A stretch of DNA of 64,000 nucleotides, from assembly GCA_019747905.1 (NCBI GenBank), contig JAIEQG010000007.1, forward strand, positions 17,189 through 81,188, in the 5' to 3' direction. Positions 1 through 64,000 of the stretch are shown here, piece after piece. The DNA comes from Burkholderiales bacterium. GTDB taxonomy: Bacteria; Pseudomonadota; Gammaproteobacteria; Burkholderiales; Ga0077523. The position numbers were made by a program, and so were the translations under genes. Every line of letters starts with the position of its first letter. The stretch's first letter is position 1. The notes below the pieces were generated by a model, which saw only the letters and a program-made list of their open reading frames with translations, searched no databases and was not told where the DNA came from.

Positions 1-2145
1 CCGGAGCTGTGGCAGTTCCCCACCGGCTCCATGGGACTCGGACCGCTCAACGCGATCTACCAGGCGCGCTTCCTCCGTTACCTGCAGGATCGCGGCATTC
101 TCGACGCCGCCAATCGCAAGGTGTGGGCGTTCCCCGGCGACGGCGAGATGGACGAACCGGAGTCGCTGGCGGGCCTGTCGCTCGCCGCGCGCGAAGGTCT
201 CGACAACCTCATCTTCGTCGTCAACTGCAATCTGCAGCGCCTGGATGGTCCGGTGCGCGGCAACGGCTCGGTGATCCAGGAGCTCGAAGGTCTCTTCGCC
301 GGCGCCGGCTGGAACGTGATCAAGCTGCTCTGGGGCAGCGAATGGGATTCGCTGTTCGCACGCGACCACGACAACGTGATCATCAAGCGCCTGCACGAAA
401 CCGTGGACGGCGAGTTCCAGAAGTACGCGGCCACCGACGGCCGCTTCAACCGCGAGAACTTCTTCAACAAGTATCCCGAATTGCAGGCGCTGGTTGCACA
501 CATGTCCGACGAGGACATCGACCGCCTGCGCCGCGGCGGCCACGACCCGCTCAAGATCTACGCGGCCTACCACGCGGCGGTGAATCACAAGGGCCAGCCC
601 ACGGTCATCCTCGCCCAGACCAAGAAGGGCTACGGCATGGGTCACTGGGGCCAGGGCAAGATGACCACGCACCAGCAGAAGAAGCTGGATGACGAGGCGC
701 TGCTTGCCTTCCGCGACCGCTTCTCGCTGCCGCTGTCCGACGCGCAGGTGACACAGCTCGAGTTCCACAAACCGGCGGACGACAGTCCCGAGATGAAGTA
801 CCTGCACGCGCGCCGCGCGGCGCTCGGCGGCTACATGCCGCAGCGGGTGCCGAAGAGCAAGGCACTGCCGGTGCCGGCGCGGTCGACCATCACCAAGTTC
901 CTGGAAGGCACGGCCGGGCGCGAACAGTCCACCACGATGGTGTTCGTGCAGATGCTCACCCAGTGGCTCAAGGACGCGGCATTGGGCAAGCACATCGTGC
1001 CGATCGTCGCCGACGAAGCGCGCACCTTCGGCATGCAGGCGCTGTTCCGCCAGGTGGCGATTTATTCCTCGGTGGGTCAACTCTACGAACCCGAGGACAA
1101 GGACGAGCTGCTTTACTACAAGGAAGCGAAGGACGGCCAGATCCTCGAAGAGGGCATCAGCGAAGCCGGTGCCATTTCCTCGTGGATCGCGGCTGCCACC
1201 AGCTACAGCTCGCACGGCGTGCCGATGCTGCCCTTCTACATCTTCTATTCCTGCTTCGGGTTCCAGCGCATCGGTGACCTGGTGTGGGCGGCGGGCGATT
1301 CGCGCGCCCGCGGCTTCCTGCTCGGTGCCACGGCCGGGCGCACCACGCTTTCCGGCGAAGGCCTGCAGCACGAGGACGGCTCGAGCCACCTGCTGTACTC
1401 CACCGTGCCGAACTGCGTGTGCTACGACCCGTGCTACGGCTATGAACTCGCGCTGATCGTTCAGGACGGCGCGCGGCGCATGCTCGAGGACCAGGAAGAC
1501 GTCTTCTACTACGTCACCGTGATGAACGAGAACTACGCCCACCCGGGGATGCCGGCGGGCGCGGAAGAAGGCATCCTCAAAGGCATGTACCGTCTTCGCT
1601 CGTCCACCCTCCCCCTCATGGGGGAGGGCCAGGGTGGGGGTGGTCAACGCCCACGTGCGCAACTCCTCGGCTCGGGCACCATCCTGCGTGAGGTGCTGGC
1701 CGCCGCCGAACTCCTGGAGAACGACTGGAACGTCGGCGCCGACGTGTGGAGCGTGACGAGCTTCACCGAACTGCGTCGCGACGGCCTCGCGATCGAGCGC
1801 TCCAACCGCCTGAACCCGGGCGAGGAAGACCGCAAGACCTGGGTCGAGCGTTGCCTCGACGGCACGCAAGGTCCCGTCATCGCGTCCACCGACTACATGC
1901 GAGCATTGCCCGACATGATCCGCACATGGGTGCCGCGTCGCTACGTCACGCTGGGCACCGACGGCTTCGGCCGCAGCGATACGCGCGCGGCGTTGCGGCG
2001 CTTCTTCGAGGTCGACCGGTTCCACGTGGTGATCGCGACGCTGAAGGCGTTGGCCGACGATGGCACCTTGCCGCGCGCTGTCGTGAAGCAGGCGATCGCG
2101 AAGTACGGAATCGACGGTTCGGCGCCGGAGCCCTGGGCCGCGTAA
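1..2145 (+). CDS. aceE: Pyruvate dehydrogenase E1 component (AceE type), 5'-truncated by the window edge
   Basis: Frame 1 is open from nt 1 to TAA at 2143-2145. The translation (GDGEMDEPES, NLIFVVNCNLQRLDGPVRGNG, LGTDGFGRSDTR) is collinear with the C-terminal ~710 aa of E. coli AceE. Confidence 0.95.
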   Translation, partial: PELWQFPTGSMGLGPLNAIYQARFLRYLQDRGILDAANRKVWAFPGDGEMDEPESLAGLSLAAREGLDNLIFVVNCNLQRLDGPVRGNGSVIQELEGLFAGAGWNVIKLLWGSEWDSLFARDHDNVIIKRLHETVDGEFQKYAATDGRFNRENFFNKYPELQALVAHMSDEDIDRLRRGGHDPLKIYAAYHAAVNHKGQPTVILAQTKKGYGMGHWGQGKMTTHQQKKLDDEALLAFRDRFSLPLSDAQVTQLEFHKPADDSPEMKYLHARRAALGGYMPQRVPKSKALPVPARSTITKFLEGTAGREQSTTMVFVQMLTQWLKDAALGKHIVPIVADEARTFGMQALFRQVAIYSSVGQLYEPEDKDELLYYKEAKDGQILEEGISEAGAISSWIAAATSYSSHGVPMLPFYIFYSCFGFQRIGDLVWAAGDSRARGFLLGATAGRTTLSGEGLQHEDGSSHLLYSTVPNCVCYDPCYGYELALIVQDGARRMLEDQEDVFYYVTVMNENYAHPGMPAGAEEGILKGMYRLRSSTLPLMGEGQGGGGQRPRAQLLGSGTILREVLAAAELLENDWNVGADVWSVTSFTELRRDGLAIERSNRLNPGEEDRKTWVERCLDGTQGPVIASTDYMRALPDMIRTWVPRRYVTLGTDGFGRSDTRAALRRFFEVDRFHVVIATLKALADDGTLPRAVVKQAIAKYGIDGSAPEPWAA
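1607..1643 (+). repeat. Half-unit of REP family A embedded in-frame inside aceE
   Basis: 'ccctccccc tcat gggggaggg ccagggtgggggtgg' matches the second hairpin and 3' flank of the intergenic family A unit (e.g. 22870-22913). It encodes the extra loop TLPLMGEGQGGGGQ. Confidence 0.6.
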
Positions 2146-2206
2146 GCAAGGAAACTCAGCCCTCGCCGGGCCTGCCATCGACCGGAGGCCGACGTCCTTC
2201 GTCAGG

Positions 2207-2234
2207 CACAGACAGTCCGCAGGGACTGTCTGTG
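2207..2234. repeat. 12-bp stem-loop with conserved core CAGTCC-GCAG-GGACTG (hairpin family C), between convergent aceE and the MFS gene
   Basis: 'cacagacagtcc gcag ggactgtctgtg' is a perfect inverted repeat. The same core occurs in the opposite orientation at 45823-45852. No U-run follows, so terminator function is uncertain. Confidence 0.5.
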
Positions 2235-2303
2235 TCCGGTCTCAGCCCACAAGAGGGCTGGCCCCTGGGGGAGGGGCCATAGGCCCATCGGGGGGTCATC
2301 CTA

Positions 2304-3470
2304 CTAGCGCGCCACCAGCGTGCGCTGAGTCGCGAACGCGATAGCGCCGCACACGGCGATCACGACGGCCATCGGCAGTGCCGTGCCGTCGTGCCACCAC
2401 CCTACGGTGGCGCCGGCCACCGCCGCGATCGCGAACTGCACCGTGCCCAGCAGTGCCGATGCACTGCCTGCACGGTCCGGAAACGGACCCATCGCTCCGG
2501 CAGCCGCGTTGGGATACGAGAAGCCGAGGCTCGCGACGTAGCCGAACAACGGCACCAGCAGGCCGATGAGACCGCCCCACCGGGTCCACGCCGCAACCAC
2601 GAGGAGTGCACCGAAGAGCGCATTGGCGAGATTCGCCCGCGCCAGCAACCGGTCCGGACCGAGACGCATGACCAGCCGCGCGTTGATCTGCGAGGCGGTA
2701 ATGAGCCCCAGCGCGTTGGCACCGAACAGCCAGCCGTAGGCGCCCGCGGGTACTCCATACACGTCGATGAAGACGAACGGCGAGCCCGAGATGTACGCGA
2801 ACATCCCGGCCTGCGCGAAGCCGCCGGCGAGCGTGTAACCGAGGAAGCGCCGGTGTCCGAGCAGTTGCCCGTAGTCGCGCAGGACCGTCCGCGCGCTCAG
2901 ACGCGCCAGCGATCGCCGGCGCGTTTCGGGCAGTCCGAACCAGGCTGCGGCGAGACAGGCGAGTCCGAACGCGAGCAAGGTCCAGAAGATCGACCGCCAG
3001 CCCGTCATGCCCAGCAGCCAGCCGCCCGCCAGCGGTGCGAGCATCGGCGCCGCTCCCATCACCAGCATCATGGTCGAGAGCATCCGTGCCGAGCCCCATT
3101 GGTCGAACAGGTCACGCACGACCGCCCGCGCGATGACCACGCCGGCACAACCGCCGAGGGCCTGGGCGAAGCGCCATGCGATCAGGCTCTCGGCGCTGCC
3201 CGCCAGCGCGCAGCCGGTGGTCGCCGCTGCATACAGGACGAGCCCCGCATAGAGCGGCGGCTTGCGCCCGAAGCGATCGGCCAGCGGCCCGTACAGCGCC
3301 TGGCCGAGAGCGAGCCCGATGAAGAACGCCGACAGCGTGAACTGCGTGGTCGCCGTCGAGGCGCCGAACTCGACGGCGAGTGTCGGCAGGCTCGGCAGAT
3401 ACATGTCGATCGACATCGGCGCGAAGGCACTGAGGGCGCCGAGGATGAGGGTGAGGCACAATCGGGACAA
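2304..3470 (-). CDS. MFS transporter, Bcr/CflA drug-resistance family
   Basis: 388 aa with about 12 hydrophobic segments. The N-terminus 'APMSIDMYLPSLPTLAVEFG...QFTLSAFFIGLALGQALYGPLADRFGRK' is the Bcr/CflA signature. The start codon is TTG. Confidence 0.85.
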   Translation of the reverse strand: MSRLCLTLILGALSAFAPMSIDMYLPSLPTLAVEFGASTATTQFTLSAFFIGLALGQALYGPLADRFGRKPPLYAGLVLYAAATTGCALAGSAESLIAWRFAQALGGCAGVVIARAVVRDLFDQWGSARMLSTMMLVMGAAPMLAPLAGGWLLGMTGWRSIFWTLLAFGLACLAAAWFGLPETRRRSLARLSARTVLRDYGQLLGHRRFLGYTLAGGFAQAGMFAYISGSPFVFIDVYGVPAGAYGWLFGANALGLITASQINARLVMRLGPDRLLARANLANALFGALLVVAAWTRWGGLIGLLVPLFGYVASLGFSYPNAAAGAMGPFPDRAGSASALLGTVQFAIAAVAGATVGWWHDGTALPMAVVIAVCGAIAFATQRTLVAR

Positions 3471-3635
3471 GGCGGCGGCACGCTCTGGGACAGTCTCGAA
3501 AGAGTGTAACCACCCCGCTCGCTGGGCGATTCTCCCAAGTCATCCGCCATTCGGATCATGCGGACGATCCGTTTTGTAATCCGTTCTGCTTAGGCTTCGG
3601 CAAACCAAGAACATCAATTCTTACCGGAGACCAGA

Positions 3636-5735
3636 ATGTACCCTCATCCTTCCGTTCGACGCGTGCTGATAGGGGCGCTTGCCGTCGCCCTCGGCGCAAC
3701 CGCCGCTGCTCCTTCGCTAGCGGAACAGATCACCATCCTCCATGTCGGTGACCAGGAATCCTGGCTGATCAGCGCGGCGGGCAGCACCCGGGACGTGGGT
3801 GGTGCGACGGACCTATCCCGTTACGGCGGCGTGGACCGACTGGCGGCTGTCATCGACCGCGAACGGGCTGCGGCAGCCGGTAGAACGGTGCTAACCTTGA
3901 ACGCTGGCGACGCCTTCCTTCCCGGAACACGGTTGAACGCCAGCTTCGCAGCATTCGGCGGCAACCCCGGCCTCGGCATCGCGCCTTCGGACTTCTACGA
4001 CGCCATCGCGATGCGCGAAATCGGCTTCACCGCCGCCGTGTTCGGCAACCATGAGTTCGATCTGCAGCCCGAAATCGCCGCGAAGTTCGCCGAGATGTCC
4101 GGAACGACCTATCTGTCATCCAATCTGAACTTTTCCGGCACGGCGAGCTTCCAGACGCTGGCCACTGCCGGCACTGTCGCTCCGACCAAGCTGGTCACTA
4201 CGGATGGCGGCCTCAAGATCGGACTGGTCGGTGCCACCACCCCCCTGCTGCCGGCGATTTCCTCCCCGGGCGCAATTTCGCTACTGGGCTTCGATCCGGG
4301 CGCATCGGAGGCGGTCAACTTGCAAAGCTTGGTGTCGATCATCCAGGTCCAGATCGACTCGCTCAGGGCAGCCGGTGCCGAGGCGATCGTGCTCATGAGC
4401 CACCTGCAGAATGCCCAGAACGAGATCGGAGTCGTCGTGCCCCAGCTCACCGGGGTCGACATCGTCCTCTCCGGCGGCGGCCACGAACTCATGAACGGCG
4501 GCACGCTGATTCCCGGAAACATTCCGTCCGGACTCACCTACCCCACGGCGGTCGACACCGCCCAGGCCGGAGTGAGAGCGCTCGTGGTGACTTCAAATTT
4601 CGGCAACCGCTATCTGGGCGAACTCAACTTCTCGCTCGACCCGACCACCGGCGAGGTACTGCGCGACGCCGCGGGGATCCCGATCCTCGAATCGGGCACT
4701 ACACAGCATCGCATCTCAGGCAACACGGCCGACACCGACGCCGTCACGCCGGATGCCACCATCCAGGCCAACGTCGTAGCGCCGGTACTGGCGTTTGTCG
4801 CGGCACAGAACAGCACGATCGTCGGCACTTCGGAAGTACAGCTCGGACCCGCTTCGGGCAGCGTGAACGGCACACCGGGGACCCCGGGCTCCTTCGTCGC
4901 TGGTGTTCGCAATTCCGAGTCGAATCTCGGCAACCTCTCGTCCGATGCCTTGCGCTGGGCCACAGGGACCACTGTCGCCTTCCAGAATGGCGGCGGCATC
5001 CGCGCGTCGATCAACGACGGCGAGGTAACGTTGGGTGAAGTAAACACGACTCTCGCTTTCGCCAATCTGGTGGTGAGCATTCCCGACGTGAATGCGGGGC
5101 AGCTCAAGCAACTGCTTGAATGGGGCCTCGCTACCGCCTCGCCTTCAGGAGCCGTGAACGGCCGCTTCCCGCAAATCTCGGGCATGTCCGTCTACTACGA
5201 CAGCGAGAACGTGGCGGCGAACCTGTTCTACAACCCCGACGGGTCGTTCAATACGGCGGCGGCCGGGTTCAACTTCGGCGATCGCGTGAAACGCATCGTA
5301 CTCGACGACGGCACCGTACTGGTCGACGGCGGTGTGGTCGTCGACGCCACGACGACGTTCTCGCTGGGCACGATCGACTTTCTGGCGCGCGAGAATCCGG
5401 GCACGCCCGGGCGCGGCGGCGATGCATACCCCTTCGCCGCACTCGGCATCGACTCGTTCGAGAATCCTGCCGTGTCCCGGCTCTACGGCGAGGCATTGCA
5501 AGCTTACATCGAAGCCGATACCACAGACGGTGGTCTGGGAGGCGTCGTGAGTGCCGCCCGCTATCCGATCGACAATCCTTTGACCTATCAGGGACGGATG
5601 GTCGACATGGCTATTGCAGTGCCCGAACCGTCGACCTACGCGATGATGATAGGTGGTCTGGCGTTGATCGGCACGTTGGCGCGGCGCCGGAGCTTCGACG
5701 CAGGCAATCGCCCGCCCAACACCATGAGGCTGTAA
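3636..5735 (+). CDS. Secreted bifunctional metallophosphatase/5'-nucleotidase-family protein with C-terminal PEP-CTERM sorting signal
   Basis: Signal peptide; calcineurin-like motifs (HVGDQES, NAGDAF, GNHEFD, SHL, GGGHE). The C-terminus 'VPEPSTYAMMIGGLALIGTLARRR' has PEP motif, TM helix and Arg cluster. Confidence 0.8.
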   Translation: MYPHPSVRRVLIGALAVALGATAAAPSLAEQITILHVGDQESWLISAAGSTRDVGGATDLSRYGGVDRLAAVIDRERAAAAGRTVLTLNAGDAFLPGTRLNASFAAFGGNPGLGIAPSDFYDAIAMREIGFTAAVFGNHEFDLQPEIAAKFAEMSGTTYLSSNLNFSGTASFQTLATAGTVAPTKLVTTDGGLKIGLVGATTPLLPAISSPGAISLLGFDPGASEAVNLQSLVSIIQVQIDSLRAAGAEAIVLMSHLQNAQNEIGVVVPQLTGVDIVLSGGGHELMNGGTLIPGNIPSGLTYPTAVDTAQAGVRALVVTSNFGNRYLGELNFSLDPTTGEVLRDAAGIPILESGTTQHRISGNTADTDAVTPDATIQANVVAPVLAFVAAQNSTIVGTSEVQLGPASGSVNGTPGTPGSFVAGVRNSESNLGNLSSDALRWATGTTVAFQNGGGIRASINDGEVTLGEVNTTLAFANLVVSIPDVNAGQLKQLLEWGLATASPSGAVNGRFPQISGMSVYYDSENVAANLFYNPDGSFNTAAAGFNFGDRVKRIVLDDGTVLVDGGVVVDATTTFSLGTIDFLARENPGTPGRGGDAYPFAALGIDSFENPAVSRLYGEALQAYIEADTTDGGLGGVVSAARYPIDNPLTYQGRMVDMAIAVPEPSTYAMMIGGLALIGTLARRRSFDAGNRPPNTMRL

Positions 5736-5819
5736 CCAACAACATGAGTTTGGCATCACCCGGGGGATGCGGGTGATACCACTATCGGAGCTGCGACCCG
5801 GCACGGGCATAATCCGCGG

Positions 5820-6665
5820 ATGCCCGCGTTCGAGCGTCTGGAACTGCACGCAGTACCGGCAACCCGTCTGACGGCCCCGGATGGTGCGACTGCGCTCGTC
5901 ACCGACCGCGGCGCCCAAGTGCTCTCGTGGATACCGGCGGGCGGCGACGAACGCCTGTACCTGTCGGAAACCGCGGTCTATGCCCCCGACACACCGATCC
6001 GCGGCGGCGTTCCGGTAATCTTTCCGCAGTTCGGCACCCTCGGGGCGCTCGCGCGGCACGGCTTCGCGCGGACGGCCTCATGGACTCTCGACGAGAGCCG
6101 GGCCGGTGCCGACTACGCGCTGGCGACGTGGTGTCTCGACAGCAACCCGGCGACCCGTGCAATCTGGCCCCATGAGTTCCGCGCCGAACTGACCGTGAGC
6201 GTGGGTGGCAATCAACTGGACGTGGAACTCGCGATCGAGAATACCGGCACCGAGCCGTTCGAATTCACGGCGGCGCTGCACTCCTATCTGCGCGTGCGCG
6301 AGGTCGAGCATGCAAAGCTCACGGGGCTCGAGCACACGGAGTTCCGCGATCAACTCGCCGGCGGCGAAGTTCGTACCGAAGCGCGTGAGACGCTGAGCTT
6401 CGACGGGCCGATCGATCGCATCCATCTCGACGTGCCGCCGCGACTGGTCTTGAGCGAATCCGGGCGCCAGTTGCTCATCGAATCGAGCGGGTTCCCCGAC
6501 GTGGTGATATGGAATCCCTGGGACACCGGGTCCGCGGCATTCAAGGACCTGCCACCCCTCGGGTTTCGCCGCATGCTGTGCGTCGAAGCGGCGGCGATCG
6601 GCTCTCCCGTGACCGTGAAACCGGGCCTGGTGTGGGCAGGGCGACAGACGCTGGTGGCGATGTAG
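5820..6665 (+). CDS. D-hexose-6-phosphate mutarotase (aldose 1-epimerase family, YeaD-like)
   Basis: 281 aa. 'PIRGGVPVIFPQFG' and 'HGFAR...W' motifs and the length are typical of glucose-6-phosphate 1-epimerase. Confidence 0.85.
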   Translation: MPAFERLELHAVPATRLTAPDGATALVTDRGAQVLSWIPAGGDERLYLSETAVYAPDTPIRGGVPVIFPQFGTLGALARHGFARTASWTLDESRAGADYALATWCLDSNPATRAIWPHEFRAELTVSVGGNQLDVELAIENTGTEPFEFTAALHSYLRVREVEHAKLTGLEHTEFRDQLAGGEVRTEARETLSFDGPIDRIHLDVPPRLVLSESGRQLLIESSGFPDVVIWNPWDTGSAAFKDLPPLGFRRMLCVEAAAIGSPVTVKPGLVWAGRQTLVAM

Positions 6666-6835
6666 CGCATATTGAAACGACCCCCAGGCTCACTACGGTC
6701 GCTGCCCCTCCGAGGGGGCGCGTCAGTGTCTTGGGGCGTCCCAGCGACACTCAACTCACGGTTTATTGGGAGAAGGCCCGTGCGACCCGGCTGCGCCGGC
6801 CGCTGGCCCATCGCGATGACAATCACCGCACTGAC

Positions 6836-8107
6836 ATGTCCCGCCTGCTGACCTTTGTCCCGCCCCGACCGAAGCGCTGGATGATCGGCGCCCTCACGCC
6901 CGTGAGCCGCGGCGTGTTCCTGCGCGGCCTGATGCGGGTGCACGAGATCGATTTCCCGGCGGCGGATGAAGCGCGCTTCCGGGCGCACGTGAACGCGGAC
7001 ACCGCGGCATTCATCGCGCCGAACCATCCCGAGTTCCTCACCGACTGGCTGCTCGACAAGGAGCTGTCGGCGCGCCACGCACCGCTGATGGCGAGCTGGG
7101 CGACCCACGACGTGGTGAACGGCATGGGTGCGGCACTGCAGTGGTTCTGGTTGAGCAACAACCTCATTGCGCAGATTCCCGGCGCCGGCGGTGCCGCCGG
7201 CAAGGAATACTCGATCGAGTGGGCGCTGGAGGGCCACGCCGTGCTGCTGCATCCCGAGGGCAGCGTGGCCTGGACCGCGGATCGCGTGCAACCGCTGTTC
7301 GGCGGCGTCGCGGACATGGCGATCGAAGCGGCCCGGCGCGCCCCGGCCGCGGCCGCAGCCCGACCCGTGTACATGGTTCCGGTCGTCTGGTGCTACCGGT
7401 TCACCAGCGACGTCCACGCGGCCCTCGCCCGCGAGCTCGATCGGGCGGAACACAAGCTCGGCCACCGCACGCGCCGCGACGCGACGCCAGCCGAGCGCGT
7501 ACTCGACCTCTACACGGCCATACTGGAACGGGATGAGCGCCGTTGGCAGCTGCCTTCAATGCCGGACGAACCGTTCGCAGCGCGGCAGGCGTCCCTGCTG
7601 ATGGCACTGACCGCCCGCCTCCATGCGCAACTCGATGCTGCAGGGTTCGAAGCGCCGGACTCGAACGCCGAAGACGTATTCGGCCGCGGACGAAGCGCGC
7701 TGCGCCGTGCCGAGCATTGGATGCGCCACGCAGCATCGCAGACTTCCCCCATGCGCGAGGAAGTCCGGGCCGCGGCGAAGACCTTGCGCCGCGCGATGCG
7801 GATGGACCCAGCCTGGTACCGTTCACCGCAGCTCACGCAGGAACAGGTGGCCGAGAACCTGCAGCGCCTGCGCACCGATTATTGCTTCACCGGATGGCGC
7901 GACAACTTGCACCGCTTCGTGCCGCGGCCGGTGGGCCCGCGGATCGCGCACATCCGCGTGCCGCAGCCGATCCAAGTCACCGGTATCGACGCGGCCGACG
8001 CGCTGCTCCTCGAACTGCGTCAGCGCATGCAGGGAACCCTCGACGACCTGGCTGCGCAGCAGCTCAGCACCACGGGGGCACGGGCCTACCCGAACCCCTT
8101 TCGTTGA
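6836..8107 (+). CDS. PlsC-like acyltransferase-family protein with long helical C-terminal extension
   Basis: ATG at 6836 avoids overlap with the upstream gene. 'APNHPEFLTDW' (H-x5-D, one residue longer than the canonical HX4D) and 'LLHPEGSVAW' resemble acyltransferase blocks I and III. The family call is tentative. Confidence 0.5.
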   Translation: MSRLLTFVPPRPKRWMIGALTPVSRGVFLRGLMRVHEIDFPAADEARFRAHVNADTAAFIAPNHPEFLTDWLLDKELSARHAPLMASWATHDVVNGMGAALQWFWLSNNLIAQIPGAGGAAGKEYSIEWALEGHAVLLHPEGSVAWTADRVQPLFGGVADMAIEAARRAPAAAAARPVYMVPVVWCYRFTSDVHAALARELDRAEHKLGHRTRRDATPAERVLDLYTAILERDERRWQLPSMPDEPFAARQASLLMALTARLHAQLDAAGFEAPDSNAEDVFGRGRSALRRAEHWMRHAASQTSPMREEVRAAAKTLRRAMRMDPAWYRSPQLTQEQVAENLQRLRTDYCFTGWRDNLHRFVPRPVGPRIAHIRVPQPIQVTGIDAADALLLELRQRMQGTLDDLAAQQLSTTGARAYPNPFR

Positions 8108-8116
8108 GGCCGCCGC

Positions 8117-8668
8117 TCAGCGTGGCGCGATGACCGGCGCCACCGGGTCGGACGGCGTCACCACCGGCGGCACGACCGGACCCGGAACGCCGGACCGCAA
8201 CGGCTGGAACGTGCGCGGGCCCTGATTGCGGACCTGCGCCCACATCACGTCCGGGTCTGCCGCGAAGATGCTCGCCCGCTCGAACTGGTGGACCTGCACG
8301 CCCCGGCCCAGCGGCGGCTCGAAGTTCGGCGCCACCGCTACCTCGTTGGGGCGCAGTTCGCGGTACATCCGGCGCTCGAAATCGCGCACGTCGATGAAAG
8401 CACGCCGGGCGTCGTCGAACTCGACCCGGTAGATCGGATCGCTCGGCGGCCAGGGCCCGCCGACCAGCACCTCCAGGATGCGGAATCGCACCTTGCCGCG
8501 CACCGGCTGGCGATCGCGCAGCGCCAGGTCGCCGAAGAACTCGACGCTGGTTTCCGACAACGCAGGACGCGCCCAGAAGACCCGACCCACCCGGGGATCG
8601 GACCCGTCGCCCGCGACGGCTTCGAACGCCAGCAGCAGTGCAGACCACCAGATCCATCGCACCATCAT
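8117..8668 (-). CDS. Hypothetical secreted protein (183 aa) with Pro-rich C-terminal tail
   Basis: ATG at 8668 lies 36 nt downstream of the RND gene stop. N-terminus 'MMVRWIWWSALLLAFEAVAG' looks like a signal peptide. No recognisable family. The longer ORF to 9052 overlaps czcA-like coding sequence and was rejected. Confidence 0.45.
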   Translation of the reverse strand: MMVRWIWWSALLLAFEAVAGDGSDPRVGRVFWARPALSETSVEFFGDLALRDRQPVRGKVRFRILEVLVGGPWPPSDPIYRVEFDDARRAFIDVRDFERRMYRELRPNEVAVAPNFEPPLGRGVQVHQFERASIFAADPDVMWAQVRNQGPRTFQPLRSGVPGPVVPPVVTPSDPVAPVIAPR

Positions 8669-8703
8669 CGGCCCTCGCCGCCAGCACAACCCGGGCGCTC
8701 GCC

Positions 8704-11700
8704 TCAGGCAATGTCCTTGGCAGTTACTGCTCCGACCACCGCAGGGGGCATCCGTTCCCGACGTCCTTCGAACCAGCCGTACAGGCACGGCACCACGAGC
8801 AGCGTCAACGCCGTGGATGAGAACAGACCGCCGATCACCACCACCGCGAGCGGTCGCGTCACCTCCGAGCCCGGCCCGGTCGAGAACAGCATGGGAATCA
8901 GGGCCAGCATGGCGACCGACGCCGTCATCATCACCGGGCGCAACCGGTGCGAGCAGCCTTCGATGACGGCCTCGGTCCGGTCGAGCCCCTGCTCGCGCAG
9001 TTCGCGGATGAAACTCACGAGCACCACCCCGTTCAATACCGCGATGCCCCACAGGTTGATGAAGCCCACGGCGGCCGGCACGCTGAGATACTCGCCTGAC
9101 ACGAACAGGCCGACGACGCCGCCGATCGCAGCGAGCGGCAGGACCGTGATCACGAGCGTCGCATAGCGAACCGTGCCGAACAGCATGAAGAGCAGGAAGA
9201 AGATGGCAGCAATCGTGATGGGAATGATGATGCCGAGGCGCTTCAGGGCCCGCTCCATGTTCTCGAACTGCCCGCCCCAGGAAAGGTAGTACCCGGTCGG
9301 CAGCGTCACCTCGCCGGCGATGCGCTGCTGCGCTTCGGCCACGAAGCCACCGAGATCGCGTCCGGTGACGTTGACGCCGACCACCAGCCGCCGGCGCCCG
9401 CTCTCACGGGAGATCTGCGCCGGACCCTCTTCGAGGACGATGCGGGCGACGTTGCTCAACGGCACGAGTCCGCCATTGGGCGCCTGCAGCACGATGGATC
9501 CGATCGCCTTGATGTTGTTGCGGTACTGCTCGGGGAAGCGCACCACCGCCTGGAACCGCCGTTCTCCCTCGTAGACCGTGGTTGCCTCGCGGCCCTTCAC
9601 CGCGATCTCGATCGTGTCGTTCACTTCCTCCACGTTGAGACCGTAGCGGGCGATGAGATCGCGGTCGATGTCGATGTTGAGGTACTCCTGGCCGGAACCG
9701 CGCTCGATCCTGAGATCGGTGGCGCCTTGCATGCTCTTCAGCACCCGCGCGATGTCGTCGCCGGTGCGCTTCAACTGATCCAGGTCCTCACCGAAGATCT
9801 TCACGGCCACCTGCGAACGCACGCCCGAAACCATTTCGTCCACGCGCGCCGCGATCGGTTGACTGATCGACAGTTCCACGCCTGGCAGGCCGTGCAGCAC
9901 ATCGCGGATGCGTTGGTTGAAATCCGCCTGCGTCCAGCCCTTCGGCCACTCCGATCGCGGCACCAGTGTCGCGATGGGATCGGACTCGTGCGGCTGGCCT
10001 GGATCGGCCGGCGATTCGCCGCGGCCGAGTCGCGCCACCACCATTTCGACTCCAGGCACGGTCATTACCTGGCGCAACGCCTGGGTCTCGATCTTCACCG
10101 ACTCGTCCACCGAGATCTTCGGGGCCCGTACCAATACCGGGGTGACCGACCCTTCCTGCATGATCGGTATGAACGCTGTCCCCAGCAATGGCACCAGGGC
10201 GAGGCTGCCGACCATCGCGAGCACGGCGCCGACGACGATCTTGCGGGGATTGGCCAGGGACCAGTGCAGGGCCGGCATGTACACCCGCTTCACGCGTGCC
10301 AACAACCAGGTGTCGTGGTCAGCGCCGCCCTTCAGGATGAAGGCGCACAGCATCGGCGACATCGTGAAGGACAGCACGAGCGAGATGGTGAGCGCGATCG
10401 CGATGGTGAGTGCGAGCGGCGCGAACATCTTGCCCTCCATTCCCTCGAGGGACAGCAGCGGCAGGAACACGAGGATGATGATGCCCACGCCGTAGAGGAC
10501 CGGCGTACCCACTTCCGCCGCCGCCGCACCGATCAGCTGCAGGCGCGAGCGGCCCTTGTTCGCAGGGTCGCCCAGCCGCGCGAAGGTGTTCTCCACCACC
10601 ACCACCGAACCATCGACCATCAGACCGATGGCGATCGCCAGTCCGCCGAGCGACATGAGATTCGCGGACAGCCCGATGCGGTTCATGACGAAGAAGGTGA
10701 GCAGCGGCGTGAGACACAACGTAGCCACGACGATCAGGCTCGAACGGACATCCCCGAGGAAGATGAAGAGCACCACGATCACGAGGATCACGCCTTCCAG
10801 AAGTACCTTGGCGATCGTGTTCATCGCCGACTCGACCAGCATCGTGCGGTCGTAGAAGGGCACGATCTGCAGTCCTCCCGGCAGGAGTTTGCGTTCGTTG
10901 ATCTCCGCCACACGGTCCTTGATGCGGGTCACGATCTCGCGGGCATTGCCGCCCCGGATCATCTGGACGATGGCGGCGACCATCTCGGTCTGCCCGTTCT
11001 TGACCGCCGCACCCTGGCGTACTTCCGTGTCGAACCGCACTTCCGCCACGTCGCGCACATAGACCGGCGTGCCCTGGTTCTCCTTCAGCACGATGTTGCC
11101 TATGTCAGCGAGCGAACGGATCAGACCCTGACCGCGCACCAGGTATTGCTCGGGCCCGGAAGGAACCACCCCGCCTGAGCTGTTGGCGTTGTTGCGCGCG
11201 AGGGCCTGATGCAGATCGGTGACCGTGAGTCCGAAGTGCCGCAGCCGATCCGGATTGATGTAGGCGAGATACTGCTTGGCGAAGCCGCCCTGCGTATTGA
11301 TCTCGGCCACCCCCTGGATCGAGCGCAGCATCGGCCGGACCACCCAGTCCTGGATGGTGCGACGTTCCGTGAGCTCCTCCTTCGTCAACTCGCGATAGCT
11401 GCCGTCGGCCAGCCGGTCGCTCGGGTGTTCCAGCGTGTACTGGTAGACCTCGCCGAGGCCCGTGGTTACCGGGCCGAGCACGGGGCGAATGCCGGGCGGC
11501 ATCTGGGCGGAGGCCTCGATGAGGCGCTCCAGTACGATCTGGCGCGCGAAGTACACGTCGGTACTGTCGGTGAACACCAGCGTGATGAGCGAGATGCCAT
11601 TGCGGTTGAGCGAGCGCATCTCCACCAGGCCGGGAAGCCCGGTCATGGCGATCTCGATCGGTATGGTGATGAACCGCTCGACCTCCGTCGGTGGACGGCC

Positions 11701-11862
11701 GGGCGCCTCGGTCGCCACCTGGACCTGAATGTTGGTGACGTCGGGAAACGCGTCGACGGAAAGGCCGCGGACTGCAAACAGACCTGCAACGGTCAGCACG
11801 CAGCAGATGACCGCAACGAGGATGCGTTGCTTCAGGGACCAGCGGATGAGCGATTCGATCAA
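8704..11862 (-). CDS. CusA/CzcA-family heavy-metal efflux RND permease
   Basis: 1052 aa. The N-terminus 'MIESLIRWSLKQRILV...DAFPDVTNIQVQV' and 12-TM organisation are typical of HME-RND pumps. TTG start preceded by AGGGA. Confidence 0.9.
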   Translation of the reverse strand: MIESLIRWSLKQRILVAVICCVLTVAGLFAVRGLSVDAFPDVTNIQVQVATEAPGRPPTEVERFITIPIEIAMTGLPGLVEMRSLNRNGISLITLVFTDSTDVYFARQIVLERLIEASAQMPPGIRPVLGPVTTGLGEVYQYTLEHPSDRLADGSYRELTKEELTERRTIQDWVVRPMLRSIQGVAEINTQGGFAKQYLAYINPDRLRHFGLTVTDLHQALARNNANSSGGVVPSGPEQYLVRGQGLIRSLADIGNIVLKENQGTPVYVRDVAEVRFDTEVRQGAAVKNGQTEMVAAIVQMIRGGNAREIVTRIKDRVAEINERKLLPGGLQIVPFYDRTMLVESAMNTIAKVLLEGVILVIVVLFIFLGDVRSSLIVVATLCLTPLLTFFVMNRIGLSANLMSLGGLAIAIGLMVDGSVVVVENTFARLGDPANKGRSRLQLIGAAAAEVGTPVLYGVGIIILVFLPLLSLEGMEGKMFAPLALTIAIALTISLVLSFTMSPMLCAFILKGGADHDTWLLARVKRVYMPALHWSLANPRKIVVGAVLAMVGSLALVPLLGTAFIPIMQEGSVTPVLVRAPKISVDESVKIETQALRQVMTVPGVEMVVARLGRGESPADPGQPHESDPIATLVPRSEWPKGWTQADFNQRIRDVLHGLPGVELSISQPIAARVDEMVSGVRSQVAVKIFGEDLDQLKRTGDDIARVLKSMQGATDLRIERGSGQEYLNIDIDRDLIARYGLNVEEVNDTIEIAVKGREATTVYEGERRFQAVVRFPEQYRNNIKAIGSIVLQAPNGGLVPLSNVARIVLEEGPAQISRESGRRRLVVGVNVTGRDLGGFVAEAQQRIAGEVTLPTGYYLSWGGQFENMERALKRLGIIIPITIAAIFFLLFMLFGTVRYATLVITVLPLAAIGGVVGLFVSGEYLSVPAAVGFINLWGIAVLNGVVLVSFIRELREQGLDRTEAVIEGCSHRLRPVMMTASVAMLALIPMLFSTGPGSEVTRPLAVVVIGGLFSSTALTLLVVPCLYGWFEGRRERMPPAVVGAVTAKDIA

Positions 11863-12022
11863 GGGAGTCCCTGCGTGGATTTCGGGTCGTACCCAGCCGC
11901 GCTCGGGGCCGGAAACAGCAACGTCTTCGGAGTATTCGACAACGCATGGCGAGCATCCAGACCATCGCTCGCATTACGCCGCCGACCACACACCCGCCGG
12001 GCCCGTTCCCCCGAGGCGGCTT

Positions 12023-12499
12023 TCAGGGACTATCTGCCGAGTCGGGGGCGTCGAGCAGCGCACGGGCCCGTCCCTGCTGCTCTGCGGTGAGGGCCGCCGT
12101 CTCGCCGGTGGCCGCTCGACGTCGGCGGATGTAAGCGAACAGCGCGGCAAGAGCGACCGCGAACAGCACGAACGGCCCCGCCCACAGCAGCCACGTGGTC
12201 GCCTTGACCGGCGGCCGGTACAGCACGAAGTCGCCGTAGCGGTCGGTCATGAACGCCTTGATCTCGGCGTCGCTGCGACCTTCCTTCATCATCGCGCGCA
12301 CCTGGTTCTTGAGATCGATGGCGAGATCCGCGTGGGAATCGGCGAGCGACTGGTTCTGGCAGACGAGGCAGCGCAGCTCGGCCGTGAGCGCCGTCACGCG
12401 CTTCTCCAGCACCGGATCGTCTTCGACCGGAAGCGCCGTGTCTGCTGCCGCAGCGACCAGCGGCAACAGCAGCACGAGCATCGTCAGGGCGCGGATCAT
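12023..12499 (-). CDS. ccmH: Cytochrome c-type biogenesis protein CcmH
   Basis: Signal peptide plus the 'LRCLVCQNQSLADS' CXXC motif. The start overlaps the ccmG stop (ATGA). Confidence 0.9.
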   Translation of the reverse strand: MIRALTMLVLLLPLVAAAADTALPVEDDPVLEKRVTALTAELRCLVCQNQSLADSHADLAIDLKNQVRAMMKEGRSDAEIKAFMTDRYGDFVLYRPPVKATTWLLWAGPFVLFAVALAALFAYIRRRRAATGETAALTAEQQGRARALLDAPDSADSP

Positions 12500-13020
12500 C
12501 CCTGCAACTTCTTCACGAGCGGCAGAATGGTCCTGGTCAGATCCTCGGGGGAGATCGGACCGATCTGCTTGTACCGGATCACGCCGTCGCGATCGATGAC
12601 GTAGGTCTCGGGCGCACCGTATACGCCGTAGTCGATGGCGACCTTGCCGTCGGGATCCACGACCGAAACGGTGTAGGGATCACCCAGGTCGCCCAGCCAT
12701 TTAAGCGCGGCCTCGCGATTGTCCTTCCAGTTGAGGCCGACCAGCGGCACGACGTTGGCCTTGCCGAGTTCCACCAGCAGCGGATGCTCCTGCCGGCACG
12801 ACACGCACCAGGAACCCCAGACGTTGAGCAGCCACACCTTGCCCTTCAGGTCCGCCGGGGACATCTGCTTCGCCGGTTCGTGCAACTGGTTCAAGGTGAA
12901 CGCCGGCGCCGGCTTGTCGATCAGCGGCGACGGCACGTCGCGCGGCTTCAGGTTGAGCCCGATGCTGAGGAAGGCGACCAGTACCGCGAAGATCGCCAGC
13001 GGAATGAGATACCGGGTCAT
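12496..13020 (-). CDS. ccmG: Thiol:disulfide oxidoreductase CcmG/DsbE
   Basis: 174 aa, TM anchor, 'WGSWCVSCRQEHP' thioredoxin-like active site, ccm operon context. Confidence 0.9.
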   Translation of the reverse strand: MTRYLIPLAIFAVLVAFLSIGLNLKPRDVPSPLIDKPAPAFTLNQLHEPAKQMSPADLKGKVWLLNVWGSWCVSCRQEHPLLVELGKANVVPLVGLNWKDNREAALKWLGDLGDPYTVSVVDPDGKVAIDYGVYGAPETYVIDRDGVIRYKQIGPISPEDLTRTILPLVKKLQG

Positions 13021-13023
13021 CGC

Positions 13024-15021
13024 CTAAGCCGTGGCCGTGACCGGTGCCGTCGTTGCGCCCGCTTTCGAAGCCGCTTCGCGACGGGCGATGCGGTAGCGCT
13101 TGTCGGTGATCGCGAGCAACCCGCCCAGCGCCATCAGGAACCCGCCGCCCCAGATCCAGTCGACGAAAGGCTTGTGATACACGCGCACCACCCATGCGTC
13201 GTCGCCCACCGGTTCGCCCAGCGAAACGTAAAGATCGCGCGTCAGGCCGGAGTCCATGTCGGCCTCGGTCATCGGCATCTGCTGCACCGGATAGAAGCGC
13301 TTCTCGGGGCGCATCACGCGCAGTTCACGCTCGTCCTTCAATACCGTGATCTTGCCGATCGTGGCCTCATAGTTGGGCCCGTTGCGGCGCTCGAACCCGT
13401 CGAGCCGAAAACCGTAACCCCCCACTTCGACCACGTCGCCGGGTTTCATCTTCACGTCCTTCTCGGTCTCGTAGCCGCGCACCATCGTCACCCCGACGAT
13501 GAACACGGCGACGCCGAAATGCGCGAGCAGCATGCCCCAGTAGCCGCGCGGCTGGGCGCGCAACGCCTTTGCGGTGCTGCCGCCGTTGGCGGCCCGCAGC
13601 GGGACGATGCGATCGCGCACGTTGACCACGCCGGAGGCCATGATCCAGAGCGCGAGCGCCAGACCCATGAAGATCATGGGCGACCAGCGGCCGGCCACGA
13701 AAGGCAGGATCGCTGCGGCGACCACGGCCACGGCGAACGCCCACTTGAGGCGATGGGCGAGGTCAGGCAGGTGCGCCTGTTTCCATTTGGCCAATGGCCC
13801 GAGGCCCATCAGGAACAACGCCGGCGCCATCAAAGGCACGAATACCGATTCGAAGTAAGGCGGACCCACCGAAATCTTGCCCAGATCGAGCGCATCGAGA
13901 AACAGCGGATACAGCGTGCCGAGCAGCACGGAAGCCGCCGCCACCACCAGCAGGACGTTGTTGGTGAGCAACGCCGACTCGCGCGACACCAGATCGAACT
14001 TGCCGCCCAGGCCCACGCGCGGCGCACGCCACGCGAACAGCGCGAGCGAGGCGCCGATCACGATCGCGAGGAATGTCAGAATGAAGACGCCGCGTTTCGG
14101 ATCGGTGGCGAACGCGTGCACCGAGGTGAGGACGCCCGAGCGCACCAGGAACGTCCCGAGCAGGCTCAGGCTGAACGCGACGATCGCGAGCAGCACGGTC
14201 CAGATCTTGAACCCGCCGCGTTTCTCGGTCACGGCGAGCGAGTGCATGAGCGCCGTGCCCACCAGCCAGGGCATGAACGACGCGTTCTCCACCGGATCCC
14301 AGAACCACCAGCCGCCCCAGCCGAGCTCGTAGTAGGCCCACGCGCTGCCCAGGCAGATGCCGATGGTGAGGAACATCCACGCCGCGGTGGTCCACGGACG
14401 CGACCAGCGCGCCCACGTCGCATCGAGTTGCCCGCCGAGCAAGGCCGCGATGGCGAAGGCGAAGGCCACGGAGAAACCGACATAGCCCATGTACAGCATG
14501 GGCGGATGTATCACCATGCCCGGGTCCTGCAGCAGCGGATTCAGGTCGCGGCCGTCCTCCGCCATCGGCAACAGGCGCTCGAAGGGGTTGGACGTGAGCA
14601 GCATGAACAGGAGGAACCCGACGCTCACCAGCGCCATCACCGCGAGGATGCGAGCCGCCATGGCATCGGGCAAGTGCCGGCTGAACAGCGACACCGCAGT
14701 CATCCATCCCGTGAGCATCAGCACCCACAGCAGCAGCGAACCTTCGTGGCTGCCCCAGGTGGCCGCGAACCGGTACTGCACCGGCAGGCTGGAGTTGGAA
14801 TTGGTCGCGACGTTGAGCACCGAGAAATCGTTGTGCACGAACGACCACGCGAGACACCCGAACGCGATCGCGACGAAGACGAACTGGCCTTGTGCGGCGG
14901 GGCGGGCGATCGCCATCAGGCGGGCGTTGCCGATGCCGGCCCCGACCAGCGGCAAGGTCCCCTGCACGAGGGCGATGCACAGGGCGATGATGAGGGCGAA
15001 CTGGCCGAGCTCGGGAATCAT
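13024..15021 (-). CDS. ccmF: Cytochrome c heme lyase subunit CcmF
   Basis: Start taken at ATG 15021 ('[21 protein letters not shown]'), overlapping the ccmE stop. 665 aa with the [12 protein letters not shown] tryptophan-rich motif. Confidence 0.92.
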
Positions 15022-15500
15022 TTCGGGGTCTCCTTCGCGCGTTCCATGACCAGGGTGCGCTGGGATTCGTGCTCGGCCTTGCGCGCCTTCTCCAACGCGT
15101 CGGCGGCTTCCGGCGGCATGTAGTTCTCGTCGTGCTTCGCCAGCACCTCGCGCGCGTGGAAGACACCATCGGCTTCGAGCTTGCCTTGCGCCACCACGCC
15201 TTTGCCCTCCTTGAACAGGTCGGGAAGGATGCCGGCATAAAGCACCGGAACGCTCTTGGCGGTATCGGTCACGACGAATCGTACCGTGACGCCGTCGGGC
15301 TGGCGCTGCAGGCTCCCCTGCTCCACCAGCCCGCCGATGCGAAACGACCGGTCGTGCGGAGCCTCGTGCGCGGCCACCTGCGATGGACTGTAGAAGAACA
15401 CCAGGTTGCTCTGGAAGGCGTTCAGGATGAGTGCCGCGGCGATGCCTAGGACGGCGACGCCGCCGGCCACCAGGGCCAGGCGTTTGTGGCGCGATTTCAT
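15018..15500 (-). CDS. ccmE: Heme chaperone CcmE
   Basis: 160 aa, N-terminal anchor, '[13 protein letters not shown]' heme-binding His region. Confidence 0.92.
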
Positions 15501-15676
15501 GCGACGGTATCCGGTTGTTGGGCACTACGACCAGCCCCGGCCCGCAACGTTCGATGCCGGCGCCTGAGAAGGACCACCTCCACGGCGAGCACCAGCACCG
15601 AGACGATGTACGAGCCCCACACATAGGTGGCGTAGCCCCCCATGGCAAGGAATTGGTCGAGGCTGCCCCAGTTCAT
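15497..15676 (-). CDS. ccmD: Heme exporter protein CcmD
   Basis: 59-aa single-TM peptide '[40 protein letters not shown]'. ATGA overlaps with both ccmC (upstream) and ccmE (downstream). Confidence 0.7.
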
Positions 15677-16413
15677 GCCGGTGCTCCTGGCAGGTCGCGG
15701 ACCCATTGGGTATTGCGTTCCCGTTCGAGAATGATGGAACGCACGCGCATCAGGGTCACCGCGATGCTGTACATCCAGTACGCTAGCGCCATCACGAGCA
15801 TGCCCAGCAGCATGGTGCTGGCCATGGATGGCGACCGGCCCACGCTGATCGACGCGCCCTGGTGCAGCGTGTTCCACCATTTGACCGAGAAGTAGATGAT
15901 GGGCACGTTCACCGCCCCCACCAGCGCGAGGATGGCGCCGGCCTTGTCGGCGCGGCGCGGATCGTCGATCGAAGCCTGCAGCGCCATGAAGCCGATGTAA
16001 AGGAACAGCAGGATGAGCTCGGAGGTCATGCGTGCATCCCACGCCCACCAGGTGCCCCACATCGGTTTGCCCCAAAGCGCCCCGGTCCAGAGCGCGAGGA
16101 ACGTCATGAGCGCCCCGGTGGGTGCGAGTGCCGTAGCCATCATGGAGGAAAGGCGCGTATTGAGGATCAGCCCGAGCGCCGCCCAGGCGGCCATCACCAG
16201 ATAGATGAACATGGACATCCACGCCGCCGGGACGTGGATGAAGATGATGCGGTAGGCCTCGCCCTGCTGGAAATCGGTCGGCGCGACGAAGAAGCCGATG
16301 TAGAGCCCGATGGCACCAAGCACGGCGGCGAGCACTGCGAAGAACGGAACCAATCGGCCCGCCAGCGGATAGAAGGTCTGGGGCGACGAGTACTTGAACC
16401 AGTTGAAGGCCAC
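15673..16413 (-). CDS. ccmC: Heme exporter protein CcmC
   Basis: 246 aa with the WWD motif 'WGKPMWGTWWAWDARMTS'. GTG start with GGAG 7 nt upstream. Confidence 0.92.
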   Translation of the reverse strand: MAFNWFKYSSPQTFYPLAGRLVPFFAVLAAVLGAIGLYIGFFVAPTDFQQGEAYRIIFIHVPAAWMSMFIYLVMAAWAALGLILNTRLSSMMATALAPTGALMTFLALWTGALWGKPMWGTWWAWDARMTSELILLFLYIGFMALQASIDDPRRADKAGAILALVGAVNVPIIYFSVKWWNTLHQGASISVGRSPSMASTMLLGMLVMALAYWMYSIAVTLMRVRSIILERERNTQWVRDLPGAPA

Positions 16414-16425
16414 GATGAACTCCGG

Positions 16426-17094
16426 CTATTCCAGCGCAACACGCAGCGCCGCGGCGATGGCCCACGGTGCCAGCACGATCGCGATCAGCAATCCTGCCGC
16501 GAGCAGGGACAAGTGACCCGCCGCGCCGGTTCCCGCCACGGTTGCCTCCACCGCCCCGGCACCGAAAATCAGCACCGGAATGTACAGCGGCAGCACCAAC
16601 AGCGCGATCAGCACCCCGCCGCCGCGCACACCAAGGGTCAGGGCTGCGCCGACTCCACCGATCAGGGACAGGCACGGCGTGCCCAGCAGTAGGGCCACGA
16701 ACAATACGCCAACAGGCTCACCTTCGAGGCCAAACTGCAGTGCGAGCACCGGCGCGATCAGCGCGAGCGGCACGCCCGACAGCAGCCAGTGGGCCAGCAC
16801 CTTGGCCAGCACGATGACGGTGAGCGGATGCGGCGTCAGCACCAGTTGCTCGAGCGTTCCGTCGGCGTAGTCGGACCCGAACACGCGCGGCAACGAGAGC
16901 ATCGCGGCGAGCAGCGCCGCCACCCAGACGATGCCCGGCGCCATCGTCCGCAGCAGCGCCGGCTCCGGGCCCACGCCCAGGGGGAAGAGGCTCACTACGA
17001 TGACGAAGAAGAAGATGGACGTGAGCCAGTCCGCGCGGCGGCGCCAGGCCTGGAGTACGTCACGCGCGAAGACGGCGACGAACGCATCCCACAT
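16426..17094 (-). CDS. ccmB: Heme exporter permease CcmB
   Basis: Start at ATG 17094 ('MWDAFVAVFARDVLQAWRRRADWL'). 222 aa with 6 hydrophobic segments. Confidence 0.88.
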   Translation of the reverse strand: MWDAFVAVFARDVLQAWRRRADWLTSIFFFVIVVSLFPLGVGPEPALLRTMAPGIVWVAALLAAMLSLPRVFGSDYADGTLEQLVLTPHPLTVIVLAKVLAHWLLSGVPLALIAPVLALQFGLEGEPVGVLFVALLLGTPCLSLIGGVGAALTLGVRGGGVLIALLVLPLYIPVLIFGAGAVEATVAGTGAAGHLSLLAAGLLIAIVLAPWAIAAALRVALE

Positions 17095-17096
17095 CG

Positions 17097-17717
17097 TCAA
17101 TGATCGAGCCGCAGGCGGCGTGTGCGGCCGGCAGGCAGCGGCACTTCCTGATGCGTCGTGAGCACGGCGAGACCCCCTGCTTCCAGGTGCGCACCGAGGT
17201 GCGCCGCGAGGCGGTCCACCGATTCCGCGTCGAGCGCTGCAAACGGTTCGTCCAGGATCCAGAGTTTGCGAGACTGAGCCAGCCACAGGCGCGCCAAGGC
17301 GGCGCGGCGGCGCTGGCCCTGCGACAGGTAGCGCACCGCCAGATCGCGGCGTTCGCCAAGTCCGCACGCGCGCAACGCGGCGTCGACGCGATCGGCACCG
17401 GCATTCATGCCGGCCAGGCGCGCATCGAATCGCAGATTCTCCACCACGGTCAGGTCATCCTTCAGACCGTTCGCATGGGCGAGAAACAGCGTGTCCCCGA
17501 GCAGCACTTCGCGAGCACCACGGATGTTCTCGCCCCGCCAGCGAATGCTGCCGGCTTCCGCGGGACTCAGTCCGCACAGGATGCGCAGCAGGCTGGTCTT
17601 GCCTGAACCATTGCGACCCTCGACCCACAGCAACTCGCCCGCGCTCACGTCGAAGGAGATGCCGCTGAACAGTGGTTGCTCCCCGCGTTGGCAAGCGAGG
17701 TCGCGGACTTCGAGCAT
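17097..17717 (-). CDS. ccmA: Heme exporter ATP-binding protein CcmA
   Basis: Walker A 'GRNGSGKTSLLR', ABC signature 'LSQGQRRR', Walker B 'LWILDEP'. First gene of the ccm operon. Confidence 0.9.
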   Translation of the reverse strand: MLEVRDLACQRGEQPLFSGISFDVSAGELLWVEGRNGSGKTSLLRILCGLSPAEAGSIRWRGENIRGAREVLLGDTLFLAHANGLKDDLTVVENLRFDARLAGMNAGADRVDAALRACGLGERRDLAVRYLSQGQRRRAALARLWLAQSRKLWILDEPFAALDAESVDRLAAHLGAHLEAGGLAVLTTHQEVPLPAGRTRRLRLDH

Positions 17718-17909
17718 GGTGGTGCAGCCGGCTTCTTGAATGACCTTGAATTATAGCGAACCACCCCTAGCAGGCAGAAGGATTTCACCGAGAGTTCACG
17801 GCAAGAAGGACAGCTAAATATCTGATCGCGAAGAAAACGATTCTCCGGATCAACAACTTCGCGCGAACTTTTGTGAGATTTCAGGTGTCTTCGACAGGCA
17901 ACGTGTGGT

Positions 17910-17915
17910 TATAAT
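17910..17915 (+). promoter_or_regulatory. Perfect TATAAT hexamer (possible -10 box) at the start of the structured non-coding region
   Basis: 'ggttataatcagcc'. No convincing -35 at 16-18 nt spacing (TCGACA sits only 13 nt upstream), so this is weak. Confidence 0.2.
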
Positions 17916-17924
17916 CAGCCCATG

Positions 17925-18462
17925 TTCGCAATAGCGAGCACCCGCCCGATGACATCGCGTGCGTTACGCGATGTGCGTTGAATCTGGGGCCGAATGCAGC
18001 AAGCGTCGCGCATCCGGCTGTTGTCAGAATCACGCGGCGAACGGTCCCTCGAATGGGACCAGGGTCGTCGAAGTTCCCCCGGATTCCGTGGTACCGACCG
18101 CGAATCCAAAGCAACTCGAACAGCAGGCATCGAAAGGCAACGGAGCCGAAGAGCTTCGCTGCATGGAGACGACATGGAACTCGGACAACGCGATGGTGTG
18201 ACGCAGGGGCTGCGAGCGGGTGGTGACGCTCGGGGGCTCGATGCGCGTGCGGTTCGCGTTGTCGGTGCGGGCGTCGCACGTGGTACTGCGCGGCTCCCCA
18301 TAGCGCGAGTATGCGAGCACGGAGAGGGTGGGATTGCTCGGTCTCGCGTTGCCTCCGCGAGACCTCGGCCCTCGATGCCTCGGGCCCGCCGCCAGTGGCG
18401 GCGTCCCACGACGCATGCGTCGTGGTCGAACCCGGTGGGTTCGAAGCGACACCCGTATCCGC
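17925..18462. other. Highly structured non-coding region (candidate large ncRNA or island scar)
   Basis: No ORF here has protein-like composition. Dense perfect hairpins, e.g. ggtccc-tcgaat-gggacc (18043-18060), ggtctcgcg-ttgcctc-cgcgagacc, cgccgcc-agt-ggcggcg, and the 20-nt palindrome ccacgacgcatgcgtcgtgg. Bounded by an AT-rich segment and a bidirectional terminator. Confidence 0.3.
18320..18335 (-). repeat. 16-nt direct duplication of the tRNA-Ser 3' end (att-like)
   Basis: 'cggagagggtgggatt' is identical to 18500-18515 (acceptor 3' strand plus T-arm of the tRNA-Ser gene), in the same orientation, 165 bp beyond the tRNA 3' end. Confidence 0.7.
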
Positions 18463-18497
18463 AAAAAATATGGCCCCTTTTTGGGGGCCATATTTTT
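18463..18497. terminator. Bidirectional intrinsic terminator immediately 3' of tRNA-Ser
   Basis: 'aaaaatatggcccc tttttg ggggccatattttt' is a 14-bp stem flanked by A/T runs on both sides, so there is a U-tract in either orientation. Confidence 0.75.
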
Positions 18498-18589
18498 GGC
18501 GGAGAGGGTGGGATTCGAACCCACGTGCCAGGTTTCCCTGACCATCTGATTTCGAGTCAGCGCCGTTGTGACCGCTTCGGTACCTCTCC
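18497..18589 (-). tRNA. tRNA-Ser (anticodon CGA), class II with long variable arm, CCA encoded
   Basis: Reverse complement reads GGAGAGG-TA-...-CT-CGA-AA-...-GTGGGTTCGAATCCCAC-CCTCTCC-G-CCA. It has a 7-bp acceptor stem, a canonical T-arm and a 6-bp variable-arm stem. Confidence 0.93.
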
Positions 18590-18657
18590 GGCGGACCGCA
18601 ATTGTAACACCGCAATTTCGCTGGTCAGGCCGGCATTCGAGGAGCGAGGATAGCGCC

Positions 18658-21376
<2,719 letters not shown>

Positions 21377-21390
21377 CTAACCTCTTTCAA

Positions 21391-21494
21391 CACGAAGGAC
21401 GCGAAGGACACGAAGGCCCACGAAGAAAAAGCGCAGAGCCCTTGTTCAGCTCACTTTGTGTCCTTCGTGCTCTTCGTGTCCTTCGTGTTCGAAG
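21391..21494. repeat. REP family B: large imperfect palindrome built from ACGAAGGAC-type 9-mers
   Basis: Left arm 'cacgaaggacgcgaaggacacgaaggcccacgaag', right arm 'tgtccttcgtgctcttcgtgtccttcgtgttcgaag'. The first 31 nt, counted from 'ttcaacacgaagg...', are identical to the inverted copy at 26972-27083. Confidence 0.7.
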
Positions 21495-22800
21495 CTTTTC
21501 TGTATTCGGCGTCGAGCTCCCGCAGATGCGCGAGCTTCTCGCCGATCTTGCCCTCCAGTCCACGCGGCGTCGGCTCGTAGAAGCGCGGCACCTTGAGGTC
21601 GTCGGGCATGTAGGTCTCGCCGGCGGCATAGGCTTCCGGCTCGTCGTGGGCGTAGCGATACTGCCTGCCGTAGCCCAGCTCCTTCATGAGCTTGGTCGGC
21701 GCGTTGCGCAAGTGCAGCGGCACCGCGCGCGAGCCGTCGTTCTTCACGAAATCACGCGCCGCATTATAGGCGACGTAGGCCGCGTTGCTCTTCGGTGCAC
21801 ATGCCAGATAGATCACCGCCTGCGCGATCGCGAGTTCGCCCTCGGGGGAACCGAGCCGCTCGTAGGTTTCGCAGGCATCGAGCGCGAGTTGCAGGCCACG
21901 CGGGTCGGCGATCCCGATGTCCTCGATCGCCATGCGGATCACGCGTCTGCCCACGTACAGCGGGTCGGCACCGCCGTCCAGCATGCGGCAGCACCAGTAC
22001 AACGCGGCATCGGGGTTCGACCCGCGCACGGACTTGTGCAACGCCGAGATCTGGTCGTAGAAGGCTTCTCCGCCCTTGTCGAAGCGGCGCAGGTTCTGGG
22101 CGAGGGTGCCTTGCAGGAATTCCTCGTCGACGTCGTTGCGTTGCGCCGCGCTCGCGGCCGCGCGGATCGTCTCCAGCATGTTGAGCAGCCGCCGCGCGTC
22201 GCCGTCGGCCGCCCCGATCATCATGCGTTTCGCGCCGTCGGTGAAAGCGAGCCCCGCCAGCGCGCGTTCGCGTGCGCGCTCGAAGAGCACATCGAGCTCT
22301 TCGGGAGTCAGAGAGTTCAGGACGTACACCGCGGCGCGCGACAGCAACGCTCCGTTCACCTCGAACGACGGATTCTCCGTCGTGGCTCCGATGAAGGTGA
22401 CCACCCCCTGCTCGACGTAGGGCAGAAAGGCATCCTGCTGCGCCTTGTTGAAGCGATGCACTTCGTCGACGAACAGGATGGTGTGGCGGCCGGTCCGCGC
22501 CAGCGTGTCCTGCGCCTGGGCGACCGCTTCGCGGATGTCCTTGACGCCGGAGAACACGGCCGACAGAGCGATGAACTCCGCCTCGAAGGTGTGAGCCAGC
22601 AGGCGGGCCAGCGTGGTCTTGCCCACGCCCGGCGGCCCCCACAGGATCATCGAATGCGGCCGCCCGGATTCGACGGCGAGGCGCAGCGGCTTGCCCGGTC
22701 CGACGAGGTGAGCCTGGCCGACCACGTCGTCGATCCGCTGCGGGCGCATCTGCTCTGCCAGCGGAACGAGGCCGGTGGGCGGCGGGAACAGGTCGGACAT
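21451..22800 (-). CDS. rarA: Replication-associated recombination protein A (RarA/MgsA AAA+ ATPase)
   Basis: Walker A '[13 protein letters not shown]', '[12 protein letters not shown]'. The C-terminal tail [12 protein letters not shown] is encoded by the REP-B arm. Confidence 0.95.
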
Positions 22801-22820
22801 GGGATTCTGCTAGCGCTGCG

Positions 22821-22913
22821 GCCCCCATCCCGACCTTCCCCCAGACAAGCTGGGGGAAGGAGCCGTACACCCCCTCCCCCACGCGCAGCGTGGGGGAGGG
22901 ATGGGGTGGGGGC
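22821..22913 (+). repeat. REP family A unit (two inner hairpins inside an outer stem)
   Basis: 'gcccccatccc gac cttccccca-gacaagc-tgggggaagg agccgtacac ccctccccc-acgcgcagcg-tgggggaggg atggggtgggggc'. The outer flanks are mutually complementary. Confidence 0.8.
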
Positions 22914-22932
22914 AATGCTTCACATCCAACGC

Positions 22933-23550
22933 CTACTGATCCCCGACCACATCCGCCCCTTCGGGCGGCGTGAAGCGGAACAGGTCGGCCGCGAACTTGG
23001 GATTGCGCTCGAGCTTGGTGAACTTGATCGTCGTCACCTGGCCGAGCCGGTCGTAGAGCTGCATCGATTCGGGGTTCGCGCGACGAAATCCCAAACGCAT
23101 CTTCTCGAACTGGCTGTCCGGGTCCGTGGGTGTCGCCTCCACCCAGTCGAGCCCGTCCTTCTTCGGCAGCTGGGCGAAGGTGTAGGCGCGATCGAGATCG
23201 TTGCTGCCGGCCAGCAGTGCCGCGGGGCTCGACCCGAGCGCATCACCCATGGCCTTCACCGTGACCTGGTTCAAGTCCTTGTCGTAGACCCAGACCCTGC
23301 TGCCGTCGCCCACGATCAGCTGCTCGTACGGCTTCACGTAAGCCCAGCGGAACTTGCCCGGCCGCTGGAACAGGAACGTGCCCATGGACTGCGCCACCGG
23401 CTTGCCGGCACCGTCCACCACCGTCTGGATGAACTCGGCCTTGGCACCGCGCACTTCCGTGACGAAACTCTTGATGAGGTCGGCGCCGGCCGCCAGGGAT
23501 ACCTGTGCGAACCCCGCCAGGATTGCTGCAACGATGATACGCACCTTCAT
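22933..23550 (-). CDS. lolA: Outer-membrane lipoprotein carrier LolA
   Basis: Start at ATG 23550 (ATGA overlap with the ftsK stop). 205 aa, signal peptide '[20 protein letters not shown]', '[24 protein letters not shown]'. Confidence 0.9.
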
Positions 23551-25868
23551 TCGCTCCTTGCCGGAACCAGCACTTCGCGGTTCCCGTTGGTGGCCATGCT
23601 CGACACGAGCCCGGCCCGTTCCATCTGTTCGATCAGCCGCGCGGCGCGGTTGTAGCCGATGCGCAGCTGGCGCTGCACGAGCGAGATCGAAGCCCTGCGT
23701 GTCTTGATCACGACCGCCACGGCCTCGTCGTACAACGGATCGGACTCGCCGCCGCCCTCGCCGTTCAATCCTTCGCCCTCGCCACCCTCTTCGCCCTCGT
23801 TGCCGTCGAGGATGCCGTCGATGTACTGCGGCGCTCCGCGCGATTTCAGGTACTCGACCACCTTGTGCACCTCGTCGTCGGCGACATAGGCGCCGTGCAC
23901 CCGCTGCGGGAAGCCGGTACCCGGCGGCAGGTAGAGCATGTCGCCCTGTCCGAGCAGCGCTTCCGCCCCCATCTGGTCGAGGATGGTGCGCGAGTCGATC
24001 TTCGAGGACACCTGGAACGCGACCCGCGTCGGGATGTTCGCCTTGATGAGACCGGTGATCACGTCCACTGAAGGCCGCTGGGTCGCGAGGATGAGGTGGA
24101 TGCCGGCCGCCCGCGCCTTCTGCGCGAGCCGCGCGATCAGTTCTTCCACCTTCTTGCCGACGACCATCATGAGGTCGGCCAGCTCGTCGATGACCACGAC
24201 GATCAGGGGCAGTTCCTGCAGCGGTTCCGGTGCCTCGGGCGTGATGGTGAAGGGATTGGTGATGGGCTGGCCGGCCTTGTGCGCATCCTTGATCTTGGTG
24301 TTGAAGCCCGCGAGGTTGCGCACGCCGAGCGACGACATCAGCTTGTAGCGGCGCTCCATCTCGGCCACGCACCACTGCAGCGCGTAAGCCGCCTGCTTCA
24401 TGTCGACGACCACGGGTGCGAGCAGGTGCGGGATGCCTTCGTACACCGACAGCTCCAGCATCTTCGGATCCACCAGGATCAGCCGCACTTCGTTCGGCGT
24501 GGCCTTGTACAGCAGCGACAGGATCATCGCGTTGATGGCCACCGACTTGCCCGAACCGGTCGTGCCCGCCACCAGCAGGTGCGGCATCTTCGCGAGGTCG
24601 GCCACGACCGGCTTGCCCGCGATGTCCTTGCCCATGGCGAGAGTCAGCGCCGAGCCCATGTCGGCGTACACCTGCGACGACACGATCTCCGACAGCCGTA
24701 CCACCTGCCGGCGCGGATTCGGGATCTCGAGCCCCATGTACGACTTGCCGGGAATGGTCTCGACCACACGGATGCTGATCACCGACAGTGCCCGCGCAAG
24801 ATCCTTCACCAGGTTCACGATCTGGCTGCCCTTGACTCCTGTCGCCGGCTCGATCTCGTAGCGCGTGATGACAGGCCCCGGATACGCGGCCAGTACCTTC
24901 ACCTCGATGCCGAAATCCATCAGCTTCTTCTCGATCAGGCGCGAGGTGTAGTCGAGCGTGTCGGCCGACAGCACTTCGATGTTCTCCGGCGGATCGTCCA
25001 GCAGTTCCAGCGGCGGCAGCGGCGAATCGGGCAGGTCGTGGAACAGCGGCTTCTGCTTTTCCTTGGCGACGCGCTTCGATTTCGGGATTTCCATCACGGG
25101 CGGCTCGATGCGGATCGGCTCGCGCTCGTCCACGTCGAGACGCTCGCGGGTCACCTCGACCACTTCCTCGCGCTGGATCGCCGCTTCCTCGCCCAGGCGG
25201 CGATCGCGCCGCTCTTCCAGGCGTTCCGCCACCATGCCCCAGGCACGCTCGAGCAAATGCCCGATGCGCTCGGACACCGCCAGCCACGAGATGCCGGTGA
25301 ACAGCGACAGGCCGATGGCGATCGCCACGATCAGCAGCAGCGTCCCGCCGACGAAACCCACGCTCGCCTGCAGCCCGCCCGACAGGATCTCGCCGAGCAT
25401 GCCACCCGGCACGTACGGCAGCGCGATCCCGACCGAATGCAGGCGCATGGTCTCGAACCCGCTCGACGCCACCAGCAGCAGCGCGAACCCGCCCAGGGCG
25501 ATGTAGACCGGCCGCCGGTCGTCGGGCCGCCCGGTTTCGAGACGCCGGTACATCCAGTACACGGCTAGCAGGCACAGCACGACCAGCCACCAGGCCGACA
25601 GACCGAAGATGTACAGCAGCAGGTCCGCAAGCCAGGCGCCGAACGCACCGCCGGCATTGGCGACATTGGAATCGGTGGCCGCGTGCGACCACCCCGGGTC
25701 GGATTTCCGGAAGGTGGTGAGAATCAGCGCGAGAAACGCCCCGACGCCCGCGAAGGCGATCCACCAGGCTTCGCGGACGAGCAGTACGAGGCGTGGCGGC
25801 AGGGGTGCTGTCTCGGGCGCTTTAACCGCGCGGGCGCGAGCCATCAGGTCCTTGATTATTCGGGTCAA
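23547..25868 (-). CDS. ftsK: DNA translocase FtsK
   Basis: 773 aa. N-terminal TM segments, motor domain '[25 protein letters not shown]', C-terminal gamma (winged-helix) '[24 protein letters not shown]'. TTG start; an ATG 8 codons downstream is an alternative. Confidence 0.95.
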
Positions 25869-25944
25869 GCATGCGCGATTATAGTCGTGACGCGCGCCTC
25901 GCAGCCATGCTTGCCGGCACTGAATCGACAGCCTCGCGGTCTAG

Positions 25945-26949
<1,005 letters not shown>

Positions 26950-26971
26950 ACTTAAAGAGCGCAAAGCGTTG

Positions 26972-27083
26972 CACACGAAGGACACCAAGGAGGTCACGAA
27001 GGACACGAAGGAAGACCTGAAGAGTTCCTTCGTTCGTTTCCTTCGTGTTCCTTCGTGTCCTTCGCGTCCTTCGTGTTGAAGGA
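26972..27083. repeat. REP family B copy, inverted relative to 21391-21494
   Basis: 'cacacgaaggacaccaaggaggtcacgaaggacacgaaggaag ... ttccttcgttcgtttccttcgtgttccttcgtgtccttcgcgtccttcgtgttgaagg'. Lies between the trxB stop and the smr start. Confidence 0.7.
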
Positions 27084-27100
27084 TGTTCTGACCCTCCAAC

Positions 27101-27664
27101 ATGGCCACCGACCCCGACGACGACGCCTCCGCCTTCCTCGAAGAGGTGAAGGACGTGGCCCCCATCCGCGCCAAGCAGCGGGTCGCCGCACCCCCCAAGC
27201 GACCGCCGCCGGTGCCGGTGCAGAGCGCGCTCGATGAACGCGAGGCCCTGGCCGACAGCCTGAGCGACAAGGTGGCCGACGAGATCCGCCTCGAGATCGG
27301 CGAGGAATTGTCCTGGCGCCGCGACGGCATCCCGCACGACACGTTGCGCCGCCTGCGCCGCGGTGAATGGGCGATGCAGGACCAACTCGACCTGCACGGA
27401 TTGACGGTGGAGGAAGCGCGTGCCCTGCTCACTTCGTTCCTCGACGCCTCCGTCAAGCGCGGGCTGCGCTGCATCCGCGTCGTGCACGGCAAGGGCTACC
27501 GGTCGGCCAACGGTGAGCCCGTGTTGAAGCGCAAGGTGGCCGGCTGGCTCACCCAGCGCGACGCGGTGCTCGCCTACGTGCAGGCGCGCCCGGAGGACGG
27601 TGGCGGCGGCGCGGTGGTCGTGCTGCTGAAGGGACTGAAGCGAGCTCCAGTACCCTTGCCCTGA
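27101..27664 (+). CDS. Smr/MutS2-family endonuclease domain protein
   Basis: 187 aa. C-terminal Smr domain 'LDLHGLTVEEARALL...IRVVHGKG...VLKRKVAGWL'. Confidence 0.85.
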   Translation: MATDPDDDASAFLEEVKDVAPIRAKQRVAAPPKRPPPVPVQSALDEREALADSLSDKVADEIRLEIGEELSWRRDGIPHDTLRRLRRGEWAMQDQLDLHGLTVEEARALLTSFLDASVKRGLRCIRVVHGKGYRSANGEPVLKRKVAGWLTQRDAVLAYVQARPEDGGGGAVVVLLKGLKRAPVPLP

Positions 27665-29332
27665 TCAGGCTGCCTGCTGGCGCGGGCGCCCCTCCAGCGC
27701 CAGGTACTGGTGGATCAGCGCGATCGCCATGCTGCCTTCACCGACCGCCGAAGCCACACGCTTGACCGGACTCAGTCGAACATCCCCGCACGCGAACACA
27801 CCGGGAGCACTGGTCTCGAGCAGATACGGATCGCGCTGGTGCGACCAGCGCCCCGCGTTGACCACGTCGTCGCCGGTCAGCACGTAACCGCGTTTGTCGC
27901 GGGCAATCGCGGCCGGCAACCAGTCCGTATCCGCGTCCGCCCCGATGAACACGAACAACCCGCCGCAGTCCTGCCGGCTCAATTTGCCGTCGGGGCCGCG
28001 CACGTCGATCGCCGTCAGGTGGGTCTCGCCGTGCACTGCGTCCACTTCGGAGCGCAGCTGCACGATGACATTGGTCTTGTGGGCGAGCTGCTCGATCAGA
28101 TAGCGGGACATGCTCTTTTCGAGCGAGTCCCCGCGCACCACCAGGTTCACGCTGCGGGCGTGGTTGGCAAAATGCAGTGCCGCCTGTCCTGCCGAGTTGC
28201 CCGCGCCGATCAGGTGCACGTCCAGACCGTGGGTAACGCCGGCCTCGCTGCGCGCGGCGCCGTAGTAGATGCCCTTGCCGATCAGTTCGTCGAAACGCTT
28301 CAAGTTGAGCCGGCGCCAGCTCACACCGGTGGCCAGCACGATGGTGCGTGCCCGGACAACCTCTTCGCCGTCGAGGCACACCTCGCCCGTACCGGGATCC
28401 ATGCGAGTCACCCGTCTCGTCACCAGGATCTCGGCGCCGAGGCGGCGCGCCTGCTGCAGGGCACGGCTCGCCAGTTCGTCGCCGGAAACCCCGCTGGGAA
28501 ACCCGAGATAGTTCTCGATGCGCGTGGACGTGCCGGCCTGGCCGCCCGGGGCTTCGCGTTCCACGACGATCGTGCGCAACCCTTCCGAAGCGCCATACAC
28601 AGCAGCGGCGAGCCCTGCCGGCCCACCACCGATGATCATCGTGTCGTATTCGAGTTGCCGCGGTCGGGTCTGCAGCCCCAAGGCTTCGGCGAGCTCGCGC
28701 GCCTTGGGGCGCCGCATCAGAGTCCCGTTGTCCAGCCGGGCCAGCGCTTCGTCCCCCTCAGCCGATACCAGCTCGGGCCACTTCAGCTTGAGATCAGGGG
28801 CATCGCGGGTGATCCAGTCAAAAGTGACCTGGTTGCGCGCCAGGAAGCGGCGCAGATCGGCACAATGGGTATCCCACCGGTGGCCGAGCAAGGTCACCCG
28901 TGACTTAGGCGGTTGCGCGGCAAGGCCCTGCAGTCCGCTGATCCGATCGCGCGCCATGGCACCCAGTTGCTCCGAAATCTCGGGCGCCTCGGCCGCGATG
29001 GTGAAGTACCACCGCGCATCCACCCGCATCACGCGTGACGGCTCGGCAGCACGAAAGCTGCCCTGGAACACGGTGCCGAACACGATCGGAATCTCGCCGA
29101 ACATCGCACCGGCAGTGCGCCAGCCCAGGTGGCGCTCGATGCCGTCCACCAGTTTCACGACCTCGATCTTGCCCGCGAGTACTGCAAAGAGCGCGCGTTC
29201 CCCGCCTTCGTGGACCGCATATTCGCCGGGATCGAGACGGATATCCGCGGAGGTTTCCGCAAGACGCTGCAGCAGCGCCGGCGCCAGCGTGGAAAACAGC
29301 GGGACTGCGCGGACATCGTCGATGAGTAGCAT
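27665..29332 (-). CDS. Cyclic-nucleotide-binding domain fused to a thioredoxin-reductase-like FAD/NAD(P) oxidoreductase lacking the CXXC centre
   Basis: Start at ATG 29332. The N-terminal cNMP fold carries 'FGEIPIVFG...FRAAE'. FAD motif 'IIGGGPAGLAAAVYGASEG', NAD(P) motif 'LIGAGNSAGQAALHFA'. 'GAARSE' occupies the position of the TrxB CATCDG. Confidence 0.85.
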   Translation of the reverse strand: MLLIDDVRAVPLFSTLAPALLQRLAETSADIRLDPGEYAVHEGGERALFAVLAGKIEVVKLVDGIERHLGWRTAGAMFGEIPIVFGTVFQGSFRAAEPSRVMRVDARWYFTIAAEAPEISEQLGAMARDRISGLQGLAAQPPKSRVTLLGHRWDTHCADLRRFLARNQVTFDWITRDAPDLKLKWPELVSAEGDEALARLDNGTLMRRPKARELAEALGLQTRPRQLEYDTMIIGGGPAGLAAAVYGASEGLRTIVVEREAPGGQAGTSTRIENYLGFPSGVSGDELASRALQQARRLGAEILVTRRVTRMDPGTGEVCLDGEEVVRARTIVLATGVSWRRLNLKRFDELIGKGIYYGAARSEAGVTHGLDVHLIGAGNSAGQAALHFANHARSVNLVVRGDSLEKSMSRYLIEQLAHKTNVIVQLRSEVDAVHGETHLTAIDVRGPDGKLSRQDCGGLFVFIGADADTDWLPAAIARDKRGYVLTGDDVVNAGRWSHQRDPYLLETSAPGVFACGDVRLSPVKRVASAVGEGSMAIALIHQYLALEGRPRQQAA

Positions 29333-29572
29333 TGCGTTTGCTCGATTGGCCGGGCCCGCGGCGGACCGTCCACGGAAGCCGCGCTGGTCTCGTGGCCCTG
29401 CGCTGCGCAGGCCATTTGTTGTCACCGCGAAGCGGGCGGACCCCTGCCCCGTTCGCGCGCCGACTTCTACCACCCTTTGGAATCGCGGCGCAAGGCGCTC
29501 GGGAGCCGAGCGGTGTTGGGGGCTGCCCACACCCGGGGAAGAGGCTGCAAGGCCTGCCCGGGACTTGTCGCC

Positions 29573-31498
29573 TCAATCCTCCGCCAGCACGATGATCTGG
29601 TCCTGCGCCGAGAAGCGCAGCTTCTCCGACTTCGTGGGATTCACCTTGACGCCGTATCCCGCCTTCGGGTCGTTGGCCTGCGCGGCCAGGCGGTAGCCCA
29701 GCGCCGTTTCGCCGCGCATCGCGGCGGACTCGAGCAGCGTGTGGAAGTCGACTTCGACCCCGGCCTTCACATACTGGGTGACGGAGCGGATGTAGATCTC
29801 CGACCCCTCGGCGCTGAAGAGCTGCCGGAACACCTTGTCGAGCGCCTTGTTCTCCGACAACTGCGACAGCATGAGGCTTGCGAGCTTGTCGCTCACGATG
29901 AAGTCGTCGGCCTGCGCGACCAGGGCTAGTGCACGGTTCTTGATGTCCATCATCTCGCTGACGATGCTCAACTTGCGTCCGGCGCGCCGGGCGATGTTGC
30001 GCAGGTGCAGCAGCGCGATCAGGGTCTGCGCGTCCGCCTCCTGCACCGGCAGGTCCGTGTAGCTCATCAGGATGATGTGATCGAAATCCTGCACCTTGAT
30101 CGCGTCGAGGGTGCGGCGGTCCGTGATCGAGCCGTCGGCGAAGCGCAGCGTCTGCCGGCCGAGCTTCTTCGACAAGGCGAGCAACGTGTCGCGTGCGCCG
30201 GCGCGCTGGCACATCACCACGACTTCGGAGCCCGGCGCCACGTAGTTCTCCAGCTCGCGCACGATGGCTTCGGTCTTCTCGTTCCACCCCAGCAGCAGGG
30301 TGCGCTCCGGCGCAGCTGCGGGCTTCTCCCCCTGAACGATCGCGCCGCGATCCGGTGCCGGCGCCGCGGCAGTGGCGAGCACGATGGTGTCGTCGTCTTC
30401 GCTGATCGCGATCACCTGGTCGCCCGCCGCGATGCGCGTCTGCATCGGCGGGTTGATCAGCACCTCACCGTCCGCGCGCATGATCCCCATCACGGCCGAT
30501 TCGTCGTAGGCCGCCACTGCCTGGCGATAGGATTTTCCGACCAGGGCAGGCTCTTCCTTGAAGTAGATCTCGGCGCCGTCGAAATCGAGCAGCTCGGTGT
30601 ACACGACACTGAGGCCCGACTGCCGGCAGGTCTGCGCGGTGACGCGTGCGATCAGGTCTTCGCTCTGCACGAAGATCGTCTCGTCGCCGCCCACGAGCTG
30701 CGCGGCTTCGAGGTTTCTCCGGTCGCGCAGTTCGGCGACGATGTGATAAGGCGCCTCCTTGCGATCCGGGTTGTTCGTAACCGCCATCACCGACTTGATC
30801 ACGTGGATGTCGGGATTGCCCGCTTCCGGTGCGAGCACGATGATCGAACGCGCCGAGTGCGGGTCGACGACCGCCAGATCGTCCAGGTCCAGCGGATCCC
30901 CGCGCCGGCAGATGACGGCGGTGTTGCCGGTGCTGGGAAACTTCGCACGGATGTCGTCCTCCATGTCGACCTTGTCCCGGTCGGCCAGGATGACGATGCG
31001 GGCGTTCTTCCGGTTCTCGTTGGCGATCAGGAGTTCGCCGATGATCGAGAAGATCTTGCTCGACCAGCCCAGGATGAGCGTGTGGTCCGATTCGATGACG
31101 CGCGAGCGGCCCTTGCGCATTTCCGTCAGGCGCGCGTCCAGGTCCGACGTGATGGTGCCGATCAGCATGCTCACCACGAAGATACCGGCGATCGTGACGG
31201 CCAGCATCACCAGGCGCAGGCCCCAGCCCTGGTCGCCGGCGAGAGTCCCGGGGTCCATGGTGTGCAGGAGGCTGTGCCAGCCGCCCTCCAGCAGACCGTA
31301 GTCCGAGGCGGGATCCTTCGGATCCTGGGTCATCCGGAACGACACCAGGACTGCCGTCGCGACGACGACGATCGAAAGCGAGATCAGCGCGAGCCAGCCG
31401 ATGATGGCGATCGCGCCCTTGGCAAGGGTCTTTTCGAAACGGTAGCGCAGGTGGTCGCGCCAACCGGGCGTGAATCGGGACAAGAGCGGGATCTCCAT
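29573..31498 (-). CDS. CASTOR/POLLUX-related putative ion channel with tandem RCK/TrkA-N domains
   Basis: Start taken at ATG 31498 ('MEIPLLSRF'); the longer ORF to 31600 is possible. TM helices, pore-loop-like 'TMDPGTLAGDQGWG', RCK motif 'HTLILGWSSKIFSIIGELL'. Confidence 0.75.
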   Translation of the reverse strand: MEIPLLSRFTPGWRDHLRYRFEKTLAKGAIAIIGWLALISLSIVVVATAVLVSFRMTQDPKDPASDYGLLEGGWHSLLHTMDPGTLAGDQGWGLRLVMLAVTIAGIFVVSMLIGTITSDLDARLTEMRKGRSRVIESDHTLILGWSSKIFSIIGELLIANENRKNARIVILADRDKVDMEDDIRAKFPSTGNTAVICRRGDPLDLDDLAVVDPHSARSIIVLAPEAGNPDIHVIKSVMAVTNNPDRKEAPYHIVAELRDRRNLEAAQLVGGDETIFVQSEDLIARVTAQTCRQSGLSVVYTELLDFDGAEIYFKEEPALVGKSYRQAVAAYDESAVMGIMRADGEVLINPPMQTRIAAGDQVIAISEDDDTIVLATAAAPAPDRGAIVQGEKPAAAPERTLLLGWNEKTEAIVRELENYVAPGSEVVVMCQRAGARDTLLALSKKLGRQTLRFADGSITDRRTLDAIKVQDFDHIILMSYTDLPVQEADAQTLIALLHLRNIARRAGRKLSIVSEMMDIKNRALALVAQADDFIVSDKLASLMLSQLSENKALDKVFRQLFSAEGSEIYIRSVTQYVKAGVEVDFHTLLESAAMRGETALGYRLAAQANDPKAGYGVKVNPTKSEKLRFSAQDQIIVLAED

Positions 31499-31837
31499 GG
31501 GTGGCAGGACGGGATGCCCGCTGACCGCGTGGCATGCGCCGCCGGCTTCATCTGGAGCGGATATCCCATTGGGATGCTCCATCGGCGCGGCATGACACAT
31601 CCCGAGTGGGGTTATCGTCCCGTTGCGCGGGGAATTGAGGACTCAGGCTCGTGCCGCACCATCCGAATCGGAACGACCGGTCCATTGCGGGCACCGCCGC
31701 AGTAGCGCACACAGGGCAGCAGCGGCATCCGGATCACGCGACGCCCGCCGGCAGGCTCGGCGTCAGGAAGCCATGGTGCAACGCAGCGAAGCATAGGATA
31801 CTTTGGCCATCCGCCGCCCACCTCCCGCTCCGCTCCC

Positions 31838-34800
31838 ATGGCCGCCCTGAAGTCCCTCCTCGTCGCCAACCGCTCCGAGATCGCCATCCGCGTCATGCGG
31901 GCCGCGGCCGAACTCGGCATCCGCACCGTCTCGATCTATTCCAACGAGGACCGGTTCGCCCTGCACCGCTTCAAGGCGGACGAGAGCTACCGCGTCGGCG
32001 AAGGCAAGAAACCGCTGCAGGCCTACCTCGACATCGAAGACATCATCCGCATCGCCCGCCAGGCGAAGGTGGACGCGATCCACCCCGGCTACGGCTTCCT
32101 GTCCGAGAACCCCGACTTCGCGCGCGCCTGCGCCGAAGCCGGCATTCGTTTCATCGGCCCGAGCCCCGAAGTCATGACCACGCTGGGCAACAAGGTCGCG
32201 GCCCGCAATGCTGCCGTGGCAGCCGGAGTCCCGGTCATGCCGGCCACCCCGCCGCTGCCGCGCGACATGAAGGCGGTCAAGAAGCTCGCGGCCGAGGTGG
32301 GCTATCCGCTGATGCTGAAGGCGAGCTGGGGCGGCGGCGGCCGCGGCATGCGCGTGATCGAGACCGAAGCCGACCTCGACGCGCAGGTAGATGTCGCGCG
32401 GCGCGAGGCGGCGGCCGCTTTCGGCAACGACGAGGTTTACCTCGAAAAGCTAGTGCGCCGCGCCCGCCACGTGGAAGTCCAGATCATGGGCGACCTGCAC
32501 GGCAACATCGTGCACCTGTTCGAGCGCGACTGTTCCGTGCAGCGGCGCAACCAGAAGGTGGTGGAGCGGGCACCGGCGCCCTATCTTGGCGAAGCGCAAC
32601 GCACTGAACTGTGCGAGGCCGCGCTGCGACTCGCGCGAGCCGTGAACTACACCCACGCCGGCACCGTCGAGTTCCTGATGGATGCCGACACCGGCAAGTT
32701 CTACTTCATCGAAGTGAACCCGCGCATTCAGGTGGAGCACACGGTCACGGAGCAGGTGACCGGCATCGACGTCGTCCAATCGCAGATCCGCATCACCGAA
32801 GGTGCCCGCATCGGCGACGCGAACTGTCCGGTGCCGGTGCAGGCGAACATCCGCCTGAACGGTCATGCGCTCCAGTGCCGCATCACCACCGAAGACCCCG
32901 AGAACAACTTTACGCCCGACTACGGCCGCATCACCGCCTATCGCAGCGCGGCAGGCTTCGGCCTGCGGCTGGATGGCGGCACCGCGTACACCGGTGCGGT
33001 CATCACGCCCTATTACGATTCGCTGCTGGTGAAGGTGACGGCCTGGGCGCCGACGCCCCACGAGGCGATCCGGCGCATGGACCGCGGCCTGCGCGAGTTC
33101 CGCATCCGCGGCCTCTCGACCAACCTGCAGTTCGTCGAGAACGTCATCAACCATCCCGACTTCGCGGCCGGTACGGTCACGACGCGCTTCATCGACACCA
33201 CGCCGGAACTCTTCCGGTTCGCGAAGCGCCGCGACCGCGCCACGCGCGTGCTGCGCTACATCGGCGAGGTCACGGTCAACGGGCATCCGGACATGAAGGG
33301 GCGCACCAAGCCGGACCTGTCGCACGCGCACCTCATCCTGCCGAAGGTCGACCACGCTGCACCGCTGCGCCCCGGCACCCGCGACCGGCTGCGCGAGCTG
33401 GGCCCCGAAAAGTTCGCTCAATGGATGCTCGCCGAACCGCGCGTGCTGCTGACCGACACCACCATGCGCGATGCGCATCAATCGCTGTTCGCGACGCGCA
33501 TGCGCACGGCCGACATGGTTCGCATCGCCCCCGCCTACGCGCACCTCGCCCCCGGACTGTTCTCGCTCGAATGCTGGGGTGGTGCCACCTTCGACGTGGC
33601 CCTGCGCTTTCTCAAGGAAGACCCGTGGGAGCGGCTCGACCGCCTGCGCGAGGCCGTGCCCAACGTGCTGTTCCAGATGCTCCTGCGCGCCTCGAACGCG
33701 GTGGGCTACACCAACTATCCCGACAACGTCGTGCGCTACTTCGTGCAGCAGGCGGCGCGCGGCGTCGACGGCCGCGGCGGCATTGATCTCTTCCGCGTGT
33801 TCGATTCGCTCAACTGGGTGGAGAACATGCGCGTCGCGATCGACGCGGTGATCGAGGCCGGCGCGCTGTGCGAGGGAGCCATCTGCTACACCGCCGACCT
33901 CTACGACGACTCGCGCAAGTATTCGCTCAAGTACTACGTGAAGCTCGCGAAGCAGCTCGAGAAGGCCGGCGTGCACATTCTCGGCATCAAGGACATGTCG
34001 GGGGTGTGCCGCCCGCGCGCGGCCGCTGCGTTGGTGAAGGCGCTGAAGGACGAGACCGGCCTGCCGATCCATTTCCACACGCACGACACGAGTGGCATCT
34101 CGGCGGCCTCGGTGCTCGCCGCGGTCTACGCCGGTGCCGACGCCGTGGATGGCGCGCTCGACTCCATGAGCGGTCTCACCTCGCAGCCGAACCTCGGTGC
34201 CATCGTCGCGGCGCTCGAAGGTTCGGAACGCGACCCGTGCGGGCCGGAAGGCGTGGATCGCTCGGCGTTGCAGTCGCTCTCCGACTACTGGGAAGGGGTC
34301 CGCAAGTACTACGAGCCGTTCGAAGCCGACATGCGCTCGGGCACCGCCGACGTGTATCGCCACGAAATGCCCGGAGGTCAGTACACCAACCTGCGCGAGC
34401 AGGCGCGCGCCATGGGGCTCGATCATCGCTGGCCCGAAGTTGCGCGCGCCTATGCCGACGTCAATCGCATGTTCGGCGACATCGTCAAGGTCACGCCCAC
34501 GTCCAAGGTGGTGGGTGACATGGCTCTGTTCATGGTCGCGAACGATCTCGGCCCCGAGGACGTGATGGACCCCGCGCGCGAAGTGGCGTTTCCGGAATCC
34601 GTGGTCTCGCTCTTCAAGGGCGAACTGGGCTTTCCGCCGGACGGCTTCCCGCCGGAACTCTCGCGCAAGGTGCTGAAATGTGACTCGCCGGCAGCGATCC
34701 TGCCGGCGCCGCCCGCGCCCTATCGCCCCGGCGACACGCTGGCCCCGGTGGATCTCGAGGCCGCTCGCAAGGAGGCGCAGAAGGCCGTCGATCATCACGT

Positions 34801-35329
34801 GTCCGACACCGACCTCGCCTCGTGGCTGATGTACCCCAAGGTGTATCGCGAATACGCCGAGCACCATCGCCACTACGGCGACGTCAGCATCCTGCCCACG
34901 CCGACCTTCTTCTACGGCATGGCCGACCGCGAGGAGATCGCCGTGGAACTCGACCCGGGCAAGACCCTGGTGATCAGCCTGCAGGGCACTGCGCCGGCCG
35001 AAGAGGAAGGCCTGGTGAAGGTCTTCTTCGAACTGAACGGGCAGGCGCGCACCATGCGCGTCGAGAAGGCGGGTGCCGCGCGTGCCGCCAGGCGCACTCA
35101 GGCAGACCCGGCCAATCCGAGCCATATCCCGGCCCCCATGCCCGGCATGATCGTGACGGTCGCCGTGAAGCTGGGTCAGGTGGTGAAGGCCGGCGATCCG
35201 CTGGTGTCGATCGAGGCCATGAAGATGGAATCGCAGATCCGGGCGGAGCGGGACGGTTCCATCAAGGCGATCCAGGTGAAGTCCGGCGACGTGGTGGCGG
35301 CGCACGACCTGCTGCTCGAGCTTGCCTGA
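31838..35329 (+). CDS. pyc: Pyruvate carboxylase (single-chain: BC + CT + BCCP)
   Basis: 1163 aa. Biotin carboxylase N-terminus, carboxyltransferase 'LLTDTTMRDAHQS', C-terminal biotinyl site 'IEAMKME'. Confidence 0.96.
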   Translation: MAALKSLLVANRSEIAIRVMRAAAELGIRTVSIYSNEDRFALHRFKADESYRVGEGKKPLQAYLDIEDIIRIARQAKVDAIHPGYGFLSENPDFARACAEAGIRFIGPSPEVMTTLGNKVAARNAAVAAGVPVMPATPPLPRDMKAVKKLAAEVGYPLMLKASWGGGGRGMRVIETEADLDAQVDVARREAAAAFGNDEVYLEKLVRRARHVEVQIMGDLHGNIVHLFERDCSVQRRNQKVVERAPAPYLGEAQRTELCEAALRLARAVNYTHAGTVEFLMDADTGKFYFIEVNPRIQVEHTVTEQVTGIDVVQSQIRITEGARIGDANCPVPVQANIRLNGHALQCRITTEDPENNFTPDYGRITAYRSAAGFGLRLDGGTAYTGAVITPYYDSLLVKVTAWAPTPHEAIRRMDRGLREFRIRGLSTNLQFVENVINHPDFAAGTVTTRFIDTTPELFRFAKRRDRATRVLRYIGEVTVNGHPDMKGRTKPDLSHAHLILPKVDHAAPLRPGTRDRLRELGPEKFAQWMLAEPRVLLTDTTMRDAHQSLFATRMRTADMVRIAPAYAHLAPGLFSLECWGGATFDVALRFLKEDPWERLDRLREAVPNVLFQMLLRASNAVGYTNYPDNVVRYFVQQAARGVDGRGGIDLFRVFDSLNWVENMRVAIDAVIEAGALCEGAICYTADLYDDSRKYSLKYYVKLAKQLEKAGVHILGIKDMSGVCRPRAAAALVKALKDETGLPIHFHTHDTSGISAASVLAAVYAGADAVDGALDSMSGLTSQPNLGAIVAALEGSERDPCGPEGVDRSALQSLSDYWEGVRKYYEPFEADMRSGTADVYRHEMPGGQYTNLREQARAMGLDHRWPEVARAYADVNRMFGDIVKVTPTSKVVGDMALFMVANDLGPEDVMDPAREVAFPESVVSLFKGELGFPPDGFPPELSRKVLKCDSPAAILPAPPAPYRPGDTLAPVDLEAARKEAQKAVDHHVSDTDLASWLMYPKVYREYAEHHRHYGDVSILPTPTFFYGMADREEIAVELDPGKTLVISLQGTAPAEEEGLVKVFFELNGQARTMRVEKAGAARAARRTQADPANPSHIPAPMPGMIVTVAVKLGQVVKAGDPLVSIEAMKMESQIRAERDGSIKAIQVKSGDVVAAHDLLLELA

Positions 35330-35772
35330 GGGCTGCGCTGCCTCGACACCTGGGCGACGAACCCGGTGCCGACGACCGAAGCATTCTCGAGCGGCTTCGC
35401 GTTTTCCATCACCCTGTCGACCACTGTTCCCAGGGCCGACGGTATCGCGTTCGCGATCCGGGCCGCGGGTACCGGCATCCCCGGCATCTTGAGCTGGCGG
35501 TGGCGCCGCCGCGCTGCCTGAACCGGGGCGGCATCCGAGCGGCCGGACAGCGGTCGACAGTCGTTCGTGTGCTGCAGGACCAGGAAGAAGGTCAGGCATT
35601 CGACAGCTTCGCCTGCTTCACTCGGACCACCTTTGCGGCAACGCGCGACGGGCGCGATCGGCAGCGCTAGTGGTCACTATTTTTTTATTTTAAATCAATA
35701 TTTTACATTCCGTCCGGCGTGTGGTCTGATAGCGCTACGGTCAATGCCGGCCGGCCACCCTGGAAACACGCC

Positions 35773-35925
35773 ATGCGCAAGACAGCCCGCGTCGCAATCA
35801 ACGCCAATGCGTTACCAATCATCGCGATCGACACCGTCGGGCCTTCGGTCCGGGCATGGTTCGCGCAGGAACAAGCCGTGGCGCTCGCGTACGCCGCGCG
35901 CCTGCATGCCGGAAACGGGGAATAA
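35773..35925 (+). CDS. Hypothetical small protein (50 aa)
   Basis: ATG ORF with G/C-rich third positions, directly after an unusually AT-rich segment (35672-35712). No recognisable family. Confidence 0.25.
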   Translation: MRKTARVAINANALPIIAIDTVGPSVRAWFAQEQAVALAYAARLHAGNGE

Positions 35926-35927
35926 CC

Positions 35928-36236
35928 GTGGCTACCTGGTATGTCGGACGCAAAGCGCCGGGCGTGGTAGCGCACCCCATCGACCACGGGACACGCAAAC
36001 CCGATTTCGTGAAGCAATCGGAGACCGAGATCTACGTCCGATACGAAAGTACTCTCGCAGCCATGTATCGGCGGCCGCCCGGCGCGCCGGCGTGGACGAA
36101 GTGGGTCATCGACACGGTTCGCCCGTTCCACGTAGAGGGCGAGGCGATAGAGCTCGCGAAGCGGCGTACACGCGTGGGGAGCCTCCAGAGAGAAATCTGG
36201 TCGACCTTCGAATGGCCGGAGCAGGAATCCCGGTAG
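35928..36236 (+). CDS. Hypothetical small protein (102 aa)
   Basis: GTG start 2 nt after the preceding TAA, with 'gggga' upstream. Protein-like composition (W/Y/K/E rich), unlike the antisense ORF. No family recognised. Confidence 0.3.
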   Translation: MATWYVGRKAPGVVAHPIDHGTRKPDFVKQSETEIYVRYESTLAAMYRRPPGAPAWTKWVIDTVRPFHVEGEAIELAKRRTRVGSLQREIWSTFEWPEQESR

Positions 36237-36271
36237 CCGCAGCGCAAGCTGCCCGTCCGTAGCCACCCTCG

Positions 36272-36544
36272 ATGGTTACCTGCGACCTTGCTCGCTTCTC
36301 CCTGCTGGTCCGGGAATCCGCGAAACGCATTCGCATCCCGGAGACCACGCAGCGCAACCCACGGGCCGCGGCACTGGCGTTGATCGCTGCGCGGACCGGC
36401 ACGCTCGAAGCTCAGGTTCTCGCCAAGTTGGCCGACGCCGTCGATCAGCACGGCGGTGCGTTCAACGAGTCGGACGTTTACGCGCTCGGTGCAGAGGCGC
36501 TGGGCATAGCAGGCGCGCTGATAGCGGTCGGTGCCGAAGCCTAG
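36272..36544 (+). CDS. Hypothetical small protein (90 aa)
   Basis: ATG ORF in the same orientation as the two preceding small ORFs. Helical, Ala-rich. No family recognised. Confidence 0.3.
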   Translation: MVTCDLARFSLLVRESAKRIRIPETTQRNPRAAALALIAARTGTLEAQVLAKLADAVDQHGGAFNESDVYALGAEALGIAGALIAVGAEA

Positions 36545-36702
36545 CGTCCTCGGCACGCCGTTCGCTTCACCGCTGCGCCCCGGTCCACGGGCTTTCAAGC
36601 CCACGAATCCGGATCGGTCCTGTTCGCCCGCACAAATGCCGGAGGCGCGTTTGTGTGTTTCAATCGCGCTGACACCACCGTCGACCACACCGGAGGGGAG
36701 CC

Positions 36703-37773
36703 ATGATTCAGCGGGGAATCGCCGTCCTTGCCGCCACACTTGCGTGGGTTGCGCTGTGCATGACGCCGGCGCACGCCGCGAAGTACGTCATGGTCATCAG
36801 CCACATGGGCCCGGAGGACTGGACCAACAACGAGATGCATCCGGCCATGAAGCATTTCGAGTCCATGGTCGAGGCGCGCACCGGCGGCGACATCGACGTC
36901 CAGGTCTTCGGCAACGGCCAGCTCGGCTCCGAAGTGGAAACGGCGAAACAGGCCCAGGCCGGCAAGACGGTGCAGGCGACGCTGATCTCGTCCGGCGCCA
37001 TGTCGTCGTTCTTCCCCGCCTACCAGATCATCACCACGCCTTTCCTGTTTCCCAACTACCACGTGGCACGTGCCTACCTCGACGGTGAATGGCACGCGAA
37101 CTTCATGCGTGGCGCGCTGAAGGCGAGCGGCCTGCGCTATCTCGGCACGCTGGACGACGGCGGCGGCTTCGTCGCCTTCACCAACAACAAGCGGCTCATC
37201 AAGACGGTCGATGACCTGAAGGGCCTCAAGATCCGGGTGGAGGAGAATCCCGCCCACGTGGCGACCATGAAGGCGCTGGGCGCCTCCGCCACGCCGCTGC
37301 CGTGGGGCGAGGTGCTCACCGCGCTCAGTACCGGGCTCGCCGACGGTCAGTTCAATGCGCCCGGCATCAGCCTCGCGTTCAAGCTCTGGGAAGTGAACCA
37401 GTACACGACCTGGAGCGGCCACGTCTACAACACCATCTCGTGGATGATGAGCGACAAGTGGTTCCAGTCGCTGCCGCCGGAACACCGGCAGGTGATCATC
37501 GAGGCGGCGCGCGAAGCCACCGTGGTATCCCACGGCATCGCCGTCCTCGCGGCAGCCACCGGCTGGGATACCTCCTGCAAGAAGTTCAAGCAGTGCTGGA
37601 TCCTCACCAAGACCGAGCGCGACCGCATGGCCGCGGTCGCGCGGCCCGCGTGGAAGCAGTGGGTCACCAAGGACTTCGGCATCGACGTGAAGCTGGTGGA
37701 CCAGCTCTGGGCCGAAGTCGCCCGCATCGAAAAGGAAACGAGCGCGCTCGACGCGAAGCGCTACGGCCAGTAG
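36703..37773 (+). CDS. TRAP transporter substrate-binding protein (DctP family)
   Basis: 356 aa, signal peptide, GGAGGGGA RBS, followed by small and large TRAP permeases. Confidence 0.9.
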   Translation: MIQRGIAVLAATLAWVALCMTPAHAAKYVMVISHMGPEDWTNNEMHPAMKHFESMVEARTGGDIDVQVFGNGQLGSEVETAKQAQAGKTVQATLISSGAMSSFFPAYQIITTPFLFPNYHVARAYLDGEWHANFMRGALKASGLRYLGTLDDGGGFVAFTNNKRLIKTVDDLKGLKIRVEENPAHVATMKALGASATPLPWGEVLTALSTGLADGQFNAPGISLAFKLWEVNQYTTWSGHVYNTISWMMSDKWFQSLPPEHRQVIIEAAREATVVSHGIAVLAAATGWDTSCKKFKQCWILTKTERDRMAAVARPAWKQWVTKDFGIDVKLVDQLWAEVARIEKETSALDAKRYGQ

Positions 37774-37777
37774 ACCC

Positions 37778-38281
37778 ATGGCGGCCGTAGCGTTCTTGCG
37801 GCGGATGAGCGATGCGCTGAATCGCGCCGTCATCGCCTTCTGCGTCGCGTGCGTGATCGCGATGCTCGCGATCTCGTTCATCGGCTTCTTCTACATGGTC
37901 GGCACCGGTGAGGCCCTGAGCTGGACCTACTCGCTGGCACGCCTGTTCATTCCCTGGATCGGCATGCTGTCGATCACGGTGGCATTCAAGGGCGGCGAGC
38001 ACGTCACCATGAACCTGCTGCTTGGCCTGGTACCGCACGCATTCATCCGGGTGCTGCAATGGGCAAGCTTCGGCTTGATCGCCCTGTTCGCCTTGTTGCT
38101 CATCTGGTTCGGATGGGACTTCTTCCTCGGATCCAACCAGTACTACATGGTGTCCGACCAGATCCGCGTGCATGGTCGCTGGGTCGCGGCTTGCGTTCCG
38201 GCGACGGGGGCGATCCTGTTCGTGCACCTTGCGAGCGGATTGCAGCTTCTGGAGCCACCCCCGCAGGCGGAGGATATCTGA
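37778..38281 (+). CDS. TRAP transporter small permease (DctQ family)
   Basis: 167 aa with 4 hydrophobic segments. The stop overlaps the next start (TGATG). Confidence 0.85.
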   Translation: MAAVAFLRRMSDALNRAVIAFCVACVIAMLAISFIGFFYMVGTGEALSWTYSLARLFIPWIGMLSITVAFKGGEHVTMNLLLGLVPHAFIRVLQWASFGLIALFALLLIWFGWDFFLGSNQYYMVSDQIRVHGRWVAACVPATGAILFVHLASGLQLLEPPPQAEDI

Positions 38282-39558
38282 TGGCCGCCGCCCTGGTGAT
38301 CTTCGTCGTGGTGCTGCTGATCGGGGCACCGATCGCCCTGGTGATGCTGTTCTCCGGGCTGGCCGGGGCGGTGTCCATCGGCGGCCCTGAGTTCCTCGAG
38401 GTGGTCGCCGACCGCATGTTCTCGGGCGTGGGCAGCTTCCTGCTGATGGCGATCCCGTATTTCATCTTCACCGCCGAGCTGATGAACCACGCCGGCCTCA
38501 CGCAGCGACTGATCGATTTCAACAACGCGCTGCTCGGACGCGTGCGCGGCGCCCTGAGCCACGTCAACATCCTGAGCAGCCTGCTGTTCGCGGGGCTCAC
38601 CGGCGCCGCCGTCACCGACGCCGTTGCGATCGGCAAACTGCTGATCCCGGCCATGAAGAAGGAAGGCTACTCGGCAGCGTATGCCGCGGCCGTGACCGCG
38701 TGCGCCTCCGTGATGGGGCCGATCATCCCGCCCAGCATCGTGATGGTGGTGTACGCCACCCTCCTCTACAACGTGTCGGTGATCTCGCTGTTCGTGGGCG
38801 GCATCATTCCCGGCCTGATGCTCGCGGGAGCGTTGCTGCTGGTAAGCGGCTGGCTCGCGTGGCGGCGCGGTTTCCCGGTACACGGTAAATCGAGCTTCGG
38901 GCTGGCGCTGCGCCGGTTTCTGCCGACCGTCCCTGCGCTGCTCGTCCCCGTGATCATCCTGGGCGGCATCCTCGGGGGCTGGACCACCGTGACGGAGGCG
39001 TCGGCCTTCGCCGCCATCTACGCCATCGCCGTCGGAGCGCTCCTCTATCGGACTCTCACCGTCCGCAATGTGCTCGCGGCACTCGTCACGACGGTCCGCC
39101 TGTCCGGAGTCGTCTTCTTTCTCCTGGCCACTTCCACCGTCCTCGGCTGGTTCGTCACCCGCTCGGGCATCACCCGCGAGGCCGCGGAACTCATCGCCGG
39201 CTTCAGCACCAATCCGATGGTGCAGATCCTGATGGTCAACCTGCTGCTGCTCGTGATCGGCACCATGGTCGACGTGCTGCCGGCGCTCGTGATCGTGGCG
39301 CCGGTGCTGGCCCCGGCCATGACGCAACTCGGGTTCGACCCGCTGCATTTCGCGATGGTGATGATCATCACGCTCAACGTCGGCAACATCACGCCGCCGG
39401 TGGGCATGTCGCTGATGACCACGGCGCGCATCGCCGGCGTCAGTTACGAAAAGGCGATCGTCGCCTCGCTGCCCTTCTACTTGAGCTTCATCGCGGTGAT
39501 CGCGATCGTGTCGCTGTGGCCCGCCACCGTGCTGTGGCTGCCGGGGCTGCTCCGCTGA
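38281..39558 (+). CDS. TRAP transporter large permease (DctM family)
   Basis: Start at ATG 38281 ('MAAALVIFVVVLLIGAPIALVMLFSG'). 425 aa, polytopic. 'FIFTAELMNHAGLTQRLIDF' is typical of DctM. Confidence 0.92.
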   Translation: MAAALVIFVVVLLIGAPIALVMLFSGLAGAVSIGGPEFLEVVADRMFSGVGSFLLMAIPYFIFTAELMNHAGLTQRLIDFNNALLGRVRGALSHVNILSSLLFAGLTGAAVTDAVAIGKLLIPAMKKEGYSAAYAAAVTACASVMGPIIPPSIVMVVYATLLYNVSVISLFVGGIIPGLMLAGALLLVSGWLAWRRGFPVHGKSSFGLALRRFLPTVPALLVPVIILGGILGGWTTVTEASAFAAIYAIAVGALLYRTLTVRNVLAALVTTVRLSGVVFFLLATSTVLGWFVTRSGITREAAELIAGFSTNPMVQILMVNLLLLVIGTMVDVLPALVIVAPVLAPAMTQLGFDPLHFAMVMIITLNVGNITPPVGMSLMTTARIAGVSYEKAIVASLPFYLSFIAVIAIVSLWPATVLWLPGLLR

Positions 39559-39610
39559 GGTGACAGTCTCCGGCTGGCCCTGCCCTCCTGGGGCGGCGGC
39601 CCGGCCGTCC

Positions 39611-40801
39611 TCAAGGATCCCGCGCGCAGCGAAACCCGATGTCCTCGGCGCGCAGTTCCGGGGCGCCATACGAACGCCGCGCCGAATTCATGCGCTCCGC
39701 CGGCTCGAAGCGGCCGCCGCCGCGAATCACTTTCGACGTACCCGAAGCGGGCCCTTGCGGATTGCGGCGCTCGCCCACCGGGAAACCCTCCGCGTACCAA
39801 TCCGCCGTCCACTCGGCGACGTTGCCGGCCATGTCGTGCGCGCCGTAGGGACTGCGTCCCGCAGGGTGGCTGCCCACCTTGTCGAGCCCGCCGGAATAGG
39901 CCTCGGGGGATGCGTTCTGGAAGTTCAGCCGGTCCGCCATCGGCCGGTCGTTGCCCCACGGAAACCGCCGCTCGTCCGTGCCACGCGCCGCCTTCTCCCA
40001 TTCCGACTCCGTGGGCAATCGTCGCCCTGCCCACTTGCAGTACGCACTGGCGTCGTTCCAGTCCACACCGCCCACGGGCAGCTCATCGCCGCGGGCGAGG
40101 TCCAATGCTTCCCATCCTTCCGGGGGATGAGACGAGCCCGTCGCCGCGAGAAACTTCGCATATCGCCCGGTCGTGACCTCCAGGCCGTCGATGTAGAACG
40201 CGTCGAGGAATACCTCGCGCTTCGGTGACTCCTCGTCGTCGCCCATGACGAAGGTGCCGGCCGGCACCAGCACGAGCGGCGCACCGTCCCTGCCGGTCAG
40301 TTCGGTCGGAGCCTCGCGGGTCGCGAGGGTCCACCACACACCTCCCGCCACGACGAGGGCGACGACGACTCCGACGCCTGCCTTGATCAGCAGCGCACGC
40401 CGGCGTTTCAGATCGATGCGATGCACGGCATCGGCCACCGCGGCAGCGATGTTGCCCGGGGACTCCAGCAGGGTCACCGACTTCACGAACGCCGGCAGAC
40501 GATCGAAGGCCGTCGGGCGCAGCAGCACGGGCAACAGCCTGCCGGAGGCCTGCCGCAGCTTCTTCTCGGCAATCTCGAGCTCGTTCAGCGTGTAGCTGCC
40601 CGGATCGATGGCCTCTTCGCTCACCAGGAAGACGAACAGGTCCGCCTGCTCGATCGCCCGGCGGATGCGGATGTGAAACTCCTCCCCTGCCGGCAGATCC
40701 TCGCGATCGAAGAAGACATCATGGCCCTGGTCGAGCAGGGCACGGTTGATGGCCTCGGCGATCGGGCGATCCTGCGAGGCATAACTCAGGAAGATCTTCA
40801 T
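39611..40801 (-). CDS. TIR domain - single TM helix - FGE-sulfatase (SUMF1-like) domain protein
   Basis: Start at ATG 40801 (ATGA overlap with the upstream gene). TIR: 'KIFLSYASQD...VFFDREDLPAGEEF...DLFVFLVSEEAIDPGSYTLNELEIA'. TM about aa 136-159, preceded by KRRR. FGE domain: 'VGGVDWNDASAYCKWAGRRLPTESEWEKAARG...GNVAEWT...IRGGGRF'. Confidence 0.85.
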   Translation of the reverse strand: MKIFLSYASQDRPIAEAINRALLDQGHDVFFDREDLPAGEEFHIRIRRAIEQADLFVFLVSEEAIDPGSYTLNELEIAEKKLRQASGRLLPVLLRPTAFDRLPAFVKSVTLLESPGNIAAAVADAVHRIDLKRRRALLIKAGVGVVVALVVAGGVWWTLATREAPTELTGRDGAPLVLVPAGTFVMGDDEESPKREVFLDAFYIDGLEVTTGRYAKFLAATGSSHPPEGWEALDLARGDELPVGGVDWNDASAYCKWAGRRLPTESEWEKAARGTDERRFPWGNDRPMADRLNFQNASPEAYSGGLDKVGSHPAGRSPYGAHDMAGNVAEWTADWYAEGFPVGERRNPQGPASGTSKVIRGGGRFEPAERMNSARRSYGAPELRAEDIGFRCARDP

Positions 40802-41241
40802 GCCGCGGGAGCGGCCACCCTCTGCTCCGCGCGCCACGCGCTCAAGGTCCACAGGAAGCTCGCGAAATCCTGCACCGCGAACGCAGCCGCGAGCTGCCAC
40901 GGCAGGATGCCGGTCAACCAGAGCACCAGCATCGCCGGCGGAACCAGCGGCCGGTCGAGCAGGGAGGCGAACACGAAGCCCTGCGCGTTGAGCCGGCCGG
41001 CCGCCACGTAGAGCATGCCCAGTCCGCCGACGAGCAGGCCGACGAGGCGGAAGTAGTTCTCAGCCTGCTCGACCATCTCCGGCAGGTGCAGCAGCTTCAC
41101 CGCGAGCTGCGGGGCGAACACGATGCCCACGCTCTCCGCGAGGATCAGCCAGCCGAACACTTCGACGGTCTTCGCGGAACGGCCCTGACCCTCCGCGGCG
41201 AACAAACGACGGAACATCTCCCCGAAGGACGGTGCATTCAT
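40798..41241 (-). CDS. Small integral membrane protein (147 aa), unknown family
   Basis: Start at ATG 41241 (ATGA overlap with the methyltransferase stop). About 4 hydrophobic segments. Its stop overlaps the TIR gene start. Confidence 0.6.
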   Translation of the reverse strand: MNAPSFGEMFRRLFAAEGQGRSAKTVEVFGWLILAESVGIVFAPQLAVKLLHLPEMVEQAENYFRLVGLLVGGLGMLYVAAGRLNAQGFVFASLLDRPLVPPAMLVLWLTGILPWQLAAAFAVQDFASFLWTLSAWRAEQRVAAPAA

Positions 41242-42062
41242 GTTCGTCTCCGTGCGATGTAACTGTAGAAATTGCAGGCCCCGAAGAAGACGCCGCGATC
41301 CGACCGGCGCAGCACTTCCTCCGCCCACGCCACCGCCTCGTCCTCCGTGGCGGCCCCGGCTTTCGGCAGCAGCTTCATGAAGGACTGGATTCCCGGTTTC
41401 CAGAAATCGGCGGCACCCACTTCGGCCAGCACATACGACCAGGACGAAACCAGGTCCACTTTCGCATCTCGCAGCCTCTGCGGCATCTCGCGCATCACCC
41501 GCGGATTGGTCACGATGGCCGCGATGATGGCCTCGTCCATGGCACGGCCGCGCGCGGGATCGTCGGTGCCGAAGGTGATCGAGGCATAGTCGCCGTCGAA
41601 GATGCCGATCATGCCGCCGGGCTTGACCACGCGGGCCAGCTCTTCGATCACGGCCTGCGGGTCGTCCACGTGGCTGATCAGCGTGTGCGCGATCACCGCG
41701 TCGAACGCGGCGTCCGGAAGCTTGAGGCTCTGCGAGTCGCCGGCCCGGAAATCCACCTTCGCAGCCAGCCCCTCGGACCGGGCAAGCCGTTGCGCGGCAT
41801 GGATCAGCGACGGGCTGAGATCGATGCCGGTGACGTGCCCCTTGAACGCGGGTCGCCGCGCGACTGTTCGGGCTACCACGCCCGTACCGCAACCGACGTC
41901 GAGCACGGTGCCCGCCCCGTCGATGCCCATGCCGTCGAGGTACTCGCCCATCATGTGCAGGAACTTCGGATGGCGCCCGCGCGCCTCGAGACGCGCTTCG
42001 AGCACGCCCAGAGTGTCGCCGTCCAGTTGATCGGTGATGCGATAGACGTCGACGGCAGCCAT
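41238..42062 (-). CDS. Class I SAM-dependent methyltransferase
   Basis: Start at ATG 42062. Motif I 'VLDVGCGTGVVAR'; post-I 'VTGIDLS'; 'VVKPGGMIGIFD'. Confidence 0.85.
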   Translation of the reverse strand: MAAVDVYRITDQLDGDTLGVLEARLEARGRHPKFLHMMGEYLDGMGIDGAGTVLDVGCGTGVVARTVARRPAFKGHVTGIDLSPSLIHAAQRLARSEGLAAKVDFRAGDSQSLKLPDAAFDAVIAHTLISHVDDPQAVIEELARVVKPGGMIGIFDGDYASITFGTDDPARGRAMDEAIIAAIVTNPRVMREMPQRLRDAKVDLVSSWSYVLAEVGAADFWKPGIQSFMKLLPKAGAATEDEAVAWAEEVLRRSDRGVFFGACNFYSYIARRRT

Positions 42063-42091
42063 GCGTTTCCTCTCGAAATCGAAACAGCGGA

Positions 42092-42556
42092 CTATCTGGG
42101 CGTGACCGCCGCGATGCACTCCACTTCCACGCGCGCACCCAGCGCCAGACCATTGGCGCCGAGCGCACTGCGTGCCGGAAACGGAGGCGCGAAGAACGTG
42201 CGGTAGACCTCGTTGAACGCCGCCCACTCGCTGATGTCGGCCAGCATCACGGTGCACTTCACCACGTCGCGCATCGTATGGCCGTTGGCCTCGAGCGAAG
42301 CCTTGATGTTCTCCATGGTCTGTCGGGCTTCTTCCTTCATGCCTCCGGGCACCAGCTTCATCGTGCCCGGTGCGATGCCCACCTGGCCGGAGAGGTACAC
42401 GGTGTTGCCCACGCGGACCGCCTCGGAGAACGGCAGCGTGGTGGGCAGCACCCTGCCCGAGTTGTAGTACTCGATCGGCGCGGAGTCCGCAGCGAATACG
42501 GAACCGGCAACACAAAGGCAGGCGCTGGTCAGCGCGATCGTGCAGAGCAGTCTCAT
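42092..42556 (-). CDS. RidA/YjgF-family protein with N-terminal signal peptide
   Basis: 154 aa. 'MRLLCTIALTSACLCVAGSVFA' looks like a cleavable signal. The RidA core is 'VYLSGQVG...NIKASLEANGHTMRDVVKCTVML...ARSALGANGLALGARVEVE'. GAGGAG RBS. Confidence 0.88.
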   Translation of the reverse strand: MRLLCTIALTSACLCVAGSVFAADSAPIEYYNSGRVLPTTLPFSEAVRVGNTVYLSGQVGIAPGTMKLVPGGMKEEARQTMENIKASLEANGHTMRDVVKCTVMLADISEWAAFNEVYRTFFAPPFPARSALGANGLALGARVEVECIAAVTPR

Positions 42557-42585
42557 CGAATCGTCTCCTCGGACGGTGAATCGCC

Positions 42586-43773
42586 TCAGGCTTGCGTGGC
42601 AAACGGCCCGAAGTCGGCCAGGCGCACGTGGCGCTGCGCGTAGGCCGCGCCCACGCGCTGGATGTTGGGGATGTGCTTGATCGAATCCATCTCCTGCATG
42701 GTCGCCGGATCGATGTCGCCGAGACCCAGCGCATTGAGACCGGCGTGGGTCACATCCGGGTCATAGCGCAGGTAGGTGAACAGTTTCGGTCCGGTCCAGT
42801 TGGCCCTGCCATCGACGGTCCCGACCATCGCCCCGTACTCGCGGTCGATCTCGGCCCCGAAGCGGCAATCGCCGAGCATCCTGCAGGTCATGTCCCAGCC
42901 GGCCGAGGCGGCGTTCATCAAGGCGCCGGGAATGCTCGTCGCATGATGGAGGATATTCATGTCGTCGGCTTCGAGCTTCGGGCGGGCCTTCGGTGCACTG
43001 CCGGTCCCGACTGAGACGATCAACAGCTGGTCCGTACCAGTACGCCAGTTCAGCCGATACGGCGCCGCGGTCGCCATCTGGAACGCCAGGTAGGCGGGGT
43101 TGTTGTAGGTGGTGACGCCACCGTCCACGAAGATGAACGAATACTCCTTCGGCGAACCCTCCCCGAAGGTCACCACTTCGGGCGGAAAGAACGTGGGCGC
43201 GGCGGTACTGGCGCGCACGAGCTGCCACAGCGGCAGGTCCAGGTTGCAGTCGCCTCGAGCGCGCTGGTTGTACTTCGCGGCCGGGTTGTTCCACACCGGC
43301 CAGGGCGAATCGGTCGTGTGGTTGCGCATGACCATCATCAACAAGGTCCTCAGCCGATCGCTGCCCAGCGGCGCATTCGGATACCTGGCGCTCGGCTGGT
43401 GTCCGAGGGCACGATCCAGTTCGGCGCGCAGCTTCTTCGCCAGCGGTTCGTCATTGTAGGTGTAGCGCAGGCGCTTGAACAGCGACGCCTTGTCGAACAT
43501 GTCGCGGCCGCTGCCCACGTAGAACTCGCGCATCTGATCCATGGACATGCCCGACGCGATGCACGCGGCGATGATCGCGCCGGTGCTGGTGCCGCACACA
43601 AAATCGAACCAGTCGGCCAGCACCAGGTCCGGCTTGCCGTGCTGTTTGCGCAGGTCGGCCTCGAGCTTCGCCAGGACCTCGGTGCTCATCAAGCCCAGGA
43701 TCCCGCCGCCGTCGCAGGCCAGGATCTTCTTGGGACCGTTCGGGGCCAGCTTCTCGGCCAGAGATCTCGTCAT
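42586..43773 (-). CDS. Patatin-like phospholipase
   Basis: 395 aa. Oxyanion 'CDGGGILG', nucleophile elbow 'GTSTG', catalytic Asp 'FVDGGV'. GAGGAG RBS. 34 nt downstream of the preceding gene. Confidence 0.9.
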   Translation of the reverse strand: MTRSLAEKLAPNGPKKILACDGGGILGLMSTEVLAKLEADLRKQHGKPDLVLADWFDFVCGTSTGAIIAACIASGMSMDQMREFYVGSGRDMFDKASLFKRLRYTYNDEPLAKKLRAELDRALGHQPSARYPNAPLGSDRLRTLLMMVMRNHTTDSPWPVWNNPAAKYNQRARGDCNLDLPLWQLVRASTAAPTFFPPEVVTFGEGSPKEYSFIFVDGGVTTYNNPAYLAFQMATAAPYRLNWRTGTDQLLIVSVGTGSAPKARPKLEADDMNILHHATSIPGALMNAASAGWDMTCRMLGDCRFGAEIDREYGAMVGTVDGRANWTGPKLFTYLRYDPDVTHAGLNALGLGDIDPATMQEMDSIKHIPNIQRVGAAYAQRHVRLADFGPFATQA

Positions 43774-43807
43774 CGGGGGCTCCTCGTCGTGGCCGCGGAC
43801 GCCGCGG

Positions 43808-45763
43808 CTACCAAAGCTTGCGCGTGTCGAGCCAGGTCACCTGGCCGGTGCGGCGTTTCACTTCGTTGTACATGTGCGCCGTGCCGCCCGGGCCGTCGGA
43901 ACCGCCGCCGTCCCACAGGCTCACGAAGCGCACCTTGTCGATGCCGTGCGCGAGCGCCGTGTAGAGCAGCCACAGGTTACAGCGTTCGAAGGCATTGGCG
44001 TCCTTCGGCAAGGGACCCAGATCGTCCGGCATGATGCGCAGCGCGTCCTGCAGTTTCGCCTTCACGGCGAAATAGCGTTGCCGCCAGGACTCGCCGTCCG
44101 CTGACGGCAGCACTGACCGTTCGATGAACTCCGGTTCCTCGAGGGGCATCAGCAACTGCACGCGCACGCCGCGCTCCTGGCACGCTTCGCAAAAGAGCAG
44201 GTCGCCGCCTGCGGCGCCCTGAGTCAGCGCGAGATCGCCCGCCCCCGCCCCGAGCTGGTCGAGCGCCTTCGCCATGGCCGCGGTCGCGACGGGCACCTTG
44301 CCCGCGGGGAAACGGGGCTTGGGCCGATCGGGCGCATCCACCATGTGCCCGGAGAACAGGAAGACCTGGCGCGGCACGAATGGCGGCGTGCTGCGGGCGA
44401 TCTCGCGATCGATGATGTCGAGTACGGCAGCCGTTTCATCCGGGCGGAACTCGAGATCGCGCAGCAGCGTCAGGGTCTGGCGGGTGGAGTCGAGCGCGAA
44501 CCAGTCCTTGTTGGCGGCGGCCACCGCGGTCTTGTATTCACGCAGCGCGGATTCCTTGGGATTCACCAGCAGGAACAGCTCGGCGAGGCTCGCCCGGGCC
44601 CAGTAATCCTTCGGTTTGCGCTCCTGCGCGGTGAGGCAGGCCCAGAGCACACCGCCTTGCAGATTGGTGAGCGCGGTCGCATCCACCGGCTCGCCCAGGT
44701 GCTCCTGCACCATGCGCAGCACCAGCGCGTTGACACCGGAGTAGTAGTGCGATGGGTCACGGATGAACGCGGCGTGGTAGGGATCGATCGCCTCGCGCAG
44801 CGCCGCGTCTTCTGCTGCGGCCGCCGCACGCATCTGCGCGGTCGAAGCACCCGGCTGCGCCCAGCGCTGGATCCACGAGTCCTTGTTGACGCGGCCGGCG
44901 AGCGCCCAGCACTCCGGATCCTCCGGATGGTCCTCGGTGAGGCGCCGCACCCACTCCAGCGCCTCCTCGGACCGCCCCAGGCGTCCGAGACAGATCGCCT
45001 TCTTCTCGCGCACCGCCTTGCGGGTCGGATCCACTTCCAGCACCGCGTCGAACTGCTCGAGCGCAAATTCGAACTGCTTGAGGCGCAGCAGCGTGGTGCC
45101 GGCCATGGTCTTGCCTTCGAGCCACAGTGCCCGCGTCGGCGTCTCCTCGGCCAGCACCAGGATGTCGCCGGGCCGCCCTTTCTGTCGCGCCACCTCCATG
45201 CGGCTTGCCCAACGTTCCTGCGCGTCGCTGAATTCATTGTGCTGCTCCAGCAGCAGCGTGCGCCAATCGGGTTCCTGCAAGTGCGGCAGCAACTGGTAGA
45301 CCGGACTCACCTTCCGTCCCGACCACGCCTCGAGCGTGGCCTTGGCCATCTTCGTGATGGCGCCACGGTCCGCTTCCGAGGTCGCAGGATCGGGGACCCC
45401 GTCCTTCAACCGGTAGCGCAGCTTGCGATCGGTGTAGATGTCGAAGGGTTGCGTGGCGCGCGGGCCCTGCACCAGCAACACCCCGCGCGCACGCAGCGCG
45501 TGGCGCACGCCCAACTCGTACCAGACATTCGGATTGTCCAGCGTGAGATCCGCCACCACGAGATCCGCGACCAGCAGTTCCTGGAACATGTCCATGCGGA
45601 TGTCGCCCGCGCGCTGTTCCTCGTCGGCACGGAACACGTCGAGACCAGCCGCCTCCAGGGCCGGCTTCAGCAGTTCCTCGTAGATGCGGTTGAAGTCGAT
45701 CGGCTTGCCGTCGGCGTCGGGCTTGGTGCCGAACGGCATGGCGAGGAAAGCGTGGGGTTTCAT
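43808..45763 (-). CDS. Large three-module protein: N-terminal Rossmann/TIR-like module (DUF4071/ASK-type), TPR-like helical region, C-terminal LOG/SLOG-like nucleotide-binding module
   Basis: Start taken at ATG 45763 ('MKPHAFLAMPFGTK'); the track ORF starts at a TTG 8 codons upstream. The N-terminus reads 'AMPFG...IDFNRIYEELLKPA...VVADLTLDNPNVWYELGVRHA'. The middle is helical repeats with 'GRVNKDSW'. The C-terminal ~185 aa carry 'VFLFSGH', 'TQGAAGGDLLFCEA' and 'GPGGTAHMYNE' (LOG-type PGGxGTxxE). Confidence 0.8.
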   Translation of the reverse strand: MKPHAFLAMPFGTKPDADGKPIDFNRIYEELLKPALEAAGLDVFRADEEQRAGDIRMDMFQELLVADLVVADLTLDNPNVWYELGVRHALRARGVLLVQGPRATQPFDIYTDRKLRYRLKDGVPDPATSEADRGAITKMAKATLEAWSGRKVSPVYQLLPHLQEPDWRTLLLEQHNEFSDAQERWASRMEVARQKGRPGDILVLAEETPTRALWLEGKTMAGTTLLRLKQFEFALEQFDAVLEVDPTRKAVREKKAICLGRLGRSEEALEWVRRLTEDHPEDPECWALAGRVNKDSWIQRWAQPGASTAQMRAAAAAEDAALREAIDPYHAAFIRDPSHYYSGVNALVLRMVQEHLGEPVDATALTNLQGGVLWACLTAQERKPKDYWARASLAELFLLVNPKESALREYKTAVAAANKDWFALDSTRQTLTLLRDLEFRPDETAAVLDIIDREIARSTPPFVPRQVFLFSGHMVDAPDRPKPRFPAGKVPVATAAMAKALDQLGAGAGDLALTQGAAGGDLLFCEACQERGVRVQLLMPLEEPEFIERSVLPSADGESWRQRYFAVKAKLQDALRIMPDDLGPLPKDANAFERCNLWLLYTALAHGIDKVRFVSLWDGGGSDGPGGTAHMYNEVKRRTGQVTWLDTRKLW

Positions 45764-45822
45764 GTCAATGGCGCCGGGCCGCCCCAAGCCAATTGACGCG
45801 CCCCCATGGGGCTGAGCCCGGA

Positions 45823-45852
45823 CACGTCGCAGTCCCTGCGGACTGCGACGTG
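45823..45852. repeat. Hairpin family C copy (13-bp stem) in the 5' leader of the large three-module gene
   Basis: 'cacgtcgcagtcc ctgc ggactgcgacgtg'. The core is the reverse complement of that at 2207-2234. A second hairpin, ggtcgggcc-tgca-ggcccgacc, follows at 45864-45885. Confidence 0.5.
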
Positions 45853-45977
45853 CCTGGCGAAGCGGTCGGGCCTGCAGGCCCGACCGTGGACCAGCGACCG
45901 AAGGGAGCGTGGGGGCCGTATCATTTTCGGTACGTTACCGGAGAAACGAAGTCCGACGCATACACGAACGAACGTCA

Positions 45978-46111
45978 GCCCCCATCCCAACCTTCCCCCA
46001 ACGAAGTTGGGGGAAGGAGCCGTACATCCCCTCCCCCGGCTTCGCCGGGGGAGGGCGGAGGGTGGGGGCAAGCGAAGCGCCGGCTGCGCCGGGGGAGGGT
46101 TGGGGTGGGGG
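45978..46111 (+). repeat. REP family A, about 1.5 units
   Basis: 'gcccccatcccaa ccttccccca-acgaagt-tgggggaagg ... ctcccccgg-cttc-gccgggggag ggcggagggtgggggc ... gccgggggagggttggggtgggggc'. Confidence 0.8.
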
Positions 46112-46206
46112 CCTTCCGAACGTCGTCCTCCCAGCTAAGCTGCAGCCCGAAAGAGGGCCCACGATCGGCCTTGCAGATGCAGTTCAAAGCTGCCGATTCG
46201 AGCCCA

Positions 46207-46533
46207 TCAAGCCCGCCCCACCGACGTGCGCCCGTGTTCCGCCCCCGCCACGCTCTTCAGCGCACGCGCCACCACATCCAGCGCCAGTTCCTCCTTCAGC
46301 TCGCGCGGGGCCGGCAGCATTTCCGCACGCAGGGCCAGCGCCATGGCGACGGCCTGCAACACGTCGCCGTTGGCGGCCGTGCGCCCGCCCTCCACCTGGG
46401 TGTCGAGCGCGTTCAACAGGGCGGAGAGCAGTTCCCCGACGCGCGCCGCGGAGACGGTTTCGGGATGCAGTTCGAAGGCCACGTCGATGACGGTGCCCGA
46501 GGAGGTCACGGCACGATACGGCAAGGAGGACAT
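46207..46533 (-). CDS. Hypothetical protein (108 aa)
   Basis: ATG at 46533 preceded by 'aaggagga'. Acidic and helical. No family recognised. Confidence 0.4.
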   Translation of the reverse strand: MSSLPYRAVTSSGTVIDVAFELHPETVSAARVGELLSALLNALDTQVEGGRTAANGDVLQAVAMALALRAEMLPAPRELKEELALDVVARALKSVAGAEHGRTSVGRA

Positions 46534-46665
46534 GGTTCGGGTCGGGTCGGAAGACACGCCAGTGTATCGGCAACGCCGACCCCGCGGTCGAGGGGGATGC
46601 CGCGGCAGCACGACAGCAGCGGGTCCCCATGCCCCGCTGTCGTCGCACGCCGCACGCAGCGCGCT

Positions 46666-47391
46666 TCACCGCGCCGTCACTGATCGACTGTTTTCCGATG
46701 AGCGCCCGCGCGCGACTCCGCCCACGATCATCGCACCAACCAGCAGCATGACCCAGGTCTCAGGTTCGGGAACGGGGGCCGGCGCGAGATTGCCGGCGCC
46801 GTATCCCGCCACGAACGGTGCGAGGTCACCCGAGTTCGTACCGGTGCCGGCGGGAATGTCCCAGCTGACTGCCGCTCGCCGGCCGCGAGCTCCGTCATCG
46901 CCGATCGGCCACACGCTCTGGGTGAGCTTCTTGAACACGACGGCACCGTGGACCGTGCTGTCGTCGAACGAGAGCGCGGTGAAGAACGCATCGGTCATGA
47001 CGAGTTGCGCGAACGTGACCGGCCCTGCACCACCATCCTGCACCAGTTCCACCGTCACGACCGGGATGGCATCGCCCTGCAGGAGGTAGGCGTACATCGC
47101 CGGAACGCTCGCATCGAACGCCTGGACCCAGGTGAGCTCGCCCGGCTGCGGCTTGCCGACCGACGCTCCGCCACCCTTGGTCCAGCTGCTCTCCGCAGTC
47201 ACGCGCCAGGCCACGGCATCGAGTTCGATCCAGTTTTCGTACCCTTTCACCTGGCTCTCGCCGTTCACGGCCGGTTCGCCACCGGTCATGCGCATGAACG
47301 CCTGGTCCGCTCGCGCAGGTGCTGCGCCCTCGACGATGCAGAGGGCGAGCGCCAACAGGAGCGATCGATGGAACCACCGTGGCGCGTTCAT
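46666..47391 (-). CDS. Hcp-fold (T6SS tube protein-like) protein with Sec signal peptide and PEP-CTERM anchor, paralog 1
   Basis: Start at ATG 47391 (ATGA overlap with paralog 2). 'NGESQVKGYENWIELDAVAWRVTAESSWTKGGGASVGKPQPGELTWVQAFDASVPAMY' follows the Hcp pattern (GES..H...I.v.s.sWG......GGG..GK....d......D.S.P.l). The C-terminus is 'VPEPETWVMLLVGAMIVGGVARGRS'. Confidence 0.75.
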   Translation of the reverse strand: MNAPRWFHRSLLLALALCIVEGAAPARADQAFMRMTGGEPAVNGESQVKGYENWIELDAVAWRVTAESSWTKGGGASVGKPQPGELTWVQAFDASVPAMYAYLLQGDAIPVVTVELVQDGGAGPVTFAQLVMTDAFFTALSFDDSTVHGAVVFKKLTQSVWPIGDDGARGRRAAVSWDIPAGTGTNSGDLAPFVAGYGAGNLAPAPVPEPETWVMLLVGAMIVGGVARGRSSENSRSVTAR

Positions 47392-48146
47392 GACAGAGCC
47401 CGGCTGGCCGGCACCCGGTTGCGGCGCAAGGCGAAGCCGACCAGGACCAGTCCGGACACCACCATGACCCAGGTCTCGGGCTCGGGAACGGGTGCCAGGT
47501 TCGGTGCCGACAACGCAGCGAGCGCGGCACCCTTGCCTTCGAGATTGCCGGGTCCGTATCCCGCCACGAACGCAGCCAGGGCACCGTTGCTTCCGACCGT
47601 CCCCGCCGGGATATCCCAGACCACGTTGATCGGTTTGTCGCGCCCGCCGCTCGCGTCCTGCGGCCAGTAGGTCATCGAGATCTTCTTGAACACACCGGAC
47701 CCCGCCACCGAACTGCCGTTTAACGCGAGCTCGGTGAAGAAGAGGTCCTCGATGTTGAGCTGCAGGTACGTGGCCTCCCCCGCGCCGTTGCTCCGGGTGT
47801 ATTCGACCACCGCGTTCGGCACGGAGAGCCCCTTCAGCATGTACGAATACATTGCGGGAACACTGGAATCGAAACTCTGGATCCAGGAGATCGCACCCGG
47901 ATTGGGCTTGCCTACGGATGCGCCGCCGCCCTTGGTCCAGCTGCTGTCGGCCGTCACTCCCCACGAGACCGAATCGATGTCGATCCAGTTTTCGTAACCC
48001 TCGGTGGTGCTCTCGCCGACGATGCTGGTCGAACCGCCGGTGAAACGCAGGTAGTAGTCGTCCGCATGCGCAGGAATTGCGCACGCAGAAGCGATGAACG
48101 CGAATACGGCAAAGGCCGTGCCGTTGACAGTCGATGATGGCCACAT
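47388..48146 (-). CDS. Hcp-fold protein with Sec signal peptide and PEP-CTERM anchor, paralog 2
   Basis: Start at ATG 48146 (AGGAG 7 nt upstream). 'VGESTTEGYENWIDIDSVSWGVTADSSWTKGGGASVGKPNPGAISWIQSFDSSVPAMY'. C-terminus 'VPEPETWVMVVSGLVLVGFALRRNR'. Confidence 0.75.
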   Translation of the reverse strand: MWPSSTVNGTAFAVFAFIASACAIPAHADDYYLRFTGGSTSIVGESTTEGYENWIDIDSVSWGVTADSSWTKGGGASVGKPNPGAISWIQSFDSSVPAMYSYMLKGLSVPNAVVEYTRSNGAGEATYLQLNIEDLFFTELALNGSSVAGSGVFKKISMTYWPQDASGGRDKPINVVWDIPAGTVGSNGALAAFVAGYGPGNLEGKGAALAALSAPNLAPVPEPETWVMVVSGLVLVGFALRRNRVPASRALS

Positions 48147-48430
48147 GATGTTTCTCCTGGTTGACTCCGATGAGTGAGCGACACCGGGAAACGGCGGAGA
48201 TCGGGCCTGCACCGAGTCGACGGCTGATGCGCTCGGGAATGGCGGTGGCGGAATGACGATGGAATCCACCGGCCGCACGCCTGCGACGATACGCGCTCCC
48301 GGCGGCAGCGAGAACCACCGCGAGCGCGCGCCGCGTTACCTTACGGCGGCGGCCGACGGGGCCGGCTCAGCCCCGCAGGAAGGCTGGCCCCTTGTGCAAA
48401 GGGCGGCGGGGGCCCGTCCGGGCCCTGACC

Positions 48431-49519
48431 TCAGCTCACCGCCTGCAGCAGCGCGGTGAATGCCTCGTCGAAGAGCTTGACACCTTCCTGCCGCAACTGG
48501 GTACCGATCGCCTCGTGGCCGATTCCGAGGCGCTCGACCGCTGCGAAGGCCGCCCGCGCCGCCGGCAAGTCGAGTCCGATGGTATCGGCCGCCTTGCCGT
48601 GATCACGGAACGCCGCGAGGGTCACGTCGGGGACCGTGTTGATGGTCTGCGCCCCGATGAGAGGCGTCACGTACAGCAGATCGTCGTAGGCAGGGTTCTT
48701 GGTGCTGGTGCTGGCCCACAACAGGTATTGGGGCCGTGCTCCAGCCGCACGCAATGCCGCGAAGCGGGGCGACCCGAACACTTCGCCGTAGCGCGCATAC
48801 GCAAGCTTGCCGACCGCCACGGCGGTCTTGCCGCGCAGCGCCAGCGCTTCGGGGGTCGCGATGGCATCGAGCTTCTTGTCGACCAGCGAATCGATGCGGC
48901 TCATGAAGAAGCTCGCGACGGCCTTGACGCGCTTCACATCTCCACCCGCGGCCTTCAACCGCTCGAGGCCGGTCAGGTAGGCATCGAAGATCGCGTTCAT
49001 CTGGCCCAGCGAGAACAGCAGCGTGACGTTGACGCTGATGCCGTCCGCGACGCACTGCTCGAATGCCCGCACACCGGCCGGCGTGCCGGGAATCTTGATG
49101 AGGACGTTGTCGCGCGCCACCTCGGCCCGCAAACGGCGCGCCGCGGCGATGGTGCCGTCGGCATCGTGCGCGAGCTGCGGCGAGACTTCGAGGCTCACGT
49201 AGCCGTCGTCACCCCGCGTCACGTCGAAAACCGGTCGCAGGACGTCGCATGCGGCCTGCACGTCCGCGATGGCCAGGCGTTCGTAGCGACGTTCGGGATC
49301 GGCCTCCTCGCGCTTCAGCCGCTCGAGATCGGCGCGGTAGGACGCGCCGTTCACGATCGCATTGCGGAAGATGCTCGGGTTGGTGGTGATGCCGGTCACT
49401 TCGCCGGCATCCACCAGGCGCTTCAACTCCCCGCCCTCCAGCATCGCGCGCGACAGGTTGTCGAGCCAGATGCTCTGGCCGATCTGGCGCAGCTGGGTGA
49501 ACTGGGTCAGGCGCTGCAT
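48431..49519 (-). CDS. tal: Transaldolase
   Basis: 362 aa. 'GQSIWLDNLSR...GITTNPSIF', active-site Lys region 'VLIKIPGT'. Confidence 0.93.
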   Translation of the reverse strand: MQRLTQFTQLRQIGQSIWLDNLSRAMLEGGELKRLVDAGEVTGITTNPSIFRNAIVNGASYRADLERLKREEADPERRYERLAIADVQAACDVLRPVFDVTRGDDGYVSLEVSPQLAHDADGTIAAARRLRAEVARDNVLIKIPGTPAGVRAFEQCVADGISVNVTLLFSLGQMNAIFDAYLTGLERLKAAGGDVKRVKAVASFFMSRIDSLVDKKLDAIATPEALALRGKTAVAVGKLAYARYGEVFGSPRFAALRAAGARPQYLLWASTSTKNPAYDDLLYVTPLIGAQTINTVPDVTLAAFRDHGKAADTIGLDLPAARAAFAAVERLGIGHEAIGTQLRQEGVKLFDEAFTALLQAVS

Positions 49520-49532
49520 CCGCTTCTCCAGC

Positions 49533-51627
<2,095 letters not shown>

Positions 51628-51660
51628 GCGCCGTACTATAGCATTGGGTCTGCACCACCC

Positions 51661-52806
51661 ATGTCCAAGCAACACACCCTCGAAGTCGCCGATTCGCTCG
51701 GTGCGGTTACCCCCGCGGAATGGGACCGACTCGCCGGTCCGAACCCGCTCGTGTCGCACGCGTTCCTGCATGCGCTGCACGAAAGCGGCTCGGCCGCCCC
51801 CGATGCCGGCTGGGCGCCGCAATACCTGCTGTTGCGAGAGGCGAATGCTCTGGTGGCCGCACTGCCGCTCTACCTCAAGTCGCACTCGTACGGGGAGTAC
51901 GTCTTCGACTGGGCCTGGGCCGACGCCTGGCAGCGCGCCGGTCGGCGCTATTACCCCAAGCTCCTGTCGGCCATTCCGTTCACACCGGTGACCGGTCCGC
52001 GGCTGTTGGCGGCCCGGCCGGAGTATCGTTCCGTGCTGGCCGAAGCAGCGAAGCAATTTGCACAGGAGCTCGAAGTCTCGACCCTGCACTGCCTCTTCCC
52101 CACGGAGGACGAAGCAGCCGAACTGGCTGCTGACGGTTTCATGCTGCGCAAGACCGTGCAATTCCACTGGACCAACGAGGGGTACGCCGACTTCGACGAC
52201 TTCCTTTCGCGCATGAATCACGAAAAGCGCAAGAAAGTGAAACAGGAACGCCGCCGAGTGCGCGAAGCCGGGGTCGAATACGAATGGAAAGTGGGTCGCG
52301 CCATCACCGAATCCGACTGGCGCTTCTTCGTGCGCTGCTACGACAACACCTATCGCGAGCATCACTCGAGCCCCTACCTCAATCTCGACTTCTTCCTGCG
52401 TATCGGCACTGCCATGCCGGACAATCTCCTGCTGGTGATCGGCCGGCAGGACGGCAAGCCGTTGTGCGCCTCGCTCGATGTCTTCACGCCCGAAGCGCTG
52501 TGGGGCCGCTACTGGGGAACGCTCGGCTTCGTATCCGGTCTGCACTTCGAGACCTGCTACTACCAGGCCATCGAGTTCTGCATCGCCAACCGTATCGGTG
52601 CGTTCGAAGGCGGTGCCCAGGGCGAACACAAGCTCGCGCGCGGCCTGATGCCGGTGACCACCTGGTCCGCGCACTGGGTGGCCGATCCGGATTTCGCGCG
52701 CGCGATCCAGAAGTTCCTGGAACGCGAAAGCCATAGCATCGGCAATTACGTGAACGAGCTCGAGGAGCACACGCCGTTCAAACCAACCGAGACCCCGAAT
52801 CCATGA
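51661..52806 (+). CDS. GNAT-fold N-acyltransferase-like protein (DUF482/FemAB-like family)
   Basis: 381 aa. '[17 protein letters not shown]...WAPQYLLL...[22 protein letters not shown]...[20 protein letters not shown]' is characteristic of this family. Confidence 0.8.
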
Positions 52807-53831
52807 TTCCCTTCTCCATACTCGACCTGGCACCCATCCCGCTCGGTGCCACCGCAGCGACGGCCCTTGCGAACACCCTGGCACTCGCGCGGCGGGCGGA
52901 AGCACTGGGGTACCGGCGCTACTGGCTCGCCGAACACCACAACATGCCGGGCATCGCCAGCGCCGCCACCGCGATCGTCATCGCTCACGTGGCCGGCGGC
53001 ACCCGTACGATCCGCGTCGGCTCGGGCGGGGTGATGCTGCCGAACCATTCGCCGCTGGTGGTGGCCGAGCAGTTCGGGACGCTCGCCTCGCTCTACCCCG
53101 GCCGGATCGATCTCGGCCTCGGCCGCGCCCCGGGCACGGACATGCAAACCGCTCGCGCCTTGCGCCGCGACGCCGTGGACAGCGCCGAGCAGTTTCCGCA
53201 GGACGTGCTGGAACTGCAGGGCTACTTCGCGGCGGCCCAGCAAGGGCAGCACCTGCGGGCGGTGCCGGGCGAGGGACTGGAAGTGCCGATCTGGCTGCTG
53301 GGCTCGAGCCTCTTCAGCGCGCAGCTCGCCGCCATGCTCGGGTTGCCGTTCGCATTCGCCTCGCACTTCGCGCCGGATCTGATGCGACAAGCCCTCGACA
53401 TCTATCGCAGCCGGTTCGAGCCGTCGCGGCAGCTCGACCGGCCCTACGTGATGCTCGCCGCGAACGTGATCGCGGCCGACACCGATGCCGAAGCCCGGCG
53501 CCAGTTCACCTCGCAACAGCAATCGTTCGTCAATCTGCGGCGCGGCACTCCCGGTCAGGTGCCGCCTCCCATCGACGACATCGACAGCTTCTGGTCGCCC
53601 GCTGAACGAGCCATGGTGGAGCGCTCGCTCGCCGTATCGTTCGTCGGCTCGCCCGATACCGTGCAGCGCGGACTCGCCGCCTTCATCGACGACCTTCGAC
53701 CCGACGAGTTGATGATCACCGCGCACCTGCACGACCAGCCCGCCAGACTGCGATCGATCGAACTGGTCGCCGAACTGAAGACCCATCTCTCTGCGGGCAT
53801 CGCCGACGACTCCCGGGTCCTGCAACCATGA
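52803..53831 (+). CDS. LLM-class (luciferase-like) flavin-dependent oxidoreductase
   Basis: 342 aa. 'FSILDLAPI...[21 protein letters not shown]...[16 protein letters not shown]'. ATGA overlap with the upstream gene. Confidence 0.88.
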
Positions 53832-53841
53832 GGAACGTGTC

Positions 53842-54882
53842 GTGACGAAGTTCACCGACTGGCTCGGCATCGACATCCCGATCATCCAGGCGCCCATGGC
53901 CGGTGCGGCGGCGAGCGCCATGGTCGTGGCCGTATCGAATGCCGGTGGCCTCGGCTCGATCGGATGCGCCACGTTGTCGCCCGAGGCCTTGCGCACGGAA
54001 TTGCAGGCGATCCGCGCAGGTACCCGCCGGCCATTCAACGTGAACTTCTTCTGCCACACGCCGCCGCCGATGGACGCCGAGCGCGAGCGCACGTGGCGCG
54101 CCGCGCTCGCGCCCTATCACCGCCAATACGGCATCGACCCGGACAAGATTCCCGCGGGACCCGGCCGCGCCCCTTTCAGCGCCGAAGCGGCCGACCTGCT
54201 CGAGGACATCAAGCCCGCGGTCGTGAGCTTCCATTTCGGCTTGCCTCCAGCCGCCCTGCTCGCTCGGGTGAAAGCGATGGGTGCCAAGACCTTCTGCTCG
54301 GCCACGACGGTGGCCGAAGCCATATGGCTGGAAGCCCAGGGGATCGACGTCATCATCGCGCAGGGCGTGGAGGCCGGCGGACACCGCGGCATGTTCCTCA
54401 CCGACGACCTGACCACCCAGATCGGGACCTTCGCGTTGCTGCCGCAGATCGTCAAGGCCGTGAAGGTGCCGGTGGTGGCTGCCGGCGGCATCGCCGATGC
54501 ACGAGGCGTGGCCGCAGCGCTGTCGATGGGTGCGGCCGCCGCACAGGTCGGAACCGCGTACCTCCTGTGTCCGGAGGCGACGATCACGCCGATTCACCGC
54601 GCTGCGTTGAAGAGCGACGCCGCGCGCCACACCGCGCTCACCAACCTGTTCACTGGCCGACCCGCCCGCGGGATCGTCAATCGCGTGATGCGCGAGCTCG
54701 GCCCCATGAGCAGCGCCGCGCCCGCCTTCCCGCTGGCCACCTCGGCCATCGTGCCGTTGCGTGCGAAGGCGGAGGCCGAAGGCTCCGGCGATTTCACGCC
54801 GCTGTGGTCCGGACAGAACGCGACCGGATGCAAGGAGATTCCCGCGGCGCAACTCACCCGCGAACTGGCCACCGCGCTCTGA
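53842..54882 (+). CDS. Nitronate monooxygenase (NMO/2-nitropropane dioxygenase family)
   Basis: 346 aa. 'IIQAPMAGA', 'VIIAQGVEAGGHRG', 'PVVAAGGIADARG'. GTG start after GAGGAA. Confidence 0.88.
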   Translation: MTKFTDWLGIDIPIIQAPMAGAAASAMVVAVSNAGGLGSIGCATLSPEALRTELQAIRAGTRRPFNVNFFCHTPPPMDAERERTWRAALAPYHRQYGIDPDKIPAGPGRAPFSAEAADLLEDIKPAVVSFHFGLPPAALLARVKAMGAKTFCSATTVAEAIWLEAQGIDVIIAQGVEAGGHRGMFLTDDLTTQIGTFALLPQIVKAVKVPVVAAGGIADARGVAAALSMGAAAAQVGTAYLLCPEATITPIHRAALKSDAARHTALTNLFTGRPARGIVNRVMRELGPMSSAAPAFPLATSAIVPLRAKAEAEGSGDFTPLWSGQNATGCKEIPAAQLTRELATAL

Positions 54883-54895
54883 CGGCCCGGCGCGG

Positions 54896-55606
54896 ATGGA
54901 TTTCCCTGCACCGCTCGTCCCTGGCCGGCTGATCCAGCGCTACAAGCGGTTTCTCGCCGGCGTGGCTCTGGACACCGGCGGCACGGCCACGGCCCACTGC
55001 CCCAATACCGGTTCCATGCTCGGCTGCGCCGATCCCGGCAGCCGGGTGTGGCTCCACCACGCGCCGTCGCCGACACGCAAGTACGCCTACAGCTGGGAGC
55101 TCACCGAACTGCCCGACGGCACGCGCGTCGGCATCAACACCCACCGCAGCAATGCGCTGGTGCAGGAGGCGATCGATCACGATCGCATCGCGGCCCTTCG
55201 GGGTTACGACCTCATCCGCGCGGAAGCGAAGTACGGCCATGAATCGAGCCGCATCGACTTCCTCCTGCAAGGAGGCGGCAAGCCCGACTGCTACGTCGAA
55301 GTGAAGAACGTGACCGCGGCGGTCACCGACGGCATCGCGCTCTTCCCCGACACCGTGAGCGAGCGCGCCACCAAGCACTTGCGCGAACTGATGGCCATGG
55401 TCGGCGCGGGTCACCGGGCCGTGCTGGTCTTCTGCGTCCAGCGCGGCGATGCGCAGGAAGTACGGCCGGCCGACGCCTTCGATCCTCTGTACGGCCGCAC
55501 ATTGCGTGAAGCGCTGAGCGCTGGCGTGGAGGCGATCGCGTGGCGCGCCGTGATCACGCCGGAGCAAGTCGAATTGCGCACCGAGATTCCGGTGGTATGC
55601 CCCTGA
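54896..55606 (+). CDS. sfsA: Sugar fermentation stimulation protein SfsA
   Basis: Start at ATG 54896. 236 aa. 'GRLIQRYKRFLA...AHCPNTGSM...SRIDFLL...CYVEVKNVT'. Confidence 0.9.
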   Translation: MDFPAPLVPGRLIQRYKRFLAGVALDTGGTATAHCPNTGSMLGCADPGSRVWLHHAPSPTRKYAYSWELTELPDGTRVGINTHRSNALVQEAIDHDRIAALRGYDLIRAEAKYGHESSRIDFLLQGGGKPDCYVEVKNVTAAVTDGIALFPDTVSERATKHLRELMAMVGAGHRAVLVFCVQRGDAQEVRPADAFDPLYGRTLREALSAGVEAIAWRAVITPEQVELRTEIPVVCP

Positions 55607-55801
55607 CATCGCGACTGCGCGCCTCGCGGTAGCACTCATCGCTACCTCCGGCGGCATCAGGGCTCGTCGCATGCTCCGCGCATAGATTCCCTCCCGTGCG
55701 GCCGGCGTCCTGGCGGATGTTCGAAGTACCGGACCGCACGCCCACCCGCGGTCCGACTCGTCCCGGACCGCCGCTGCCAGTCCACCTCGGGGAGTCCATC
55801 C

Positions 55802-56512
55802 ATGAGCAAGCCCGCTTTCGCCTCGCGCTGCACGATCCTCGCCTTCGCCGTCACCGCCGCCCTAGCCGCATCGCAACCCGCCTCCGCCGCGCTGGGCGTG
55901 GGCAACCTGACACCCGGCCACATCTTCATCACCGAAGTCATGCCCGACCCCGCGAAAGTCGCCGACACCCGCGGCGAATGGTTCGAGATCTACAACACCC
56001 GGAACGAAGACGTGAATCTCGCCAGCCTGATCGTCCGCAGCGAGGGCGGTACCGCAGGCGAGAAATACATCGTGACCACCGATGCCATCATTCCGGCGCG
56101 GGGTTTCTTCGTCTTCGGTCGCAGCACGGATACGGCGCTGAACGGCGGCTTCAACGCCAACCTCGCCTGGGGGACTGCGCTGTCACTGGGCAACACCAGC
56201 GACTACCTGCGGCTCGAGATGCCCGACGGCACCCTGCTCGCCGGGCTCGCGTGGTCGAGTTCGGTGAGTGGCGCAAGCCTCGAAGTGCACGGCGGCACCT
56301 TGCCGAGCATCGGACCCGGCGACCTTGCGGCAACACCGGTCAACCTCGTGTACGGCCTCGGCGACCGCGGTACGCCCGGCGCACTGAACAGCGTGGACTT
56401 CGGCGTGAGCGGTGTGGCCCCGGTGCCCGAACCCGGCACCTACGCGCTGCTCGCGGCGGGATTGGCAGGCATCGCCCTGCGGCAGGCACGTCGCAAGGTG
56501 GCGCTGGCGTAA
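55802..56512 (+). CDS. Lamin-tail-domain (LTD) protein with signal peptide and PEP-CTERM anchor
   Basis: 236 aa. 'IFITEVMPDPAKVADTRGEWFEIYNTRNEDVNL' is the LTD signature. C-terminus 'VPEPGTYALLAAGLAGIALRQARRK'. Confidence 0.8.
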   Translation: MSKPAFASRCTILAFAVTAALAASQPASAALGVGNLTPGHIFITEVMPDPAKVADTRGEWFEIYNTRNEDVNLASLIVRSEGGTAGEKYIVTTDAIIPARGFFVFGRSTDTALNGGFNANLAWGTALSLGNTSDYLRLEMPDGTLLAGLAWSSSVSGASLEVHGGTLPSIGPGDLAATPVNLVYGLGDRGTPGALNSVDFGVSGVAPVPEPGTYALLAAGLAGIALRQARRKVALA

Positions 56513-56516
56513 GGGC

Positions 56517-56849
56517 AGCCCCCATCCCATCCTTCCCCCACCACAGGTGGGGGAAGGGGCGTACGGCACTCTCCCCCGGCTTCGCCGGGGGAAGCTGGGG
56601 TGAGGGCGATGATCGGCCGCATCACGACGACCGCTTGCCCCCATCCCGGCCTTCCCCCACCTGAAAGTGGGGGAAGGAGTGCACGGCTCCCTCCCCCGGC
56701 TTCGCCGGGGGAGGGTTGGGGTGGGGGCAATGATCGGCCGCATCACGACGACCGCTTACCCCCATCCCGATCTTCCCCCACCTGAAGGTGGGGGAAGGGG
56801 TGTACGGCTCCCTCCCCCGGCTTCGCCGGGGGAGGGTTGGGGAGGGGGC
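56517..56849 (+). repeat. Tandem array of three REP family A units (period about 120 bp)
   Basis: Units start near 56518, 56638 and 56759. Each has ccttccccca-N-tgggggaagg and ctcccccggcttcgccgggggag hairpins, joined by the conserved linker 'aatgatcggccgcatcacgacgaccgctt'. Confidence 0.85.
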
Positions 56850-56850
56850 A

Positions 56851-56876
56851 GCGACGAAGGGAATGCCCTTCGTCGC
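56851..56876. terminator. 11-bp stem-loop just downstream of the M14 peptidase stop (terminator-like)
   Basis: 'gcgacgaaggg aatg cccttcgtcgc'. No clear U-tract. Confidence 0.4.
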
Positions 56877-56878
56877 CT

Positions 56879-58564
56879 TCAACCGAGCGTGACTTCAGCT
56901 CTCACGACACCCGCGCGCTCGTGCCGTGCCGTCAGGCGCAAACGTGTTCCTGCACGCCCGCGCACCACCCAATCCACCTTCACCCGGTCGACCGTCACGT
57001 CGCCACCCCAGCCGCCCCAGCTCGATGGCGATGCGGACTTGTAGGCCCGGCCTTCCAGTTCGCCGGCTTCCACGCGCACCGACCCCGCCTCCAGCCGTGC
57101 GTCGCCCGGCAGTTCGATCTCGCACACCACACCGCGCGTGCGCTTGTTCTTCTGGCCGAGCTTGGTCACGTAGGTCGGCAACCAGCCGGTGTTGTGGACG
57201 ACGAGGCGAACCCGCCATGTATCCGCGCCGAGCGCCGTGACGTTCGTCTCCAGCAGCTCGAGCCTCGGCGAAACGAGCGCCAACCAGACGAGCCAGCCTG
57301 GAAACTTGGCCACCTCGCGCTCGAGCAGCGCGGGCGGCGGATTGCTCCACGTGAAGAGCGTGTCCCACCCGCCGATCTCCACGGGTCCGAGCTGCGGATG
57401 CTCGAAGGGATACCAGTCGACGAAACCCTTCCCGTCCAGTACCGCGTCGTTCCAGTCGAGCAGCTTGAGATCATCCTCCACCGGATGTTCTCGATACCAC
57501 TCGATGAACTTGTAGTCGGTGATACCGGCTTCGCGCTGCGGGCTCCAGATCTCCACGGTCCAGGCGAACACGCCCTGGTGATCGTAGAGCCAGTCGTCGA
57601 ACGACCCCGTGATCACCTCCTTCGGGTGATAGCGAAAGTCGTGATACACGGAGATGTTCGGATAGCCGGTGAGCTCCGTGCCCTTGGCACCGATCTTCTG
57701 GTAGGTCCACAGGTCTTCGACCGGCAACGTGTCGTCCGCATGGTGCGAGTACGGCCGCAGCAGCACGCCGCTATAGGTGTGGAATGCGATGCCGCCCGTG
57801 ATGTTGGGATGCGCCGCGATGAATTGCACAGCCGCTCGCACTTCGGGTTCCGAGACGGGATATGGCCCGGCGCCGTACTGCTCGTGCTCCTGCCGCCAGC
57901 CCGCCGGATAGTTGCGATTGAGGTCGAGCTGCTGCTTGCGCGGCTGCATGCGCACGGTGACGCCGTCCCACTCTTCGATCGGACCTTCCGGCAGCAAACG
58001 GTAGTAGACACCGCCCACCTCCGACGGATCGCGCCGCACCAGCAGCCGCGGATCGCGCTCGGATGCTTTCCACGGACCGTTGGGATCGCGCAGGCGCATG
58101 GTCAAGGCGCGCCCGTCGCCGTCGATGTCTTCGTGCCGCAGGCCGCCGACCGGCTCTTCGTCGTAGGGATAGGGGCGCGTCGACGAGCGGATCAGCCGGG
58201 GCCGGTCACCGAGCGCCCATTCGGCGCCATCCGGATTGAGTCGCGGCACGACGTAGAAGGCGCGTGTGTCGAGCGCACGGGTGACATCCGCGTCGGTGCC
58301 GTACTGTCGCGCGAGGTGTTGCAGGAAATGGAGGCATGCCATGGCCCCCGCCACTTCGGTCGCGTGAATGTTGCCGTCGATCCATAGCGCCGGCTTGTCC
58401 GACGCGGGACCCGTCGCGCGATTGGTGGCGGTGACGAGCCAGATGTCGCGGTTCTCGAAACTGCGTCCGATGCTCTCCACCCCGAAAAGGTCCGGATGCG
58501 CGGCGGCGAGCGCACGCAGGGCTTCGGTGAGTTCGTCGTAGCGGAGGTAGCGATCGAGGGGCAT
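56879..58564 (-). CDS. M14-family zinc carboxypeptidase-like protein
   Basis: 561 aa. 'ALWIDGNIHATEVAG' (HxxE zinc site), 'VPRLNPDG', 'IAFHTYSG'. Confidence 0.85.
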   Translation of the reverse strand: MPLDRYLRYDELTEALRALAAAHPDLFGVESIGRSFENRDIWLVTATNRATGPASDKPALWIDGNIHATEVAGAMACLHFLQHLARQYGTDADVTRALDTRAFYVVPRLNPDGAEWALGDRPRLIRSSTRPYPYDEEPVGGLRHEDIDGDGRALTMRLRDPNGPWKASERDPRLLVRRDPSEVGGVYYRLLPEGPIEEWDGVTVRMQPRKQQLDLNRNYPAGWRQEHEQYGAGPYPVSEPEVRAAVQFIAAHPNITGGIAFHTYSGVLLRPYSHHADDTLPVEDLWTYQKIGAKGTELTGYPNISVYHDFRYHPKEVITGSFDDWLYDHQGVFAWTVEIWSPQREAGITDYKFIEWYREHPVEDDLKLLDWNDAVLDGKGFVDWYPFEHPQLGPVEIGGWDTLFTWSNPPPALLEREVAKFPGWLVWLALVSPRLELLETNVTALGADTWRVRLVVHNTGWLPTYVTKLGQKNKRTRGVVCEIELPGDARLEAGSVRVEAGELEGRAYKSASPSSWGGWGGDVTVDRVKVDWVVRGRAGTRLRLTARHERAGVVRAEVTLG

Positions 58565-58723
58565 CGTGGCGACACGGCAAACGGGGGAGCGTCGATTCTA
58601 GCCTGCCCCCCGGGCACGCCACGCTTCGGCACGCAGCAGGTGCGGTTACACTTATGCCGCCATGCAGTCGTCCTGCCATCCGGCCACGGGTTCGCCGTCG
58701 GCCGAGCCACGGAGCCTCGCACG

Positions 58724-59341
58724 ATGAGTTGGGGCAAGGTCCTCATCGGGTTCCTGCTCATCCTGGGCGTATTCATCGCCTGGCTGCGCATCATGAAATC
58801 GATGCGCGGCGGCGGTGGCAGCGGCCTCGACATGAGCGTCGGGCGCGGCAAGGGCCGCAGCAGCGGTGCCAACGAATTGGAGCAGATCATCGCGGCCCAC
58901 CGCGCCGGCAACGGATCCAACGGCTCCATCGACGCGCCGCTCGCGGTCACCCCCGCCGTCGTGCCGCAACCGGCGCCGACGCCGCAGCCGATACCCGCCC
59001 TGCTGCAAGCGCCCATGATGCTCTCCGGTGCCGGCAAGCTTGCCTACCTGGTGTTCAAGGCCGGAGCGCCCGACCACCACGTCTTCGCGCGCGTGGCCCT
59101 TGGCGAACTCCTGCCGGTGGAACTCGCCGGCGCCGACCTCGGTCGTCACGCTTTCGCGCTGGTCGTGTGCCGCCCGGACTTCACGGTGGCTGCCGCGGTC
59201 GACATCGCCGACCCTGCGACGGCCCAGCGCATGGCGATGGTCGATCGCGCCTTGCAGTCGGCCTCCATTCGCCACATCGTGCTGAATCCACGCCAGATGC
59301 CCAAGCCGAAGGACGTACGCGGCCTTCTCGATCACCACTGA
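58724..59341 (+). CDS. Membrane-anchored protein with C-terminal DUF2726-like (restriction-endonuclease-fold) region
   Basis: Start at ATG 58724. N-terminal TM 'VLIGFLLILGVFIAWL', Gly/Pro-rich linker. The C-terminus 'HVFARVALGELL...FALVVCRPDFTVAAAVDI...VDRALQSASIRHIVL' resembles DUF2726. The assignment is tentative. Confidence 0.5.
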   Translation: MSWGKVLIGFLLILGVFIAWLRIMKSMRGGGGSGLDMSVGRGKGRSSGANELEQIIAAHRAGNGSNGSIDAPLAVTPAVVPQPAPTPQPIPALLQAPMMLSGAGKLAYLVFKAGAPDHHVFARVALGELLPVELAGADLGRHAFALVVCRPDFTVAAAVDIADPATAQRMAMVDRALQSASIRHIVLNPRQMPKPKDVRGLLDHH

Positions 59342-59355
59342 ATCGGACCATCGCC

Positions 59356-59835
59356 TTGCGTCAATTCATCATCGCCGCGGCCGCGCTGCTCTGCACTGCG
59401 CTCGCTTCGACCGCTTCCGCTCAATCGCGCGCGCTGCAGATCGCGACCGAACTGCCCCAGGGTGCGATCGGCAACAAGACCATCGTGATCGATCGGCAGG
59501 CCGGCACCGGCGCCGAGGCCGAAGGCGAACGCTTCGTCGTGATCGACTACGAAGGCTTCGTCTACGACCCGCTGGCACCGGATCGCAAGGGACACAAGTT
59601 CGACAGTTCGAAGGACCGGGGCCAGGCCTTGTCGGTACTGCTCGGCGTCGGCCGCATGGTGGCCGGCCTCGACAAGGGCATCATGGGCATGCGGGTGGGC
59701 GGACAGCGCACGCTCGTCATCCCGCCCAACATGGGTTACGGCAATCGCCTCGCGTTCGGTGAAGTGCCGCCCAATTCCACCTTGCTGTTCGAGGTCGAAC
59801 TGCTCGACGTGGTGCCGCAGGAAAACGTGCGGTAG
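59356..59835 (+). CDS. FKBP-type peptidyl-prolyl cis-trans isomerase (secreted)
   Basis: Probable TTG start at 59356 (no in-frame ATG before the signal peptide 'LRQFIIAAAALLCTALASTASA'). 'FDSSKDRGQ...GVGRMVAGLDKGIMGMRVGGQRTLVIPPNMGYG...STLLFEVELL'. Confidence 0.85.
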   Translation: MRQFIIAAAALLCTALASTASAQSRALQIATELPQGAIGNKTIVIDRQAGTGAEAEGERFVVIDYEGFVYDPLAPDRKGHKFDSSKDRGQALSVLLGVGRMVAGLDKGIMGMRVGGQRTLVIPPNMGYGNRLAFGEVPPNSTLLFEVELLDVVPQENVR

Positions 59836-59840
59836 TTGCA

Positions 59841-59931
59841 GCCCCCTCCCCGACCCTCCCCCAGCAGTGCTGGGGGAGGGAGCAGTACACCCCTTCCCCC
59901 AGCTTTGCTGGGGGAAGGCCGGGATGGGGGC
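59841..59931 (-). repeat. REP family A unit in inverted orientation
   Basis: 'gccccctccccgac cctccccca-gcagtgc-tgggggaggg agcagtacac cccttccccca-gctttgc-tgggggaagg ccgggatgggggc'. Its reverse complement matches the consensus order. Confidence 0.8.
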
Positions 59932-60037
59932 CTTCCGGATGCGAATAGACGTCCGGCAAAACTGCCTCGCCCCCCCGGCAACTTCCGGCACGAGACGAAG
60001 GTCGAAGCGCAGTCACCGATTCGACCTCGAGGTGCAT

Positions 60038-60688
60038 GTGAGTCCGACGTCGCAGTATTGCGTCGCAGCGAAAGCCGCAGGCGCGGCGATGGCGATCAGC
60101 ACCTTGATGACCTTTCCGGTCCAGGCCGACGAAGAAGTGCGCGACACCGGTTTCTACGTGGGTGGAGGCCTCGGCATCGCCCGCGACGACGGCAACTACA
60201 CCTTCACCGGAGCGAACGTCACCTCGCAGGAACTCACCAACCCCGGAGCGAAGATCTACGTCGGCTACCGCGCCGTGCGCTACTTCGGTATCGAGATCGG
60301 CTATGCAAAGCTCGGCGATACCACGTTCGAAGGGGTCGACTCCAACGGTGTTCCCTTCAGCGACCGCTTCACCCACGAAGCGGTCCCGTTCGGGTTCGTC
60401 GGCTTCCTGCCGCTCGGCGATCGCTGGGAGTTGATCGCGCGTCTCGGGTCCGTGATCAACAGCACCTACAACACCGAGCAGACGTGCGTGCGCCAGACGC
60501 GCTGGGGCACCGTCGTGCAGCAGAACTGCCCCTCCACTCCGATCACGTGGGGTTTCGGAGTGCGCTATCGCATCGGGACGAAATGGGGCCTGCGGCTGGA
60601 CTACGACAGCTATGCCCTGAAGGACTCGGCGCGCTCACCCCGGGCCGAGCTCAACTTCTTCAGCATCGGCGCCGACTACCGGTTCTGA
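60038..60688 (+). CDS. Outer-membrane beta-barrel protein (OmpA-like/Opacity-type 8-strand barrel)
   Basis: Start uncertain (GTG 60038 or ATG 60089). Signal '...AMAISTLMTFPVQA', alternating beta-strand pattern 'FYVGGGLGIA', 'KIYVGYRAVRYFGIEIGYAKLG', C-terminal 'NFFSIGADYRF'. Confidence 0.7.
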   Translation: MSPTSQYCVAAKAAGAAMAISTLMTFPVQADEEVRDTGFYVGGGLGIARDDGNYTFTGANVTSQELTNPGAKIYVGYRAVRYFGIEIGYAKLGDTTFEGVDSNGVPFSDRFTHEAVPFGFVGFLPLGDRWELIARLGSVINSTYNTEQTCVRQTRWGTVVQQNCPSTPITWGFGVRYRIGTKWGLRLDYDSYALKDSARSPRAELNFFSIGADYRF

Positions 60689-60694
60689 TCCGGA

Positions 60695-61972
60695 TCAGCG
60701 CAGGTGCCCGGGCAACCAGGTCGTCAGCGGCGGAAAGACGATCGTCAGTACCAGCACCACGATGGCCCACCCGAGGAACGGTAGGATCTGCCACATCACC
60801 GGCGCGATGCGGATGCGTCCGACGCTGGAAACCACGAACAGCAGCAACCCGATCGGCGGATGCATGAGGCCGATCATCAGGTTGAGCACCACCACCGCAC
60901 CGAACTGGATCGGGTCGATGCCCAGTTGCGCACCGAGCGGGATCAGCACCGGCAGGAAGATGATCATGGCCGGCAGCGGCTCGATGATGCAGCCGATCAG
61001 CAGCAGGAATCCGTTGATGATGAGCAGCACCACGACCGGATTGGTGGACCAGCTCTGGATGGTGTCCACCACCGTGTTGCTGATCTGGCTTTCCGCGACG
61101 AGCCAGCTGAACGGGCCCGCTGCAGCGAGCAGGAACAGGATCACGGCCGCGGAGCGCCCGGCGTCGTACAGGATCTTCGGCAGCTCCTTCGCCTTCAGGC
61201 CGCGGTAGATGAAAAGGCTCACGAAAAGCGCATAGAGCACGACCGCCACGGCCGCCTCGGTGTCCGTCACCAGCCCGAAGCGGATGCCGCCGATCACGAT
61301 GAGCGGCATCAGCAACGCCCAGCCGGCACGACCGGTGGCGCGCGCCTTGCCGGCCCAGGGCACCGGGGGTCGGCTCGGAAAATCGCGAACCTTGGCGACG
61401 ATGGAGCAGATCACCATGAAACCCGCTGCGAGCAGCAAGCCCGGCACGATACCGGCCATGAACAGTTTCACCACTGACTGGCTGGCGAGCTGCGCATACA
61501 CGACCATCGGGATTGACGGCGGGATGATCGGGCCGAGCAACGCACCTGCCGCGATGACCGCTCCGGCGAAACCGTCGCCGTAACCTTCCTTGCGCATCGC
61601 CGGGATCAGCGGCTTGCCGGTCGCCACCGCGTCGGCCACGGCCGAGCCCGACACACCGGCCATGATGAGATTGGTCAGGATCGAAACGTGCCCGAGGCTG
61701 CCCTTGATGCGCCCGACGATGGCCTGCGCCCAGTCGATGAGGCGCAGCGTGAGGCCGCCGCGATTCATCAACTCGCCGGCCAGGATGAACAGCGGCACCT
61801 GCACCAGCGCATAGGTGTCGACCCCTGCGATCATCGACAGCGGCATCATCGCCGGGTCGACCGCATCGCCGCGATATTCCACGCCCAGCCACGCAGCCAG
61901 CACCATCGAATAGCCGACGTCGAAGCCGACGATCAGTGCGAGGATGAAGGCGATGAAGAGGAGGAGCAACAC
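60695..61972 (-). CDS. TRAP transporter large permease (DctM family)
   Basis: GTG start at 61972, 5 nt after the dctQ-like stop. 425 aa. 'VPLFILAGELMNRGGLTLRLIDW...GSLGHVSILTNLIMAGVSGSAVAD'. Confidence 0.9.
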   Translation of the reverse strand: MLLLLFIAFILALIVGFDVGYSMVLAAWLGVEYRGDAVDPAMMPLSMIAGVDTYALVQVPLFILAGELMNRGGLTLRLIDWAQAIVGRIKGSLGHVSILTNLIMAGVSGSAVADAVATGKPLIPAMRKEGYGDGFAGAVIAAGALLGPIIPPSIPMVVYAQLASQSVVKLFMAGIVPGLLLAAGFMVICSIVAKVRDFPSRPPVPWAGKARATGRAGWALLMPLIVIGGIRFGLVTDTEAAVAVVLYALFVSLFIYRGLKAKELPKILYDAGRSAAVILFLLAAAGPFSWLVAESQISNTVVDTIQSWSTNPVVVLLIINGFLLLIGCIIEPLPAMIIFLPVLIPLGAQLGIDPIQFGAVVVLNLMIGLMHPPIGLLLFVVSSVGRIRIAPVMWQILPFLGWAIVVLVLTIVFPPLTTWLPGHLR

Positions 61973-61977
61973 GGCGT

Positions 61978-62487
61978 CTAGTCCCCTTCGATCTGCAGAT
62001 GGCGCGGCAGCGTGCGGCCTGCGGCGCGCAACACGATTCGCAGCACGAGGAACAGCACGAGCACGATGCACGAGACGAACAGTGCCGAAGACGGCCACCC
62101 TTCCGACAGCACGGTGCCGAGCCGCTCCTGGCCCTGCCCGATCTCGACCAGGCGCCAGCCGTGGAACCCGACGATGACGGTAAGGAACAGCATGGTCGCG
62201 TCGAAGACGTACTCGAGCGCGGTCTGCACCGGCCTGGGCAGGTGCGTGTCGATCAGGTCGACGCGGATGTTGAGGCCGTTCTTCACCGCCAGCGCGAACC
62301 CGACGAACGTGAGCCAGACCAGCATGATCCGGGCGTAGGCGTCCGGCGCGGGGATCGGCAATGTCACGAAATGGCGATCGACGAACTGCGAAGCCACGAT
62401 CAGCACCAGGCCCGCCACCAGCAGGGTCATGAGCCATTCCAGCACGCGTTCGACGACGTGCAGTGTGCGGTCGAGCAGATCGATCAT
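61978..62487 (-). CDS. TRAP transporter small permease (DctQ family)
   Basis: 169 aa with 4 hydrophobic segments. ATGA overlap with the upstream DctP gene. Confidence 0.85.
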   Translation of the reverse strand: MIDLLDRTLHVVERVLEWLMTLLVAGLVLIVASQFVDRHFVTLPIPAPDAYARIMLVWLTFVGFALAVKNGLNIRVDLIDTHLPRPVQTALEYVFDATMLFLTVIVGFHGWRLVEIGQGQERLGTVLSEGWPSSALFVSCIVLVLFLVLRIVLRAAGRTLPRHLQIEGD

Positions 62488-63482
62488 TTCATCGAGGCCC
62501 GGATCTTCTCGACCAGTCCGGCCGGCCAGGTCTTGCCCTCGTAGGCCCGGTGGAGATCGGCCCAGGCCGCATCGAACGCGACGCTGTCCGGTACGACGTA
62601 AGTGACCCCGCTCTTCCTGAGAGTCTCGATGCCTTCGCGATCGAGCGCTTCACCGAGCTTCGTCGCGATCTGCCCGCCGGTCCTGGCGGCCTGCCGGAAC
62701 AGCTCGCGCTCCTCCGGTTTCAGCGCCTGCCACTTGCGTTCGTTCATGTACCAGGCACCCACTTCGAACACGTGGTCGGTCGCGGACCAGAACTTCGCGA
62801 CCTCGTGCCACTTGAATTGGATCGCGGCGTCGAAGCCGTTCTCCTGTCCGTCCACGGTGCCGCGCGACAAGGCCATGTAGACATCCGACAAGCCCATCGG
62901 CACCGGCTTGGCACCGGCCGCTTCCATCGCCGCCCGCAACATGTCGATGGGGGGTATGCGGATGCGCATGCCCTTCAAGTCCTCGGGCTTGCGGACCGGC
63001 CCTTTCACGGTCTGTACCGCGCGCGGACTGCGCGCGCCGTAGACCGCGAAGATGCGCACCCCGGCGCCTTTCGCCACGGCTTCGTACATCTCGGCGAAGA
63101 TCGGCCCGTTGAGGACTTCCGTCGCCTGGGCCTTGCTCTTGAACAGATGCGGCACGTACGCGACGTTGAGCGGCCCGCCACCGCGCAGTTGCGCGGCGTT
63201 GCCGATCGCGAGATACGCGAGGTCGATGGTGCCGAGCTGCACCCCGGTCAACAACTGCTGGATGTCCCCGAGCTGGCTGTCGGGGAACACCTTCACCTCG
63301 TAGCGGCCCCTGGATGCCGCGGCGAGATGCTCGGCAAATTTCTCCATGCCCTTGTGCAGGTTGCTCCCGGTGGTCCAGGGCCCGCCCAGCCGCAGCGTGA
63401 CTTCAGCCGCACCTGCCGGACCCAGCCCCAGGCCTATCGACAGCCCTGCAACCAGGCAAAGCCACCGAGCGCACTGAGCCAT
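62484..63482 (-). CDS. TRAP transporter substrate-binding protein (DctP family)
   Basis: 332 aa with a signal peptide. 'RIRIPPIDMLRAAMEAAGAKPVPMGLSDVYMALSRGTVDGQENG'. Confidence 0.9.
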   Translation of the reverse strand: MAQCARWLCLVAGLSIGLGLGPAGAAEVTLRLGGPWTTGSNLHKGMEKFAEHLAAASRGRYEVKVFPDSQLGDIQQLLTGVQLGTIDLAYLAIGNAAQLRGGGPLNVAYVPHLFKSKAQATEVLNGPIFAEMYEAVAKGAGVRIFAVYGARSPRAVQTVKGPVRKPEDLKGMRIRIPPIDMLRAAMEAAGAKPVPMGLSDVYMALSRGTVDGQENGFDAAIQFKWHEVAKFWSATDHVFEVGAWYMNERKWQALKPEERELFRQAARTGGQIATKLGEALDREGIETLRKSGVTYVVPDSVAFDAAWADLHRAYEGKTWPAGLVEKIRASMK

Positions 63483-63494
63483 CGCGCGCCCCCC

Positions 63495-64000
63495 CTAGCG
63501 CTGGGCGGCCTTGACCTTGGCTACCAGCCCTTCGGGCCAGACGCTGCCTTCGTAGTTCTTGTACACGTCCGCCCAGGCCTTCTCGAACGCGGCGCGGTCC
63601 GGCACCGTGTAGACGATGCCAGCCTTCTTCAGCTCTTCGAGCCCCTTGGCGTCCAGTTCCTCGCCGAGCTGGGTGGCGAGCTTGCCGGCCTCCACGGCCG
63701 CCTTCTTGAAGATGGCCTGCTGCTCCGGCGTGAAGGTCTTCCATTTGCGCTCGGAGACATGGAACGCTCCCATGTCGTACACGTGGTCCGTGGCCGACCA
63801 GTGCTTGGACACTTCGTGGAAGCGGAACGACAGCGTGAGGTCGAAGCCGTTGTCCTGCCCGTCCACCTGCCCGCGCGAGAGGGCCATGTACACCTCGTTC
63901 AACCCCAGCGGCACCACCTTCACGCCCACCTTCTCGAAGACGTCGCGGAAGATCGGAATCGGCGGGATGCGCAAACGCATGTCCTTGAGGTCTTCGGGCT
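63495..64000 (-). CDS. Second DctP-family TRAP substrate-binding protein, 5'-truncated by the window edge
   Basis: The frame is open to the window end. 'RLRIPPIPIFRDVFEKVGVKVVPLGLNEVYMALSRGQVDGQDNG' is paralogous to 62484-63482. Confidence 0.85.
   Translation of the reverse strand, partial: PEDLKDMRLRIPPIPIFRDVFEKVGVKVVPLGLNEVYMALSRGQVDGQDNGFDLTLSFRFHEVSKHWSATDHVYDMGAFHVSERKWKTFTPEQQAIFKKAAVEAGKLATQLGEELDAKGLEELKKAGIVYTVPDRAAFEKAWADVYKNYEGSVWPEGLVAKVKAAQR

Follow-up and report, generated by a model that had tools for sequence, protein, structure and literature searches.

Type I Thoeris consists of the TIR protein ThsB and the SIR2-SLOG protein ThsA, and in it a cADPR isomer made by the TIR protein is sensed by the SLOG domain, which switches on the effector. 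The "sensor" TPR known as TPR-S is common to the ThsI effectors of another Thoeris type and to the animal ASK kinases. TPR-S systems (PF20308) were reportedly predicted computationally by Burroughs and Aravind in J Bacteriol in 2020; the TPR scaffold is said to have been predicted to recognize NAD+-derived signals in combination with TIR, DrHyd or SLOG domains plus variable effectors, and the animal ASK signalosome reportedly adopted it at a later stage. In type VIII Thoeris a TIR protein acts with ThsI, a "CMP hydrolase and TPR" effector that is activated by canonical cADPR and whose TPR is of the type predicted by Aravind and colleagues; the TIR protein is the source of the signal in the systems tested experimentally (10.64898/2025.12.03.692087). 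In the BcTir/BcTpr system of Bacillus cereus, BcTpr uses its N-terminal glycosidase domain to produce a cADPR isomer and to deplete NAD+, and "Patatin-Tpr" and "YpsA-Tpr" assemblies are listed among 78 operons taken from the Burroughs and Aravind data (10.1101/2023.05.26.542521).

The six-gene block and its setting

The locus considered here is a block of six co-directional, tightly packed minus-strand ORFs at 39611-45763 of the window, by which we mean the whole 64,000-nucleotide stretch of DNA analyzed. As the original prediction had it, the block lies between a TRAP operon and a hairpin and repeat region:

36703-39558, plus strand: TRAP DctP/Q/M operon, flanking the block on one side
39611-40801, minus strand: P6, TIR-TM-FGE-sulfatase-like protein (ORF, 396 aa)
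40798-41241, minus strand: P5, small membrane protein (ORF, 147 aa)
41238-42062, minus strand: P4, methyltransferase (ORF, 274 aa)
42092-42556, minus strand: P3, RidA (ORF, 154 aa)
42586-43773, minus strand: P2, patatin-like phospholipase (ORF, 395 aa)
43808-45763, minus strand: P1, hub protein (ORF, 651 aa)
45818-46120: hairpin and direct-repeat block on the opposite flank

From P1 to P6 the genes are separated by 34, 29 and 29 nt and then overlap twice by 4 nt, and no convincing terminator was found between them. The domains originally named from the sequence (TPR, patatin, RidA, SAM methyltransferase and TIR-TM-FGE) were all recovered by Pfam and TM prediction. The PADLOC models gave generic domain matches alone with the six proteins and no system-specific match. 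The window does not stand out as a defence island: its base composition is flat throughout, and TRAP transport and transaldolase genes flank the locus.

The P1-patatin pair

P1 has more than 2200 homologues, with 556 confirmed stretches in species-representative genomes, and NCBI labels its relatives "TRAFs-binding/DUF4071 domain-containing protein". It is composed of three modules, the first of which we tentatively assign to the TIR/DrHyd class:

45389-45763, minus strand: N-terminal domain, aa 1 to about 125, with Glu83 invariant in the motif NVWYELG
44399-45226, minus strand: TPR-S/MAP3K_TRAF_bd helical repeat array, aa about 180-455 (Pfam, AF2)
43811-44371, minus strand: C-terminal YpsA-like SLOG domain, aa about 465-651 (AF2 and Foldseek)

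The central array matches the Pfam families TPR-S (PF20308, aa 231-349, scoring 74 bits where the cutoff is 27.6) and MAP3K_TRAF_bd (PF13281, 33 bits, aa 263-443), and it is all-helical in the AF2 model with pLDDT around 90. A Pfam search of the C-terminal domain gave no match; its AF2 model has a mean pLDDT of 93, and its best Foldseek match in the PDB was YpsA (2nx2, E 1.3e-6, TM 0.56/0.62), followed by the Moco carrier protein, DprA, ShosA and TM1055, with no ThsA structure among the top 50. The LOG/SLOG-like character proposed for this terminus is thus confirmed at the level of the modeled structure, and the motifs GH..D, QGAAGGD, ERCN and GGxDGPGGTxH..E are invariant in it.

For the N-terminal domain, several weak but concordant matches suggest membership of the TIR/DrHyd Rossmannoid class. 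These are with the PADLOC CBASS "Effector TIR" model (E 1.1e-6, aa 25-119), with TIR_2 in 20 and Nuc_deoxyrib_tr in 4 of 34 members of the domain family, and with DNPH1, which aligns over "ADVVVAEVT..GYELG" (E about 0.4); in hhalign, E83 falls on the invariant TIR Glu74 of P6, albeit at a probability of only 6%. The TIR-like N-terminus of the original prediction agrees with these matches but did not gain a confident fold, as pLDDT stays under 50 across aa 49-114, making the AF2 model of the domain unreliable and leaving its fold unconfirmed. The family numbers 20,100 cluster representatives, and TPR-S directly follows the domain in 10/10 sampled architectures.

P2 is by its sequence a patatin-like phospholipase and is the predicted effector of the module. 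It matches Pfam Patatin (7.5e-24) and the PADLOC CBASS phospholipase effector model (7.7e-41), and it scores 105 bits with NCBIfam CBASS_lipase, the CapV equivalog, which is under the 200-bit cutoff. Its catalytic dyad, Ser63 (GTSTG) and Asp217 (DGG), is invariant in 26 orthologues, and its glycine loop, DGGGILG, carries Leu at the canonical Arg position.

A patatin gene adjoins P1 in 25 of 80 related loci from Burkholderiales and Rhodocyclales, an adjacency far beyond chance that recurs in many genera and in both fused and split forms. The split form is seen in a distant operon (L086-88), in which the parts of P1 and P2 are separate genes that overlap by 4 nt: a 462-aa core sharing 30% identity with P1, a patatin sharing 48% with P2, a 186-aa SLOG protein matching the P1 C-terminus (hhalign 97.4%, E 1e-11) and a protein of 493 aa, one of whose three copies weakly matches SLATT_3. 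SLOG domains of the P1 type are also encoded as separate genes, of 186-195 aa, in related operons. The surroundings of P1 vary in other ways. In 26 of the 80 loci its neighbor is a protein roughly 2000 aa long that combines esterase, CHAT and TPR-S domains, and caspases, TIR-STAND-TPR and TIR-TPR proteins are further neighbors of conflict type. On an E. coli IncP plasmid, the gene for a TRAFs-binding protein 29% identical to aa 5-298 of P1 is followed by two TIR genes and one annotated DUF4231, an annotation shared with partner genes at two other loci (L089 and L090).

TIR proteins and the remaining genes

TIR genes occur at 15 of the 25 patatin-linked loci versus 10 of the 55 others (Fisher p = 5e-4, uncorrected for phylogeny). 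Most of those at the patatin-linked loci encode a TIR domain, a TM helix and a variable ectodomain; for instance, a TIR-FGE gene lies 72 nt upstream of P1 at L023, and at L040 a TIR-LCCL gene overlaps the 3′ end of the patatin ORF. A membrane-anchored TIR protein with an extracytoplasmic C-terminal domain is therefore a recurrent operon partner of P1 and patatin in relatives, which bears out the partner type originally put forward.

Within the window P1-P2 has no TIR gene directly beside it. P6, which starts 1.8 kb downstream of the pair, consists of a TIR domain (aa 1 to about 125, Glu74 invariant; TIR_2, 6.9e-21), one predicted TM helix (aa 137-155) and an FGE-like domain (aa 176-394; FGE-sulfatase, 4e-52). 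This design matches the TIR partners of P1-patatin operons elsewhere, including the TIR-FGE protein of L023, and P6 is possibly an input component for P1-P2, a candidate of unproven linkage. As for the genes in between, P3 has a Ribonuc_L-PSP domain after a hydrophobic N-terminal leader, P4 is by domain call a class I SAM methyltransferase, and a domain search with P5 gave no match. All three adjoin P1 in near-identical relatives only and are bystanders, outside the proposed P1-P2 functional unit.

Proposed role, alternatives and known systems

We consider it rather probable that P1 and P2 together form the functional unit, a TPR-S-centred, Thoeris-like nucleotide-signalling conflict module. 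In such a module, by analogy with type VIII Thoeris, infection or an envelope insult would cause a TIR protein to turn NAD+ into a cADPR-type nucleotide to be bound by the TPR-S and/or SLOG module of P1. Once activated, P1 might hydrolyze NAD+ or nucleotides through its N-domain, which is putatively nucleotide N-glycosidase-like and keeps a glutamate at the catalytic position, or it might produce a secondary signal. P1 would then license the patatin, directly or via the product of the N-domain, and the ensuing degradation of membrane phospholipids would bring about cell death or arrest ahead of phage release. Relatives would usually receive the TIR input from a membrane-anchored TIR-TM-ectodomain protein of the same operon; here P6, the only protein of that type in the window, is the sole candidate. 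Several observations weigh against the module: the purely generic PADLOC matches, the unconfirmed N-domain fold, the want of a TIR gene beside P1-P2 together with the solitary P6 orthologues, the unremarkable genomic setting, the strong conservation of P1, the Leu in the P2 glycine loop and the lack of defence by "SLOG Patatin" candidates.

Could the unit instead be larger, or smaller? The original prediction joined all six genes in one system, with P6 as the signal producer, P1 as the sensor, P2 as the effector and RidA, the methyltransferase and P5 as accessories. The tight, co-directional arrangement without a convincing terminator speaks for it, as do an identical six-gene string at another locus (L091), the persistence of P4-P5-P6 close to P1 at L002 and L003, and the fact that TIR-TM proteins, TIR-FGE among them, are real operon partners of P1-patatin elsewhere. 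Synteny, however, splits the block. The string is interrupted at L002 by a two-component system and a separate TIR-TM-TPR gene, and L003 is without the patatin; of the 49 loci whose flanks extend 3 kb or more in each direction, none has RidA or the methyltransferase near P1 and one has P5 there; and the more distant P6 orthologues (62-74% identity) are solitary in 4/4 sampled contexts, where they adjoin tpiA/secG/nuo, acs, catalase and other such housekeeping genes and neither P1 nor a patatin lies within 6-10 kb. Thus, the proposed co-occurrence holds for P1 and the patatin, which alone travel together, and a six-gene system is very improbable. A self-contained, TIR-free pair, in which the TPR array would sense the trigger and either the N-domain or the SLOG domain would signal to the other and so to the patatin, is unlikely to a lesser degree. 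No TIR gene was seen at 10 of the 25 patatin-linked loci or in the split operon L086-88, some of these flanks being short; BcTpr makes its cADPR isomer by itself, and "Core Tpr alone" is the commonest class of the survey at 29/78 (10.1101/2023.05.26.542521); and SLOG and DrHyd domains are able to generate signals (PMC9503650). Against this stand the significant enrichment of TIR genes at the patatin-type loci and the TIR-derived signal of the tested type VIII systems (10.64898/2025.12.03.692087).

A further possibility, which we regard as improbable, concerns not the parts but the purpose: P1-P2 may be a physiological stress, regulated-cell-death or lipid-signalling module of floc-forming and filamentous Betaproteobacteria that, like the ASK signalosome, answers to the NAD+/redox or envelope state. 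P1 is 60-90% identical across two orders with a mean column identity of 78% over its full length, a conservation that appears unusually high for an immune gene. It is chromosomal and free of composition anomaly here, its hosts are largely activated-sludge floc formers (Accumulibacter, Thauera, Zoogloeaceae, Sphaerotilus, Rubrivivax), and its TPR-S is common to ASK kinases. Partners such as CHAT/caspase giants, too, typify conflict systems of "multicellular habit" (Kaur et al. 2020, PMC7159879). On the other hand, varying flanks and swapped partner effectors at P1 loci are the signature of a mobile conflict system, and relatives reside on conjugative plasmids, some of them beside IS elements; a Rhizobium conjugative plasmid carries the L086-88 parts, and an IS4 transposase gene lies about 3 kb upstream. 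In addition, the core without SLOG has been proven to act as an anti-phage effector (10.1101/2023.05.26.542521; 10.64898/2025.12.03.692087).

Returning to the preferred P1-P2 module, how does it compare with the described systems? With CBASS it shares a CapV-related patatin, presumably a membrane-degrading suicide effector, whereas the conserved partner of P2 is P1 and not a cyclase. We rejected assignment to CBASS because CD-NTase cyclase models found no match among the six gene products scanned and P2 lies below the CapV cutoff; of the two affinities originally proposed, only the Thoeris-like logic is retained. The proposed TIR to SLOG to effector order is that of type I Thoeris and the P1 SLOG domain belongs to the same superfamily, but P1 is without SIR2, its SLOG domain is nearest YpsA, its effector is a separate lipase, and the PADLOC ThsA HMM matched none of the six proteins. 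The BcTir/BcTpr system likewise has a "core Tpr" with an N-terminal glycosidase domain and TPR; BcTpr differs in being without SLOG and in its partner, a small soluble TIR protein with a substituted catalytic residue, and the patatin and YpsA assemblies of the preprint are entries in a list, not one fused architecture.

It is type VIII Thoeris of which P1-P2 looks like a candidate variant, P1 being likened to ThsI by description and domain order. In both, an N-terminal domain of nucleotide-glycosidase class precedes a sensor TPR, and both pair with TIR genes and are abundant in Pseudomonadota; P1 differs in its added C-terminal YpsA-like SLOG domain and separate patatin, in having no adjacent TIR gene in the window and in the membrane-anchored, ectodomain-bearing TIR proteins of its relatives. 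Thoeris effector candidates with the annotation "SLOG Patatin" did not protect E. coli (10.64898/2025.12.03.692087); their architecture differs from that of P1-P2, and E. coli was a heterologous host. To call the locus undescribed was an overstatement, as its TPR-S kind was predicted in 2020, Patatin-Tpr and YpsA-Tpr assemblies were listed in a 2023 preprint and the effector core of type VIII appeared, as ThsI, in a 2025 preprint. What the sequences suggest to be new is a candidate arrangement in which a SLOG-fused hub is combined with a patatin and a membrane TIR protein.

Gene content, surroundings and conservation of the locus

The original prediction placed six minus-strand open reading frames in this part of the window, and ORF coordinates together with Pfam matches confirm all six where they were said to be:

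43808-45763, minus strand: P1, 651 aa, Pfam TPR-S (PF20308) and MAP3K_TRAF_bd
42586-43773, minus strand: P2, 395 aa, Pfam Patatin
42092-42556, minus strand: P3, 154 aa, Pfam Ribonuc_L-PSP (RidA)
41238-42062, minus strand: P4, 274 aa, Pfam class I SAM methyltransferase
40798-41241, minus strand: P5, 147 aa, small membrane protein without a Pfam match
39611-40801, minus strand: P6, 396 aa, Pfam TIR_2 and FGE-sulfatase, with one transmembrane (TM) helix between both domains

From P1 to P6 the genes are spaced by 34, 29 and 29 nt and then overlap twice by 4 nt. A plus-strand TRAP DctPQM operon flanks the locus on one side, a hairpin/repeat block on the other. GC content across the region is flat (~0.65-0.69), and no defence-island signature was seen in the window by composition profile. 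A promoter/terminator scan of the locus returned no promoters, no credible terminator between the P1-P6 genes and two intragenic terminator-like sites, fewer than the shuffled expectation. The hairpin block (45818-46120, intergenic, just upstream of P1) contains near-perfect hairpins with 12-20 nt arms and two 41-nt G-rich direct repeats with 44 nt spacing, and looks REP-like.

The overlaps of P4 with P5 (41238-41241) and of P5 with P6 (40798-40801), each of 4 nt, suggest that translation of P4 (methyltransferase), P5 (small membrane protein) and P6 (TIR-TM-FGE) is coupled. This trio is kept together at L002 and L091 (L numbers denote related genomic loci) and is not found where P6 orthologues are more distant. 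P3 has a hydrophobic N-terminal leader, MRLLCTIALTSACLCVAGSVFA, and is therefore probably exported, whereas RidA proteins normally stay in the cytoplasm. Elsewhere in the window, two minus-strand genes (46666-47400 and 47388-48278) encode a tandem pair of secreted proteins, both closed by a PEP-CTERM-like anchor motif (VPEPETWVM...). The 46666-47400 product has an Hcp-like domain (PF05638 T6SS_HCP, 3e-17); it is uncommon for a protein sorted by PEP-CTERM to have an Hcp fold. This pair recurs at L091, where both copies have the Hcp domain.

That the six genes work as one system, as originally proposed, is not borne out by synteny, and on that ground we reject a six-gene operon acting as a unit. 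Neither RidA nor the methyltransferase occurs near P1 in any of 49 loci with full flanks, P5 does so in one, and the complete string recurs in near-identical relatives only (L091). At L002 a two-component system and a further TIR-TM-TPR gene interrupt it, and L003 is without the patatin. Two other elements of the proposal, the linkage of P1 to the patatin and the SLOG-like module of P1, did stand, so that the interpretation as a whole is partly supported.

A patatin gene adjoins P1 in 25 of the 80 best loci compared. The strongest argument for linkage is of the Rosetta-stone kind and comes from operons in which the modules of P1 are split between genes. At L086-88 the gene for a 462-aa core protein (N-domain plus TPR-S, 30% identical to P1) stands first in a series with 4-nt overlaps. 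Next come a 493-aa protein (with a weak SLATT_3 match in one of three copies), a patatin that shares 48% identity with P2 and, last, a protein of 186 aa matching the SLOG domain of P1 (hhalign 97.4%, E 1e-11). On a conjugative plasmid of Rhizobium, genes for SLOG, DUF4231, patatin and DUF4071 proteins occur together, and an IS4 transposase gene lies ~3 kb upstream. At L082, genes for a caspase, a CHAT giant, a separate SLOG protein and a TPR-S protein stand in a row. Because core, SLOG and patatin occur both fused and split in this way, we regard them as one functional set.

Patatin is not the only conflict-type neighbour of P1, since caspases, TIR-STAND-TPR proteins, TIR-TPR proteins and TPR-S paralogues recur as well. 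The commonest alternative is a protein of ~2000 aa combining a DUF7379 esterase, CHAT and TPR-S, which is encoded near P1 in 26 of the 80 best loci. DUF7379 is a DUF676-like serine esterase; such giants, with their CHAT/caspase domain, are found at L006:4059-10004, L082:2057-7996 and 24 other loci, and their stop codon often overlaps the P1 start.

Domains of the P1 hub and its patatin

The center of P1 is its TPR-S domain (aa 231-349), which scores 74.4 bits against a Pfam cutoff of 27.6, accompanied by a MAP3K_TRAF_bd match (33.2 bits, cutoff 24.1). Few bacterial proteins are as closely related as P1 to the TPR core of animal ASK kinases. Burroughs and Aravind (J Bacteriol 2020) reportedly predicted that TPR-S is a TPR scaffold sensing NAD+-derived signals, and are said to have held that it was recruited into the ASK signalosome. 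The features that mark a TPR-S-centred system are found here: TPR-S itself above the gathering score, a nucleotide domain of the TIR, DrHyd or SLOG kind fused or adjacent (in P1, the SLOG fold and the N-domain), and variable effector and TIR genes nearby, with patatin, CHAT giant, caspase, TIR-STAND or TIR-TPR genes within 3 kb of P1 in 37 of the 49 full-flank loci.

With full-length P1, sequence profile searches of the PDB matched TPR proteins alone and a Foldseek search of the model was swamped by TPR and OGT matches, so the C-terminal domain was modelled by itself. The last ~190 residues of P1 are predicted as a confident fold (pLDDT 93) whose top PDB match is Bacillus subtilis YpsA (E 1.3e-6, TM 0.56/0.62). 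Moco carrier protein, DprA, ShosA and TM1055 come next, and these are all SLOG-superfamily proteins. The domain is thus SLOG-like and specifically YpsA-like, in agreement with the LOG/SLOG-like C-terminal module first proposed from the sequence. Pfam run on this piece alone returned no family, only noise with E up to 10, and the domain appears to represent a SLOG clade that has no curated family model.

The P1-type SLOG also exists as a separate gene of 175-195 aa (L082:8001-8588, L081:8001-8582, L094:5031-5558): one lies between a CHAT giant and a TPR-S protein, one is solitary in Thauera butanivorans, and a third, on a Rhizobium plasmid, stands beside very large TIR proteins and an IS110 element. 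At L007:8335-9411 and L014:13256-14356 (both minus strand), a weak SLOG cluster4 (LDcluster4) match and TIR_2 occur in one protein, within ~1.3 kb of P1-patatin pairs.

The N-terminal domain (aa 1 to ~125) is harder to place. It matches the PADLOC CBASS TIR-effector model (1.1e-6), and among 34 family members TIR_2 is hit weakly, below threshold, in 20 (best E 0.006) and nucleoside 2-deoxyribosyltransferase in four. A PDB profile search gave sub-threshold matches to DNPH1 (DrHyd) alone, with an alignment over "ADVVVAEVT...GYELG" (E ~0.4) in which Glu83 of P1, an invariant residue, falls on the Glu of the DNPH1 motif. An hhalign comparison with the P6 TIR family also pairs the two glutamates, at a probability of only 6%. 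Pfam on the isolated piece gave only noise (E up to 10), and AlphaFold confidence for the domain is low in the sole full-length model. These matches are weak but concordant, and they suggest a domain of the TIR/DrHyd class without choosing between TIR and DrHyd. Its family comprises 20,100 cluster representatives (E up to 1e-3). TPR-S follows it directly in ten of ten sampled architectures, and the other fusions among N-domain plus TPR-S proteins are to a ParA-like ATPase, to AAA_35 plus TIR, to a cNMP-binding domain, or to nothing.

The P1 family gave more than 2200 matches, and there are 556 confirmed stretches in species-representative genomes. It is likely overlooked by current annotation of defence systems, because no dedicated model for it exists in PADLOC v2 or NCBIfam and Pfam has none for its N- and C-terminal domains. 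A point of caution is the strong conservation of P1, unusual in an immune gene: the best 80 loci, from Burkholderiales and Rhodocyclales, show 60-92% identity.

P2 is a patatin at 85 bits against a Pfam cutoff of 27.7. The serine of GxSxG and the aspartate of DGG/DGA are both present: GTSTG and DGG are invariant across orthologues, and the Ser63/Asp217 dyad is intact. Its glycine-rich loop reads DGGGILG, with Leu for the usual Arg (codon 26, window 43696-43698). About half of the P1-linked P2 orthologues have the Leu loop, and the remainder and the split-operon patatins have the canonical DGGGIRG. The change may mark a shift of substrate or regulation within a subclade.

TIR partners and a possible route of signaling

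What supplies the signal to P1 and P2? No TIR gene adjoins the pair in the window; P6 is 1.8 kb off, with three unrelated genes between. An iterated TIR profile search of the 80 best loci found TIR genes at 15 of 25 patatin-linked loci vs 10 of the 55 others (Fisher p = 5e-4, the loci not being phylogenetically independent). Most of these neighbours have an N-terminal TIR, one TM helix and a variable C-terminal domain, and many lie inside the P1-patatin operon: a TIR-FGE-sulfatase gene 72 nt upstream of P1 (L023), a TIR-LCCL gene overlapping the 3' end of the patatin ORF (L040), a TIR-TM gene overlapping the patatin stop codon (L048) and a TIR-TM-TPR gene between P1 and patatin (L002).

Could P6 be the corresponding partner here? 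Its orthologues at 60-90% identity are numerous, and all four sampled at 62-74% identity were solitary among housekeeping genes, from which it follows that the P6 family as such is not linked to P1. On the other side, P6 has the same TIR-TM-X design and an invariant TIR glutamate (E74), which make it plausible as a putative input component of this P1-P2 copy, though we consider this less likely than not. Its FGE-sulfatase domain scores 178 bits in Pfam. The catalytic Cys pair of a true FGE is located in the segment before GFRC; the only invariant cysteines of the P6 family are C255 and C392, and none is in that segment. The FGE-like domain is probably non-catalytic and ligand-binding.

Domain identity and linkage are established for P1 and P2, and we propose that they form a Thoeris-type-VIII-like module. 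As to its ligand, the order of events, lipase activation and a role in defence, we infer that the TPR-S and/or SLOG module of P1 would sense a nucleotide made from NAD+ by a TIR protein, that the N-domain would then hydrolyse NAD+ or nucleotides, or produce a second signal, and that the P2 patatin would then be released onto membrane lipid. If so, the cADPR-type Thoeris family would extend to a widespread hub, and one sensor protein would be coupled to interchangeable killers (patatin lipase, caspase/CHAT giants, SLATT proteins). P1, which unites three ligand modules of the TIR-DrHyd-SLOG class or the TPR kind in a single chain, would also be a good system for assigning the writing, reading and erasing of the signal to individual modules.

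Should this model hold, the recurrence of TIR-TM-ectodomain partners would suggest that part of bacterial TIR immunity responds to triggers beyond the cytoplasm. In such an "outside-in" pathway, P1-P2 would be the cytoplasmic half and P6 the envelope receptor in the window, which we consider rather unlikely as it stands. A membrane-anchored protein, its TIR on the cytoplasmic side and a variable domain (FGE-like, LCCL or TPR) outside, would sense an envelope event, for example adsorption or injection by a phage, damage to the cell wall or a signal from non-kin, and would release a nucleotide derived from NAD+. This nucleotide would be read by the DrHyd-TPR-S-SLOG hub, which would fire the patatin lipase or, in sister loci, the caspase/CHAT giant. 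In its topology such a pathway would parallel, in prokaryotes, the Toll-like receptors, with a Thoeris-type effector stage downstream. Literature term searches, a weak negative, found no description of membrane-anchored bacterial TIR receptors in Thoeris-like systems.

Relationship to Thoeris, CBASS and TPR-S systems

Two familiar systems were considered and rejected for the six proteins. Type I Thoeris would call for a ThsA effector with a SIR2 (or TM) domain and a STALD-type SLOG. Pfam finds no SIR2 domain in them, no ThsA model was matched in PADLOC, and the P1 SLOG is nearest to YpsA. For CBASS there is no CD-NTase cyclase among the six by Pfam, PADLOC or NCBIfam, and P2 stays below the cutoff for the CBASS patatin CapV (equivalog NF041079, 105.2 bits against 200).

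Type VIII Thoeris, defined in December 2025 as TIR plus ThsI, a "CMP hydrolase and TPR" effector (10.64898/2025.12.03.692087), is closer. Compared by description, the architecture of P1 matches the ThsI layout of a CMP-hydrolase-class domain with a sensor TPR; NCBIfam gives no Thoeris match for P1. Validated ThsI proteins are IMG 2658136732 and Ga0265295_1000171125. Cells with type VII or VIII Thoeris are reported to be poisoned by cADPR isomers supplied in the medium. ThsI is switched on by canonical cADPR, and its TPR is equated by the authors with Aravind's; in the same study "SLOG Patatin" effectors gave no defence in E. coli (10.64898/2025.12.03.692087). Type VIII has a TIR (ThsB) gene in the operon; the P1-P2 pair of the window is without an adjacent one, and 15 of its 25 patatin-linked relatives have one. 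Residues 5-298 of P1 are 29% identical to a TRAFs-binding protein on an E. coli IncP plasmid, the gene of which adjoins two TIR genes and a DUF4231-annotated gene. On this plasmid (L093; pKMi029_2, NZ_CP147111.1) the TRAFs-binding, two small TIR and DUF4231 genes stand beside a recombinase gene, in a cassette that looks like a combined type VII/VIII Thoeris. The same cassette is widespread on plasmids in other genera, Citrobacter, Klebsiella, Enterobacter and Aeromonas among them.

The locus had originally been put forward as a candidate undescribed system, which proved too strong: the kind is known computationally, and its SLOG-less core experimentally. The BcTir/BcTpr pair of Bacillus cereus is reported to defend against phage, the glycosidase N-domain of BcTpr yielding a cADPR isomer and depleting NAD+, and "Patatin-Tpr" (4) and "YpsA-Tpr" (5) assemblies are among 78 operons in that work (10.1101/2023.05.26.542521). 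The TIR-DrHyd-SLOG clade and the link of YpsA-like SLOG to cADPR sensing have been reviewed (PMC9503650). We conclude that the SLOG-fused hub, with its dedicated patatin and TIR-TM-ectodomain partners, is a variant of TPR-S systems that goes beyond the tested SLOG-less core.

Follow-up and report, generated by a model that had tools for sequence, protein, structure and literature searches.

[quoted passage not shown] Two adjacent genes (here called A and B) in a 64-kb stretch of Burkholderiales DNA, the whole of which we refer to as the window, raise the question of what an Hcp fold does when it is placed between an apparent secretion leader and a C-terminal sorting signal. A sequence-only reading of this locus had proposed that the Hcp fold was exapted as an exosortase-sorted surface or matrix protein. 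At the level of sequence, that proposal agrees with what we report here: Hcp homology and fold, a conserved leader and tail, coupling of the two genes, and no T6SS neighbors. We assign a probability of roughly 0.6 to the whole account, in which A and B would be a Sec-exported, exosortase-sorted Hcp-fold pair that forms rings and is a component of the extracellular matrix.

Genes A and B are translationally coupled paralogs

Both genes are on the minus strand. Gene A (47388..48146) starts with an ATG at 48146, stops at 47388-47390, and encodes a 252-aa protein composed of a signal peptide, an Hcp domain, a linker, and a PEP-CTERM signal. Gene B (46666..47391), which starts with an ATG at 47391 and stops at 46666-46668, encodes a 241-aa protein with the same architecture. 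The ATG of gene B overlaps the TGA of gene A in an ATGA sequence at 47388-47391, exactly the coupling that had been described from the sequence. The two proteins are 49% identical, and their Hcp-fold regions align without gaps. A and B are a translationally coupled paralog pair.

Gene A is preceded by a 284-nt non-coding leader (48147..48430, minus strand) containing blocks that are also kept in a relative, L001, and were found by comparison with it. An AGGAGA ribosome-binding site (48153-48158, minus strand) lies 6 nt upstream of the gene A ATG. The leader had no Rfam match, neither a sigma-70 promoter nor a terminator was found in the region upstream of gene A, and the leader contained no convincing match to the sigma-54 pattern (GG-N10-GC/TTGC). 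PEP-CTERM genes typically have long 5' regions, which in Proteobacteria contain a sigma-54 promoter together with a PrsR site (Haft 2006). An 11-mer noticed post hoc is common to the gene A leader and the leader of another PEP-CTERM gene. Evidence for transcription is thin, consisting of three short contigs on genes A and B from runs only guessed to be RNA.

Both proteins contain a complete Hcp domain

The Hcp-fold domain of gene A (approximately residues 30-183; 47598..48059, minus strand), which includes the conserved loop ADSSWTKGGGASVGKPNPG, was delimited by Pfam, profile, and Foldseek comparisons, and that of gene B (approximately residues 30-183; 46843..47304, minus strand) by Pfam and by alignment to gene A. 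Columns that are invariant or nearly so lie within the domain in the alignment of relatives. Both proteins scored far above the 23.5-bit cut-off of the T6SS_HCP model (PF05638), with 69.9 bits (E = 3.3e-19) for gene A and 63.4 bits (E = 3.3e-17) for gene B. Positions 25-182 of the family profile aligned to residues 20-179 of 4tv4 (E = 2.8e-20), and the profile also matched P. aeruginosa Hcp1 (1y12; E = 4.3e-17). Homology to Hcp had been noted before for both paralogs and is significant in each, but it had been placed in the N-terminal half, and that part needs revision: the profile alignment spans the whole ~155-residue domain.

The predicted fold is also that of Hcp. In the AlphaFold2 model of gene A the core has a pLDDT of 76-91, and the best Foldseek matches of the model were solved Hcp1 structures (E ~1e-10 to 1e-11, target TM up to 0.88). 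The glycine-rich extended loop of Hcp mediates inter-subunit contacts; in alignments of the present family, the glycine-rich loop is the most conserved stretch, and it is a low-confidence region in the gene A monomer model.

A hydrophobic leader and a PEP-CTERM tail flank the Hcp domain

Signal peptides were called by eye from the sequences and from an alignment of relatives. Residues 1-28 of gene A (MWPSSTVNGTAFAVFAFIASACAIPAHA / DD; 48063..48146, minus strand) form a hydrophobic leader with an AxA end and no basic residue in the n-region, and residues 1-28 of gene B (MNAPRWFHRSLLLALALCIVEGAAPARA / DQ; 47308..47391, minus strand) comprise a basic n-region, a hydrophobic core, and an AxA site. 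The putative cleavage sites are AHA/DD and ARA/DQ, respectively. Among 26 aligned relatives, at least 90% have Ala at position -1 and the hydrophobic character of the leader is conserved, and the gene B-type leader is conserved in relatives P0023, P0024, P0028, and P0030. The 28-residue leader stops exactly at the canonical Hcp start, with the mature N-terminus corresponding to residue 2 of solved Hcps in the profile alignment. AlphaFold2 modeled the gene A leader as a helix with low pLDDT. By inspection and by conservation, then, both proteins appear to carry the Sec signals that the sequence-only reading had ascribed to them.

The gene A domain is followed by a linker (residues 184-218; 47493..47597, minus strand) that, in the alignment, contains a conserved LAxFVAGYGPGNL motif as well as an A-type-specific insert of 13 residues. 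The linker has low pLDDT and is weakly similar to the C-terminal regions of PEP-CTERM families NF038129 and NF038126. The PEP-CTERM signal of gene A (residues 219-252; 47391..47492, minus strand), recognized with PF07589, TIGR02595, and a regex scan, comprises VPEPETW, a transmembrane helix, and RRNR; that of gene B (residues 206-241; 46669..46776, minus strand), recognized by its motif and by sub-cut-off scores, comprises VPEPETW, a transmembrane helix, and RGR, a weaker basic cluster than that of gene A. The scores were 30.0 bits for gene A and 18.4 for gene B with PF07589 (cut-off 20.7), and 18.1 and 15.3 bits with TIGR02595 (cut-off 16). The earlier claim of PEP-CTERM anchors in both proteins thus holds for the three-part motif in each and for gene A at both cut-offs, while gene B falls marginally below them. 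With the model for the flocculation protein PepA (NF033554), whose cut-off is 80 bits, the two proteins scored below threshold at 16.2 and 18.1 bits.

PEP-CTERM proteins have been linked to EpsH (Haft 2006). Two further genes, both on the plus strand, encode PEP-CTERM proteins with PF07589 scores above the cut-off, one with a 5'-nucleotidase C domain (3636..5735; 33.6 bits) and one with a lamin-tail domain (55802..56512; 30.2 bits) that has an equivalent in the syntenic relative L001, bringing the number of PEP-CTERM genes in the window to four. The two additional genes suggest that this genome has an exosortase system. No exosortase was found in a Pfam scan of ~45 ORFs of the window or, by exact protein look-ups outside both window ends, in the ~7 kb past the window end; because none was seen across the 64 kb and the ~7 kb beyond, exosortase processing of A and B is a step that we infer.

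A and B belong to a family of putatively exported Hcp-fold proteins

The sequence-only reading had treated A and B as one pair and so underestimated the scope of the architecture: they belong to a family that, when clustered at 50% identity, comprises at least ~80 clusters. All 26 close relatives match both PF05638 and PF07589 and conserve the leader and the PEP-CTERM tail, and VPEP is invariant in the alignment of these 26 proteins. PEP-CTERM tails were present in 78 of the 150 best representative clusters (40 single-domain and 37 double-domain). Another 71 relatives have the signal peptide and no PEP-CTERM tail, and 30 are single-chain proteins with six Hcp-fold domains, some of which also carry Ig-like domains and an RTX-type C-terminus. 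When relatives have more than two Hcp domains, the number is almost always six, and the cases with five show a gap of one-domain size. Tandem A/B pairs also occur in relatives, as do single-gene members that have no partner.

Among the matches listed in a scan of genome contigs, the family was concentrated in Burkholderiales and other Betaproteobacteria, and a close relative was absent. A protein 90% identical was present in the metagenome project LNFM01, and metagenomes from biofilters, biofilms, and drinking water contained the sequence. We also considered whether gene A corresponds to domain 1 and gene B to domain 2 of the double-domain fusions and rejected this correspondence, since A and B are sister clades in a neighbor-joining tree with the double-domain proteins (crude, without support values, and not used to draw a direction of evolution); the tandem and double-domain duplications are therefore independent.

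The nearest leaderless relative among the matches listed is a 166-aa protein of Roseateles saccharophilus with 46% core identity, the same SSWTKGGGASVGKPNPG loop as A and B, and a gene located directly after TssC/VipB. That the nearest leaderless relative is a T6SS Hcp adjoining TssC suggests, as far as sequence comparison can indicate, that A and B descend from a real tube protein.

A and B are unlikely to function in a T6SS

Public pipelines label relatives of A and B “type VI secretion system tube protein Hcp,” and this name, together with the strong PF05638 match, is what would be expected if A and B were ordinary cytoplasmic T6SS Hcps, or Hcps with an extension domain, in which a misassigned start codon gave rise to the leader and the tail is an effector-like extension. 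However, the gene A ATG has a good ribosome-binding site, the hydrophobicity and AxA site of the leader are conserved across relatives, the tail is a true PEP-CTERM signal, and genuine T6SS relatives begin at the Hcp fold and stop directly after WDIPAGTASPSA. Moreover, the TssD model TIGR03344 was missed by a wide margin (23.1 bits for gene A and 15.7 for gene B against a cut-off of 58.9). As had been stated before for the window, no T6SS genes were found among its ~45 scanned ORFs, and none were found within 8-10 kb of relatives at six other loci, making seven loci without T6SS neighbors. A Sec leader is also topologically incompatible with cytoplasmic assembly of a T6SS tube. We therefore regard an ordinary Hcp as highly improbable and favor, with some confidence, the conclusion that A and B derive from the T6SS tube protein Hcp and are no longer part of a T6SS.

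The genes next to the pair could point to other roles. A defense-like set encoding a 108-aa protein, a TIR-like/TPR-S protein, a patatin phospholipase, and a TIR-FGE protein adjoins A and B, and its members hit PADLOC models for TIR and phospholipase effectors; gene A itself matched none of the PADLOC defense models. Gene order is the same in relatives L001-L003 and L094, as would be expected if A and B were a functional part of the set, but these relatives are close (A-type or B-type proteins at least 63% identical), synteny alone may account for the conserved order, and the upstream housekeeping genes are equally syntenic. Distant family members are located in unrelated neighborhoods, and a relative's locus has an extra 883-aa TIR/TPR gene that is absent from the window. 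We give membership in the defense-like set very little credence. A different link to immunity would be an anti-T6SS decoy, in which periplasmic or surface Hcp-like rings, derived from the T6SS tube proteins of neighboring Burkholderiales, bind incoming Hcp-borne effectors or tube tips from competitors. The closest leaderless relatives among the matches listed are indeed true T6SS Hcps from within this bacterial order, effectors are bound specifically in the Hcp lumen (PMC13035841; PMC8262886), and defense-like genes adjoin the pair in close relatives. However, no effector or immunity genes are adjacent, the neighborhood varies in more distant family members, and PEP-CTERM sorting suggests the exopolysaccharide matrix as the destination, not a function in immunity, and we consider a decoy very improbable.

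Proposed pathway and assembly

We think it likely, judging from their sequence features, that A and B are Hcp-fold proteins that an uncultured biofilm Burkholderiales exports through Sec and sorts with an exosortase. The Sec-type signal peptide would direct each product to be threaded unfolded across the inner membrane, and signal peptidase I would cut after AHA (A) or ARA (B), leaving a mature N-terminus at the canonical Hcp start. The C-terminal PEP-CTERM helix would then tether the protein until an exosortase cleaves at VPEP and passes the ~19-kDa Hcp domain to the cell surface or the exopolysaccharide matrix, where A and B would most likely assemble into ring-shaped, probably mixed A/B, oligomers that form a structural or adhesive part of the biofilm or floc matrix, as shown for other PEP-CTERM proteins. 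One such protein, PepA, is required for flocculation and retains exopolysaccharide (PMC9850573), and by analogy A and B may have a surface or matrix role. With a Sec-type leader and an exosortase tag on an Hcp fold, conversion of an injection-machine part into a cell-surface or biofilm-matrix protein is probable.

Whether the mature proteins would still assemble is the more difficult question, and we think that A and B probably do form rings. Heterohexamers of Hcp paralogs are known (PMC13035841), and the tandem pairs and the double- and six-domain fusions among relatives provide indirect hints in sequence that suggest a capacity for ring formation. It is also conceivable that the Hcp fold serves only as a stable beta-barrel scaffold in a monomeric or non-ring surface protein, for example a polysaccharide- or ligand-binding adhesin that is anchored or released by exosortase. 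Export, the sorting signals, and the missing T6SS context would fit such a protein equally well, as would the low confidence of the inter-subunit contact loop in the monomer model and the single-gene members without a partner. Yet that loop is the family's most conserved stretch, and it is ordered in a model of the double-domain relative P0012 (pTM 0.77, pLDDT 82), in which the two domains are predicted to form a rigid unit; when this model was compared with the PDB using Foldseek, the matches were single-domain Hcp chains only. The near-constant count of six in relatives with more than two domains and the common occurrence of double-domain fusions are, in addition, difficult to account for unless a six-fold ring constrains them. 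We consider a scaffold-only role rather unlikely.

A bolder form of the ring-forming account can be offered tentatively, as a possibility that we do not favor. Mixed A/B hexameric rings could stack outside the cytoplasm as sheath-less Hcp nanotubes or fibers that are tied into the exopolysaccharide matrix by exosortase, and the pair could represent one branch of an unrecognized non-T6SS radiation of the Hcp fold that includes single- and double-domain proteins with Sec and exosortase signals, proteins with Sec signals alone, and six-domain “pre-formed rings.” If true, a contractile-injection tube protein would have been domesticated as extracellular building material, and an extracellular self-assembling ring or tube would be a new case of a phage-tail-like module recruited for a non-injection role.

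Comparison with known systems

Because pipelines name A/B-like proteins T6SS Hcp, genomes and metagenomes are being credited with T6SS parts that they may not have. If the fold is rerouted through Sec and exosortase, PEP-CTERM cargo gains a recognizable, structurally tractable passenger domain, providing a handle both on how exosortase handles its substrates and on the proteins that build floc and drinking-water biofilm matrix. The architecture has been seen before and was removed rather than studied: Hcp genes carrying PF07589 were explicitly excluded from an analysis of specialized Hcps (Howard et al. 2021, PMC8262886), and apart from that one paper we found none that studied PEP-CTERM-tailed Hcp genes.

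With T6SS Hcp/TssD (P. aeruginosa Hcp1, PDB 1Y12; B. pseudomallei 4TV4), A and B share the fold, homology over the whole domain, and the glycine-rich extended loop, but they differ in their cleavable-looking leader, PEP-CTERM anchor, and sub-cut-off TssD scores, and sheath, baseplate, and VgrG genes are not near them. The contrast is sharpest with the leaderless R. saccharophilus Hcp, which has the identical loop and the same WDIPAGT end: it starts at the fold, ends right after it, and is encoded within a T6SS gene cluster, whereas A and B, which are orphan genes, extend the fold with a leader, a linker, and a PEP-CTERM tail. The Hcp2-Hcp3 heterohexamers of Bacteroides fragilis (PMC13035841) are likewise formed by an adjacent paralog pair and set a precedent for mixed rings, although they belong to a cytoplasmic T6SS and carry an effector, and mixed A/B rings are hypothesized. 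In specialized Hcps (PMC8262886), too, a C-terminal extension follows the Hcp domain, but that extension, unlike the tail of A and B, is a T6SS-delivered toxin. PEP-CTERM substrates such as PepA of Zoogloea and Aquincola share with A and B the leader, PEP motif, transmembrane helix, and Arg cluster, as well as a long 5' leader, the presence of more than one paralog in a genome, and a habitat of biofilms or flocs (Haft 2006; PMC9850573). Most of these substrates have no recognizable domain, whereas the passenger of A and B is an Hcp fold.

Two overlapping genes encode Hcp-family proteins bearing both a leader and a PEP-CTERM tail

Genes A and B lie on the minus strand, where the sequence-only reading had placed them: gene A extends from its ATG at 48146 to a TGA at 47388-47390 (252 aa ORF) and gene B from its ATG at 47391 to a TGA at 46666-46668 (241 aa ORF). 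The proposed ATGA coupling is present as an overlap of the two genes at 47388-47391, an AGGAGA ribosome-binding site is located 6 nt upstream of gene A, and a 284-nt non-coding leader separates gene A from the preceding transaldolase gene. The encoded proteins are 49% identical. By inspection, each begins with a hydrophobic leader of 28 residues that ends in AxA (MWPSSTVNGTAFAVFAFIASACAIPAHA followed by DD in A, MNAPRWFHRSLLLALALCIVEGAAPARA followed by DQ in B), in agreement with the signal peptides proposed for them. This call combines inspection with conservation: all 26 aligned relatives (26/26) have a hydrophobic N-terminus, with Ala at -1 in at least 90% of them. Neither a twin-arginine motif nor a conserved lipobox cysteine was present in the leaders. 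Toward the C-terminus, a low-complexity linker with the conserved motif LAxFVAGYGPGNL is followed by VPEPETW, a hydrophobic helix and Arg residues. The claim of a PEP-CTERM tail therefore holds for both proteins by motif, and for A also by profile score (PF07589, 30.0 bits, cut-off 20.7; TIGR02595, 18.1 bits, cut-off 16), with B falling slightly under both cut-offs (18.4 and 15.3 bits).

The ~155-residue domain of each protein matches Pfam T6SS_HCP (PF05638; A, 69.9 bits, E 3.3e-19; B, 63.4 bits, E 3.3e-17; cut-off 23.5). Compared with the sequences of solved Hcp proteins, the family profile matched the entire domain (4tv4, E 2.8e-20; also 8yun, 3v4h and P. aeruginosa Hcp1, 1y12, E 4.3e-17), with family positions 25-182 aligned to chain residues 20-179. 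Hcp residue 2 aligns with the residue following the predicted cleavage site, indicating that the leader was added exactly ahead of an intact Hcp domain. In an AlphaFold2 model of A the core is confident (pLDDT 76-91), and confidence is low in the leader, loop 66-81 and linker. All of the top PDB matches that Foldseek gave for this model are Hcp proteins (E ~1e-10 to 1e-11, rmsd 2.0-2.8 Å, target TM up to 0.88). The sequence-only reading, which would have fallen with a missing Hcp profile match or a different predicted fold, is thus upheld on both structural points. A and B are Hcp-family proteins that, by their predicted features, are also PEP-CTERM cargo.

A and B are not standard tube proteins

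Against the NCBI TssD model (cut-off 58.9), A scores 23.1 bits and B 15.7 bits, and both fail by a wide margin. As had been claimed, no T6SS genes were found in the window, among ~45 scanned ORFs; these are housekeeping genes, including those for PDH E1, AcrB, Ccm, SerS, FtsK, TrxB, pyruvate carboxylase, TRAP transporters, NadE, P-II and transaldolase. Nor were T6SS genes found 8-10 kb either side of relatives in six further genomic contexts, between which the neighbouring genes differ except where synteny is close. A protein threaded through Sec is unable to join T6SS tube assembly in the cytoplasm. A and B are not standard tube proteins.

The architecture is conserved in a family related to T6SS Hcp

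A word-indexed search returned ~30 close relatives of identical architecture, and 1.84 billion cluster representatives, searched with a profile, gave 153 matches at E <= 1e-30. A PEP-CTERM tail is present in 78 of the 150 top-ranked representatives; of these 78, 40 carry a single Hcp domain, 37 carry two and in 1 no Hcp domain was called. Every alignment member (26/26) matches both PF05638 and PF07589. Over all 265 collected sequences, 71 have a leader only, 54 (plus 10 fragments) a leader plus PEP-CTERM, 43 two Hcp domains plus PEP-CTERM and 46 three or more domains, and 32 are leaderless. Two leader-only members were checked for nearby T6SS genes; none were found, and both are orphans. At L091, a locus from an uncultured bacterium with no T6SS genes nearby, a leader-only Hcp of 188 aa forms a pair with a 481-aa protein encoded after it, which likewise matches T6SS_HCP (8001-10046). 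Named carriers are Betaproteobacteria (one Methyloversatilis MAG and Burkholderiales MAGs), the window SerS has 93% identity with its counterpart in a 'Burkholderiales bacterium' MAG, and metagenomes in which the locus is present come from biofilters, drinking water, biofilms and freshwater. These data show that the Hcp fold, leader and PEP-CTERM tail are conserved as a unit in many clusters. Genes A and B are coupled and lack T6SS context.

The closest leaderless relatives (165-166 residues) start at the Hcp fold (MAVNAF...), end at WDIPAGTASPSA, and share 46% core identity and the same SSWTKGGGASVGKPNPG loop with A. One, in Roseateles saccharophilus, immediately follows the sheath gene tssC (VipB, E 3e-136), a position that marks it as a working T6SS tube protein and, therefore, the secreted forms as close kin of genuine Burkholderiales T6SS Hcp. 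At this locus (L009, 9959-11873), tssC is followed by a run of three genes of the Hcp family (166, 182 and 280 aa), of which the last two are divergent (PF05638, 29.6 and 37.5 bits). In a neighbour-joining tree too crude for root or direction of change, A-type and B-type proteins form sister clades, implying a duplication older than these species.

Pipelines label relatives 'T6SS tube protein Hcp', and no NCBIfam model covers the family. No study of this architecture emerged from full-text searches that combined Hcp with PEP-CTERM or exosortase. The only pertinent mention was a methods statement by Howard et al. 2021, who removed Hcp genes with PF07589 before their Hcp phylogeny (PMC8262886), so the combination was visible in databases; it was noticed earlier but set aside.

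Predicted export and the exosortase link

From established knowledge of Sec and of PEP-CTERM/exosortase systems, each product would be exported to the periplasm by its Sec signal peptide, lose its leader, be anchored transiently by the C-terminal helix, be cleaved by exosortase at VPEP and be delivered to the surface or exopolysaccharide. No exosortase was found in the window or ~7 kb past its end. Two further PEP-CTERM genes, both above the Pfam cut-off, encode proteins with a 5'-nucleotidase C domain (3636-5735) and a lamin-tail domain (55802-56512) and give indirect support for an exosortase in this genome; PEP-CTERM proteins are essentially confined to EpsH genomes, usually with many per genome (Haft et al. 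2006). A 532-aa ORF with coding-like GC3 and no Pfam match (6509-8107, plus strand) adjoins the genes for the 5'-nucleotidase and an aldose epimerase. We put at about 0.85 the probability that A and B serve as exported cargo of the exosortase type rather than as parts of a T6SS. The sequence-only reading is supported at the level of architecture; processing, location and assembly are inferred. By analogy, A and B may have a structural role in the matrix; in Aquincola, floc formation involves the PEP-CTERM protein PepA, whose overexpression in the rpoN1 mutant moves exopolysaccharide from the soluble to the bound form (PMC9850573).

PEP-CTERM genes are often single, with 5' leaders >200 nt (Haft et al. 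2006); the sigma-54 and PrsR sites of that study were not recognisable here. The gene A leader, compared over 48147-48330, shares long conserved blocks, such as GGGAGCGCGTATCGTCG and CCGAGCGCA..CCGTCGACTCGGTG, the latter holding an inverted repeat, with the syntenic locus L001 of a close relative (9766-10000), whose protein is only 63% identical; the blocks have no Rfam match. The 11-mer CGTGCGGCCGG occurs exactly twice in the 64 kb (48269-48279, minus; 55695-55705, plus), and both copies are sense-oriented and precede PEP-CTERM genes, namely gene A and that of the lamin-tail (LTD) protein, by ~100-130 nt; a second common block, TCGTCGCA(G/T)GC, lies nearby. The 11-mer may be a shared regulatory element, a post hoc and statistically weak proposal. 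In three sequencing runs of unrelated organisms that were guessed to be RNA, every piece matching a 6-kb stretch of the window falls within the two Hcp-like genes (46854-47252 and 47951-48187), save one on the conserved glnB gene. This hints at abundant A/B transcripts from a water-borne contaminant, and the pieces may instead be DNA carry-over.

Possible ring formation and alternative explanations

Immediately downstream of gene B is a defence-like gene set (39611-46533, minus strand) that matches PADLOC TIR + phospholipase effector models. Its products are a conserved 108-aa protein that falls into no family (46207-46533), a protein of 659 aa combining a TIR-like N-terminus and TPR-S (43808-45787), a patatin phospholipase (42586-43773), a methyltransferase and a fusion of TIR, FGE and sulfatase (39611-40900). 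The window has no counterpart of an additional 883-aa TIR_2/TPR gene present in L001. That A and B are components of this set is highly improbable, as the order is shared only in close relatives, beside equally syntenic housekeeping genes. Just as improbable is that they are mis-annotated true T6SS Hcp proteins, a view contradicted by the ribosome-binding site, conserved leader, PEP-CTERM tail, TssD score and context. An anti-T6SS decoy that captures incoming effectors we consider very unlikely. A non-ring adhesin or binding scaffold is less unlikely than these. Four indirect observations favour rings.

The glycine-rich loop, which in Hcp structures extends to neighbouring subunits, is the most conserved stretch of the family alignment. 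Doubling recurs, as coupled A/B gene pairs, two-domain fusions and giant proteins. The model of the two-domain relative P0012 (pLDDT 82, pTM 0.77 despite ~70 disordered residues) has an ordered loop, implying fixed packing of the two domains. In Bacteroides, neighbouring Hcp paralogs form heterohexamers (PMC13035841). Among proteins with at least three domains, an unbroken array of exactly six Hcp domains, joined by ~20-25-residue linkers, occurs in 30, several apparent five-domain cases have a gap matching one missed domain in size, and Pfam found six T6SS_HCP stretches in 5/5 such proteins tested. An Hcp ring has six subunits, and the six-domain giants suggest possible single-chain Hcp rings. 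The ~46 giants (500-2164 aa, 3-6 tandem Hcp domains), all outside the window, include P0125-P0127, P0131, P0132, P0135, P0136 and P0146 from the profile search; none has a PEP-CTERM tail, and no paper on such proteins was found. Ig-like Big_13 is added in both P0132 and P0126, the former also having a C-terminus of serralysin type (RTX), and some giants start with a motif of the form LExLExRxLLA.

Exported, exosortase-type cargo is our preferred account of A and B. Extended to include rings and a matrix role, it is at best somewhat probable, and the ring and matrix part taken alone is tentative.
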